NCBI GenBank assembly: GCA_002269645.1
Contig: NIVC01001525.1
Location: forward strand, 209,925-273,924
Direction of reading: 5' to 3'
Length of the DNA stretch: 64,000 bases
Source: Macrostomum lignano
Taxonomy: Eukaryota
The translations under genes and the position numbers were made by a program. This document shows, piece by piece, positions 1 to 64,000 of this stretch. The notes beneath the pieces were generated by a model. That model saw only the letters and a program-made list of their open reading frames with translations. It had not been told where the DNA came from and ran no database searches. Every line of letters begins with the position of its first letter. Within the stretch, counting starts at the first letter, position 1.

Positions 1-12139: not shown

Positions 12140-12940
12140 TTAAAGTAAAATTCTTTTCTCCTTATTAATCATGACAAACTGATAGGGTTGGTTCCACTTT
12201 TCATAGCATATGTTAACAAATTCCTCCTGTGATATTGTTCTGTTAGAGTTCTTAGCTGGATATGTAATGTGAGCTGGGGCAATGACCTCATTATAAAATC
12301 GTTTCAGTCGATCTTGTGGTATGGTTGGGAAAAGGAGAATCAAATTACAGTTACCTCTAATTGTTTTATTCGGCAGTTCAAACCAGTTTTGGGCAATGTA
12401 AATAACATTGCAATTATTATGTCTACCCCGGGTGAAATAATTTTCTATCTGTTTCTGGGGACCGGTCATGCAGTCATCAAAGACAATCAGGTGCTTTCTC
12501 CCCTTTTCTAGTTCATCAGGTTGAGGTAAGAGTTTAGTTTTAGGATCTATCTGTGGATCTCCATAAGTGAAAACTTTAATGTTTTGCCATTTTTCATTGT
12601 CTGGGATGTGCTTTGCGTATTCAGTGGCTACAACTTCCGGGTTGCTGTTGAGGTCTTTTTGATGTCTAAAACATTGAATAATATCTTCCTTGTTGAGTTT
12701 GTTCTGTAGGCCCGCTACTAGCATTTTATACTCATCTTGATACAGAGTGGGTGAATAGATATGTAGTGTGTCATAATCGAGGAATCCAGGTCTGAGGAGC
12801 ATGTTAAAAACTCTGAAGGTTTTCCCTGACCCAGATGAGCCAACAACAATGCATCGGAAGTGCCCTGGAATTATCTCGTTGTGAGCAAATTTTATCTGAT
12901 TGCGTGTCCAGTGGGGACGAAAGTCGTTTGTGAAGTCCAT
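12140..12940 (-). CDS. A32-like genome-packaging ATPase
   Basis: Walker A GSSGSGKT, Walker B LIVFDD and the FTRGRH...IAQ motif. Confidence 0.95.
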   Translation of the reverse strand: MDFTNDFRPHWTRNQIKFAHNEIIPGHFRCIVVGSSGSGKTFRVFNMLLRPGFLDYDTLHIYSPTLYQDEYKMLVAGLQNKLNKEDIIQCFRHQKDLNSNPEVVATEYAKHIPDNEKWQNIKVFTYGDPQIDPKTKLLPQPDELEKGRKHLIVFDDCMTGPQKQIENYFTRGRHNNCNVIYIAQNWFELPNKTIRGNCNLILLFPTIPQDRLKRFYNEVIAPAHITYPAKNSNRTISQEEFVNICYEKWNQPYQFVMINKEKRILL

Positions 12941-12992
12941 TTTTTTATGTAAAAAAACTTTTTCTTTTTAAACTTGTGTATTTAAGACGCGT

Positions 12993-14078
12993 GTGTCTTT
13001 TTTCGGGTTGTGTGTGTCTTTTTTTCGGGATGCGGCTCGTGCTAACGTTGACAAGCATGATGCGGATGTGGCTCTGATCAGTAACTTTTGGGCGTACATG
13101 TTCAAGGAGTTTAGTGTATCGAATGGGAGCACTGAGTTGGAGCGAATCGCCAACTTTGGAATTGTCTATGACGCTCATTGTTTGATCGAGAATCCTGATT
13201 TTATTCAGTTGGGAAGTGGTGCGGGTTTTATTGCAGATGAAAAAGAAGGAGACATCAATGACAGTGGCTATAAAAATAGGAAGAAGAGATACAACTATGC
13301 ATTGCAAGGTGCTGATGATGCTGCTAAGAACCCGCAGTATCGGTCTGTTGATGTATTTGTACCACTGAGATTCATGAGTGGATTCTGTAATACATTTAAT
13401 CGACTGACTAGTAACTTTAGCTACACATTTAGACTGACTAGAGATGATCGCAGTAGAGTGTTGTGGACTGGGGCGGACCACACTGGGATGGCTGTGAAGC
13501 TAACCGGAATCGAGCTGTATTTGGAAGTCATTGAGCCAAAGACCGCACTAAAAGCAGACTATCTTAAGGCAATAGAGAAGGACATTGATGTTGCATACAC
13601 GGCCTACATGTGTCGAGATGAGCGAAACGAAACTAGAACAAACATCTGCATCAAAGAGGGATCATGCAGCAATCCAAGGTATATCATTATTAACATGAGA
13701 AACCCAAATAGCATTATACGCTACATGCATGGAGACGTGCGGTCCATTCAGCATGAAATCAGTGATAATCTTTACCCTGCACTGCCACAAAATGGAGATT
13801 TCAGTCAGAACAAGATTAGCAAATTTTACAACGAGTTGGTCGACTTGGCTGTGAAAGAGAACAATGGAATTGCTATCACTGCTCTTCAATATGGAACTCT
13901 ATATCCAATGTTTGGAGCTGATGTGTCTGCCAGACAAATGCCTACTGATAACAGCCCTGTGAATATCGTGACTAACATTGAGAGGACTACCGCAACACCC
14001 GTGGACTTGTACATTATCTATGCATTTGAGAGGAAGGTGAAGCTTAACATGATCAACAATTCATCCAGTAAAGTTTAA
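12993..14078 (+). CDS. Major capsid protein (double jelly-roll); N-terminus probably lost
   Basis: NFWAYMF..F, FVPLRFMSGFC and LYPMFGADVS-type motifs; divergent from the ATPase and upstream of the penton; no A-run ATG start. Confidence 0.8.
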   Translation: MSFFGLCVSFFRDAARANVDKHDADVALISNFWAYMFKEFSVSNGSTELERIANFGIVYDAHCLIENPDFIQLGSGAGFIADEKEGDINDSGYKNRKKRYNYALQGADDAAKNPQYRSVDVFVPLRFMSGFCNTFNRLTSNFSYTFRLTRDDRSRVLWTGADHTGMAVKLTGIELYLEVIEPKTALKADYLKAIEKDIDVAYTAYMCRDERNETRTNICIKEGSCSNPRYIIINMRNPNSIIRYMHGDVRSIQHEISDNLYPALPQNGDFSQNKISKFYNELVDLAVKENNGIAITALQYGTLYPMFGADVSARQMPTDNSPVNIVTNIERTTATPVDLYIIYAFERKVKLNMINNSSSKV

Positions 14079-14101
14079 ATATTTTTTTGTGGGTGAAAAA
14101 A

Positions 14102-14953
14102 ATGGAAGCCATAGCCGAAAGACTAAACAACATTGTTTCACACTCCAAGGAGAGCATTCCTATTACAATAACTGGGCGAATTAATGACTCAAACGGGATG
14201 TTTGTTGAAATCCAGGATTTGGATCCAGGCGCTAATTACCATGTCTATCTTAACGACTTCACTGGTTGGTCAAACGTTCCCAATGTGATGGCAGCAAATA
14301 ATAAGTTTTATTACAAATGGAAAGGTGCAGCAGCAGACCCTGTGGTATTCCATGTGAGCACGCAAAGTGTGGATACCTACAATAACTTTCTAGAAAATGT
14401 CTTTACTAAGAGAGGCCATTTTGAGACACCTGATGCGAGTAAGCCAGAGAAGAAACTGTTCCCTGTCAAACTAACCTATGATCTCACTGTAATGAGAGTG
14501 GTCATGCAAGTTCACAAAGATGCGGAGGTTGAGTTTAAAGATGACACTTGGTATAGGGAACTGGGATTCGAGAAGAAAGTTTATAAGGCAGAATCCGCGG
14601 CGCGGACCGCCACTCAAGCATCGGGGACCGTTAAAATGGTCCGGGAAAGTGTAAGCGGTTTGTTCTTAGCACCCAATATTGCAGACATTGTAAAGGGTTT
14701 GAATATTCTAATCAGAAGCAATCTCAGTCTTGATTGGGTATTTAAGGGAAAGCGAACGAATATTTTGTACAACATCTCCAACTCTGTTGCTGGAGGACAG
14801 ATGGTGGTAGAGAAACCAAATCCAGTGAAAAGAGTTGTATTGAGTAATAAGGAGATTCACGAGATTGTGCTACAGTTTGAGACTGAAGATGGGGTGGGTG
14901 TTGATTTCAACGGTGAAGAGTTTGTGTTGACGTTGATCATTGAGAGAATGTGA
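14102..14953 (+). CDS. Minor capsid (penton) protein
   Basis: C-terminal ILYNI...GGQMVVEKPNP...EIVLQFETEDGVGVDFNGEEFVLTLII pattern typical of Polinton pentons. Confidence 0.85.
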   Translation: MEAIAERLNNIVSHSKESIPITITGRINDSNGMFVEIQDLDPGANYHVYLNDFTGWSNVPNVMAANNKFYYKWKGAAADPVVFHVSTQSVDTYNNFLENVFTKRGHFETPDASKPEKKLFPVKLTYDLTVMRVVMQVHKDAEVEFKDDTWYRELGFEKKVYKAESAARTATQASGTVKMVRESVSGLFLAPNIADIVKGLNILIRSNLSLDWVFKGKRTNILYNISNSVAGGQMVVEKPNPVKRVVLSNKEIHEIVLQFETEDGVGVDFNGEEFVLTLIIERM

Positions 14954-15574
14954 GAAAATGTGTTCCCTTTTAAGTACGCTTGCCGAGAATAGAGTGGTAT
15001 GAAAAAATGCGCGCATGTGTACTCAAAATCTCTTACCCCATTCTGACAGTTTGTGGGCGTGGGCGTCGCGTGTGTGGGGGAGAGGGGAGTGTATGTGTGT
15101 GGGCGCAGCGCGCGTTGGGGAGAGAGATTTTCACTTTAACTGAGCCCAGCCGAGGAAGAATTTCCTTGATTGATATTGGCCTTCGCTTCTCTTCTCTCCA
15201 CACAAGTGTACAGTCTTGAGCACACTGGTTTCGGCTACAATTTCTCTTTCCACCATGCCCTTCTCCTTCATACTCCTCACCTCGCGCTATGCTCTGTGTA
15301 CAGAGAAGTCTCACGCCTCATGCTCTATCGTACACTGAGCTATATCGATTGTTTTTCCCTGCTTGACTCCAAGATTGTACAGTCTAGAATTTTCTGGAAT
15401 TTTCTAGCTGTATAGCTGTATTTAAGCAAATGCAGAAACACTCGGGTTGATTCTCCCCGCATATGCCATCAACTGCGACTGAGAAACGACGACTGCAGGA
15501 ACTTAAGCACGCTGAAAGTGATCTAAGAAATAGTCCGCCAAACTAGAAGATTAGAAGACAAGAAGATTTAGAAA

Positions 15575-16252
15575 ATGGAAGTCGAGTGGAAGCTTCATTT
15601 GACAGATAAGCAAGGCCTTTGTGCCATGCTACAAAGAGTTTTACAGGATATTCCGTCACATCTACAAGCAAGAAGAAGAGAGGAACTAACCACCTTTTTC
15701 GGTCTAGAAACTGGCGACCTACCAATCGAGTTTTTCGCCATGGCCCCTGATGATATCGCCGCAGCGAATGAAGCGCAAAATGTGAGTAGCGAAGAGAAGA
15801 AGGCGGCGGCTCTGCAGAAGAAGATGGCGGATCTGCAGATATTCAGGGAGAAGTTGTACGCATCCCGCGTAACACTAGCTGATCAGCTGATGGACGCTGT
15901 TGATCACCAGCTTCCATCTGGCGAGCAGAACATCATCACTAGGGTGAAGGCGGCTCTAGCAAAATACAAGAAGACTCAAATTGGAGGTCTACATTGGATT
16001 CTCGAAGTTGGGCGGCTGCTAAAAACTTATCGCAACGAGAACTTTGGACAAGATGTTAAAGTGCGGTTCGCCCATTTGTGTAAAAATGTAAACATCCAGG
16101 AATCAACTGGCTATTTGTACATTCGTCTGTACAAACTGTCTGTTACCCACCCAGGCTTGAGACAGGTGTCAATGCCAATTAGGGAACTAAACTCTAAGAT
16201 GAAGTTTCTAGAAGAAATTTTGGCCAGTGATCCTGCGTGGAAAGTTGTGTAA
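15575..16252 (+). CDS. Polinton accessory ORF, 225 aa, helical
   Basis: Intact ORF with coding-like composition; no motif confidently recognised. Confidence 0.6.
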   Translation: MEVEWKLHLTDKQGLCAMLQRVLQDIPSHLQARRREELTTFFGLETGDLPIEFFAMAPDDIAAANEAQNVSSEEKKAAALQKKMADLQIFREKLYASRVTLADQLMDAVDHQLPSGEQNIITRVKAALAKYKKTQIGGLHWILEVGRLLKTYRNENFGQDVKVRFAHLCKNVNIQESTGYLYIRLYKLSVTHPGLRQVSMPIRELNSKMKFLEEILASDPAWKVV

Positions 16253-16269
16253 TTTTTAAATTCAGTTCA

Positions 16270-16865
16270 TTTAGAATTTTTCTAACGCGTTAGAATTTCA
16301 AAGAGAAGATTCAACAACTGGAGACAGCCGATTGGTTAAGTAGAGGAGGGTAGCAATTTTCTCAGTACTGTGTGCAACTCAGTCGGTGGGTTTTAAATTC
16401 TAAAGCTGTTAGAAATTTCTATGTGAAAAGTTTCCCGCAAGATAAGCTTGGGCACACCAAATTTTCACATAGAAAATTCTAACGCGTTAGAGAATCTAGC
16501 TGCTGGCTCAAAGGAACGCTAGGCTGGCTCTGTATGGTTAAATAGAGGGGGGGTAGAAATTTTCTAACGCCGTTAGAATTTTCTATGTGAAAAGCTTCCC
16601 GCATGATAAGCTTGGCACACCAAATTTTCACATAGAAAATTCTAACGCGTTAGAGAATCTAGCTGCTGGCTCAAAGGAACGCTAGGCTGGCTCTGTATGG
16701 TTAAATAGAGGGGGGTAGAAATTTTCTAACGCCGTTAGAATTTTCTATGTGAAAAGCTTCCCGCATGATAAGCTTGGCACACCAAATTTTCACATAGAAA
16801 ATTCTAACGGCGTTAGAGAATCTAGCTGCTGGCTCAAAGGAACGCTAGGCTGGCTCTGTATGTTG
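16270..16865. repeat. 162-163-bp tandem repeat with internal palindromes
   Basis: Unit marker ATTTTCACATAGAAAATTCTAACG recurs at 16461, 16624 and 16786; degenerate copies upstream. Confidence 0.9.
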
Positions 16866-17032
16866 TTGAAGAATTCTAACTCAGATCCTACATAGTGTCT
16901 GTTTTTTCTACCATTTTTGATAATCTTGTAATAGTTGATACATATCCTATCAGCTGTGCAACCGTTAATAAATATATAATTCTTACTAATGAATGATAAA
17001 ATTATTTACATTTTTTCAATGGGTAAGGACCT

Positions 17033-17375
17033 TGCGCTGATGATTTAAAGTCTTAGGGATCTGGTAGCACGTTGTGGATTGAATGTGGGGAGAAGAATGC
17101 AGATTTTTTTCTGATTGTTTCGAAGATGCTATGGGTGGATTTGGAGCTGTTATGCTCAGAGCATAAACCCTCAGAGCATAACAGTAGGACACCTGTTATG
17201 CTCTGATTCTGTCAGGGATAATATGGATGGATTTAATGGGATTATGGAGGACGTTTTGTGAGCGAGTGCGACCCCCCTTTTTTTCTGATTCTGTCAGGGA
17301 TAATATGGATGGATTTAATGGGATTATGGAGGACGTGAAAAATTTTGTCCCAGAAGCCCCCTCATGCCTTCTACT
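17033..17375 (-). repeat. Right terminal inverted repeat (343 bp, includes a 53-bp internal duplication plus a 29-bp spacer)
   Basis: Direct repeats at 17202-17254 and 17284-17336; the left TIR has only one copy. Confidence 0.93.
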
Positions 17376-17396
17376 AAAACAAAAACGAAATAAAAT

Positions 17397-20300
17397 ATGA
17401 GCCTACTGCAATCTTTAGATATTCGGCAAAGCGTGCTCGCCCTGTGCGATATTCTCGGATCTTCTCAGTCAAAGCGTAACAAAATAGCCAGACCTGTCGA
17501 GGCGTGCCCAATTCTGAGACTCACACCGCCAACGACTTCCGACAGCCAAGACGCCAACTGTGAGATCTTGATTGCCAGTCTGGAAGCTGAGGATTCTGAA
17601 GACACGACCGGATCGAATCAAACTCCATATGCCGTGGTGTCTTCATTGCACTCGGTAAAAGTCACCTTCACGGGCTTACCGAATTTAAGCGAGCGATTCA
17701 GTGCAACTTTTCCCCCAGTGCTCAGTGATCTGTGCAGACTTGTATCGCAACTGATTAAAGTGACTGGAGTCCAGCAGCTCAGGATTCAAGTCGATCCAAG
17801 CACTGCTGACCGAATACTCAAATCATCAGTCCAACCGCAGCTGCTTGATGACGTTTCAATCAGGCATTTCCTGTCATCCGCTTTTGTGTTCTGCCATCTA
17901 CTGAGGGTCCTGGGAGAAACCCGTCTCGAGTCACTTTTGAACCTGAATGCTGGCGATGCGCTGGTGACGATCGGAGATCAGCCCCAATGCTCGATGAGAG
18001 TCGCTGTGAGTTCCTGCTTAAACGGAGAAGATGGAGCAGTCAATGAAGAGTTGGAGCATTGCATCGCTGAGAGCTCAAAGCGTTCTACGCCAGTTTATCT
18101 GTGCATTCTGTTCAACGAGATCAGGACCTGCAAATGGTACCTGAGGACCAGAAAAGAAGTTGAATGTCAACGTAAGCGGTTGCCCAACCATGACGTGACT
18201 CGAATTCGAGTGGAATCGGATTCTGGCCTGAAAATCCGAGTTATTCTATTCGATGTTCAACAAGGAGAATGCTATCAGGACACAGGAGCTCTGCCAGCGG
18301 AACAGGTACTAAGCGAGTTCAGCGATGACCAGTTTCTGTGTGCTGCGGTTTCCAAGTGTGAGCAGCTGGCTCAGGAGCACTCGTTTCAGCTGGAGTGCTT
18401 CACGGTGCCCTGCCGAAACACCGCTCACATGCTGCAGGCAGCAGCAAAAGTGTAAGACAGTTTTAAAAGTGCGCAATGTCAGTTTATGTTAGTGGTGACA
18501 AAATGAACTTATATGGAATTTGCGTCACATTTCAGAGCTCAGGAAGCCCAAAAGCAGAGTGCTGAGGCAGCATCGCCAGCACATGTAAGTGGTCACAGAA
18601 CAGCACAATGCTGTTGCATGTAATTGTCATGAGGGGCTTTCAGGACGCAATTTTCAACTTTCCAGAAGTGGGAGGTCGATTTGAGAAAGTCCTCCAGCTA
18701 GGTACCCTTAAATGTTACGGTACGGTGTAATCTACCAATAATCTACTTGTACAAGAAATACACAATAAAATATCTTTCTGAACGCTTGCAAGAAAACAGT
18801 AGCAGAATCAATTTTTTACGAGTAACTCAAGCAAATTTATTTAAATTCCTAATTTACTGTCATAATCATTACAATTACTGTATGCTTTGAAACTACATCT
18901 ACTCGAACGTACGGTAGGTACCCTTCTGACGTCTCCCTCTAATCGAGCTGAGTCGGCGTCAGGACACACGGACTCTCTTTCCCCTCTATGCAACCGAAAG
19001 AAAGAAGGCAGAGTGCGCACTTACTCAGCTGGCGGCTGTCGCTTAGGGATGGTGCAGTAGGTGGCCTTTTTGGTATATTTCCTTTTCAGGTAGTACGACC
19101 GTAACTTCGGCTGTACTAGGTATAGCGCTGACGGAATGCAGGGTTCTAAGAGAGGGGGTAGCCGGGCCACGCACCGCTCCAACCCGCCGCGAGCGATGCT
19201 AAATAGCACACGCCCACGGAGGGGGGAGGGCCACGCGCTCTCCACCCCACTACCCACTACCCCACCAACCCCGCAGTCACCCCCCCCCGGGGACGGCAGC
19301 ACCAAGCCCGCCGCCGGCTCAGCCAATCACTACACGACTGGGCTGGCCGCGACCAATCGCACGCGAGGCGAGCGAACAAATACCAAAAGACCAAACCGAC
19401 TTCAGCCTCTAACTGCGGCATACGCAAGGGGGGGGATAACAAAAAATAGTTGAGGGGTGACTCAGCCCGCTGGGAGGCTAGGTGCACTGGCACTGTGAAA
19501 GTGCACAGCGCAACATCTACGAGTAGTAAGCTTCGAGCGCCTGATAAATGTATTCGGTGCGATAATTTCCCGAACTCTTGCATGACTGGGTGCATGCCTT
19601 CTTACAAAGATACCTAAATTTTAAATAAGGCTCATGCTGTTTACAATAGAAGCCTGGATAGACGACAGGAAATATTTTTGTTCCTATTTTTTGTAATGTT
19701 GTTCTCAAAGTGATTCATTGATACGCGCGTAGATTAAGTAAGTAAGCATACAAAATTACGAGCTATGAAGTTAGAAGATATTCAAAGTAAGTCGGCCCAT
19801 CATTCTTTATTTTAATAGGAACATTACAGATTCTGTCCTGTCCTGAAACTCCCTCATGAAAACTAATATTAATAAAAATTTTGCCATACAGCCAGTTAAG
19901 ATAATAACATTAATTTGATAAAAATATGGTACACAATAATCTTTGCAGACTCCCGGAGCTCCACATTAATATTAAGGTTAATTTCCACACGAGGCCAGAA
20001 CTCTTGCATATAGCTCGAATTTTAAATGAGGCTCGTGCTGAAAACTGCTAGCCATAATAATTTTACCATAGCCAGTTAAAGTACAAAAATTTGATATAAA
20101 TATGCTTCACAATAAACTTTACAGACTCCCGGAGCTCTGCATCATCTCGCAGCCACCGGAGATGCATCACTGCTCGCTCAAATCCTTGAAGCCGATCCGT
20201 CAGTACTGCAAGACCCACACAAATCGTTTCCTCATCGCACGGCCCTTCTCTGTGCCGCAGCAGCCTCAGTCGCGGACTTCTCTCAAGGCTCCGAGGCTCA

Positions 20301-21193
20301 TGCCGAGTGTTTCGAAATCCTCATCAGCAGAGGAGCTGATCCGCAAGCTGCGGACAGCCGGAAGCACTCTGTCTGGCACTGCGCCATACTCTCACACAAC
20401 ATTCCTCTGCTAAACACTTTGCTGGCGAACCACAGGGCAGACATCAACAGCGCAGATGGAAGCTGCAAGACGCCGTTGCTGCTGGCAGTAGAAGAGGAGA
20501 ATGCTCCGGTAGCAGAGATGTTGTTGGACAACGGGGCCAACTCTCAGCTCACTGACAAGGCCGGTCAGTCTGCCCTGACCATGGCTGTTTCTGCTGGAAA
20601 CCTGGAGCTGGTGAAGACTGTTCTGAAGCATGAGCCGGAGATTCTGCGTGACAGCGGTGCTGAGAAATACGCCAGCATCTACTGGTCTGCGTGGAAGCAG
20701 GGCTACGAAGACATCTGCTTGCATCTTCTGCAGTGAGTAGAAATACCTGAAATAATCAGGCATAATAGTAAGACAAAACTCAATATTATTTGCGACGCGT
20801 TTCGGCTAAAACTAGCCATCTTCAGGCACTATCGAACAGAATTTATTTCAACTTATTAAATACTGTGTAGACGACAAAATCAGGTATTGAAAAGATATAA
20901 AAGGACTAAAGGATCAATGTACAGTATAGCAATTTTCATAATATTTGTTTGTGGAAACACGAAACTCTCCGATTCAGGAACATTTGCTGCAATGCCATGG
21001 TTGTTGTGATGAGCCAGACATAACCTCTCATTTCAAGGTCATAGACAACAGCAAAAATGAGCATAAACTTAACATTCTTGAAGCTCTGCACATTAAGTTA
21101 CACAAACCCATTCTCAATGTCCAACTATCTGGAGGAGGTGCGAGTGAACGGCTGTTGGTGTTCTAAGCTAGAGTACATTTGGGGCGCATACGC

Positions 21194-21252
<59 letters not shown>

Positions 21253-24200
21253 CTCTGTCCTGTCATTCCACAAACAAATATTATGAACATTGCTATACTG
21301 TACATTGATCCTTTAGTCCTTTTATATCTTTTCAATACCTGATTTTGTCGTCTACACAGTATTTAATAAGTTGAAATAAATTCTGTTCGATAGTGCCTGA
21401 AGATGGCTAGTTTTAGCCGAAACGCGTCGCAAATAATATTGAGTTTTGTCTTACTATTATCTGTTAAGAGTGCTTCTCTACCGCAATCAGGCATAAGGTC
21501 TGCGAGCCAAAATACATGTAAACCTACGAGTACAAGGGGCACAGCAGCTCAGCAATAACCGCGTCTGACTCTCATGCCACGGCCCTGGTTTGATTCGCGA
21601 GGCCACATTCATGTGGGCCTCGTGCACGAATAGTTGGTCTGGGAGTTGCCGTGCGATTCACAGCCATAAGGGCCGACCCCCAGGGCACAGAGAGTTTACA
21701 TGTCTTACGATTGGGAAGTCAAGGCCGCTGTACACCTGTGTGAGCGTGTGTATGAGTGCGTGCCTGCGTACAGTATTGGCATGCTCTCAGGAGTCAGCGG
21801 AATGGGCAGAATTGCCGTCAGCGCTGGTTGCTGAGATGGTGCCTGGCATTGTACTCGTAATTATACTTTTTCCCAGACGCAATAACAAAATATTTTGGCC
21901 ATTATTCCACAGTTTTATGTGTACCATGGACATTTGGAGTGAAAAAATCCATCGCACAATATTTTTGTTAATGAATACAGAACAGCAAGGAGTAAATGAA
22001 CAAGAAGGAAAAAAATCATTAAAACTAAAGTACCAGCTACACGAAGGGGGGCCGCAGCCCAGCGGTCCAGCCAGCGACCCAGGCTCGATTCCAAGTGCAG
22101 TCACATTAATTTAGGGCTGAATTGGAATCTCGGCTTGGCTCTGCTCGTGCAATTAACGGCCTTGAGAGCCAACCCCCAAGGCGCAGTGAAGTGTACATGC
22201 CTAACGATAAAATAAAGTTAGGGCCCCTGTACACTCCTGTGTGAGGGTGTGCCTGCTTACGTATCCGCGCGCTTGTGTGCCTACTCAGGGGAGTCGGCGG
22301 AATGGGCAGTAATGCCTCTCGCCGGTTGTGTGCCTATGTCGCTTAAAGTGCGCCAGGGTGCACACAACCCCCCTGCCTCTAATAAAAAACCAGCTACACG
22401 AAAAGAGTTCATAATAAATGTCACAGCTAGTGCAGTTTATCAGCTTGTAGTCGAAATTTGACAATGTAAAAATCAATTTGTCACCCAAGGCCAAAGTGAA
22501 ACATGCAGTTCTCAAAGCCGCAGTTCCCAAAGATGCTCGACACTTTAGTTTGATGATTTGGCACTGCAAAAGGAGTTGGTCTATTTTGAATGTTTAATAT
22601 AAACGAGAAATACAGGTGCTCAAGTATAGTTGCCGAAATTACCATTTAAAAGATGCACGTCTTGGCTTGCGACTGACGAACTTCGTCTGATGAGCTTCTT
22701 TCGCCACGGTATCCAAGCTGGGATTCTTTGGGACTGTCGCTGCTCGACTGAATTAATTGGCCGCTTTGAGGCATCGCTTATAGCCGTCGAGGCGTTGAAG
22801 ACTGCATGGTCGCGTTTTCTTCTTAGGTAGCGCCGCACGGTTCGCTCAGTGGTCGACAGGAAGTTTTTTCCAATTAATAAGCGCTGCTGTTTGACGAGAT
22901 GCACCAGCCATAGTTGCTTGACAAGACAAATAGCTTTTTCTCGCACTACCCGCTTTCCTGATTTCTTGCAAGAGGCAAGCTAAATCAGCACTCATCACAA
23001 TGTTTGATTGTATAGAATGCAACTGAGTTGAATAATGGCCAATCAATTAAATTGCATACTATACAAGTGCATTGTATTTATACTTTCACTCAGCGCGCAG
23101 TCATTATTCCACACTTGTGAGGCCATCATTCCACACTTTTTGTCGCAGTCATTATTCATTATTCCACACTTTTTTATCATGCTTCAATTGGCTGTTTTAA
23201 GAGTTATTTCACCCATAGACAACTGAGTTTTGTGTCTTAGTTTGCCCATAGACAACATTGCGCTAGGGTACGAAAGCCCTATTCAAAATACTTTTAAAAA
23301 TGCTTAACAACATCTATTTAGCGTCAATACAATAAAATGACGACTGGGTGAAATAACTGGTAACTAGATCAGGTATTTTGGCCACTTTAATTAGATACCC
23401 ATTTAAAATATTTAATAGTTTGATACAATCAAATATACTTCGTATTCTTGCCATTTAGCACCCTTCAAAACAGAATTATGGTTTAAACAAAACATTTCAG
23501 AGAGAAATTTGAATTGAACGAGCACTCCATTACGGTAAGAAAACATTTCTGTTGCCGAGAAAGCGAATAAAAACCACAGATGGTCATCTAAAAATTTGCC
23601 ATAAAATTTTTTAGGAAGCCAAGAAGCTGAACTGCCTCATCAGCCAAGCTAGGCAGAAGGAATTTACAAAAGCCGTCAGCAAAGAGAACTGCAACTGGAG
23701 AGACTGGGAGGGAAGAACTCCTCTCCAGGTGGCTTCCAGTGGAGGCTTGCGACCGTCTAGAAAATGTCACCTCAAGTGCGCAGAGCTGCTGCTCCAGCTG
23801 GGTGCGGATCTCAACGCTGCGGATCTGGAGGGAAATACGCCTCTGCACTTGGCTGCTGCTGCTGGCAACACGGAAGTCGTTGAGCTTTTCCTCAGATACG
23901 GTGCATCCCGCGATAAGAGGAACTTTTCGGATGCCACTCCGCTGAATGCGGCAGAGAGCAAAGGACACTCGGAAGTGGTCGCAGTGCTGGCAAGGGCGGA
24001 GACACCAAGCGTGAGGTGAGATGAAATTTTTGTTAATATAGTTTAGAATATGTTCTGATGGACAACTATCGGCTGTTAGGTTTTAAGATAAAAATCAGGT
24101 TGTTAAACACTTGAAAATCAATTCTAAGCTAGCTGTCTCTGATCAATAAGGAACTGCAGGGCCTGTTCTGTCCAACTTCTCTCCAAATTACAGTATTTTC

Positions 24201-27200
24201 CAAGCTTTAGAATTGTATACACTATCCATCACTGCACATCGCACTTATTTGTGAAAGTTGCGGATCGAACCCAAGTTTCTGGAAGTTGAGCGTAGGGTTT
24301 TGCTCCAAACTCCCTAAATCTTAAAAGAGGGAAAATGCTGGCTAGCAATGAAGACTGCAACAATTTTTTCCGGCATTCGCACTTGACTGACTGCTTCGCT
24401 TCATTTCCATGTGCTTCCTCCAGTTTTCCACTTTCTGTCAAAATGCCTGCATTTCACAAGCGAACTTTGGAAATGGCTAATGATGTGTACCAACTTGCAT
24501 GTACCAACTTCACTTCCTCACCTCGCTTTCATTCACGCATTCCAGAAAACAACAGCACACCCACACAACCGCTCAAAACCGCTCAATGTGAGTCTCATTC
24601 TCCTTGGCCCACTCTGCAAATATGCACTGTGATCTGTCACTCTGGACCGGGACCGCCCTTTTTCTCCCTCCTTCTTTCTCCCTTTTTCTTTCTCCCTCCC
24701 TCCACTCATTCTCCCTTCCGTCTCGCTGTCCTCTTTTTCCCTCCGCTCTTTCTCCTTTTCGCCTTAGTGCCTTTCTCCTTTTTTTCTCACTTTTAATTTT
24801 TTTTCATCCATACCGCTCTTCAGAAAAATGGGCGAAAATCAAAACCGACATCAGCAAGAGACCATTGAAAACATTACTGCTGCTGCACGCAATGGCCGCT
24901 TTCAAGACGTCAAGAATTTCCTCTCACAAATCAATGACCAATCAAACAGGGACACCTGCTGCATCAAAGCTGCCGAAGGAGCTGCATTCAATGGTCACTT
25001 TGAAGTCGTCAAGTTTCTCCTCCCACAAATCAATGACCAATCAAACAGGGACACCTGCTGCATCAAAGCTGCCGAAAATGCTGCAAACAATGGTCACTTT
25101 GAAATCGTCAAGTTTCTCCTCTCACAAATCAATGACCAATCAAACAGGGACACCTGCTGCATCAAAGCTGCCGAAGATGCTGCAATTCGTGGTCACTTTG
25201 AAATCGTCAAGTTTCTCGTCCCACAAATCAATGACCAATCAAACAGGGACACCTGCTGCATCAAAGCTGCTGAAGGAGCTGCATTCAATGGTCACTTTGA
25301 AATCGTCAAGTTTCTCGTCCCACAAATCAATGACCAATCAAACAGGGACACCTGCTGCATCAAAGCTGCTGAAGGAGCTGCATTCAATGGTCACTTTGAA
25401 ATCGTCGAGTTTCTCGTCGCGTGTCTCTCAAGTGACGATCTAAAAGCGAAGCTCCGTTTCCAATGCGCACTTACCGCTTGCTCTCGTCTTCACGAAAATG
25501 TCGTTGCCTCCCTCGGCCTCGAGCCCCAATGGCTCTTCCAATCGAACACCATCCTCAGCTTCACTGCAGCGATGGCCATCGAAAGCAGGAACTCTGTTCT
25601 CAACGACACCCTCTCTCGAATGCAGCCAGCTCAAATCACACAGCTGCTCCGTCTCTCCATCTCTCAAAGAAACGTCACTCTTGCCGCCACACTGCTCAAT
25701 CATGAGCGATTCAGCACACAGCACGTCGATCTCCCAGACGACAACACCGGAGCCACCGCTCTCATGCTCGCAGCTGATGCTGGTCAGCACGAACTCATTC
25801 ACAAACTCATCGATCTCGGCGCCTCACTGCACGCTCAAGACACTCACGGTCGCACTGCACTGTCACGAGCCTGCCAAGCCGGTCACGTGCGAGCAGCCAA
25901 GACTCTCATCGACAATGGAGCCGATGCCAGCCATCGAGACAGTCAAGGCCTCACGTGTGCGCAGCTCGCACAGCGATTTGAGCAGCGGCAGGTGCTGCGG
26001 CTGCTAAATCCCACCGAGTCAGTTGCCATTTGTCCCATTACTTGCAATTACTTCGCTACCTTACCTCGCTTTCCTTCACACATTCCAGAAAAACACAGCA
26101 CTGCCAGCCAGCCGCTCACCGCCTCCATCCGTGAGTCTGACTGTCTTTCTCCCTTGGGCCACTGGAATTTTTAAATCCGCCTCCACTGACTCCACTCTCA
26201 CCTCTCCACCCAGACTCTCACACCACTCAGAGCAGCACCTCAGCGAGGAGCTGCATCGACTGCTCAGCGATGCGGGATTCACCGAGCAGAGAGCAAAGTA
26301 TCTGAAAAACCTGGCTGACTGGCTACAAGAAGTCGCTGGAGTCCTCACACAGGATCGCAGGCAAATGACCGGCAGCTACGCAGAGGGCTGGGCCAACAGT
26401 CTGGTGCAAGTCAACGGCAGGACAGCTGCAGACTCCGACATTGACTGGACTGTGCTGGTTGATGGGCAAAAGTTCCATCTGGAAGGTGGCTGTGACAGAA
26501 CAGGTTTCTGCAGCAACGACACTCCGCTCCAGGTCAAGGAGGGCCACGCACAGGTGGCAGTCGGAGCAGGTCAGTGACGCTCCGCTCATCATCAGAATGC
26601 CGCAATCCCCAATCCAAGCCCCCGTAAACTTTGCTCAATTTTTTAGTAATTAACTGAACTTCAGAGCTCACAAGTTCAACCTGAGTTTGAGACCTGACTG
26701 AAATACCTTTCAGCACTCATTTTGCTTTGAATAAAAATTCTGGCAACCAATCAGTCAACTCAAGTCCCTGCAATTCAACTGCCTCACCACCTCAGAGGTT
26801 ATGAAACAATTATTAAGCAATGCCTTGCCTTCTCTTTCCCCTTAAAATATTTTTTCTCTTTCTCCGCCCATCATCAACTCCATAGCGGTGCGCCTGCATG
26901 CATTTCAACGAATACTTTGCTTCATTCACTGATTGCAGTAGTAGCACTCACACACGAACTCAACCAACTCATTCAAGCAGCTGAAAACCAACCCATCCTG
27001 TTCATTCGCCACAATGCCACTCTCTGCTCACTGCGCTTCACAGGCAGCCAACCTGCTGTGACAGCCACGGCGTGCGGTGTGCGGCCTGCACAGGACACGT
27101 GCCATGCGATCCCGTGCTGCAGCAGTTTCGGCGAGGACAGAATAAAAAAACTGCTTCAAAACAATTTAGATAAAGTCCACCTCGTTCGGGCGACCAGACC

Positions 27201-28656
27201 GAGCTCGACCAACGAGCTCAGAGTGAGCTTCAGCTTCCAAGAGAAAGACATCATGAGACAGTTGAGCACAGTCCAGGGCCAGCTGTTCACACTCATCAAG
27301 TTCATCTTCAAGAGACACTTGCCGCTCACTCTGGACACACCTGGACTCAAGACCTACCATGCAAAGACTCTGCTATTCTTCATGCTGGAGAGGCATGGCA
27401 CAGATCCTGAAACTGAGGCTTGGCAGCAGCAAAATCTGATCGCTCTGCTCAACGAGTCTCTCGACATGATGCTGAGCTTCATCGACTTGAGTAGCTCGCC
27501 CGATGAGTGCATGTCGCACTTCTTTATGCCCGATGCTCCGCTCTACTTCAAGAACGCTGGAATCGGCGGCGACTTCGACAACACGAAGGCGAGGGTTCGA
27601 GACCGACTTTGTGAGCTGAGAAGCGACATCGGCGGAGTGGTCGAGCAGCTGAGGAGACTCGTGAGACCTCTGCAGTCAGAGAAGTTCTACTTTCACCTGT
27701 TCACTCTGCTGCCTCTGACAGCGCCGCCTGCTGTCACGGAGATCAGGGAAGGAACTTGGAATCCAGAAATGTACTACAAGTTCGCAGACGTGTACAGTGT
27801 GGTGCACCAGTGTTTGAGCGAGCTGCAGTCGGAATCGAGCGACAGAGACACCCTGATGAGGCAGCTCAGTCTCCTGCATGAGCTGCAGTGGTGCAAGTGC
27901 GCCGCCCTGTGCATGACCGCCATGGCACATTTGAAGTTCGGAGAATCTGAGGAGGCTGAGAGACTCGCGATGGAGCTGTACAGACATCAGGTTGAGTCAG
28001 GGTTAAAGCCACAGGATATTCGATATGAATATATCCAAACTAAATCGCCAGCAGACTCAGACTGGGCGTGGAGGTTCTGCCTCCCCTGCGACTCTCCGCC
28101 TCGCTTCCCATTCCTTCCCGAGTTCACGCAGACTCTGTTCACAGCCAGACTGTCGCAGCCTCTCTCCTCCCACCTGTACGTGAACTTCCGCTGCCTGAGC
28201 TGGAGTCTCCAAGCTGAGCTGCTCCGCAATCGCACACCTGCAATCGCATTCGATCATTGGATTGAACAGCTGCTTGGAGACCCGGACTTGGAGGAGCTGC
28301 TCACTCTGGCTCACTACAGCGACTGCCGCGAGCACGTGGAGCTCAGCCTGCAGCAGATGGAGATGATCGAGAAAGAGAGACGCGTCGCCATGGAAACGCA
28401 GGACGAGGAGAAGATCGGCTGGGTCAGGCAGAAGCGGTGGCGAGTTTCGAACCGCAGCGGCAGCGACAGCGGCGCTCACCGCAGCAGGGAAGATGAGGAG
28501 CGGAGGCTGTGGGCGAGGGCGAGGCTGCGGCGAGACGGGGCCGACTCGGGTCGCCTGGTTGCCATGGAAACTGCAGCGGAGCAGAGAGACAGCTGGACTC
28601 ACGCCAAGCTCACGTCGCAAAGTCGAGATCGGAAAAGGAAGGCTGAGTCAGACTGA
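17397..28656 (+). CDS. Spliced gene of about 1788 aa: unknown N-terminal domain + ankyrin repeats + cGAS/Mab-21 nucleotidyltransferase. Exons 17397-18451, 18536-18584, 20125-20732, 21491-21497, 23615-24015, 24546-24587, 24824-26017, 26089-26130, 26214-26569, 27044-28656
   Basis: All introns are GT-AG with matching phases; the exons total 5367 nt (1789 codons). Ankyrin motifs TPLLLA and TPLHLAA; NTase GSYAEG...[28 protein letters not shown]. The 3' linkage (23615 onward) is stronger than the 5' linkage via the 7-nt exon. Confidence 0.72.
18620..19866. mobile_element. Degenerate TIR element (about 630 bp net) related to the Polinton terminus, carrying an ORF1 relic
   Basis: 26-bp imperfect IRs (21/26) at 18620-18645 and 19841-19866; ORF1-like peptide on the minus strand; second copy starts near 53609. 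Confidence 0.55.
18903..19512. mobile_element. Unclassified 610-bp insertion with 8-bp TSD ACATCTAC
   Basis: TSD at 18895-18902 and 19513-19520; the paralogous site near 53901 lacks it; no TIR and no poly(A). Confidence 0.8.
20791..20828 (-). ncRNA. Second copy of the minimal hammerhead ribozyme (inverted arm)
   Basis: Exact reverse complement of 21394-21431. Confidence 0.85.
21394..21431 (+). ncRNA. Minimal type I hammerhead ribozyme (Penelope-associated)
   Basis: CTGAAGA (21397-21403), stem II GGCTA/TAGCC, GAAA, palindromic ACGCGT, GTC cleavage triplet, short stem I TGC/GCA. Confidence 0.85.
21536..21848 (+). mobile_element. tRNA-derived SINE, family 2
   Basis: tRNA-like head (AGCTCAG A-box, GGTTTGATTC B-box-like); central segment shared with the 22046 SINE; no clear TSD. 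Confidence 0.55.
22046..22388 (+). mobile_element. tRNA-derived SINE, family 1, with 14-bp TSD
   Basis: GGGGCCGCAGCCCAGCGGT head, GGCTCGATTCC B-box, AATAAAAAA tail, TSD ACCAGCTACACGAA (22032-22045 and 22389-22402). Confidence 0.88.
22620..22946 (-). pseudogene. Possible degenerate Tc1/mariner-like HTH fragment
   Basis: Only the S..ERTVRRYL pattern; no TIR or TSD found. Confidence 0.2.
24880..25410 (+). repeat. Five near-identical 99-bp (33-aa) ankyrin repeats
   Basis: CAAATCAATGACCAATC at 24927, 25026, 25125, 25224 and 25323. Confidence 0.95.
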
Positions 28657-29365
28657 CTGCCTAGAGCGGTGTTCGATGCTGAGAATTTTCATGTACTTAG
28701 TGTTTTTTCAAGCAAACTGTCGGACTCTGACTGACTATGCTCATTTATTGACTGTGGGCTCTTTATTTGTCTGGTGAGGGTTTGCGTACTCTGGGTACAT
28801 CGTTGCTCATTCTCTATTCCCTCGTGCATGACCTATCTCTGTCACCCACCCCAATGCTATGCTATTGACTTTCACAAACTGTTTATTCTGATGCATGCTG
28901 ACTTGATGAGGGATCTGCGTGTTTTGCTTGAAAACACCTGGAATCGCCTCTACATTTTGACTGCGCATGGGTGGCCAGAAACTTGGCAAATTTCTGCCTG
29001 CTCTCTAGGAACTGCAGTTTTGTACATTTTTGCTGCAATTCAATTCGCACTGGATGCTGAATTGCTTTTTCCGTTCAAACTGCGTCTCTGCTTTAATGCG
29101 GGCTTTTCTCTGCGATTTTGCGGACTTCAATACTCAATTGCCAAATGCTGTTTAATGACATATTCAAGCCAAATGCACAGGTAGCAGTTATCTGCATGAA
29201 ACAGTAATCTATGTTCGAGGAATTTTACTGCATATACATGTAATACTGAAAAAATACTTTGGATGTACTTTTATAGCTTAAATGTTGTGTATACATGCTC
29301 CCGAATAATCCAAGCACCTGCTCTCAGAATGAGCTCGACTAGTCTGCAAATTGATTTCATGTAGT

Positions 29366-30422
29366 TATGAACATTCAGTGACTGACAGCCTGACAGCTGC
29401 CTCATGAACATTCAGTGACTGACAGCCTGACAGCCTGACAGCTGCCTCATGAACATTCAGTGACTGACAGCCTGACAGCCTGACAGCTGCCTCATGAACA
29501 TTCAGTGACTGACAGCCTGACAGCCTGACAGCTGCCTCATGAACATTCAGTGACTGACAGCCTGACAGCCTGACAGCTGCCTCATGAACATTCAGTGACT
29601 GACAGCCTGACAGCCTGACAGCTGCCTCATGAACATTCAGTGACTGACAGCCTGACAGCCTGACAGCTGCCTCATGAACATTCAGTGACTGACAGCCTGA
29701 CAGCTGCCTCAAGAACATTCATTGACTGACAGCCTGACAGCTGCCTCATGAGCATTCAGTGACTGACAGCCTGACAGCTCCCTCATGAACATTCAGTGAC
29801 TGACAGCCTGACAGCTGCCTCATGAACATTCAGTAACTGGAAGCCTGACAGCTGCCTCATGAACATTCAGTGACTGACAGCCTGACAGCTACCTCATGAA
29901 CATTCAGTGACTGACAGCCTGACAGCCTGACAGCTGCCTCATGAACATTCAGTGACTGCCAGCCTGACAGCTGCCTCATGAACATTCAGTGACTGCCAGC
30001 CTGACAGCTCCCTCATGAACATTCAGTGACTGACAGCCTGACAGCTCTCTCATGAACATTCAGTAACTGACAGCCTGACAGCTGCCTCATGAACATTCAG
30101 TGACTGACAGCCTGACAGCTGCCTCATGAGCATTCAGTGACTGACAGCCTGACAGCTCTCTCATGAACATTCAGTAACTGACAGCCTGACAGCTGCCTCA
30201 TGAACATTCAGTGACTGACAGCCTGACAGCTGCCTCATGAACATTCAGTGACTGACAGCCTGACAGCTCCCTCATGAACATTCAGTGACTGACAGCCTGA
30301 CAGCTCCCTCATGAACATTCAGTGACTGACAGCCTGACAGCTCTCTCATGAACATTCAGTGACTGACAGCCTGACAGCTGCCTCATGAGCATTCAGTGAC
30401 TGACAGCCTGACAACTCCCTCA
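29366..30422. repeat. Minisatellite, 35/42-bp unit (ATGAACATTCAGTGACTGACAGCCTGACAGCTGCCTC)
   Basis: More than 25 tandem copies, varying by one 7-bp GACAGCC subunit. Confidence 0.97.
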
Positions 30423-30865
30423 TGTGAGTCAACAACAATTCCATTATTTTATTTATTGCTGTTTTTCGTATTGGCCAAAATCGATAAATGATATAATTCC
30501 CCAGTCTGTAATTCAGTATTTAAGGTTTCAATGGTAAAATACACTTGTAGTACACTTATTTAACCATGCTTGCTTGCTTTTTCCAGTCTGCAAGTAAATT
30601 TAAAAATGAATTCTCCAACTCACCATTTGTGTTCTCTGCCCCACAATGCTGCTGGTTTGAAGAGTAAATGTTCTTTGTTTCAGTTATGAGTACGTCTGTA
30701 CTTTTACTTATACTCATGCTTCGCCTATTGCACCCGCCCCCGTCCGCGCCTCACGCCACCTTTTCTCACCGCCTTCATATTGATTTGTTATAACGTACAT
30801 TGCAAGTCATGCACACTTACAACCCCCCCGCTAAAGCTTGTGTCAACCCCGCCATATATTACATT

Positions 30866-31124
30866 GAGAATAAATATAGTAGCTCATGAGAATAAATATA
30901 GTAGCTCATGAGAATAAATATAGTAGCTCATGAGAATAAATATAGTAGCTCATGAGAATAAATATAGTAGCTCATGAGAATAAATATAGTAGCTCATGAG
31001 AATAAATATAGTAGCTCATGAGAATAAATATAGTAGCTCATGAGAATAAATATAGTAGCTCATGAGAATAAATATAGTAGCTCATGAGAATAAATATAGT
31101 AGCTCATGAGAATAAATATAGTAG
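30866..31124. repeat. 22-bp tandem repeat (GAGAATAAATATAGTAGCTCAT), about 12 copies
   Basis: Seen directly in the sequence. Confidence 0.97.
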
Positions 31125-31571
31125 CCGCCGAGTGCTGAGTTCTCAGTTCTTAAGAATCTCTTGTTAACAGCTGCCTTGAAAGTGTCGCCTGATGAAGAAT
31201 GACTTTTGAGTTAACAAACAAAATTCCTGAAAAATGAGAATCCTACAGGAAATCACGTGCAAGACCCTAAAATTTATCATTAACGAAATCCCTGCAGAAC
31301 AAATAAAAGTACATAAAAATCTGCAAGGCCAAAATAACATCAAAGGTTATCCGGCACCTCCTCAGCCAGCAGGCAGTCGCAGAATCGCCGGTGGCTGCCA
31401 GCAGCGCCAGCAGCAGCACCTCCTGAACTTCCGGCTGTGGGAGGCCACTCGGCTCTGCAGCATCTGCAGTGCAGCAGCCGCCTCAGCTTGGGTTCGAGTG
31501 ACTCCACCTGCGTCCGGCGTTGCCTGGAGCTGCACCGCCCTCTGACGGTCAGGCAGGGACTGACTGCAGGA

Positions 31572-31917
31572 CCGCCCTCACACAGCCAAATACAGCCCTC
31601 ACACAGCCAAAGGCAGCCCCCACAAAGCCAAAGGCAGCCCTCGCGCAGCCAAATACAGCCCTCACACAGCCAAAGGCAGCCCTCACACAGCCAAATACAG
31701 CCCTCACACAGCCAAATACAGCCCTCACACAGCCAAATGCAGCCATCACACAGCCAAATACAGCCCTCGCGCAGCCAAATACAGCCCTCACACAGCCAAA
31801 GGCAGCCCTCACACAGCCAAATACAGCCCTCACACAGCCAAATACAGCCCTCACACAGCCAAAGGCAGCCCTCACACAGCCAAAGGCAGCCCTCACACAG
31901 CCAAAGGCAGCCCTCGC
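31572..31917. repeat. 21-bp tandem repeat (CAGCCCTCACACAGCCAAATA/GG)
   Basis: Seen directly in the sequence. Confidence 0.95.
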
Positions 31918-32039
31918 AGTTCCAAGTTGTATTGGCGCCACTGACTCATCTGCAATTGGCGCCAACTGATCCCACAACCTATCTGATCCCACACCTTATC
32001 TGATCCCACCCTATCTGATCCCACCCTATCTGATCACCC

Positions 32040-33184
32040 ACCTCTCCCTCTCCAATCTCCCTCTCCCGCCTCTCCCTCTCCCAATCTCCCTCTCCCACCT
32101 CTCCCTCTCCCGCCTCTCCCTCTCCTGCCTCTCCCTCTCCCGCCTCTCCCTCTCCCGCCTCTTCCTCTCCCAATCTCCCTCTCCTGCCTCTCCCTCTCCT
32201 GCCTCTCCCTCTCCCAATCTCCCTCCCTCTACCTCTCCCTCTCCTGCCTCTCCCTCTCCCAATCTCCCTCTCCCACCTCTCCCTCTCCCGCCTCTCCCTC
32301 TCCTGCCTCTCCCTCTCCCACCTCTCCCTCTCCTGCTTCTCCCTCTCCCACATCTCCCTCTCCCGCATCTCCCTCTCCCGCCTCTCCCTCTCCTAATCTC
32401 CCTGCCCTGCCTCTCCCTCTCCCGCCTCTCCCTCTCCCGCCTCTTCCTCTCCCAATCTCCCTCTCCCGCCTCTCCTTCTCCTGCCTCTCCCTCTCCCACC
32501 TCTCCCTCTCCTGCCTCTCCCTCTTCCACCTCTCCCTCTCCCAATCTCCCTCTCCCACCTCTCCCTCTCCCGCCTCTCCCTCTCCTGCCTCTCCCTCTCC
32601 CGCCTCTCCCTCTCCTGCCTCTCCCTCTCCCACATCTCCCTCTCCCGCATCTCCCTCTCCCGCCTCTCCCTATCCTAATCTCCCTGCCCTGCCTCTCCCT
32701 CTCCCGCCTCTTCCTCTCCTGCCTCTCCCTCTCCCACCTCTCCCTCTCCTGCCTCTCCCTCTTCCACCTCTCCCTCTCCCAATCTCCCTTTCCTGCCTCT
32801 CCCTCTCCCGCCTCTCCCTCTCCCACCTCTCCCTCTCCTGCCTCTCCCTCTCCTGCCTCTCCCTCTCCCACATCTCCCTCTCCCGCCTCTCCCTCTCCCG
32901 CCTCTCCCTCTCCCGCCTCTCCCTCTCCCGCCTCTCCCTCTCCCGCCTCTCCCTCTCCCGCCTCTCCCTCTCCTAATCTCCCTTTCCTGCCTCTCCCTCT
33001 CCCGCCTCTCCCTCTCCTGCCTCTCCCTCTCCTGCCTCTCCCTCTGCCACATCTCCCTCTCCCGCCTCTCCCTCTCCCAATCTCCCTCTCCTGCCTCTTC
33101 CTCTCCTGCCTCTTCCTCTCCCACATCTCACTCTCCTGCCTCTCCCTCTCCTAATCTCCATCTCCTGCCTCTCCCTCTCCCGCC
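32040..33184. repeat. 15-bp polypyrimidine minisatellite (CTCTCCCTCTCCYGC)
   Basis: Seen directly in the sequence. Confidence 0.95.
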
Positions 33185-34368
33185 TGTGATTAGCATGCAC
33201 GATAAGCAATAAATTAGGCCCTAGACAAACCTATTTTTGGAGCGTTCAGAGATTTTTTTAAACTATTGGCCCTATTGCCTATCGCCGGTCGGCGAGTTCT
33301 ACCAATCTTTCTCCAATAGTCGCAGTACGGTTCAAGCAAAGGAAGAACACAGGTGAAACCGATTCGAATAGATTTAGAGAGTGATAATCCTAGCAAGAAT
33401 GACCAAGTTTGATTGACTCGACGATTTAATTAGATTCAATAAAGTTACAAGATTCTTTAACGTAATTCGCGGCGCAGATAATTCGAACTGATGATAACAA
33501 ACCAATAATAACGATACAACAATTAATAATAGTAAATTAATTACGCAACTGGCAAGCGGATCTCAGCTTGAAGAAGAAGAAGAAGAAACCGACACGGGAC
33601 CACGGAGAAAGACCACTGGCCTAACCCAGAACCTACACTCAAACGAGAGCCCTGACGAACCGACTGTTCAGCGGAGCACTAACTAAGTTCTATCAGCGCT
33701 GCCCTTCAGTGCGACACTGAGGCCATCGGGATCGAGGCCACGTACTTGGTCAAATCCGTCAGTCTCTATCTAGACCGCGCTTAATAGCGACAACTTCAGA
33801 CACTGATGCCGTATCGTTACGCTACGAGACTGAAGCGGTCGGGCAGGGAGTGAAACACGGACCGGGGGTGATGAAATCGGGCGCCTCAAAGCGCGAAACC
33901 AAAATAGGGCAAAACGGCCGGGAAGTTGAGCAAAACCAAGGGCCAAAAGCAGGAGAGAAGGGGAAGGGTGAGATCCGATCGCCAAACACACTTTCATTTA
34001 TGGTCATTGTCAGACCCCTCACAACCCCCCTCAAGCCGGGTGGTGGTAGTCTGGCCGGCCGCTCGCCAAGCTGAATTGCACTGTGCCGCGGCGCCGGGTA
34101 GAGTCATATTTTGCCGCGTGCCAGGGTCCTGGCCGATTCTGATTGGCTGGCCGCGCAAAGCCGGGGTTTGCAGAAACTTCAACCCTCCGCTGAGTCACAA
34201 ATGGCGTCTGACTTCTACCCTGTTTACGCAAAAAATTAGACTCTAACTAACAAGAAAAAAGTACATTGAAAACGCGTGACTAAATTAAAGCAAAATAATA
34301 ATTATCAACAATATTACAGAAAATAACTAATAGAATACAAAACTATCGCAAAAGATGCTCACACTACA
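33185..34368. mobile_element. Diverged LTR of the same family, without TSD
   Basis: TGTGAT...CACTACA ends, collinear with 818-2012; flanks CGCC and GTGC differ. Confidence 0.8.
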
Positions 34369-37300
34369 GTGCCCTTCTGGAGAGACTCATCGGGAATTCG
34401 GTGATCCGGGCCTGGAGGCATGTGTTCAGCACGGCAAGAACAGTCTCTTAACTAGGAGCTGGATCAAGTGTTCGCTGTCTCCATTAATTAATGGCTCTCA
34501 ATTAATTAATGGCTCTCCCCGGCTGCTTGCTTTTTCCAGCCCTGCGGGTGGGTTTTGTACCTATTAGACCGCAGGGATTGCTGGTCAAAGTGGGCCAAGC
34601 CAACTGTAAGCTGCAGTCTTAATCAAAAGGCCATGCAAGGTGTCTCTGGCCAGGAAGTAGATTCGGTGCCCCTAAAAACCACAACGACCCGAAGTATACC
34701 GTCCTGCTGGACCTGCTCTGTCCACGACATAGTCTATTCGGGTCTGATCCCCTCCCACACGATCAGGACGTTTTTCCACCCTAAGACTCAAGCGCTTCTT
34801 AAATGTATCTCTATGGAATACGTTGGCTTCCTGGTGCAAATACTTGAGAGACGTAAGACGATACCACTTTGGAGCTTTTAGCTGAGGCGTATTACCGCGG
34901 TTCCTTTGCTCCGATTGAAATTGTGTTGACTTTAATCTTTATTGACCTCAGCCTGGTCTCTCGAGGCTACAGTTACGCAAACGCAGTAGATAGAAATAAA
35001 GCATCAGTCCGTCAGTAAGCAGTAAGTCTCGCAAAATTCTCTAAACCCCTACCTAATATAAATCTAACTACTAACAGTAATCTGCATTTTTGTCTTTCTA
35101 TCTCACCAGTGTCCATCAAGGAATACCTCAAAAGACTTAATAAAAATACTTAAGTCGTGCTTGGTTACCAGATAAGTAATTTAAGCTAAAAGTTCTTTTC
35201 AGTCAAAGAAAAACAGAGCCCACAGGGCTATGAATAACCATGCCCGATCAAACTACTGATTAGGACATTACGACGAATATAACGCGATGTTTTTCGTTTT
35301 CTAAACACCGGTTATATTCTGCCATCAGACAGCGCTGGAACAAGCGACAACAACCGGAGATGCTTTTCTTTGACTCTGCCTTTTTGGGCTTCCAGTTCAC
35401 GTATATTTATGAGCTTCTACAATTTCATCCCCTGCCGCCGATGAGGTGGGCAACCGCTTTCCTAACGACGGCGGGGTTTACACAAAAAGCGCGTATGCAA
35501 TTAAAACAACACTAGGCATGCCCGTAACTACGGGGGCGAGGGCTAGACGGTTAGACTTAATGAATTACTCTGGTTGCGTTAGAGCATCTGAGGGAGCTCA
35601 GTTCACTGTCCTTCTGTGCGGGATGGCCCACGCATCCACCCCTCGGTTGCTACGCCAGGTTGGGGTTGGGCTGTCCACGGCTCCTCCCCATGAGCGGCCG
35701 GGCTCATTAAGAATTATCCGGCCGTCCGTCTCCGCCTGTCAACCGTCCAGGTCAAATTGCCGCCTCGCCTTTAATGTATGGCTGAAATGGATGGGATCTG
35801 CTGTAGCTTTGCCATGAGCTGCGTGTGCTATTGTAGGCTCAGCCTATTTGCCTCTTTCTATTGTTTTTGCTTAGTTTCTAAACCCTACAGCGAGACAGCA
35901 ACTTCGCTCATTTAATTAGAATAAGCAATTTTCTAAGTTCGTGCCTGTAAATCCCACAACGCCAGGCCTGGAGTGGCTGCACGCCCGGACCAGCGCTCAG
36001 CCCAACAGCAACCGGTTCCGCGTCGACCTGCTGTACTGGAACGACACCTACATCTGCAGACACTGATAGCCAAAAGCATTAAACTAGATAGGTGTTAGGC
36101 AACTCTCGGGGGTGGCAGAGTGGGGACTTATCGCATTGGTTGAATTAGATGCGGCTCTCCCCTTTCCTGGGCCTCTGTCCCCCACAGCACTTTCGGTCCC
36201 TTCCCTTCCCAACAGGTACATTCTGTTCATCCTCGCGGGATGTCCGGTCTCTCCAGGTTGTTCTCTGCAGGCCTGCCCTCCGATCCGGTTTTGGGCGGTC
36301 TGCACCTCTGGGCTGGCTTAAATAAGGGGATAATCGATCGTTGCTCATGCTAGCGACCATTTGCTCTTTCATGTGCTGCTTTAATCCTCAGGTTGCTGTG
36401 GGGCTCTCTAATTTCTATTCTTATTTCTAACTCTTATAATAAGCTTCTTCTACATTCCATGCTGAGTGCTTTGGCAGTACATAATTTAAAACCAGTACAA
36501 ACTACAATATTAATAATACGCATAAAACTTGATATTTTAACCACGTTAAAACTGAAACTTTGTTCTGTCGCAGTGTTAGCAGCTGCAGGTGATCTCGCAG
36601 GGATTTCAGGTGCGCGGCTCTGTCAGCCGACTTGTCAGACACTTTTCAGACACTCACACCCCACTAATCGAGTTCAAGGATAAAATGAAACTATTTAAAA
36701 TGTTCTTCAACCTAGAAACCAGAATATATAGGACAATAATCTATAAAGGAGCTTGTGTATGTATATTTCACGTTACAAATCATGTTTTAACTCATGGTAA
36801 TCCGTTTGAAGTTTATGAGAATTAAAAATTCGTTTCAGTGAAGAAAAAAACACACGTGCATTATTATAAAGACGGTGACAGGTGTGTGTACCACATTCCA
36901 CAATGAGTTATAGTGAACTAAATCTTTGATGCATTGTTTCGAGAGACATTGTGTAGTGTGAGTCTGCTCGCGGCTGCTCTCGATCTATACTTTACGACTA
37001 TCTATGTGTACATCTGTTTAACATCAAAATGTATTTCTGTTGTACTTCCGCTCAGAAAACAAAAAAGAATGAGAACTTCATTATTTGGCAACAAGAAGCC
37101 ATTATTTAACAAACTCACAGAGCTCATGTCGGAAGCCACCAACCAAAAGTACCAACTCACCAACTCACCAACTCATCTAAGAGAGCCGCTTCAAACGGAT
37201 TGAAGCTGCCCTACCGCCCGCCACCCGAACTGACAGGCCGAGTTCACTCTAGCCAAGCAATTAATAAGAGCAGGATACTGTAGGGTGAAGGTAGAGAGAC

Positions 37301-37372
37301 AAAGCTACTTTATTGGCCTTTACAAATACTTTATAATTCCGAGGCTCACTTTTCACGGCAAGTGTCGTTGCA

Positions 37373-37691
37373 TTTTTTTATTAGAGGCAGGGGGGTTGTG
37401 TGCACCCTGGCGCACTTTAAGCGACATAGGCACACAACCGGCGAGAGGCATTGCTGCCCATTCCGATGACTCCTCTGAGCAGGCACACAAGCGCGCGAAT
37501 ACGTACGCAGGCACACACTCACACAGGAGTGTACAGCGGGCCTAACTCTATTTATCGTTGGGCATGTACACTTCACTGCGCCTTGGGGGTTGGGTCTCAA
37601 GGCCGTTAATTGCACGAGCAGAGCCAAGCCGAGATTCCAATTCAGCCCCAAATTAGTGTGACTACACTTGGAATCGAGCCTGGGTCGCTGG
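37373..37691 (-). mobile_element. Second copy of SINE family 1 (5'-truncated)
   Basis: Reverse complement closely matches about 22066-22388. Confidence 0.88.
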
Positions 37692-37694
37692 CAC

Positions 37695-38420
37695 CAGTTC
37701 TCCTCTATGCCCTTCCAGTTCTCCCCTATGCCCTTCCAGTTCTCCTCTATGCCCTTCCAGTTCTCCTCTATGCCCTTCCAGTTCTCCTCTATGCCCTTCC
37801 AGTTCTCCCCCATGCCCTTCCAGTTCTCCTCTATGCCCTTCCAGTTCTCCCCATGCCCTTCCAGTTCTCCTCTATGCCCTTCCAGTTCTCCCCTATGCCC
37901 TTCCAGTTCTCCCCCATGCCCTTCCAGTTCTCCCCTATGCCCTTCCAGTTCTCCCCTATGCCCTTCCAGTTCTCCTCTATGCCCTTCCAGTTCTCCCCTA
38001 TGCCCTTCCAGTTCTCCCCTATGCCCTTCCAGTTCTCCCCTATGCCCTTCCAGTTCTCCCCCATGCCCTTCCAGTTCTCCCATCTGCCTTTCCAGTACTC
38101 CCCTATGCCCTTCCAGTTCTCCTCTATGCCCTTCCAGTTCTCCCCTATGCCCTTCCAGTTCTCCTCTATGCCCTTCCAGTTCTCCCCCATGCCCTTCCAG
38201 TTCTCCTCTATGCCCTTCCAGTTCTCCCCTATGCCCTTCCAGTTCTCCCCCATGCCCTTCCAGTTCTCCTCTATGCCCTTCCAGTTCTCCCCTATGCCCT
38301 TCCAGTTCTCCCCTATGCCCTTCCAGTTCTCCCCCATGCCCTTCCAGTTCTCCCATCTGCCTTTCCAGTACTCCCCTATGCCCTTCCAGTTCTCCCATCT
38401 GCCTTTTCAGTTCTCCCTCT
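37695..38420. repeat. 21-bp minisatellite (CTTCCAGTTCTCCCCTATGCC)
   Basis: Seen directly in the sequence. Confidence 0.97.
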
Positions 38421-39369
38421 TCAGCCTTCCAATTACCCCACTCTGCCCTCTGCCTATCCTCTTTTGAATTCAATGAAGATTCAACACAAAAATTTGGAAT
38501 GCGCCGAGAATAGGCTACACTATATATTGATAGTTAATTATCAAGTCGAAAAAGTCTAGTAATCTAAATATGTACTAAGCCAATAAAGATGAATCTAAGA
38601 GTATTATTAGACACATGCTTGCAGTATATGCTACGAGTACTTGGGCCAATATGTCGCAAAAACGTTTACAAAAAAGGCTATTCATAAAAAGTTCTCAGGA
38701 AAGCATGCTTAACTAACTCTAAAGCGTGATGCAATTCTCCATACAATTTCAGGGCATTAAGGCCCGGTCAAAGCCATAAGCAAAAATAGCAACCAGAGCT
38801 TTGTTATTTGTATACAGAGCACGATTTTGTCTTGAGTAATGATTATAACAGTTACTATGGTGTAATTTAGGACAGCAATTTTTAGCACATATAAAAGTGT
38901 ACTTTTGGACAATAATTCTTTAAAAAATAGATTTTTTTTTTGCGCTTCAGAAACTTATTTTCATAATCTGACAAAAAAACTGCTACACAAAGCTATTGAC
39001 AAGGAATTAACAAGGACTTGATTTACTTTACATGGAACACTACACTTGCTGCTTATGAATAAGAGTCTGCTTGAAACAAGGAAAGAGGGAGAAAGCGTGG
39101 GAGATGGGGAGATGAGGGAGCGGAGTAAGGGGGAAGGAATTAAAGTAACAAAAATTTCATATAAATAATACGGCGCTTGTTATAATATTGTTATATATTG
39201 CTGCTATTGTTGTGGTTTCTTCGTTAATGTTGTTGATATTGTTGTTATCGTTCTGCTTTTGTTTTTGGTATTGCTGTTATTGGTTTTTATTGTTGTTTTA
39301 TTGTTGTTGTTATTTCAGATAAGGGTCAATCCAGCTACCATGTCTTATTCTGCGCGTTAAGGCTCCCAA

Positions 39370-40580
39370 CTATTGAAAAAATTCAGACCTGTCAATCAGA
39401 GCATCCATGATATCGGCGGGAGCACCAGCCTGGCCTTCATGCCGCATGAAGTCAACGAGATTTCTACTCCGTCTAGCGGCATTATTTCGGAAAAAATTCT
39501 GTTCGAAGCTGGACAGTCCGTACCGAAGTTCGAAGAACATATTGGCTGCCACCAAAGTGACAACTGCCAGCTCCATCTCCGACTCATCAAAGCCTTCATC
39601 ATCTGAATTGCTAATTGGAAATGAATCCCTTGGCATCCATTTTTCGAAAACTTCTTCCGGCGTTGCTTTGCGCTCGCACTCACAAGAATCTCCCAAGAAC
39701 ACTCGGTAGTCAGTAGTAGCCATTGACTGCCTGACTGTGATTTGCTGGAGCGGATTCTCAGTGCAGTGCCGACAGTCGCAGTTGTGCAGCAGCACGTTTT
39801 CACCCTCCAGATATCTCACAAAATTCGCAGTCCAGAATTGTCGTCGTGTCGAGTCCCAGACATCGTCCCTTCTTGGGTTTCCGTTGTGTTGGCCGGTTGC
39901 AAACTTGACACTTTTTACAGACACGTTCGTCATCTGGGGCCCGTCATGTACAGCAAAATGGAACTTTTCGAGATCCCAGCAACTGTACTTGAAGTCTTCA
40001 CCGATGCACCCCTTCTCAAAGCACAGGCCGTTTAGGGCCACGTAATTTCTAATGAAGGAAGCAAAATTATTTTGGCTGTTGGTGCTGCTGCTGAAAAACA
40101 TCTCAAGAAAGCAAGGAATTTCAATTGCTGCAGTGGCGTGAGCTGGGTGATAGCGGTATGAGAAATACTCATGGATATCTGAGACGGTCAGGTAAAGGAT
40201 GGCCGACTTAAATAGCTCGTAGCTCACCGGTATGTCCACTGACACACCTTCGTTCATCCAGGTGCACAGACATCGCTCACCCATTCCTGCCGGTATTTGA
40301 CCCTGGTTTCTTCTAATTATTAGCCTCCCGAACACTCTGCGCCCTTCACCTTGTTGTTCTGACGTCACAGCCCTAAAAAGTCTTGCCAGCTTCTCGTGAA
40401 GCTGATAAAATGGTTCTCCTGCATTCGTCTCGTAGGTGAGGACGACCCTCAAAGCCAGACTGCGTTTTAGGTTTGGGTCGTTTCTAAACTGGACGTTTTG
40501 CATCAGGGCTTCAATCTCCGAGACAGCTTTTTAGTCAGTATTTCCTCAAATACTCGTAGTTCATAGTTGTCACGGTCCAT
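39370..40580 (-). CDS. Copy B of the uncharacterised neighbour gene (377-aa ORF from 40503; ATG 40580 is offset by a 1-nt frameshift near 40530)
   Basis: Long intronless ORF with Cys/His clusters (HNCDCRHC, SCECE); alignment with copy A shows the missing base in a homopolymer run. Confidence 0.65.
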
Positions 40581-41643
40581 CTGCAAAATTTAGGTTCCAT
40601 CTTTATTACAATATTTTTAACATTACGAAATGAAAGCTAACATAACGTGATACAAAAAAGAATTCAAAATCTAATAATTTATTTTCAAATTTACCAGTAA
40701 CAAGACTACTAGTAAAAATTCAAGTGATGTTTGAAATTAAAATATCCTGCAATATTTTTTAAAACTTTTTTTGCATTCCACCAACCCAGCATTGTGCAAT
40801 AATGGTTGCAATCGCGTCATTTTTAATATAGATAAATATTCAATAACTGCTTCAGTTAATATATTGTGAGAAGTTTCGCCCACCATGAAGTATAAAAAAG
40901 TGGCTTGGTGATGAACTATGGAGTAAGACACAGTATGAAAAAATAGATTCACAAGGTCCTCCAGCAGCTCAATATAATGCTTGTAGAGTTTTATGTATTT
41001 TATTTACAAGTCTGCTTAAACACCGGAGACAGAAGAAATGAAACAACACTGGCACAAACGGCAGTCTTTTTCTTATCGAGACTGTGAGCTCACTGGATCA
41101 GTCAAATCTGCAATGCATTGTGTGCCGAAACAATAGGAAGGGATGAGGGGCTGAGAGAGATGAGGAGCTGGGAGGGATGGGGGCTGGGAGGGATGGCGGG
41201 CTGGGAGAGAAAAGTGGGACTGGGAATGTCTAACACACAGGCAGTCAGCAGCTGTACTACGTTTGTAGCTGCCCTCTCCCGCTGTGTCATGGCGGTACGG
41301 GCAGTACACGGTGCGTCCTCACACTGAGCAGCTACAGCAAGGTTGGGCTGCATGGGTCTCCTCTCCAGATGCAGGTATTTGGCAGGAGAGGGGGTTTTCA
41401 GCTTATTATCGATCCTCTCTCTCTGCTCCCCATTGCCATGGCTCACCCATTTTGCAGGGAAAATCATATAATGCAGCCCATTGTTACTAAAATGGCTATT
41501 GAGGCATCTCTGTGAGAAACGCTGCTCAAATATTAAAGAAGTACTGCGTATACCAGACAGGACTAAATTAGAATAACTAGTGGTCCTTGATTTTCAACAA
41601 GTCCTTCTTTACAGCCAACAAGAAAACAAAAGCGAAATAAAAT

Positions 41644-42814
41644 ATGAGCCTACTGCAATCTATGGATATTCGGCAAAGCGTGCTCGCCCTGTGCGATATT
41701 CTGGGATCTTCTCAGTCAAAGCGAAACAAAATAGCCAGACCTGTCGAGGCGTGCCCAATTCTGAGACTCACACCGCCAACGACTTTGGACAGCCAAGACG
41801 CCAGTTGTGAGATCTTGATCGCCAGTCTGGAAGCTGAGGATTCTGAAGACACGACCGGATCGGATTAAACTCCATATGCCGTGGTGTCTTCACTGCACTC
41901 GGTAAAAGTCACCTTCACGGGCTTACCGAATTTAAGCGAGCGATTCAGTGCAACTTTTCCCCCAGTGCTCGGTGATCTGTGCAGACTTGTATCGCAACTG
42001 ATTAAAGTGACTGGAGTCAAGCAGCTCAGGATTCAAGTCGATCCAAGCACTGCTGACCGAATACTCAAATCCTCAGTCCAACCGCAGCTGCTAGATGATG
42101 TTTCAATCAGGCATTTCCTGTCATCCGCTTTTGTGTTCTGCCATCTACTGAGGGTCCCGGGAGAAACCCGTCTCGAGTCACTTTTGGACTTGAAGGCTGG
42201 CGATGCGCTGGTGACGATCAGAGATCAGCCCCAATGCTCGATGAGACTTGCTGTGAGTTCCTGCTTAAACGGAGAAGATGAAGCAGTCAATGAAGAGTTG
42301 GAGCACTGCATCGCTGAGAGCTCAAAGCGTTCTGCGCCAGTTTATCTGTGCATTCTGTTCAACGAGATCAGGACCTGCGAATGGTACCTGAAGACCAGAA
42401 AAGAAGTTGAATGTCAACGTAAGCGGTTGCCCAACCATGACGTGACACGAGTTCAAGTAAAATCGAAGTCTGGTCTTAAAATCCGAATAATTCTATTCGA
42501 TTTTCAACAAGAAGGACGCTATCAGGACACAGGAGCTCTGCCAGCAGAACAGGTACTAAGCGAGTTCAGCGATGACCAGTTCCTGCGTGCTGCGGTTTCC
42601 AAGTGTGAGCAGCTGGCTCAGGAGCACTCGTTTCAGCTGGAGTGCTTCACGGTGCCCTGCCGAAACACCGCTCACATGCTGCAGGCAGCAGCGGAGGTGT
42701 AAGACAAAGTTTTTAAGGTGCAATTTTATCATTGTGGTGACACAATGTAGATATATTGATTCCGCGCTCCATTTCAGAGCTCAGGAAGCCCAAAAGCAGA
42801 GCGCTGAGGTACAT
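41644..42814 (+). pseudogene. Truncated duplicate of exons 1-2 of the ankyrin-cGLR gene
   Basis: Highly similar to 17397-18584; CAA>TAA at 41866-41868; exon 2 (42778-42814) keeps phase; no downstream ankyrin exons seen in the window. Confidence 0.85.
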
Positions 42815-43563
42815 GTAAGTGGTCACAGAGCAGCATAATCCCGCTGTGCCGACAGCCGTCGATTCGAGGGGTGTGTGTTTACCGTCGATTCGATTTTGAG
42901 CCTTTCCGGGCTTTAATGGGTCGATTCGACGGCAAACAGTCGACGTGTTTTCGACGCTTATTCGACATGTATTCGACAACCTCTCCCCTGATTCTACATG
43001 CATTTGACATCTAATATCGGTTGATATTACATACATGCATGTATATGTAAATATGTGGCTTATATTTTTGTAGGCCTTGATCGTGACAGAAACAGAATAA
43101 TTCATAGTAGCTAATGGCACATTCTATAACATCTGAAACAAATAAATGTAAGAAATTGTTTATAGATTTTCAGTCATTGTAAGTTGTAACAAAGTGCAAA
43201 GCAAATTTTCATGCTAACAGCAACAGGTTTGCTTAGGTCCAGAGCAACATGTATTTGCAAGTTAAAATGACAATTGGCACAAATTATACCATAATTAAAT
43301 TTGCACTTTGAATAACAAAAAAGTGCTTAGCAACATCTATTAAAGGTGCCAACCAAAAGGTTCAATGCCAGTCCAGGTTTAATTTTTGCTATTGCTCAGC
43401 TCAGGTTTTTCATGTCCATAGTCAGTCCTGCTGTTTAGCAACCAGCGTGACTCCTTGTAGCTAGCACACACCTCTCACTCCTTGTAGCCTTTACTTGATT
43501 AGCTGTTATGAAGCTAGCTGAAATGTGTTTAAAAAGGAAATCTATAGATATAATTACAAAATA

Positions 43564-46240
43564 TCTCTCTCTTATCTCTTATATCTAAAGCTGAGTGGGT
43601 CGATCGATCGATCGACCGGCCGGGTTTAACGCGTATCTCCTCCTAGACGGCTGGCAACTCAAATGCGAGACTTATATGTATCAATGCAGAATTTTCCTAC
43701 GCAACAAATAGGCTATTTTAATGTTGAAAATTTAAAAGTTAAGTCTGTTAAAAAAGCAGAAAACTGTTTTCTTAACCTTCTTTGGCCACTTTGCCTCTCC
43801 AGTGGCATAGTTGTAAAAACAACCACCCCAACCTCCCCCCCTGTTTTGGAGGGGTGGGTGATGCGTGTTCTGGGTTCACTGCAAATAAAACCCCCGCGTG
43901 TTGGGGGTACAGTAAAATTTAATGGTTCCCCCGGAATAGGGGGGGTGGTTTTTGGCTGAGTGTACATAGCAAAGTACATTGTAAACAGATAGATAGGACT
44001 GTGTCGAGATTCAATTGGTTTTATTACCGGCGCCTTTCAAAAGGCAGCCCTGTGTATAAGCTGGACAGTGAAATTCAATGAATAAACAGCAGGCAGGTGA
44101 ATGTACACGTACACGCGATACTTAATGCTTTAAATCGTGAATTCCAAACGTTAAATGTTCCTCGAGTTTTAAACTTTGAGAAAAGAGACTTATATTGCTG
44201 GAAGGATCTTGCAACGCTGAATTCGGGGATATAAGTTATTTGCTTTAAATATGAAAACAAAAAGCACAGCATTGAAAAAACGATTTCCATACTTTTAAAC
44301 TTTCTGCCAAGATTGCAGTCCGAAAGAGGTTGCGTACACAAATTCAAGCCAGCTATCATTTGAGTAATTTCAGTAATGGAGGAGGCGGGTGACAAATTTC
44401 AATTGGTTTGATTATCGGCGCTTTCAGTCCGTCAGATAAGAGAGTAGAGAGAAGAGAGATTTCAAGGAGAAGAGAGGATAGAAAGATGATAGAAAAGACA
44501 GTAGATATGAGAGCTGAGAGATTAAAGACGAATCGACGACAGAGGGGAGAGAAGAGTGGAGTGAGGCGGGAATGATAAAGAGGGAGAGCGAAGAGAAGAG
44601 AATGTAGAGGGAAGAAAGGAGGGGAGAGAGGAAAAATGAGAGAGCAAAGGAGGGATGAAATATGGGAGGAGAGAGGGATAAGAGAGTACAGAGGAGAGAG
44701 AAGAGAGAAGAGAGATGAGACAGGAGACGGTAGAGAGGAGAGGGGAAAGATGAGAGATGAAAAAGGAGAGGGTAAGAGAGAAAATAGGAGTATGAGAAAT
44801 GAGAGCAGAGAGGAGAGACGAAAGAGAAAAGAGAAGAGAGAGAGAGGGCAGGGTTAGAGGAGAGGCGATAGATAAGCGAGTAGAGATGAGAGATGGGAGA
44901 GAAGAGGAGAGATAAGAGAGAATTGAGAGAAGACAGGAGAGAAGAGATAAGAGAGAAGACGGGAGAGAGAGAAGCGAGAAGAGAAGGGAGAGAGGACTCA
45001 GGAGAGAGATGAGAAAAGAAATGAGAGAGCAAAGGCGAAAGATGAGAGAATAGAGATGAGAAAATAGAGATAAGAGCGCAGAGAGGAGAGATGAGAGATA
45101 GGAGGTGATTGATAAGAAAGTAAGAGTAGAGAGGAGAGAGAAGATGAGAGCAGAGAGAAGAGATTAGATAAAGGAGCAAAGAGGAGAGAGGAGACAGGAG
45201 AGAGTCTCAGTCTGGACGATGGCAGTCAATTTTTGCAAACAGGGAAAACATGCTATGATATTTCAAAGGTTTTATGGAGGATTTTTTAAATTTTTTGACG
45301 TATACCTAGACAAGTAAAAAGCATATTTTTATAGACTTCAGTTTCATAGTCTTGAGTGACTGAAATTTGATAGAGATAATATTTTTTAAATTGATGGATT
45401 GTAGCTTGAAGGAGATGATACACGCTGGATTGCATTTAACGAAAATGATTTTGATGATATCTGTTTCATGGAGAGGATGAAATGGCTAAATGAAAGGGAA
45501 TAGAGAAAAGAGAAAAGGAAAGAGTAGATAAAATATTAGATGAAAGAGAACATGAAAAGAGAGAATCAAAAGGGACAAATTAGAGAAAAGAAAAAGAGAA
45601 TAAAGGCGAGAGAAGAGATGAGGGAATTGAGAGGAGAGAGGAGAAGGGGTAAGAGAGGAGAAAGAGGAGACAGGAGGGAGTAGAGCCAAAAGACGAGAGA
45701 GAAGAGATAAATGAGTAGAGATGAGGGGAGAGAGAGGAGAGAGAAGCGAGAGGATAAGGGAGAAAGGAGAGGGGAGAAAGTGGAGAGATGAGAGAGCAGA
45801 GAGGAGATAAAGGAGAGGAGAGAGAAGAGATAAAAGAGGAGAGAGGAAAAAGTAGAGAGGAGAAAGTAGTGAGGAGAAAGAAGAGAGTAGATATAAGAGC
45901 GCAGAAAGGAGAGATAAGAGAGTAGAGATGAGAGATGAGAGATGAGATGAGAAATGATTGATAAACGAGCAGATGAGAGCAGAGAGGAGATAGGAGAGAT
46001 TAGAGATGAGAGAGCAAAGATGAGAGAGGGACAGACGAGAGTCTCAGTCTGGACAATGGCAGGCAGTCAATTTTTGCTAACAGGTAAAACAACATGGTTT
46101 TTGGGAGGTTAATAGAGGATTTGGAGAGGATTTGGACGATGGGATTCGTGTCATTGGATTTAGCTGATGGATTTCAGGGAATGAAATTCTGGCGATGGGA
46201 GTTCTATCCCCTTACTCCGCCAACGGAGGAGTTGGCCTCG
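43564..46240 (+). mobile_element. Non-autonomous Helitron (nested)
   Basis: A|TC 5' end, Lep1-like head (CTAAAG...AACTC...ATAGGCTAT), 3' hairpin GCCAAC/GTTGGC followed by CTCG|T; same family as the 54-64 kb array. Confidence 0.75.
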
Positions 46241-46917
46241 TTTATATATAATGTTTAATAACGAGTAGTATGAAGACGCACACATCTTTTTGCCACCAGT
46301 GAACGGGCTTCTTTTTAGATGTGGGTAGTCTAAAAAGTCTGGGTAGTCTACTCTTCATACTACTTGATAAACCTAGTTTTGTACCGATGAAAAAGAACTT
46401 TGAGAATCTCAAGAAAAATTTAAATCTCTACTTATCCCATTTTTCTCTTTGCCTGTTCTGTTTTTCTCCTCTCTAATCTCTCTCTAGTCTCCCCTCTCTT
46501 CTCGCTTTTCTCTCGCCTTATCTATATCTCTTACAACTCTTATCTCCTCTTTTCTCTTCTCCATCTATTCTCTTTCATTTCCTCTCTTATCTGGCCCACA
46601 AGTTGCCGCAACCATGAACTGGAATCTTCTACAATACGCCCTCGATCTAAAAAAATTGTCTAAAGTCTGTAGAGCGTAGCAGCAGCAGGGTTATAAGAAC
46701 TCCATTTAAGCTGGTTGTTTTGGCGCAAGATCTTCTAGCATCAGCTTAAGTGCTTGGAAAGCCAGGCCAGTTTTGTTTGTATGACATTTGTGGGAAAATT
46801 GTCTTTCCAGTTAATTTATGGCTCATTTAAAAAATCTCTGCATTTAAAAGTATATTTATTCAATATATCTAAAAGTTTTTTATTGATCGACACCTCACTC
46901 AATTCAATCAGTGCAGT

Positions 46918-48099
46918 TGTGATAAATAGGCAATTAGATAATAGCATGCACGGTAAGCAATTATTTAGGCCCTAGACAAACCTACTTGGAGCGTTCGGAG
47001 ATTTTAAAGCTATTAATCCTAATCGCCTATCGCCGGTCGGCGAGTTCTACCAGTCTTTCTCCAATAGCCGCAGGTACAGTACAAGAAAATAAAGAACACG
47101 AGGAAACACAACCGAAAGATTTAGAGAGTGATAATCCTATTTCAAGAATAGCTAACTTGATTGACGGTTTAATTTGATTAGCTGAGTTACAAGATTTAGA
47201 CAAACGGCGCAGATAACTAGAGTTGACAAAACGATAATAACGGTTAATAAATAATGATTATATACGCACTGACAAGCGGATCTTAGCTTGAAGAAGAAGG
47301 AGGCACCGAACACAGGACCACGGAGAAGACTCCTAACCCCTGGCCTAAGCCAGAACCTACTCTCAAACGAGAGCCCTGCCGAACCGACCGTTCAACGGAG
47401 TACCGACTAAGTTCTATCGGCACTGCCCTTCAGTGTAACACTGGGGCCCTCGGGGTCGAGGCCGCGTACTTGATCAGATCCGACAGTCTCTATCTAACCG
47501 CGCTTGATAGCGACGACTTCAGACAGGAATTTGCCGTAGACGTTACGCCACAAGACTACTGCGGTTGGGCGGGGACAAAGATATGGACCGGGGGTGACGA
47601 AATCAAAACGCCTCAAAGCGCGAATCGAGGGGAGGAAAATCGGGCCACCGGCCGGGAACTGGACAAGACAAACCGGGGAAAAGGAGGCGAGAAGGAAAAA
47701 GTGAGATCCGATTGCCAAACACACTTTCATATATAGTCAGAGTCAACCCCTCACAAAACCCCCTCAAGCCGGGTGGTGGTCGTCTGGCCGGCCGCTTGCT
47801 AAGCCGAATTGAACTGTGCCCGCGGCGCCGGGTAGAATTGAAACTTGCCGCGTGCCAGGGTCCAGGCCGGTTCTGATTGGCTGACCGCGCAAAGCTGGGG
47901 TTCGCAGACAAACTCAACCCTCCGCTGAGTCACAAATTTGGCGTCTAACTCTAACCTGTTTACAATTTTAGATTTCAACCAACTAGAAAAAGTACACAAA
48001 AAACGCATGACTAAACAAGCAAAATAACAATTCAATAACAATATAGAAACTAATGCAGTCAATTTACAACAAAATACACGCAAAGATGCTCACACTACA
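46918..48099. mobile_element. Solo LTR (1182 bp) with 4-bp TSD CAGT
   Basis: TG...CA ends; CAGT at 46914-46917 and 48100-48103; closely similar to 818-2012. Confidence 0.92.
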
Positions 48100-50072
48100 C
48101 AGTGGTTGCAAAACAGAAGCCTTTTTTAAGCGAAAAAAACATGAAATTTCAAAATGAATTGCAGTCTAACTTATTTACTCGTAAATACTTTCTAGCCCAT
48201 ATTGGCCTTCAGTGGCACTGGGCTTGGCTTGTTCACTAGTGGAACTAGGCCTTATTTAGATAATAATAAAAATTTAGACATTTAAACAAAACAATATGCA
48301 CATTTAACAATTTTTAAGGTCAGTCTTAATTAATTGATTTAGTTACAAACAAAAAGATTTAATGTTCAAATATTTTATATGGCTTAAACCTATTTTAATA
48401 GAAAGAAAGTTTTTATTGGGTGTGTCTAGGAATTTTAATTAGAATGATATATAATAAGTTAATGGATAAAAAGGGACTAAATTAAATATATTTGAGGCTA
48501 AAATAGAAGACAATATTCAAACTATATAGGGCCAATATGGCTAAAATTACATTTTATTAGACAAAAATAGTCCCAAGATATCACTAAGATACCTATAGCT
48601 GGGATAGAGGTTATAAAAATGATGAAGCAAAAAAAGTAAACATAGTTATTATTACTACAGATTTTATATATACTCTCTTATTTTTATTTGCTTCAGTTGC
48701 AAATAAAAATTCTAGACTAGGCCTATTAGGCCTATGGATTTGTAGAATTGCGAAAATAATTGAGGCGTGAAACGCGGTGGTTCAATTGCTTGAATTTTTC
48801 TTTAATTGTTTTCCGTGTGGAAAAGAAGAGAGAGTTGAATAATTGCGTGTTAGGGTGCTGTATATTTATATTCGTGTTAAAAGAACATTCCGGAATCCGG
48901 AAAGTTCGAGAAGCGGTATTTAGAAAGGGGTGCGCGGGAGTGCAAAATACCAAATATAGAAAGTGCGTGTTTACGCGGAAGTTTCTAGAATATAAGTAAT
49001 TGTTACTGTACGCTATCTTATACCGTATACGCGCGTTGTTCAGTTGGAGAAGCATGTTATAGAATATTATAGAAAATAGAAATACGCTACAATACTTATA
49101 ATATAGTGAATACGCTACAGATTAATGCCTACGCCTATATATGAATAGCATTTATAAGCTGCTAGCTACTCATAAATTGGAACTGGCTTTTTGGCTTTTG
49201 ACTAGGGACGAAGAACATATAAATTTATATTCGTTTATACCCCTAGTGCCATTTAGGTTGCAGGAATGTTGCAGTAATGTTGACACTCAACCAACGTGCA
49301 ATGGTTGCAGGAAGCTCTCATTTGACGCGCGTAACAACGTGCCTGCTCGGTTGCGGTGTCAACGTTGACACATCAACCTAAGTCAACCTTTGTGCAACCT
49401 TCGCTAGTAGGCTTATATACAGTATTATATTTGTAAGAATATATTTTGTATGATTGCCTAATGCAAAAATTCCATTAATGATCCGCAGCGGCTAATTGTT
49501 TCGTACTTTCCCGCATTAGGTGGAACTACCCGGAGCATAAATAATGAGTTAATAAATACGAGTTCTTAAGCCATAGACAATAACAAACATCGAAAAAAGT
49601 ATATCAATGCCTTTTTAATTTCCGTAATGGTTCGTTAAGTTTTTGAATGTACAGTGTATTTACTGAAACAGGAGAGCAATAGTATAAAAAGAAAAATTAA
49701 ATAGGTGAGCAAAAGCAACCGATTATGAGACTTCTGGCACTATAGATTATAGGTGTACATGAAAAAATGCTGGAACTTAGTCGTTTCTAATTAGTTATGC
49801 GATTAACTTCATAAATTTAGTCACTACTTAAGGTATAGTTCAGACAAACTGGGATGCATACTAGAAGTCTAAAAATTATTTTGCTGGAAAAACTGTTAAT
49901 TTTGCAGGGACAGATGGCTTAGCTATTTTGATAAAAGGTTCCCCTAATTGTCCAGGTAGGAAATCTTCTTGGCGAGGATAATTCTGGCCTCCTAAGTCGA
50001 ATTGAAATGTAACTCAGTTCGACCTATTCGGTATAAGGTCCAAACTGGAAGCTATTTTAGTTTAATTTAGAC

Positions 50073-50640
50073 TTAGAGAGAAAAAAGTTGAATGTCACCA
50101 GAAAAAACGATGACGTCAGTTTCCCCATTGTTATCGCTATCATCGTCGCCGCTGCCATCCCTCATGTTGCCCTTGTCTTCCTTGTCGCTAGATGGAGCTT
50201 GGCCACCAGGGAAAGCGGGAGTCTGCTGAGCATGATGGTGGACCATTGTCTGCCGAGTGGGTGTGGAAAGACGTTGTACTTTTCTTCGATGCCGGGTGCC
50301 CGCGTGGCGGAGATGGTCAGCGACAGCAGATTCTATTGCTTCACCTTTTGCATTTTTGTGACAGCTCCAGATAATGTCTGTGAGAGTAAAATTGTTTTGT
50401 CTGCAAAAACGCAATAATAAATACGTGCTTTAGTGCCCAATATGCTTGTCCAAGCACGAAAAACATTTTAAAAAGAATATCAACATTGTTTGCTCACTTT
50501 TAATGAAAGGCAGCACACTGGTGGATTCAAAACAGAGCTTTGCCACTCCAGATTGCTTGGCACTGCGGAGGCTGAATAGGCATGCTAGACTGTTGTCCAG
50601 AATGTGAAATAGGATGTTTGATACTGATTTCGGCAAATTC
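50073..50640 (-). CDS. Last two exons of a DUF4806/BEN-like accessory gene of the CCC-ended transposon
   Basis: VSNILFHILDNSLACLFS...KLCFESTS spliced (phase 1) to IIWSCHKNAKGEAIESAVADHLRHAGTR, resembling the recalled DUF4806 pattern. Confidence 0.5.
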
Positions 50641-52445
50641 TAGCTTGTCAGCCGCTTGAAGAACAGAAACTGAAAGGAAAAGTTATAATAAAAATTTAAT
50701 TGCAGTACCGATGTTTCACAGTTCAGTGACATTGTCAACAACTGTCTACACCAGATCAGATATTTTTACACTTCTAACCAACACTTTAATGTACTTGTAA
50801 TGTCGTTATAATGTTTGCCTACTATAACCTTGTAGGACAAGTGGGCCTAAACAATGTTTATGATATAATGATCTAATCAAAAATGAGAAGTTAAAGACCT
50901 GCTTTAGTTATAGACCTGCTTATGTCTATAACTAAACTTTGCTAGAATTAAACAAAGTTTACTTTTTATGTTTGTGTTGACGTTTATTTTCTTACTATTT
51001 AAATGTTTAATTTTTACTTTTAAAACAATTAAATATTCACTAACTTATTTTAATTACCTGTAGCTGTGGCTATAGCCATGCCTGTGTGGTTTAAGTTCAC
51101 CACTATAGGAATGCCAGTATTAGATTCACCTTGTGATGCCTTGGTTTCATGCATAGGCCTATCACTAGTAATATCATTATCATTGTTAGTTACCATAAGG
51201 CCAACCAGGCAAGTAGAAAAATTCCAGGTGTAAGATAAAAAAGAAGCATTTTTTATATAATATTACAAATTGCAAAACAGCCTAGCTAGGGTAGGCCTAA
51301 GTCTAAGGCCTAATGAAGAAAGGTACAATTTTAAATAGAATAAAATGAAAATTATTGCCCTGCTTATGTCTATAACTAATACTTCGGAACAAACAACTAC
51401 TACAGCTACTTGGGAATTTAGATTAATGACCACAAGCCACAACAAACTACGTCTATAATGTCCAATGATTCTAATTAAAATGATTAATACAATACTTTCT
51501 ATTGGAACAATAAGAATTCAATAAACAAAAGTCAATACAAATAGTTATACTACTTGAAAAACACTGAATCGAAATATTTTACTATAGTAGATTGATTTAA
51601 ATCTAATTTAATTGACAGTTAGAAACGGACCCATTCACTGATTAAGACAGTAGGCCTAGGCTAATCTGTAAAATGGAGAGGAACAACCGTTACATTGTTG
51701 ACAAACCAATTTAAAATAAAAGTTTAAACAAAGTAGAATTAGTTACTTTAGAAAATTCTTCGAGCGATTTTGATTTACGACAATTTCGTTTATTGTGATG
51801 TTGGCGTTTTATGTCTACATGGCATTTCTTAGTAATTGCAACAAAATTATTTAAAGACTTTTGAAAAATGGCACAGGTTTAATCTTGAAACACACGTCAA
51901 CGTTTCCACAACCTTTCTGCAACTAATAGACAACAATGTTGATGAGCACAGTGCATTGACAACCATGTCAACGTTGCTGAAACAAACGATGGCACTAGGG
52001 GATAGTCCAATTATTGATAACTATTATTGGCTTGGTAAATAAATATAGTAGTTTCTTTGAGTCTTGAGTCTTTGAGTCTCAAGACTTTGAGTCTTGAGAG
52101 TTGGGGCATTCCGGCATATGATGATATGTCAGGCAGGGAATTTCAATGACAATATAGTAGTTGCCAAAACTATCAATAGGGACTGCTGCAATGCAATGCA
52201 ATGCAAATGTCAATGCTATAAAAGTGCCATAGGAGTATTTTATAGAGTTCACTAAGCAGCACTAACAACTCTGTTAAGTACTACACTTTCTCGAGGCTTG
52301 AGCACTTACTTATATCTAGCTAGTGACAAAATTTAAATTAGGTTAGACTTGGGCTCATTTAGTGCCTCGGTGCTGTACTTTAGATAGCCTAAGAATGATG
52401 TGCAAGCATGAGGCGGCGAAAATAAGACGCTTATAATCGTTAAAG

Positions 52446-53197
52446 GGGTCTCCCTAAAACACGCCCCGCACCGCCCTGCAGCGCTACACATTAAAACAAA
52501 TTGGACTATAACTGAAGACAGTTCAAAATGCTTTTTATGTTAAGCTTCAAAGTTTTTATTAAATTTAGTTTTTTTACTTTGAAATATAAAATTCGGTGAG
52601 TAATAAGTGATATTAATAATAATATTAATAAAATAATCATAATATAATTTAATAATGAAAACGAGAATATAAAAAATAAAATAATATTTAAAATAATAAT
52701 TAAAGATATTTATTCCATTACTCTTACAACAATAAATAGTTTTTCTTGCAATCAAATACTGCATTGACAAAAAATGTTATAATGTGTAGCGGTTCGGGCG
52801 GTGTGGTGCGTGGGGTCTCCCTAAAACACGCCCCGCACCGCCCCGACCGCTACACATTATAACATTTTTTGTCTATGCAGTATTTGATTGCAGAGAAAAG
52901 TATTTGTTGTAAGAGTAATGGTATAAATAAATTCAATTATCATTCTAAATAATAGCATTATTTTTCATTTTCTCATTTGTATTATAAAATTATAGTAGTG
53001 TTATTATTTTACTAATATTACTATTAATATCGCTTATTATTCATCGAATTGTATATTTCATAGTGAAAAAACTAAATTCGATACAAACTTGAAGCTTAAC
53101 AGAGAACTAACTAACTTTAAAATGTCTTCAGTTATAGCCAAATTTGTTATAATGTGTAGCGGTTTGGGGCGGCGCGGGGCGTGTTTTAGGGAGACCC
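52446..53197. mobile_element. MULE-like foldback MITE (inverted dimer) with 9-bp TSD
   Basis: TIR GGGTCTCCCTAAAACACGCCCCGC; TSD TCGTTAAAG at 52437-52445 and 53198-53206. Confidence 0.85.
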
Positions 53198-54149
53198 TCG
53201 TTAAAGCAGAACATTAATAATTTGCAAAACATTAACAAAGTAGACAATTCGCACAAAGACATTTTACAGGAAAAACACATTCAATTAAATTTGTTGAATA
53301 AACATGGCTTTATTGTTTCAAAAAAGTTACTTCGTGTCACGCAGATTCATTACTTTTTTTCACACTGTAATTGTCGAATTAGCAAAAATTTTTTGATATG
53401 ACTTTGATGTCGAAAAATCGAACTCTAGTCGATGGAAATTCAAAACCCGAAAACTAGCTTTAAAAGTTACTGTACTATATTTTTCACTGATTTAATTTAA
53501 ACATAATCCAACCAGTTTAATGACAAATTAACGATTTTTCAATTTCGATGCAAATTCGAAACCATCCCCTCGATTCGAAAGCTCCCTGCACAGCGGGAAT
53601 GCTTTTGTAGTACTTGTCATGAGGAGCTTTCAGGACGCAATTTTCAACTTTCCAGAAGGGGAGTCGATTTGAGAAAGTCCTCCAGCTAGGTACCCTTAAA
53701 TTTTACGGTATAAGGTCTAATCTACAAGTAAATGTACCAATATAATTTACCCGCATAAGAAATACACATTAAATATATATCTTTCGAGAAAACAGTAGCA
53801 GCATGAATATTCATACGAGTAACTAAGGTAAATTTATATAAATTTCTAATTTACTGTCATCATCACCATTACTCCATGCTTTGAAAATATACATCTACGA
53901 GTAGTACATGTAAGCTTCGAGCACCTAATAAATGTATTCGGTGCGATAATTTCCTGAACTCTTGCATGTACTGGGTGCATGCCTTCTTATAAAGATACTT
54001 AAATTTTTAATGAGGCTGTAGCAGAGCACTCAATATAGTTCAAATGAAAAGAAAGAAATAATGGTGACTCAATTGAACTATTAAATTTATTATTAATAAT
54101 TCTAGGTAATTTATTTAGTTGTAGAACTTGACAAATAATAATATAACTC

Positions 54150-54346
54150 TCTCTCTCTGTCTCTTCTGTATATACTAAAGTTGGTGCGATGTTTGTGTGT
54201 TTGTTTGTCTCTGTCGTATATACTAAAGTTGGTGCGATGTTTGTGTGTTTGTTTGTCTGTTGCATAACTCCTTCTAGTCTCTCTCTCTCTCTTCTCTTCT
54301 TCTCTCTTCTCTTCTCTTCTCTTCTATCTATCTATTCTATTTAATA

Positions 54347-54381
<35 letters not shown>

Positions 54382-57300
54382 AATACTAAATTTGGTGCGT
54401 TATTTGTCTGTGTGTGTGTGTGTGTTTGTTGGATAACTCCTCCTAGAATACTTGCAAGTCAGCGTTGAAACTTATGTGGGAAAACTGCAAATTTTCCGAG
54501 GATGGCTTTAGGCTATTTTAATCTTTTATTTTTACATTTTAAGATCCCTAAAAAAGCAGAAAACGGCAATTCTGACCTTTGATAATCTTAATTGTACCCT
54601 CTTTCTGCTCGGAGCTGAAAATTTGCATGAATTTTGAGTGATTACGCCACAACTTTTTCCTATGTCGCCAGTGCATTTTCTCTCCTGTGGGGGAATGGGC
54701 GCGTTCTCATGGGCGGCGTGTGTACAATTGGACCCTGGCTCACTGGCTGACTTTATAGACAATTGCGCAACTATTTGTGTTCTGTTTTTTGACAGGAAGC
54801 CCTGTGTATTTTTTGCACAGTGAAATTCAGTGCATTTTAATGCATAAACTTGCGAGCATCTTTAGCAGGCAGTGAACGTACACTCAATATTTCAATGCTT
54901 AAAATCAGAAAGTTTCAAACACTAACTGTTGCTCGAGTTTTGAACTTAGAGAGGAGAGACTTATATTGCTGGAAAGATCTTGCTGCGATGATTTCGGGGA
55001 TATAAGTTTTTTGCTTTAAATATGAAAATTAAATTCACAGCATTCAAGAAAAGATTTTCATACTTTTAGCTTTCTGCAAAGATTTTGCTCATTTTGGAGT
55101 TCAATGGGGTTCGACCGACCCCCCCCCCCAATAGTTAGTAGGGGGGGTTCAATTTCTAGCTGCACTGCGTATTGAAAGGGGGTCGGTTGCTGTGTATTGG
55201 AGGGCTGATTTAGATTGCGCAATCTTTTTGTTAACTTTAACCGACGCTGATACTGACTGCCTGATAAATAAGTTGCGCAATTTAATTGTTTCAATGTTTT
55301 TACGGCGCCTTTCAACACGCAGCTGTGTGTAGCTCTAACCCTAACCCTAACCCTAACCAATGAATTCTGAGGGCTGGGCTGTTTGACTGAGAAATTTCGA
55401 TTTAGTCCAGTTTCACGGAGAGGATTTCTATTTCGCGGAGAATATTTCGATGGTGTTCAGTTTCACGGAGAGGATTTCGATAGTGTTCAGTTTCACGAAG
55501 ACGATTTCTGTTGCGCGGAGAGGTGTTGGAAAATGGGATTCCGCTGATGGAGTTCAGGGAATGGAATTCCGCTGATTGGAGTTCTTCCCCTTTCTTCTCC
55601 GAAGGAGGAGTTGGCCTCTATATACTAAAGTTGACGCGTTGTTTGTCTGTCTGTCTGTGTGTCTGTCTGTCATTTCGACAACTCCTCCTTGAATAGTGCC
55701 AACTCAGCGTTGAAACTTATATGGGAAGATTGGAAATTATCCGAGGTCGGCTATAGGCTATTTTAATTCTGAAATTTTAATTTCTAAGATCCTCAAAAAA
55801 GCAGAAAACGGCGGTCTTGACCTTTGATAATCTTAATTGTCCCCTCTTTCTGCTTGGAGCTGAAAATTTGCATGAATTTCAAGTGATTGCGCCACAACTT
55901 TTCCCTATCTCTGCAGTGTATTTTCTCTCCAGTGGGGGGATGGGGCGTTCTAAATGGCTGCGTGTGTACACTTGGACCCTGGCTCACTGGCTGACTGTAT
56001 AGATAATTGCGCAATAATATGGCTACTGATAAGTTTTCTTGCCTCTCAATGGGCAGCCCTGTGTATTTGTTGGACCTTGAAATTCAATGCATCAACTTGC
56101 AAGCAGGCAGTGAACGTACACTCGATACTTCAATGCTATAAATCAGACAGTTTCAAACGCTAACTGTTCATCGAGTTTTAAACTTTGAGAGGAGAAACTT
56201 ATATTGCTAGAAAGATCTTGGAACGCTGAGTTCGGGGATATAAGTTGTTTGCTTTAAATATGAAAATCAAAAGCAAAGCATTTGAAAAACTATTTCCATA
56301 CTTTTAACTTTCTGCAAAGATTGTACTTTGATCTGCAGATTGTTGGGGGGGGTTCAACTTCTCACTGCTGCTGTGTATTGGAGGGTTGATTTAGATTGCG
56401 CAATCTTTTTCTTAACTTTTACTGAGACGGATACTGACTGACTGAGAAATCGGTTGCGCAATCAATTGATTTAATTGGTTCAACTTTTTATTTGAACACG
56501 CAGCTGTGTGTAGCTCTAACTCTAACCCTTCTATCTATCTATCTATCTATCTGTCTCTATCTATCTATCTATCTATCTATCTCTATATACTAAAGTTGGT
56601 GCGATGTTTGTGTGTTTGTTTGTCTGTTGCATAACTCCTCCTAGAATACTTGCAACTCAGCGTTGAAACTTATATTGGAAAACTGCAAATTTTCCGAGGA
56701 TGGCTTTAGGCTATTTTAATCTTTCATTTTTACATTTTAAGATCCCTAAAAAAGCAGAAAACGGCGGTTTTGACCTTTGATAATCTTAATTGTACCCTCT
56801 TTCTGCTTGGAGCTGAAAATTTGCATGAATTTTGAGCGATTGCGCCATAACTTTCTCCTATCTCTGCAGTGTATTTTCTCTCCAGTGGGGGATGGTCGCG
56901 TTCTCAGTGGCTGCGTGTGTACAATCGGACCCTAGCTCACTGGCTGATTGTATAGACAATTGCGCAACGATATGTGTTCTGATTTTCAATAGGCTGCCCT
57001 GTGTAGTTTTGGACAGTGAAATTCAATGAATAAACTTGCGAGCCTCCCACTGTTGCAGGCAGTGAACGTACACTCGATATTTCAATGCTTTAAATCAGAA
57101 AATTTCAAATGCTAACTGTTGCTCGATTTTTTAACTTTGAGAGGAGAGACTTATATTGCTGGAAAGAGTTTGTAGCGTTGAGTTCAGGGATATAGGTTTT
57201 TTGCTTTAAATATGAAAACTAAAAGCACAGCATTCAAAAACGATTTAAATACTTTTGCAAAGATTGTACTTATTTTTGCGATAGGTCAGAGATAAAGTTG

Positions 57301-60300
57301 GGGGGGGGGTTCAACTTCTACTTGCCACTGCGTATTGGAAGGGGCGGTGGCTGTGTATTGGATGGTTGATTTAAATTGCGCAATCATTTTGCTAACTTGA
57401 ACTGAGACTGATACTGGCTGACTGAGAAATCGATTGCTCAATCTGTTGCTTCAATTAGTTCAATTTTTTATTATTGGTGCCTTTCAACACGCAGCTGTGT
57501 GTAGCTCTAACCCTAACCCTAACCCTAGCCACTGAATCCTGAGAGTTGAGTTCTGTTTGACGGAGAAAATTTCGATTGAGTCCAGTTTCACGGAGAGGAT
57601 CTTTTTGTCTTCGGAGAGGAGTTGGATGATGCAACTCGGGTTATGGAATTCAGCTAATGGAGTCCAGGAAATCGAATTCCGGTGATGGGAATTCTTCCGA
57701 TGCGAGAGAAAAGAGAAAAGAGAACAGAGAAAAGAGATTATAGAAAAGAGAGTAGATATGAGAGAGGAGAGATTAGAGATTAGAGAAGAGAGGGGAGAAG
57801 ATGAAAGGAGCAAGGAGAGGAGAGAAGAGAGAATGAAGAGGATAGAAAAGAGAGAAGAGAAGAGACGGGATAGTGGAAAGGAGGAAAGAAAGATGGGAGA
57901 CAAGAAAGTAGAGTCTGAGAGCGTATATGAGATATGAGAAATGAGAGCAGAGAGGAGAGAAAAGAGAAGAGAGAGGGTTAAGAGAGACGATAGATAAGTG
58001 AGTAGAGATGACATATGAGAGAGGAGAGAAGAGGGAGAGATAAGAGAGAAGAGAGGAGACAGGAGACAGAAGTGAAGAGGAGAGATATGAGAGAAGAGAG
58101 GAGACAAGAGATAGGAGAGGGTACAGACGAAAGACGAGGGAGAAGAGATACATAAGGGAGTAGAGATAAGAGGAGAGAGAGGAGAGACTAGATATAAGAT
58201 AGCAAAGAAGAGAGAGCAGAGATGAGAGACTAGAGATGGAAAGCAGATTAGAGAGAAGAGATAAGAGACTACACTGTAGAGATGAGAGGGCAAAGAGGAG
58301 AGCAAAAAGGCTTTACAGAGGATTTGGAGATGATTTGGAAGATGGGATTCAAGTCATGGAGTTTCAGCTGATTGATTTCAGGGAATGGAATTCCGGTGAT
58401 GGGAGTTCTTCCCCTTTCTCCTCCGGAGGAGGAGTTCCACTCGTATATACTAAAGTTGACGCGTTGTTTGTCTGTCTGTCTGTGTGTCTGTCTGTCATTT
58501 CGACAACTCCTCCTTGAATAGTGGCAACTCAGCGTTGAAACTTATATGGGAAGATTGGAAATTATCCGAGGTCGGCTATAGGCTATTTTAATTCTGAAAT
58601 TTTAATTTCTAAGATCCTCAAAAAAGCAGAAAACTTGAATATTGACCTTTGATAATCTTAATTGTCCCCTCTTTCTGCTTGGAGCTGAAAATTTGCATGA
58701 ATTTCAAGTGATTGCGCCACAACTTTTCCCTATCTCTGCAGTGTATTTTCTCTCCAGTGGGGGGATGGGGCGTTCTAAATGGCTGCCTGTGTACAATCGG
58801 ACCCTGGCTCACTGGCTGACTGTATAGACAATTGCGCAAAGATTTGTGTTCTAATTTTCAATAGGCAGCCCTGTGATTTTGTTGAACCTTGAAATTCAAT
58901 GCATAAACTTGCGGGCCTCTTTAGCAGGCAGTGAACGTACAATCGATATTTCAATGCTTTAAATCAGAAAGTTTCAAACGCAAACTGTTGCTCGAGTTTT
59001 AAACTTTGAGAGGAGAGACTTATATTGCTGGAAAGATCTTGCAACGCTGAGTTCGGGGATGTAAGTTGTTTGCTTTAAATATGAAAAGAAAAAGCACAGC
59101 ATTTAAAAAACTATTTCCATACTTTTAACTTTCTGCAAAAATCGTACTCAGTTTTGCGAGACGTAATAGATAAAGTTGGGGGAGGGTTCAACTTCTCACT
59201 GCTGCTGTGTATTGGAGTGTTGATTTAGATTGCGCAATGTTTTTGTTAACTTTAACTGCGACTGATACTGACTGACTGTGAAATCGGTTGCGCAATGAAT
59301 TGATTCAATTAGTTCAATATTTTTATCAGTGCCTTTCAACACGAAGCTGTGCGTTCTAACCCTAACCCTAACCCTAACCAATGAATCCGGAGAGTTGAGT
59401 TGTTTGACGGAAAAAAATTCGATTGAGTCCAGTTTAGTGGAGACGATTTCAATGTTTTAATTTTGACGGAGAGGATTTCTGTTTCGTGGAGAGGATTTCG
59501 ATGGTGTTCAGTTTCACGGAGAGGATTTCGATGATGTTCAGCTTCACGGAGAGGATTTCTGTTTCGCGGAGATAATTTATGATTGATTTCTGTTTTATGG
59601 AGACTATTTTGATGGATTTAAGTTTCAAGGAGAGGATTTCGAAGGAGTCCAGTTTCACGGAGAGGATTTCGATGGTTTTCAGTTGCACGGACAGGATTTC
59701 TGCTTCGCGGAGAGGATCTTGATGGATTTGGCATCTTCAATCAGTCAGAGAAGAGAGTAAAGAGAAGAATGAAAAGAGAAGAGAGATGAGATGATAGTAA
59801 ACAGAGTAGAAATGAGTGGAGAGATTAGACATGACAGATGGGAGAGAAGAGGGTAGTAAGGCGGGAACGAAGGAAGAAAGAAGAGAAGAGGAGAGAGGAG
59901 ATGAAGGGAGAGGATATGAGAGAGGAGATATGAGATAGCAGAGAGGAGACAGGACAGAGAAGAAAAGAGGGATAAGAGCGCACAGAGGCAATAGAAGAGA
60001 GGAAAGAGAGGAGAGAGGTGAGAGGTGAGAGGAGAGAGATGAAAGATCAGAGATCAGAGATTTAAGAGAAGAAAGTAGTGAGGAGAAAGAAGAGGGTAAA
60101 GATGAGAGTGCAGAGAGGAGAGAAACGAGAGGAGACAGGTGGTAGAAAGGAGTGTAAAAAACAGGAGATAAGAAAGGAGAGGGTGAGAGTGAGAGCATAT
60201 AGGAAAGTGTAAAAGGGGAGCAGAGGAGAGAGAATAGATAAGTGAGTAGAGAAGAGATATGAGAGAGGAGAGATTAGAGATTAGAGAAGAGATGAGGGGA

Positions 60301-63300
60301 GATAAGAGGAGAGAAGAGAGAATGGAGAGGAGAGAAAAGAGAGGCGAGGAGACAGGTGATGCAGTAGAAAGGAGGGAAGAAAGATGGGAGATAAGAAAGG
60401 AGAGGGTGAGAGCGTATAAGAGATACGAGAAATGAGAGCAGAGAGAAGAGAGAAAAGGGAAGAGAGAAAGTAGAGCGGAGACGATAGATAAGTGAGTAGA
60501 GATGAGATATGAGAGAGGAGAGAAAAGGGGAGAGATAAGAGAGAAGATAGGAGAGTAGACAGAAGAGGATACAGACGAAAGACGAGGGAGAAGAGATAAA
60601 TAAGGGAGTAGAGATGAGAAAAGAGAGAGAAGAGATAAGCGAGAAGAGTAGGAATAGAGGAGAGAGAGAAGCGAGAGAAGGGAGAGAGGAGGGAGAAGAG
60701 AGATGAAAGATCATAGATGAGAGAGATGAAAGTGTAAAGAGGAGTAATTAGTGAGGAGAAAGAAGAGAGTAAAAATAAAAATCAGAGCGCAGGGCGCAAG
60801 AGATGAGAGATGGGAGTTGATAGATTGTAGAGGATTTGGAAATGATTTGGAAGATGGGATTCAATTCATGGAATTTCAGCTGATAGGAGTTCTTCCCCTT
60901 CAGAATTCCGGTGATGGGAGTTCTTCCCCTTTCTCCTCCGAAGGAGGAGTTCCACTCGTATATACTAAAGTTGACGTGTTGTTTGTCTGTCTGTCTGTGT
61001 GTCTGTCTGTCATTTCGACAACTCCTCCTTGAATAGTGCCAACTCAGCGTTGAAACTTATATGGGAAGATTGGAAATTATCCGAGGTCGGCTATAGGCTA
61101 TTTTAATTCTGAAATTTTAATTTCTAAGATCCTCAAAAAAGCAGAAAACGGCGGTCTTGACCTTTGATAATCTTAATTGTCCCCTCTTTCTGCTTGGAGC
61201 TGAAAAATGCATGAATTTTAGTGATTGCGCCACAACTTTTCCCTATCTCTGTAGTGTATTTTCTTTCCAGTGGGGGGTGGGAGCGTTCTCAGTGGCTGCG
61301 TGTGTACACTTGGACCCTGGCTCACTGGCTGACTTTATAGATAATTGCGCAATGATATGGCTACTGATAAGTTTTCCTGCCTTTCAATGGCAGTCCTGTG
61401 TATTTGTTGGACATTGAAATTCAATGCATCAACTTGCAAGCAGGCAGTGAACGTACACTCGATACTTCAATGCTATAAATCAGACAGTTTCAAACGCTAA
61501 CTGTTCTCGAGTTTTAAACTTTGAGAGGAGAAACTTATATTGCTGGCAAGATCTTGCAACGCTGAGTTCGGGGATATAAGTTGTTTGCTTTAAATATGAA
61601 AAGAAAAAGCACAGCATTTGAAAAACTATTTCCACACTTTTAACTTTCTGCAAAGATTGCACTCAGTTTTGCGAGACGTAATAGATAAAGTTTGGGGGAG
61701 GGTTCAACTTCTTACTGCTGCTGTGTATTGGAGGGTTGATTTAGATTGCGCAATGTTTTTCTTAACTTTAACTGAGACTGATACTGACTGACTGTGAAAT
61801 CGGTTGCGCCATCAATTTGTTTTATTATCTGTGCCTTTCAATAGGCTGCCCTGTGTAATAGCCAGCCTGTGTAATGAATGAATAAATTTGCGAGCCTCTT
61901 TGGCAGGCAGTGAACGTACACGCGATATTTCAATGCCTTAAAACGGGAACTTTCAAACGCTAACTGCTCTTCGAGTTCTAAACTTTAAGAGAAGATACTT
62001 ATACTGCTGAAAAGATCTTGCAACGCTGAGTTCGAGGATATAAATTGTTTGCTATAAATATAAAGACTAAAAGAGCAGCATCAAAAAAACTATTTCCATA
62101 CTTTTAGCTTTATGCAAAGATTGTACTCATTTTTTGGTTCAATGCCCCCAACAGTTCGGCGTTCAATTTCTAACTGCTACTGCGTATTGAAAAGGGGTCG
62201 GTCTCTGTGTACTGGAGGGTTGATTTAGATTGCGCAATCTTTTTGTTAACTTTAACTGAGACTGATACTGACTGACTGAGAAATCGGTTGCGCAATCAAT
62301 TGATTCAATTGGTTCAATTTTTATTTGAACACGCAGCTGTGTGTAGCTTTAACCCTAACCCTAACCCTAACAATAACCCTAACCAATGAATCCTGATATT
62401 TATTTTTTTTGACGGAGAAAATTTCGATTGAGTCCAGTTTAAAAGAGAGAATTTCGATGGTTTTCAGTTTCACGGAAAGGATTTCGAAGGAGTCCAGTTT
62501 CACGGAGAGGATTTCGATGGTTTTCAGTTGCACGGACAGGATTTCTGCTTCGCGGAGAGGATCTTGATGGATTTGGCATCTTCAATCAGTCAGAGAAAAG
62601 AGTAAAGAGAAGAATGAAAGCAGAAGAGAGATGAGATGATAGAAAACAGAGTAGAAATAAGTGGAGATATTAGACATGACAGATTGGAGAGAAGAGGGGA
62701 TTTAGGCGGGAACGAAGAGGGAGAGAGAAGAAAAGAGGAGAGAGGAGAGAAAATAGATTAGTGATAAGAGCGTACAGAGAAAATAGAAGAGAGGGGAGAG
62801 TAGAGGAGAAAGAAAGAGTGAGATGAGGGGATGAGGGATGAGAGAGGAGGGGAGACAGGAGAGACAAGAAAGGAGAAAAGAGGGGAGAAAGGAGAAAGGA
62901 GAGAGTAGAGACGAAGGACCAGTTTGAAGATATAAATACGGTAGTAGAGATGAGAGGAGAGATAGGAGAGAGAAGCGAGAGAAGAAGCGAGAGGAGAAGA
63001 GAAAGAGGAGAGAGGAGAGAGATGAAATAGATAAGAGAGTTAGAGAGGAAAGTAGTGAGGAGAGGAGAGATGAGAGATGCGATGATAAGAGATGAGTGAG
63101 AACATAAGAGAGAAGAGAGAAGAGATTAGAGAAGAGAGGGGAAAGATAAAGAGCAAGGGAGGAGAAAAGAGAGAATGGAGAGGATAGAAAAGAGAGAAGA
63201 GAAGAGACAGGGAAAAGTGAAAGGAGGAAAGAAAGATTGGAGACAAGTAAGTGGAGTGTGAGAGCGTATATGAGATATGAGAAATGAGAGCAGAGAGGAA

Positions 63301-64000
63301 AGAAAAGAGAAGAGAGAGAGGGTTAAGAGAGACGATAGATAAGTGAATAGGGATGACATATAAAAGAGAGAGAAGAGGAGGAGAGATAAGAGAGAAGAGA
63401 GAAGACAGGAGACAGAAGTGAAAGGAGAGATATGAGAGAAGAGAGGAGACAAGAGACAGGAGAGGGTACAGACGAAAGACGAGGGAGAAAACATAAATAA
63501 GGGAGTACGGGTAGAGATGAGATGAGAGAGAGAGAGAGAAGAGAGTCACGATAATAGCACAGAGTGGAGAGAGTAGATATGAGAGACGTGAGAGTCTTTG
63601 AGCTATGGTCTTTGAAATTTTCTAAAGAATTTGGAGACGATTTGGAAGATAGGGTTCAAGACATGGAATTTCAGTTGATGGATATTTCAGGGAATGGAAT
63701 TCCGGTGATGGGAGTTCTTCCCTTTCTCCTCCGAAGGAGGAGTTCCACTCGTATATACTAAAGTTGACGCGTTGTTTGTCTGTCTGTCTGTGTGTCTGTC
63801 TGTCATTTCGACAACTCCTCCTTGAATAGTGGCAACTCAGCGTTGAAACTTATATGGAAGATTGGAAATTATCCGAGGTCGGCTATAGGCTATTTTAATT
63901 CTGAAATTTTAATTTCTAAGATCCTCAAAAAAGCAGAAAACGGCGGTCTTGACCTTTGATAATCTTAATTGTCCCCTCTTTCTGCTTGGAGCTGAAAATT
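54150..64000 (+). mobile_element. Head-to-tail array of non-autonomous Helitron units (at least 6, about 0.9-2.8 kb each)
   Basis: TATACTAAAGTT 5' heads with (GTCT)n; 3' hairpin CTCCTCC/GGAGGAG plus CTCG abutting the next head at 58443, 60958 and 63751; internal AG-rich, roughly 30-bp minisatellite and (CCCTAA)n blocks. Confidence 0.8.

Follow-up and report, generated by a model that had tools for sequence, protein, structure and literature searches.

A Degraded Polinton Inserted Next to the Start Codon of an Ankyrin–cGAS-Like Gene in the Flatworm Macrostomum lignano

Introduction

Polinton and adintovirus-like elements (PMC4028283, PMC8502044) are characterized by terminal inverted repeats, a 6-bp target-site duplication, a family-B polymerase, an rve integrase, and an A32-type ATPase. 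The element described here shares all of these features, and PLA2-like and protein-X-like ORFs are also common to both; it further carries candidate ORFs for an adenain-like protease and a double-jelly-roll capsid protein. PLA2-like genes are known from adintoviruses (PMC8502044). In contrast to the described elements, it is a 14.0-kb deletion derivative with a broken polymerase gene and a truncated capsid gene, and it resides in a flatworm host. In the literature searched, Polintons were not mentioned with Macrostomum, Maverick and Macrostomum occurred together only on unrelated topics, and neither cGLR together with Polinton nor the present gene identifier was mentioned.

In the M. lignano genome, non-repetitive blocks duplicated at ≥95% identity amount to 180 Mb, and the GenBank gene models were built from RNA-seq assemblies (PMC5730564). 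Trans-splicing affects about 30–39% of the genes and uses the acceptor motif [T/C]TNCAG; an unpaired acceptor in the vicinity suffices for this reaction (PMC8629364, PMC5730564). The sequence analyzed here, referred to as the window, is a stretch of 64,000 nucleotides of contig NIVC01001525.1, and all coordinates are positions within it. An earlier note had proposed that a DNA-virus-like element ends at 17375, 21 bp upstream of the ATG (17397) of a candidate nucleic-acid sensor. The positions were borne out by the element termini, the target-site duplication, and the annotated start codon, and the Polinton identity by the repeats, the duplication, and the integrase, polymerase, and ATPase matches.

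Results

The element and its integration site

The Polinton/Maverick spans positions 3333–17375 (14,043 bp), with AG...CT termini and terminal inverted repeats (Table 1). The left terminus at 3333 begins with AGTAGAAGGC..., and the right terminus at 17375 ends with ...GCCTTCTACT. The outermost 39 nt were found at exactly two places in the window, 3333–3371 (+) and 17337–17375 (−), compared with zero occurrences expected from shuffles, and are identical at all four ends of the window and sister Polinton copies. The two inverted-repeat arms differ by 4 mismatches over the first 282 aligned nt. Two empty versions of the integration site were found, one in a paralogous copy within the window (copy B) and the other at locus L007. 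An independent Polinton copy at locus L001 is bordered by a different 6-bp duplication, CCCCTC, and an empty site was found for this insertion as well. The rve integrase of the Polinton made the insertion and left the 6-bp duplication, and the site is located in the 5′ leader, 15–21 nt before the start codon. The insertion occurred later than the duplication that gave rise to the empty paralogs.

Table 1 Features of the Polinton, the host gene, and the empty paralog in the window
Feature	Position	Strand	Remarks
Displaced ancestral upstream region	2013–3326		Corresponds to copy B 40313–41622, 90% identity
Target-site duplication AAAACA, 6 bp	3327–3332 (left), 17376–17381 (right)		Borders both element ends
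Left terminal inverted repeat	3333–3622	+	~290 nt; one copy of 82-bp sub-repeat
Phospholipase A2-like ORF, parvovirus VP1 type	4074–4532	−	Open; PF08398, E 2e-13
rve-type integrase, 345 aa	4563–5600	+	Open; PF00665, E 2e-9, above cut-off
Small ORF with adenovirus protein-X-like segment	5720–6073	+	PF05829, E 3e-7
Protein-primed family-B polymerase gene	6198–10018 (5′ bound approximate)	+	Broken; PF03175 fragment, E 8.9e-6
Adenain-like cysteine protease ORF, 133 aa	10106–10507	+	Open; weak family support, PF00770 20.3 bits vs cut-off 21.3
ORF with hydrophobic segment, 198 aa	10512–11108	−	Open; no family match
Coiled-coil ORF, 269 aa	11315–12124	−	Open; no significant family match
A32/FtsK-type packaging ATPase, 266 aa	12140–12940	−	Open; PF04665, E 7.5e-7, 29.3 bits vs cut-off 22.8
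Candidate double-jelly-roll major capsid gene	12993–14078	+	5′-truncated; PF21738 23.5 bits, below 27-bit cut-off
ORF at minor capsid (penton) gene position	14087–14953	+	Open; no family match
Outward-facing ORF, 225 aa	15575–16252	+ (host-gene strand)	No family match; missing from sister copy
Tandem array with short palindromes	16380–16860		Inside element; followed by AATAAA at 16967–16972
Right terminal inverted repeat	17004–17375	−	~372 nt; two copies of 82-bp sub-repeat
Gap between element and ATG, 21 bp	17376–17396	+	First 6 bp are the right target-duplication copy; no AG
BOX15_Mlig015600g2, nine coding exons	17397–28656	+	All 1783 residues map identically onto the window
Coding exons (approximate)	17397–18452, 18527–18585, 20126–20734, 23501–23535, 23613–24016, 24823–26019, 26089–26132, 26214–26571, 27044–28656		
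Divergent neighbor ORF, copy B, 377 aa	39370–40503	−	Unannotated; no family match
Empty integration site, copy B	41623–41628		Single AAAACA, 15 nt 5′ of the ATG at 41644

Gene content and decay of the Polinton

The integrase ORF is full length against its homologues (1557 relatives with 99–100% coverage). Its nearest relative among 5.8 billion proteins is 68% identical, and this search did not find M. lignano copies. In the polymerase translations, one can recognize the Exo I motif as well as motifs A, B, and C (YADFEC, DANNLYG, NNSVYGKT, and YTDTDS), and a phmmer search of the sister copy's polymerase segment against the PDB gave no meaningful match. The protease ORF matched the PDB adenain 1avp with an E value of 0.008. 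The capsid of the sister copy scored 24.0 bits for PF21738, likewise under the 27-bit cut-off. Many AATAAA sites are present on the + strand within the Polinton. Neither the integrase nor the terminal repeat matched any viral contig when scanned against IMG/VR, and Rfam gave zero matches within the window.

The polymerase gene is split into at least seven open pieces across three frames by at least six interruptions, chiefly frameshifts, as counted by aligning the DNA of both copies in their present state; the assembly is PacBio-based, and small indels may raise these counts. Locus L006 was rejected as a polymerase reference because this relative (47% identity) is too distant, and tblastn stop counts were rejected because they were inflated by wrong-frame read-through. 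The capsid gene has neither an ATG start nor its ~80 N-terminal codons. A single ~2.1-kb deletion relative to the sister copy truncated the capsid gene and took out adjoining ORFs as well, whereas the remaining ORFs are still open. With at least six interruptions in the polymerase gene and a truncated capsid gene, the coupling of the sensor to an active endogenous virus, which the earlier note had envisaged, is unlikely for this copy.

The host gene and its family

BOX15_Mlig015600g2 (PAA66849.1 = P0159) is annotated as starting at the ATG at 17397. The 1783-aa protein consists of a 350-aa lineage-specific N-terminal domain, ankyrin repeats in two blocks, and a C-terminal cGAS/Mab21-fold domain. 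A reading of this ATG as the start of a gene of its own, located upstream of the Mab21 gene, was overturned, since all residues of PAA66849.1 map exactly; that reading had leaned on the models P0001 and P0003, and a homologue search had found no model with both parts. The N-terminal domain has no Pfam match, its AF2 model is poor (pLDDT 44), and just six representatives were found in 1.84 billion proteins, five of them identified as M. lignano. Exact-protein look-ups for exon 1, P0001, P0002, and the neighbor ORF found nothing.

The C-terminal part scored above the cut-off of PF20266 and contains the Pfam Mab-21_C domain. The AF2 model of this part (pLDDT 76.8, pTM 0.79) gave cGAS, MAB21L1, and MB21D2 as the top Foldseek matches in the PDB, with a probability of 1.0 and target-normalized TM scores of 0.4–0.55. 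Sequence similarity is very low; the best phmmer match among the solved members was MAB21L1 (E 0.012). The GS...DSDID...D motif is present, and G44/S45, D66/D68, and D127, the last of which we infer to be the third catalytic acid, are conserved in 16–18 of 18 family members. Judging from the predicted fold, the designation as a candidate nucleic-acid sensor is thus fair as a fold-level label.

The ankyrin–cGAS-like family comprises at least 25 models in M. lignano. In the paralogs P0157 and P0152, the N-terminal domain is joined with the same repeat region, and shorter paralog models, among them P0003 and P0012, start from a Met (MGxNQ...) equivalent to Met-24828. Five nucleotides before Met-24828 is an internal acceptor, CTTCAG, which fits the trans-splice motif. 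No exon 1 homologue was found upstream at loci L002, L004, and L008.

The reading frame of the host gene is unbroken over 5.35 kb of coding sequence, and every splice junction of the model that was read is canonical. If breaks were as dense in this frame as in the element's ORFs (at least 6 per ~10.5 kb), ~3 would be expected, with a Poisson P(0) of ~0.05. The intact frame could also reflect a very recent insertion, considering the small divergence of the repeat arms. The dN/dS values of exon 1 against the paralogs (0.41–0.61) indicate only moderate constraint. An in-frame stop in exon 1 sits in the empty copy B, not in the filled copy.

The upstream region and the 21-bp gap

The earlier note had stated that the insertion moved the shared upstream region 14 kb away, and this is confirmed by the correspondence of the displaced region with copy B. 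It had also described the gene as lying head-to-head with a neighbor gene, with a start at 40580 and a distance of about 1.06 kb in the empty paralog. The arrangement is correct, but these values are not: the neighbor ORF of copy B starts at 40503, which gives a head-to-head spacer of 1,140 bp. The ORF is still open in L007 (64% aa identity), and its counterpart in the filled copy (copy A) is interrupted by a 1.2-kb insertion at 819–2012.

The old upstream region of ~1.1 kb was pushed away together with a trans-splice-acceptor-like motif. In the empty paralogs, acceptor-like motifs are located 1–40 nt before the ATG: TTACAG in copy B, and TTGCAG with a looser TAACAG further upstream in L007. 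The TTACAG of copy B corresponds to TTACCG in the displaced region of the filled copy. The filled copy has an element-derived, pyrimidine-rich CAG 44 nt 5′ of the ATG, whose context (TCCCAG) differs by one position from the published motif. On the + strand, the only AGs near the ATG are at 17352–17353 and 17355–17356, both within the right inverted repeat. An upstream ATG at 17364, also in the repeat, opens a 9-codon ORF with a TAA stop at 17391–17393. Since the gap contains no AG, canonical trans-splicing within it, an outcome that the earlier note had raised against its own proposal, is excluded, and any mRNA whose 5′ end is upstream of the gap carries inverted-repeat sequence.

Discussion

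We regard the insertion as an ordinary transposon event. Chance insertion, the null model of the earlier note, stays the best reading, and the sequence itself gives no sign that the Polinton drives or silences the gene. The model that we tentatively prefer, at close to an even chance for the whole of it, is that the insertion is passive and would be tolerated owing to the high redundancy of the gene family and the frequent use of spliced-leader trans-splicing in this species. Transcription would start upstream of the gap, either within the element or from the old promoter; the AATAAA sites on the + strand of the element would hinder read-through from the old promoter and thus count against the latter. 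The spliced leader would be joined at either of the two AGs found 41–44 nt before the ATG, which fall within the final 24 nt of the inverted repeat (TTTTGTCCCAG followed by AAG). Everything upstream of the acceptor would be thrown away as an outron, leaving the protein unchanged, and expression of the gene need not track the activity of the element.

The earlier note had offered a choice between silencing and transcription from the terminal inverted repeat. This choice is incomplete, as an upstream start with outron removal or a short isoform is also possible, and long-standing silencing is disfavored by the intact 1783-codon frame and the transcript-based gene model. It is possible, if doubtful, that the insertion cut the gene from its promoter and that this copy is now silent and starting to decay, the model representing reads from near-identical paralogs. 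The displacement of the upstream region and its acceptor-like motif, now mutated, would fit such a fate, as would the split neighbor ORF of the same copy, the large family within a genome rich in duplicated blocks (PMC5730564), and the dN/dS values of exon 1. Reads from a ≥95% identical copy could indeed underlie the model, and the suffix g2 implies a g1. However, the nine-exon frame is intact beside a polymerase gene with at least six interruptions, the splice junctions are canonical, and the exon 1 stop belongs to the empty copy. An assembly artefact at the junction, conceivable in that the window is the final 64 kb of a PacBio-based contig from a repeat-rich, partly polyploid genome (PMC5730564), is almost certainly not the explanation: the complete inverted repeats, the exact 6-bp duplication, and the flanks collinear with two empty paralogs led us to reject a chimeric join.

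We consider it unlikely that the gene is now transcribed from a putative Polinton promoter, in the right inverted repeat or associated with the ORF at 15575–16252, such that sensor expression tracks the element. The geometry is compatible with this: 21 bp separate the element from the ATG, no AG occurs in this gap, and the last ORF lies on the host strand; the host frame is intact, and a paralog model (P0004) has its first exon inside a Polinton at locus L003. On the other hand, an AATAAA lies between the outward ORF and the repeat, the inverted repeat of the intronic L001 copy carries no annotated exon, the P0004 precedent is one gene model, and a copy as decayed as this one cannot report active-virus replication. 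If only a short isoform were made from the CTTCAG before Met-24828, the insertion would be irrelevant to the cGAS-like part. Several paralog models begin at the equivalent Met, the acceptor fits the trans-splice motif (PMC8629364), and three loci lack an upstream exon 1 homologue; the annotated model, however, joins nine exons in one frame, P0157 and P0152 combine the N-terminal domain with the same repeat region, and a promoter upstream of 24823 would still be required, making this highly unlikely. Passive insertion with outron removal stays our preferred reading.

The recurrence of Polintons in this gene family is modestly intriguing. At two of the five other paralog loci (L001 and L003), a Polinton is located inside the gene. 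The L001 element belongs to the same family as that of the window, is 16.7 kb long, and lies within an intron across which the paralog model P0003 splices, indicating that such an element in a transcribed span need not block a spliced model. At L003, the annotated first coding exon of P0004 (BOX15_Mlig011252g1; 5879–5935, donor GTAAGT) is contained in a Polinton from another family, where it falls between the protease and polymerase genes, and is spliced over 27.5 kb to the nucleotidyltransferase exon in a single gene model. One could imagine that Polintons recurrently supply 5′ ends to M. lignano ankyrin–cGAS-like genes, wiring element transcription to a sensor as a genomic tripwire, but we consider this decidedly improbable. 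Such a reading pools the window ATG 21 bp from the repeat, the Polinton-internal exon of L003, and the intronic Polinton of L001.

If the relation is positional only, the locus adds another transposon insertion to those of a redundant genome rich in repeats, and its value is chiefly descriptive: it provides a first description of how two Polinton families are built in a free-living flatworm, and it documents a lineage-expanded ankyrin–cGAS-like family with an unusual 1783-aa architecture. If the recurrence exceeds the genome-wide background and the chimeric exon of P0004 is real, the co-option of virus-like elements as inputs to invertebrate innate sensors would be testable with public RNA-seq and 5′-end data.

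Transposon-derived promoters and 5′ ends of innate-immunity genes have been described (PMC7786948), and the present case is alike in that a mobile element sits right at the gene's 5′ end. In the known cases, regulatory activity is documented, whereas here the likeness consists of geometry and one gene model; moreover, those elements are mostly LTRs or short elements, in contrast to the 14-kb virus-like element found here. With animal cGLRs, the protein shares the Mab21/cGAS fold, the Mab-21_C domain, the GS...DxD...D motif, and membership in a lineage-specific expansion, but its architecture, with a 350-aa N-terminal domain and two ankyrin blocks before the predicted catalytic part, is unusual. 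The locus also resembles M. lignano genes from which outrons are removed (PMC8629364, PMC5730564) in having acceptor-like motifs near the ATG, the putative acceptor of the filled copy being element-derived and one position off.

Insertion site and empty paralogs

The window is the final 64 kb (209,925–273,924) of contig NIVC01001525.1 (assembly GCA_002269645.1, Mlig_3_7), and all its close protein matches are to M. lignano. Exactly two occurrences of the terminal 39 nt of the Polinton/Maverick element, inverted relative to each other, were found in the window (0 expected by chance). The left inverted repeat spans ~290 nt and the right one 372 nt; they have 4 mismatches within the first 282 aligned positions, and the right one has one more copy of an 82-bp sub-repeat. 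The 6-bp target duplication AAAACA is found at either end. In a self-comparison of the window, three blocks around the element were collinear with a paralogous stretch (copy B) at 90–97% identity, and the blocks joined at the insertion site overlap by approximately the 6-bp target, identifying copy B as an empty site, where AAAACA occurs once. Another empty site lies in locus L007, which is homeologous to copy B (97%). In practice, the inverted repeats, target duplication, collinear flanks, and empty sites together exclude a misassembly. The observation of the earlier note, that the element ends 21 bp before the ATG of the candidate nucleic-acid sensor and cuts it off from its former upstream region, is confirmed with small corrections. 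Six of the 21 bp are the duplicated target, and the head-to-head spacer of copy B, given as 1.06 kb, is 1,140 bp, since the divergent neighbor ORF starts at 40503. The filled-copy counterpart of this ORF is split by a 1.2-kb repeat, which has CTAAT as its 5-bp target duplication and may be a solo LTR. Elsewhere in the window, tandem arrays are dense, and direct repeats reach the contig end.

Coordinates of features in the window and, where a locus is named, in paralog loci
Feature	Position	Remark
Element	3333–17375	14,043 bp; starts AGTAGAAGGC..., ends ...GCCTTCTACT
Gap before ATG	17376–17396	21 bp
Gene BOX15_Mlig015600g2 (PAA66849.1)	17397–28656	nine exons
Collinear blocks, filled copy/copy B	1–818/39515–40317; 2013–3333/40313–41629; 17376–18567/41623–42809	
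Copy B neighbor ORF	39370–40503 (−)	
Copy B exon 1	41644–42702	
1.2-kb repeat	819–2012	related copies 46918–48100 (93%), 33191–34368 (81%)
PLA2-like ORF	4074–4532 (−)	in element
Protein-X-like ORF	5720–6073 (+)	in element
Outward-facing ORF	15575–16252 (+)	in element
Internal inverted repeats	3999–4069/15092–15162	71 nt, 89% complementary
Palindrome-rich array	16380–16860	~180-bp units, ttctaacgcgttagaa type
MITE-like inverted repeats	20762–21460	195 nt, 99% complementary; intron 3; relatives in L002 10644–11348
Inverted pair	22070–22389/37374–37692	320 nt, 94–96% complementary, 15 kb apart
CTTCAG acceptor and Met-24828	24818–24830	
Tandem arrays	29337–33126; 37581–38473; 44400–46000; 57700–64000	periods 15, 21, 22, 37, 45 bp; GA-rich low-complexity tracts
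Direct repeats	54–64 kb	1–2.8 kb
Sister Polinton	L001 11875–28588	NIVC01001377.1; 16.7 kb
Second-family Polinton	L003 1–13800	NIVC01001654.1; cut off by contig end
Its capsid, ATPase, protease, polymerase genes	L003 1743–12703	
P0004 first coding exon	L003 5879–5935	donor GTAAGT
Stretch between inverted repeats	L003 14868–32319	17.4 kb; repeats 529 nt, perfect

The gene and its product

PAA66849.1 (1783 aa) matches the exons residue for residue. A separate gene starting at 17397 was rejected, since the model maps whole across them. The N-terminal 350-aa domain is confined to a handful of M. lignano proteins, in which ankyrin repeats always come next; in PAA66849.1, these are followed by a ~33-aa repeat block, further ankyrin repeats, and a nucleotidyltransferase/Mab21 part. 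The Mab21 part matches PF20266, and the best structural matches of its predicted structure (pLDDT 76.8) are cGAS, MAB21L1, and the cGLR MB21D2. GS, DxD, and one more Asp are conserved in 16 to 18 of the 18 family members. The gene, previously put forward as a candidate nucleic-acid sensor, keeps that candidate status and is, by its modeled fold and motif, a genuine cGAS-like family member. The catalytic part is common to at least 25 M. lignano models, most of which start at the equivalent of Met-24828 (MGxNQ...). The acceptor CTTCAG 5 nt upstream may mark an alternative trans-spliced 5′ end, yielding a short isoform. Exon 1 has one in-frame stop in copy B and is open in L007 and the filled copy; judged by these reading frames, it is thus the empty copy B, rather than the filled copy, that looks like a pseudogene. 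A MITE-like inverted repeat pair lies in intron 3, and a 320-nt inverted pair flanks the 3′ half of the gene together with tandem arrays.

The 5′ end and expression after the insertion

The trans-splice acceptor motif of M. lignano is [T/C]TNCAG (PMC8629364). It is matched by TTACAG 28 nt before the ATG in copy B and by TTGCAG 1 nt before the ATG in L007, where a looser TAACAG lies further upstream. In the filled copy, the equivalent of TTACAG sits left of the element and now reads TTACCG. No AG was found in the 21-bp gap, and the nearest ones, 41 and 44 nt before the ATG, are within the inverted repeat (TTTTGTCCCAGAAG), so that a mature 5′ end of >21 nt includes element sequence. The reading frame is unable to extend into the element because of an in-frame TAA 6 nt before the ATG. 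An ATG in the inverted repeat starts a 9-codon ORF that ends 3 nt before the main ATG.

Here, we propose as the most likely reading that the insertion was passive and tolerated, and that it would be bypassed by 5′-end processing inside the last nucleotides of the element. Alternatively, the gene may be silenced by the insertion. For the GenBank models of M. lignano, RNA-seq reads were assembled under genome guidance, and the assemblies were cut at trans-splice and poly(A) signals (PMC5730564); transcripts with the structure of PAA66849.1 are thereby implied, but the model could stem from reads of another copy at least 95% identical. The coding frame is intact over 5.35 kb, where ~3 breaks would be expected if they were as dense as in the ORFs of the element (P ~0.05 by our arithmetic), which weakly suggests that the gene is still under constraint; the dN/dS of exon 1 against paralogs is 0.41–0.61. 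A paralog model is spliced across the intronic sister Polinton in L001, so such an element in a transcribed span need not block a spliced gene model. The other rival to tolerated bypass is that the gene is driven from a putative element-borne promoter. The outward-facing ORF is on the same strand as the gene, and an AATAAA lies downstream of it, before the right inverted repeat.

Recurrence at ankyrin–Mab21 loci

Five further ankyrin–Mab21 loci (L001, L002, L003, L004, and L008) were chosen regardless of transposons, and in two of them (L001 and L003), the annotated gene span includes a Polinton. The L001 element belongs to the window's family, with CCCCTC as its target duplication; it sits in the BOX15_Mlig016402g1 intron that separates the nucleotidyltransferase and Mab21 exons, and the window counterpart of this site, near 26860, is empty. 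The L003 element belongs to another family (29–42% protein identity). The annotated first coding exon of the paralog P0004 (BOX15_Mlig011252g1) is located between the protease and polymerase genes of this Polinton and is spliced over 27.5 kb to the nucleotidyltransferase exon; its sequence has no second occurrence in the window or the compared paralog loci. P0004 is a precedent in the gene family for a Polinton-initiated chimeric model, as a single unverified gene model. The same intron holds a stretch between inverted repeats with hardly any long ORFs; this is a large non-autonomous element or else a palindromic artefact of the assembly. Fast-expanding gene families are often located in transposon-rich regions, and the mundane explanation of the recurrence is an expanding family in such regions.

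Gene content and decay of the element

By gene content, the element is a real Polinton/Maverick, but a decayed one. The rve integrase and A32-type ATPase score over the Pfam cut-offs, and the double-jelly-roll capsid and adenain-like protease slightly under them; the protease also has a weak PDB match to adenain. The family-B polymerase was identified via a PF03175 fragment, and YADFEC, DANNLYG, NNSVYGKT, and YTDTDS are legible in the translations. The window and sister copies, compared as they stand, are 97.2% identical across 7 kb, with 199 substitutions and 35 indel events (25 of 1 bp). The polymerase frame of the window copy is in at least 7 open pieces over three frames, that is, with at least 6 interruptions, and a 590-codon stretch open in the sister copy has 7 frameshifting indels and no stop in the aligned frame, although small indels in this PacBio-based assembly of repeats may inflate such counts. 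The capsid gene has lost ~80 N-terminal codons and its ATG through a single ~2.1-kb deletion, which corresponds to four additional ORFs in the sister copy. The integrase, protease, ATPase, PLA2-like, protein-X-like, and putative minor-capsid ORFs and three unassigned ORFs are unbroken. In the sister copy, the polymerase, integrase, ATPase, and minor-capsid-like genes and two more ORFs are broken. An internal inverted repeat pair lies well within the terminal repeats, and a tandem array with many short palindromes separates the last ORF from the right inverted repeat.

The insertion is an event of a known kind, and its significance could be raised only by the recurrence and by the chimeric P0004 model. 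The element combines a parvovirus-VP1-type PLA2-like ORF with an adenovirus protein-X-like ORF, a pairing known from one class of adintoviruses (PMC8502044); in the element, the two are separate ORFs on opposite strands.

What the first reader, a model, noticed from the sequence alone, without database searches (positions are those of the whole stretch)
18620..19866. Candidate non-autonomous mini-Polinton: only termini plus ORF1
Seen: 26-bp imperfect inverted repeats bracket about 630 bp once the 610-bp nested insert and its TSD are removed. The paralogous end at 53609 reads AGTACTTGTCATGAGGAGCTTTCAGGACGCAATTTT, versus Polinton AGTAGAAGGCATGAGGGGGCTTCTGGGACAAAATTTT. Inside lies [27 protein letters not shown], versus Polinton ORF1 FPVVSPGSYYKAHEPNYKSKYQCKVEC, with the same AAAA context and ATG>ATA (19675). 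Inference: an old MITE-like satellite of a related Polinton lineage, so this locus was colonised twice. No TSD survives.
Basis: partly seen in the sequence, partly recalled or inferred. Interest (0 to 1): 0.75.

Follow-up and report, generated by a model that had tools for sequence, protein, structure and literature searches.

The report
Shrunken Polinton virus relic in intron
An old virus-like Polinton element has been whittled down to its two ends and one small gene and lies dead in an intron of an animal gene; nothing found so far shows that it ever spread as a miniature parasite of its own, so it is most likely an ordinary fossil.

Summary
A 26-bp inverted repeat (18621-18646 / 19840-19865) brackets 631 bp once a 610-bp insert and one 8-bp duplication are discounted. 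Both ends resemble the terminus of the 14-kb Polinton next door, and a broken relative of that Polinton's orphan 80-aa ORF1 fills the interior. The arms seem to be decayed ~190-bp TIRs (62-65% alike; weak support). Synonymous excess against the Polinton's ORF1 points to a sister lineage. The relic sits in an intron of an ankyrin gene and predates a segmental duplication and the big Polinton, so two colonisations are supported. 'MITE-like satellite' is not shown. The 53609 copy is the segmental duplicate with the same flank. A second ORF1 piece outside the right end is a local tandem duplication. No TSD survives, and contigs of three of the four runs laid show no sign of an amplified family at 80% likeness or more. 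That test cannot see siblings as decayed as this copy, and no genome was available. Best reading: a one-off or low-copy deletion derivative (0.55). An old family mobilised in trans stays open (0.33). Polinton remnants are common and N-named Polintons are already catalogued.

The parts
18619..18810 (+). Distal arm: decayed terminal inverted repeat, about 190 bp; best-kept part 18621-18646; inner edge approximate
   Evidence: whole-arm global likeness to the other arm 65%; inner part reached by 7 of 3000 shuffles (global) but 1019 of 3000 (local)
19676..19867 (-). ORF1-proximal arm, 192 bp from terminus to ORF1 start position (301 bp in the big Polinton)
   Evidence: leader likeness to Polinton 3600-3634
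19513..19675 (-). ORF1 relic, 5' part (aa 1 to about 52): ATA at the start position, frame breaks after about aa 30, cut by the insert
   Evidence: tblastn E 1e-7; 0 of 1000 shuffles for aa 1-30, but aa 31 onward not significant alone, 428 of 1000; frames
18810..18902 (-). ORF1 relic, 3' part (about aa 53-80), frameshifted, with stops
   Evidence: DNA likeness reached by 60 of 3000 shuffles (copy A) and 28 of 3000 (copy B); not significant as protein, 125 of 1000
18903..19512 (.). Nested 610-bp repeat fragment with exact 8-bp TSD (18895-18902, 19513-19520); unclassified, apparently high-copy, cut short at its left end
   Evidence: TSD; no terminal repeats of its own; summed depth far above the arms, loose ends at 18907, empty-site joints in 3 of 4 runs; no Rfam match near a gathering score
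19953..20049 (-). Second ORF1 piece (aa about 14-50, internally deleted) plus the last bases of the right end: part of a local tandem duplication
   Evidence: tblastn E 6e-5; 0 of 1000 shuffles and pairwise alignments
19857..20137 (+). Tandem pair 19857-19961 / 20039-20137 (16% mismatch) that duplicates the element's last bases, the intron end and the splice acceptor (extra AG at 19948)
18585..20124 (+). Host intron (GT..AG, 1540 bp) that holds the whole relic; host gene = ORF from 17397, exon 18536-18584, ankyrin exon from 20125
   Evidence: joints 18445>18536 and 18584>20125 in contigs of run X6 (organism B); frame continuous; ankyrin repeats
53609..54017 (+). Segmental-duplicate copy B of the relic: no insert, truncated at 54017, same left flank
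   Evidence: blastn 79% and 89%; flank alignment
3333..17375 (.). 14-kb Polinton/Maverick: AGTAG ends, about 290-bp TIRs 98% alike, 6-bp TSD AAAACA, empty site at 41623-41628; integrase, pPolB (in pieces), protease, ATPase, double-jelly-roll capsid
3634..3876 (+). Polinton ORF1, 80 aa, no known relatives; begins 12 bp inside the left TIR's inner edge
   Evidence: no real relative with 28, 31, 38, 56, 59

Best explanation
It is the fossil of one old insertion of a Polinton/Maverick sister lineage, reduced to TIR + ORF1 + TIR (about 190 + 240 + 190 bp). Shown: Polinton-like ends, a full-length broken ORF1 relative between them, position in a host intron, age greater than the segmental duplication. 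Inferred: the interior (more than 10 kb of core genes) was lost in one deletion, either in the chromosome or during the element's protein-primed replication, where a template switch between the TIRs can give a short genome that a helper's integrase then inserts once. It has since decayed neutrally, had its right end duplicated in tandem, been copied with its host gene, and been hit by an unrelated repeat. It does nothing now beyond being spliced out; a younger full-size Polinton later landed 1.2 kb upstream.
For: Ends match the Polinton terminus at fixed register (0, 0, 2 of 5000 shuffles). ORF1 plus leader 65% over 134 nt, E 2.5e-10. Third-position excess 24 of 45 mismatches, p 0.004, and 14 synonymous codons against 3.3 expected. 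Between copies A and B: 0 synonymous and 4 non-synonymous codons of 15, one a stop. No relic of the other 13 Polinton ORFs tested outside 3333-17375. Copy B shares flank and host gene. Spliced contigs place it in an intron. In run X15 the bins 19538-19901 are flat at 9.09, the depth of one 848-nt contig that crosses the right end into the host exon. [quoted passage not shown]
Against: The anatomy is tidy: both arms come to about 192 bp, the distal arm seems to be a nearly whole TIR, and ORF1 fills the interior. A random chromosomal deletion need not stop at such borders. The copy-number test sees only contigs 80% alike or more, while the two arms are just 62-65% alike to each other, so equally old siblings would be missed. 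Bin 18628-18718 has about twice the summed depth of the next bin in X13 and X15 and about three times in X2, and 145 of 164 loose ends were not shown. Inner-arm likeness is seen by global but not local alignment.
Confidence: 0.55

Rival explanations
1. It is one member of an old non-autonomous Polinton family (a ~630-bp satellite) that kept only the TIRs and ORF1 and was replicated and integrated in trans by a helper Polinton's pPolB and integrase.
For: Symmetric TIR-ORF1-TIR layout; both termini kept and best conserved at the outer 27-37 bp; N-named Polinton entries exist (Polinton-1N1_DR in PMC9341505; Polinton-N1A_NV in PMC11296320; that N means non-autonomous is recalled); polB-less Polintons stay mobile in insects (10.1101/2025.02.07.637071, passages).
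Against: No independent copy in 64 kb; copy B is a segmental duplicate; no TSD; no raised summed depth and no listed loose end at either terminus in the 3 organism-A runs laid; no match to a 23-nt terminal motif in viral or metagenome contigs, which carry little weight for an animal repeat.
Confidence: 0.33
2. The element is a short-TIR cut-and-paste transposon derivative, or other mobile module, that shares ORF1 with the Polinton through capture; the likeness of the termini is incidental.
For: Only about 27 bp of inverted repeat are clear, below the 100-1500 bp given for Polintons (10.1101/2023.08.22.554363, passage); unanchored terminal likeness is weak; the middle of the Polinton TIR has no detectable match in either arm (182-489 of 1000 shuffles); ORF1 is not a Polinton core gene and has no known relatives.
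Against: All three ends match the Polinton terminus at fixed register; ORF1 has the same orientation relative to its end and the homology runs about 35 nt upstream into the TIR edge; the arms align end to end better than shuffles (5 of 3000 combined) while 8 of 8 control stretches do not.
Confidence: 0.07
3. The relic is a decayed piece of the same Polinton family as the neighbour (a local hop or duplication), not a second lineage.
For: It lies only 1.2 kb from the big element and shares ORF1 and terminal motif.
Against: Differences from the neighbour's ORF1 are enriched in synonymous and third-position changes, which decay alone does not give; the relic is in both segmental copies while the neighbour's site is empty in copy B; neighbour TIRs are 98% alike, relic arms 62-65%.
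Confidence: 0.05

Closest known systems
Polinton/Maverick genomic fossils and remnants (vertebrate defective Mavericks; C. elegans eri-6/7 Polinton remnants)
   Same: Polinton-type ends, eroded genes, low copy number, more than one Polinton insertion at one host locus (PMC8097293; 10.1101/2024.01.15.575659; passages only).
   Different: Much shorter, keeps both ends and only an accessory orphan ORF rather than pPolB or integrase pieces; no effect on the host gene shown.
Non-autonomous Polintons (Polinton-1N1_DR, Polinton-N1A_NV; polB-less insect Polintons)
   Same: Polinton ends without polymerase or integrase; could only move with a helper.
   Different: Those are catalogued families or shown to be mobile; here no independent copy or TSD is shown. 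Polinton-N1A_NV still encodes a capsid protein (PMC11296320). Their sizes and structure were not seen in the passages read.
MITEs of TIR DNA transposons
   Same: Size within 0.05-1 kb, inverted ends, no coding capacity left (PMC8969392, passages).
   Different: MITEs often reach hundreds to thousands of copies through a cut-and-paste transposase; no amplification is seen here and the helper would be a self-synthesising element.
Copy-back / deletion-type defective viral genomes
   Same: Both termini kept, interior lost; end + first gene + inverted end is what a copy-back would give (analogy from my own knowledge).
   Different: Described mainly for RNA viruses in the listing; I saw no report for Polintons there, and nothing here separates this route from deletion in the chromosome.

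Membership tests
Polinton/Maverick (autonomous) | Encodes pPolB and retroviral-like integrase, usually ATPase, protease, capsid proteins | tested here: not met
   No tblastn hit of 13 Polinton ORFs outside 3333-17375. The neighbour does carry these genes, with pPolB in pieces.
Polinton-derived element | Termini homologous to Polinton ends (5'-AG / AGT-type motif) | tested here: met
   26, 26 and 22 of 37 at fixed register, 0, 0 and 2 of 5000 shuffles; three of the four end copies differ from the neighbour's first five bases at one position, the fourth at two; weak when unanchored. End motifs: PMC8097293.
Polinton-derived element | Long TIRs (100-1500 bp) | tested here: inconclusive
   26 bp clear; about 190 bp suggested by global alignment (7 and 25 of 3000 shuffles; local 1019 and 984 of 3000).
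Polinton-derived element | 6-bp target-site duplication | tested here: inconclusive
   None found: best 3/6 unshifted, 4/6 over 49 shifts, 4 flank pairs; at this age decay could have erased one.
Polinton-derived element | Interior homologous to a Polinton | tested here: met
   ORF1 and leader, E 2.5e-10.
Non-autonomous Polinton family / MITE-like satellite | Several independent insertions with common boundaries and unrelated flanks | tested here: inconclusive
   0 independent copies in the window; none evident in contigs of 3 organism-A runs at 80% likeness or more; no genome held, so older copies could not be sought.
Non-autonomous Polinton family / MITE-like satellite | High copy number of similar, recently amplified copies | tested here: not met
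   Summed depth over the arms below that of host exons in X13, X2, X15; one contig only over 19538-19901 in X15 (the tool warns that summed depth is no copy number).
Non-autonomous Polinton family / MITE-like satellite | An empty orthologous or paralogous site | tested here: inconclusive
   Copy B carries the element; no joint skipping 18619-19867 among the 15 joints listed.
Non-autonomous Polinton family / MITE-like satellite | Mobilisation in trans by helper enzymes | not testable with these tools
   Needs population-scale insertion data.

The most novel reading that the evidence does not exclude
A ~630-bp Polinton satellite made only of two TIRs and the orphan ORF1, born as a copy-back or deletion defective genome, was replicated and integrated in trans and spread as a family. 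ORF1 would then be the one gene worth keeping in cis (for example a terminus-binding protein), and the element would mark out the minimal cis-acting unit for Polinton replication and integration.
Probability: 0.3. Interest if true: 0.55.

Novelty: new member of a known kind. Interest (0 to 1): 0.3.

Why it matters
As a fossil it is modest: it dates a layered history at one host gene (old Polinton relic, tandem duplication, segmental duplication, then three later insertions) and shows that an orphan 80-aa ORF beside the Polinton TIR is a real gene kept under selection in two lineages. If dispersed copies turn up, it would be among the smallest helper-dependent Polinton derivatives and would show which terminal bases and which accessory gene a Polinton needs in cis, a point on which I found little in print (2 papers for six phrasings).

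Tried and rejected
ORF1 relatives: none in Pfam, PHROGs, the 90% protein set at near or longer lengths, viral or metagenome contigs, the ESM Atlas or earlier findings. The 2 hits among 1.84 billion representatives are repeat proteins whose scores add up from short repeated stretches; rejected. The integrase found no related loci in viral contigs. A 23-nt terminal motif had 0 matches in viral and metagenome contigs. Single-sequence AlphaFold of ORF1 gave mean pLDDT 54.7, three helices: too weak for a fold search, none run. Rfam on 18560-20200: 2 matches, both far below gathering score. Treating 53609 as an independent insertion: rejected. Treating the ORF1 piece at 19953-20040 as a sign that the element runs past 19867: rejected, because it lies between two copies of the host acceptor region and carries the element's last bases. 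Run X6 has no cover over the intron: uninformative on whether organism B has the relic. The insert was not scanned for protein families (one search gave no result). Kapitonov and Jurka 2006 was not available. Supplements of the papers were not read; Repbase-type tables there may list small non-autonomous Polintons.

Full report
Setting. The window is animal-type DNA with a 14-kb Polinton/Maverick at 3333-17375. It has AGTAG ends, TIRs of about 290 bp that are 98% alike, and a 6-bp TSD AAAACA. Pfam finds integrase (rve), pPolB (DNA_pol_B_2), adenoviral protease, A32 ATPase, a double-jelly-roll domain and a PLA2-like ORF among 17 ORFs scanned; the pPolB, protease and jelly-roll hits fall just under their curated cut-offs. 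Its pPolB region is split over several frames, so autonomy is not shown. An 80-aa ORF1 (3634-3876) starts just inside the left TIR. No whole genome is held, so everything below rests on the window, public read assemblies and databases.

The observation. The inverted repeat is real: the best local alignment of the two arms is 18621-18646 with the reverse complement of 19840-19865, reached by 0 of 2000 shuffles. A 20-nt terminal motif occurs 3 times in 64 kb against 0.02 expected. The insert 18903-19512 has an exact 8-bp duplication and the paralogue has one copy of it; the remainder is 631 bp. ORF1 aa 1-30 match 19675-19586 at E 1e-7. At DNA level the match is 65% over 134 nt (E 2.5e-10) and runs about 35 nt upstream into the Polinton's TIR edge. 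The 3' part of ORF1 can be traced beyond the insert to about 18810 at DNA level (60 and 28 of 3000 shuffles for copies A and B) but not as protein (125 and 77 of 1000). ORF1 is broken: ATA at the start position, frame breaks after about aa 30, the insert near aa 52, and a stop in copy B. The likeness of the ends to the Polinton terminus is strong with the register fixed by the element's own repeat (26, 26 and 22 of 37; 0, 0 and 2 of 5000 shuffles) and weak without it (2 of 150 shuffled queries reach 26 somewhere in the window; 106 to 1153 of 2000 by strict local alignment). No TSD survives.

Anatomy. The ORF1-proximal arm is 192 bp (301 bp in the neighbour) and the distal arm comes to about the same. 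Without their outer 30 bp the arms still align end to end better than shuffles (7 and 25 of 3000, combined 5 of 3000 with HOXD70; 36 and 24 of 1000 with simple scores), and 8 of 8 control stretches do not (lowest 69 of 500). Local alignment does not see this likeness. I chose the arm borders from the ORF1 ends, after seeing the data. So long decayed TIRs are likely but weakly supported; the arms are 62-65% alike. The middle of the neighbour's TIR matches neither arm. None of 13 other Polinton ORFs has a relic outside the big element.

Sister lineage, then decay. Over 42 ungapped codons, mismatches to the neighbour's ORF1 fall 8, 13 and 24 on the three codon positions (p 0.004), with 14 synonymous codons against 3.3 expected, 0 of 20000 simulations. 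The stretches were picked as the best protein matches and the simulation has no transition bias, so the significance is overstated. Between copies A and B, 15 codons show 0 synonymous and 4 non-synonymous changes. I infer that ORF1 was a selected gene while the two lineages diverged and has decayed since insertion. It has no known relatives (with 28, 31, 56, 59) and its fold model is unreliable, so its role is unknown. Its place against the TIR makes a terminus-related function a guess only.

The second copy is not a second insertion. Self-BLAST shows 1-19632 duplicated at 39515-54017 in pieces. Host sequence 17376-18609 matches 41623-42839 at 92.6%. A 10.8-kb insertion with its own short inverted ends and a 3-bp duplication then interrupts copy B (42840-53597), after which the same 11-12 bp of flank lead into the relic at 53609. 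Mismatch between A and B is 10.4% and 5.8% in the relic and 4.7-14.3% in host sequence, so the relic predates the duplication. The big Polinton's site is empty in B (single AAAACA), so it came later. Two colonisations about 1.2 kb apart are therefore supported.

Host context. Contigs of run X6 (organism B; listed as DNA by guess, but the joints look spliced) join 18445 to 18536 and 18584 to 20125, the latter GT..AG over 1540 bp. The frame runs on from the ORF at 17397 into an ankyrin exon. The relic thus lies in an intron, 34 bp after the donor. I read this as a local tandem duplication with deletions, older than the A/B split by its divergence. It keeps residues that the main copy has lost.

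Copy number. Of 17 runs listed, 4 were laid on 17900-20600 at 80% likeness. In the 3 organism-A runs, summed depth over the relic bins 18628-18900 and 19538-19901 is 21-68, 115-377 and 9-31, against 98-310, 372-1522 and 42-103 over host exon bins, and 91-799, 577-5027 and 89-374 over the insert. The tool warns that summed depth is no copy number. More telling, in X15 bins 19538-19901 are flat at the depth of one 848-nt contig that runs through the right end into the host exon with 2 differences. None of the 19 loose ends shown (of 164) lies at a terminus, and none of 15 joints is an empty site for the relic. Against my reading: the first 90 bp of the relic have two to three times the depth of the next bin, and siblings as decayed as this copy would be near 60-65% alike and invisible at this threshold. 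A recent amplification is unlikely; an old family is not excluded.

Mechanism. Shown: ends, ORF1 relic, intron position, order of events. Inferred: loss of the interior by one deletion. Two routes fit: deletion in the chromosome after a full-size insertion, or a short genome formed during protein-primed strand-displacement replication and inserted by a helper's integrase (my own knowledge of adenovirus-type replication; not tested). The tidy TIR-ORF1-TIR layout leans toward the second route, which is also how a satellite family would begin. The absence of independent copies leans toward a one-off. I put one-off or low-copy relic at 0.55, old mobilised family at 0.33, non-Polinton carrier of ORF1 at 0.07, and same-family fragment at 0.05.

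What is known. I read passages only, not whole texts or supplements. [quoted passage not shown] 10.1101/2023.08.22.554363: TIRs 100-1500 bp, TSD 5-8 bp. 10.1101/2024.01.15.575659: Polinton remnants of four sizes and repeated insertions at one C. elegans locus, where the authors also leave open 'partial when it transposed' versus 'later deleted'. PMC3014272: no non-autonomous Polinton copies apparent in the anole. PMC9341505 and PMC11296320 name Polinton-1N1_DR and Polinton-N1A_NV; that N marks non-autonomous families is recalled. PMC5499653: Tlr1 sometimes called non-autonomous polintons. 10.1101/2025.02.07.637071: polB-less Polintons remain mobile. PMC8969392: MITE definition. PMC6431247 and PMC9341512 added nothing specific. 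Eight searches showed no paper on a sub-kilobase Polinton satellite in their listings; most subscription papers and Repbase are outside the library. One earlier AI note reports a gene-less 10.9-kb Maverick satellite in another genome (e1-7908034); I did not check it and it is no support.

Verdict. A real Polinton-derived mini-relic from a sister lineage, in a host intron; a new member of a known kind. The satellite claim is open and needs the genome. Interest 0.3; 0.55 if dispersed copies are found (probability 0.3).

Noticed in passing
window 3999-4069 and 15092-15162: The big Polinton has a second, inner pair of inverted repeats (about 56-71 bp, 89-98% alike) that brackets its core genes and leaves ORF1 on the left arm and a 225-aa ORF plus tandem palindromic repeats (16398-16862) on the right arm.
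   Followed up: no
window 5600-10020: The Polinton's pPolB region is broken into many stop-free stretches in three frames although its TIRs are 98% alike and its other genes are open; mutation or assembly error not told apart.
   Followed up: partly
window 17376-17397: The big Polinton inserted about 20 bp upstream of the ATG of the host gene whose intron holds the relic, which may cut that copy off from its promoter.
   Followed up: no
window 42840-53597: A 10.8-kb insertion in copy B with about 31-bp imperfect inverted ends (25/31) and a 3-bp AAT duplication, itself holding further repeats and a long palindrome at 52446-53197; unclassified.
   Followed up: partly
window 18903-19512: GC-rich repeat fragment with CCAAT-like boxes, 8-bp TSD, no terminal repeats; other copies in reads run on past its left end. 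Class unknown.
   Followed up: partly
window 19526-20135, runs X2 and X15: A contig lacks the insert, has a right part nearly identical to copy A (2 differences in X15) but a divergent left part: a third paralogue, an allele or a recombinant.
   Followed up: no
window 19948: The tandem duplication makes a second splice acceptor 176 bp upstream of the one used in run X6; its use would bring ORF1-relic sequence (antisense) into the mRNA.
   Followed up: no
window 20762-21460: A 699-bp foldback element with 195-bp arms 99% alike around a CT microsatellite, right after the ankyrin exon; looks young.
   Followed up: no
window 818-2013, 33191-34368, 46918-48100: A 1.2-kb dispersed repeat in three copies; the first interrupts copy A of the segmental duplication.
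   Followed up: no
window 24828-26174 and 27253-28656: Ankyrin-repeat ORF with 99-bp tandem units and a Mab-21 C-terminal-domain ORF nearby, a neighbourhood that suggests innate-immunity genes.
   Followed up: no
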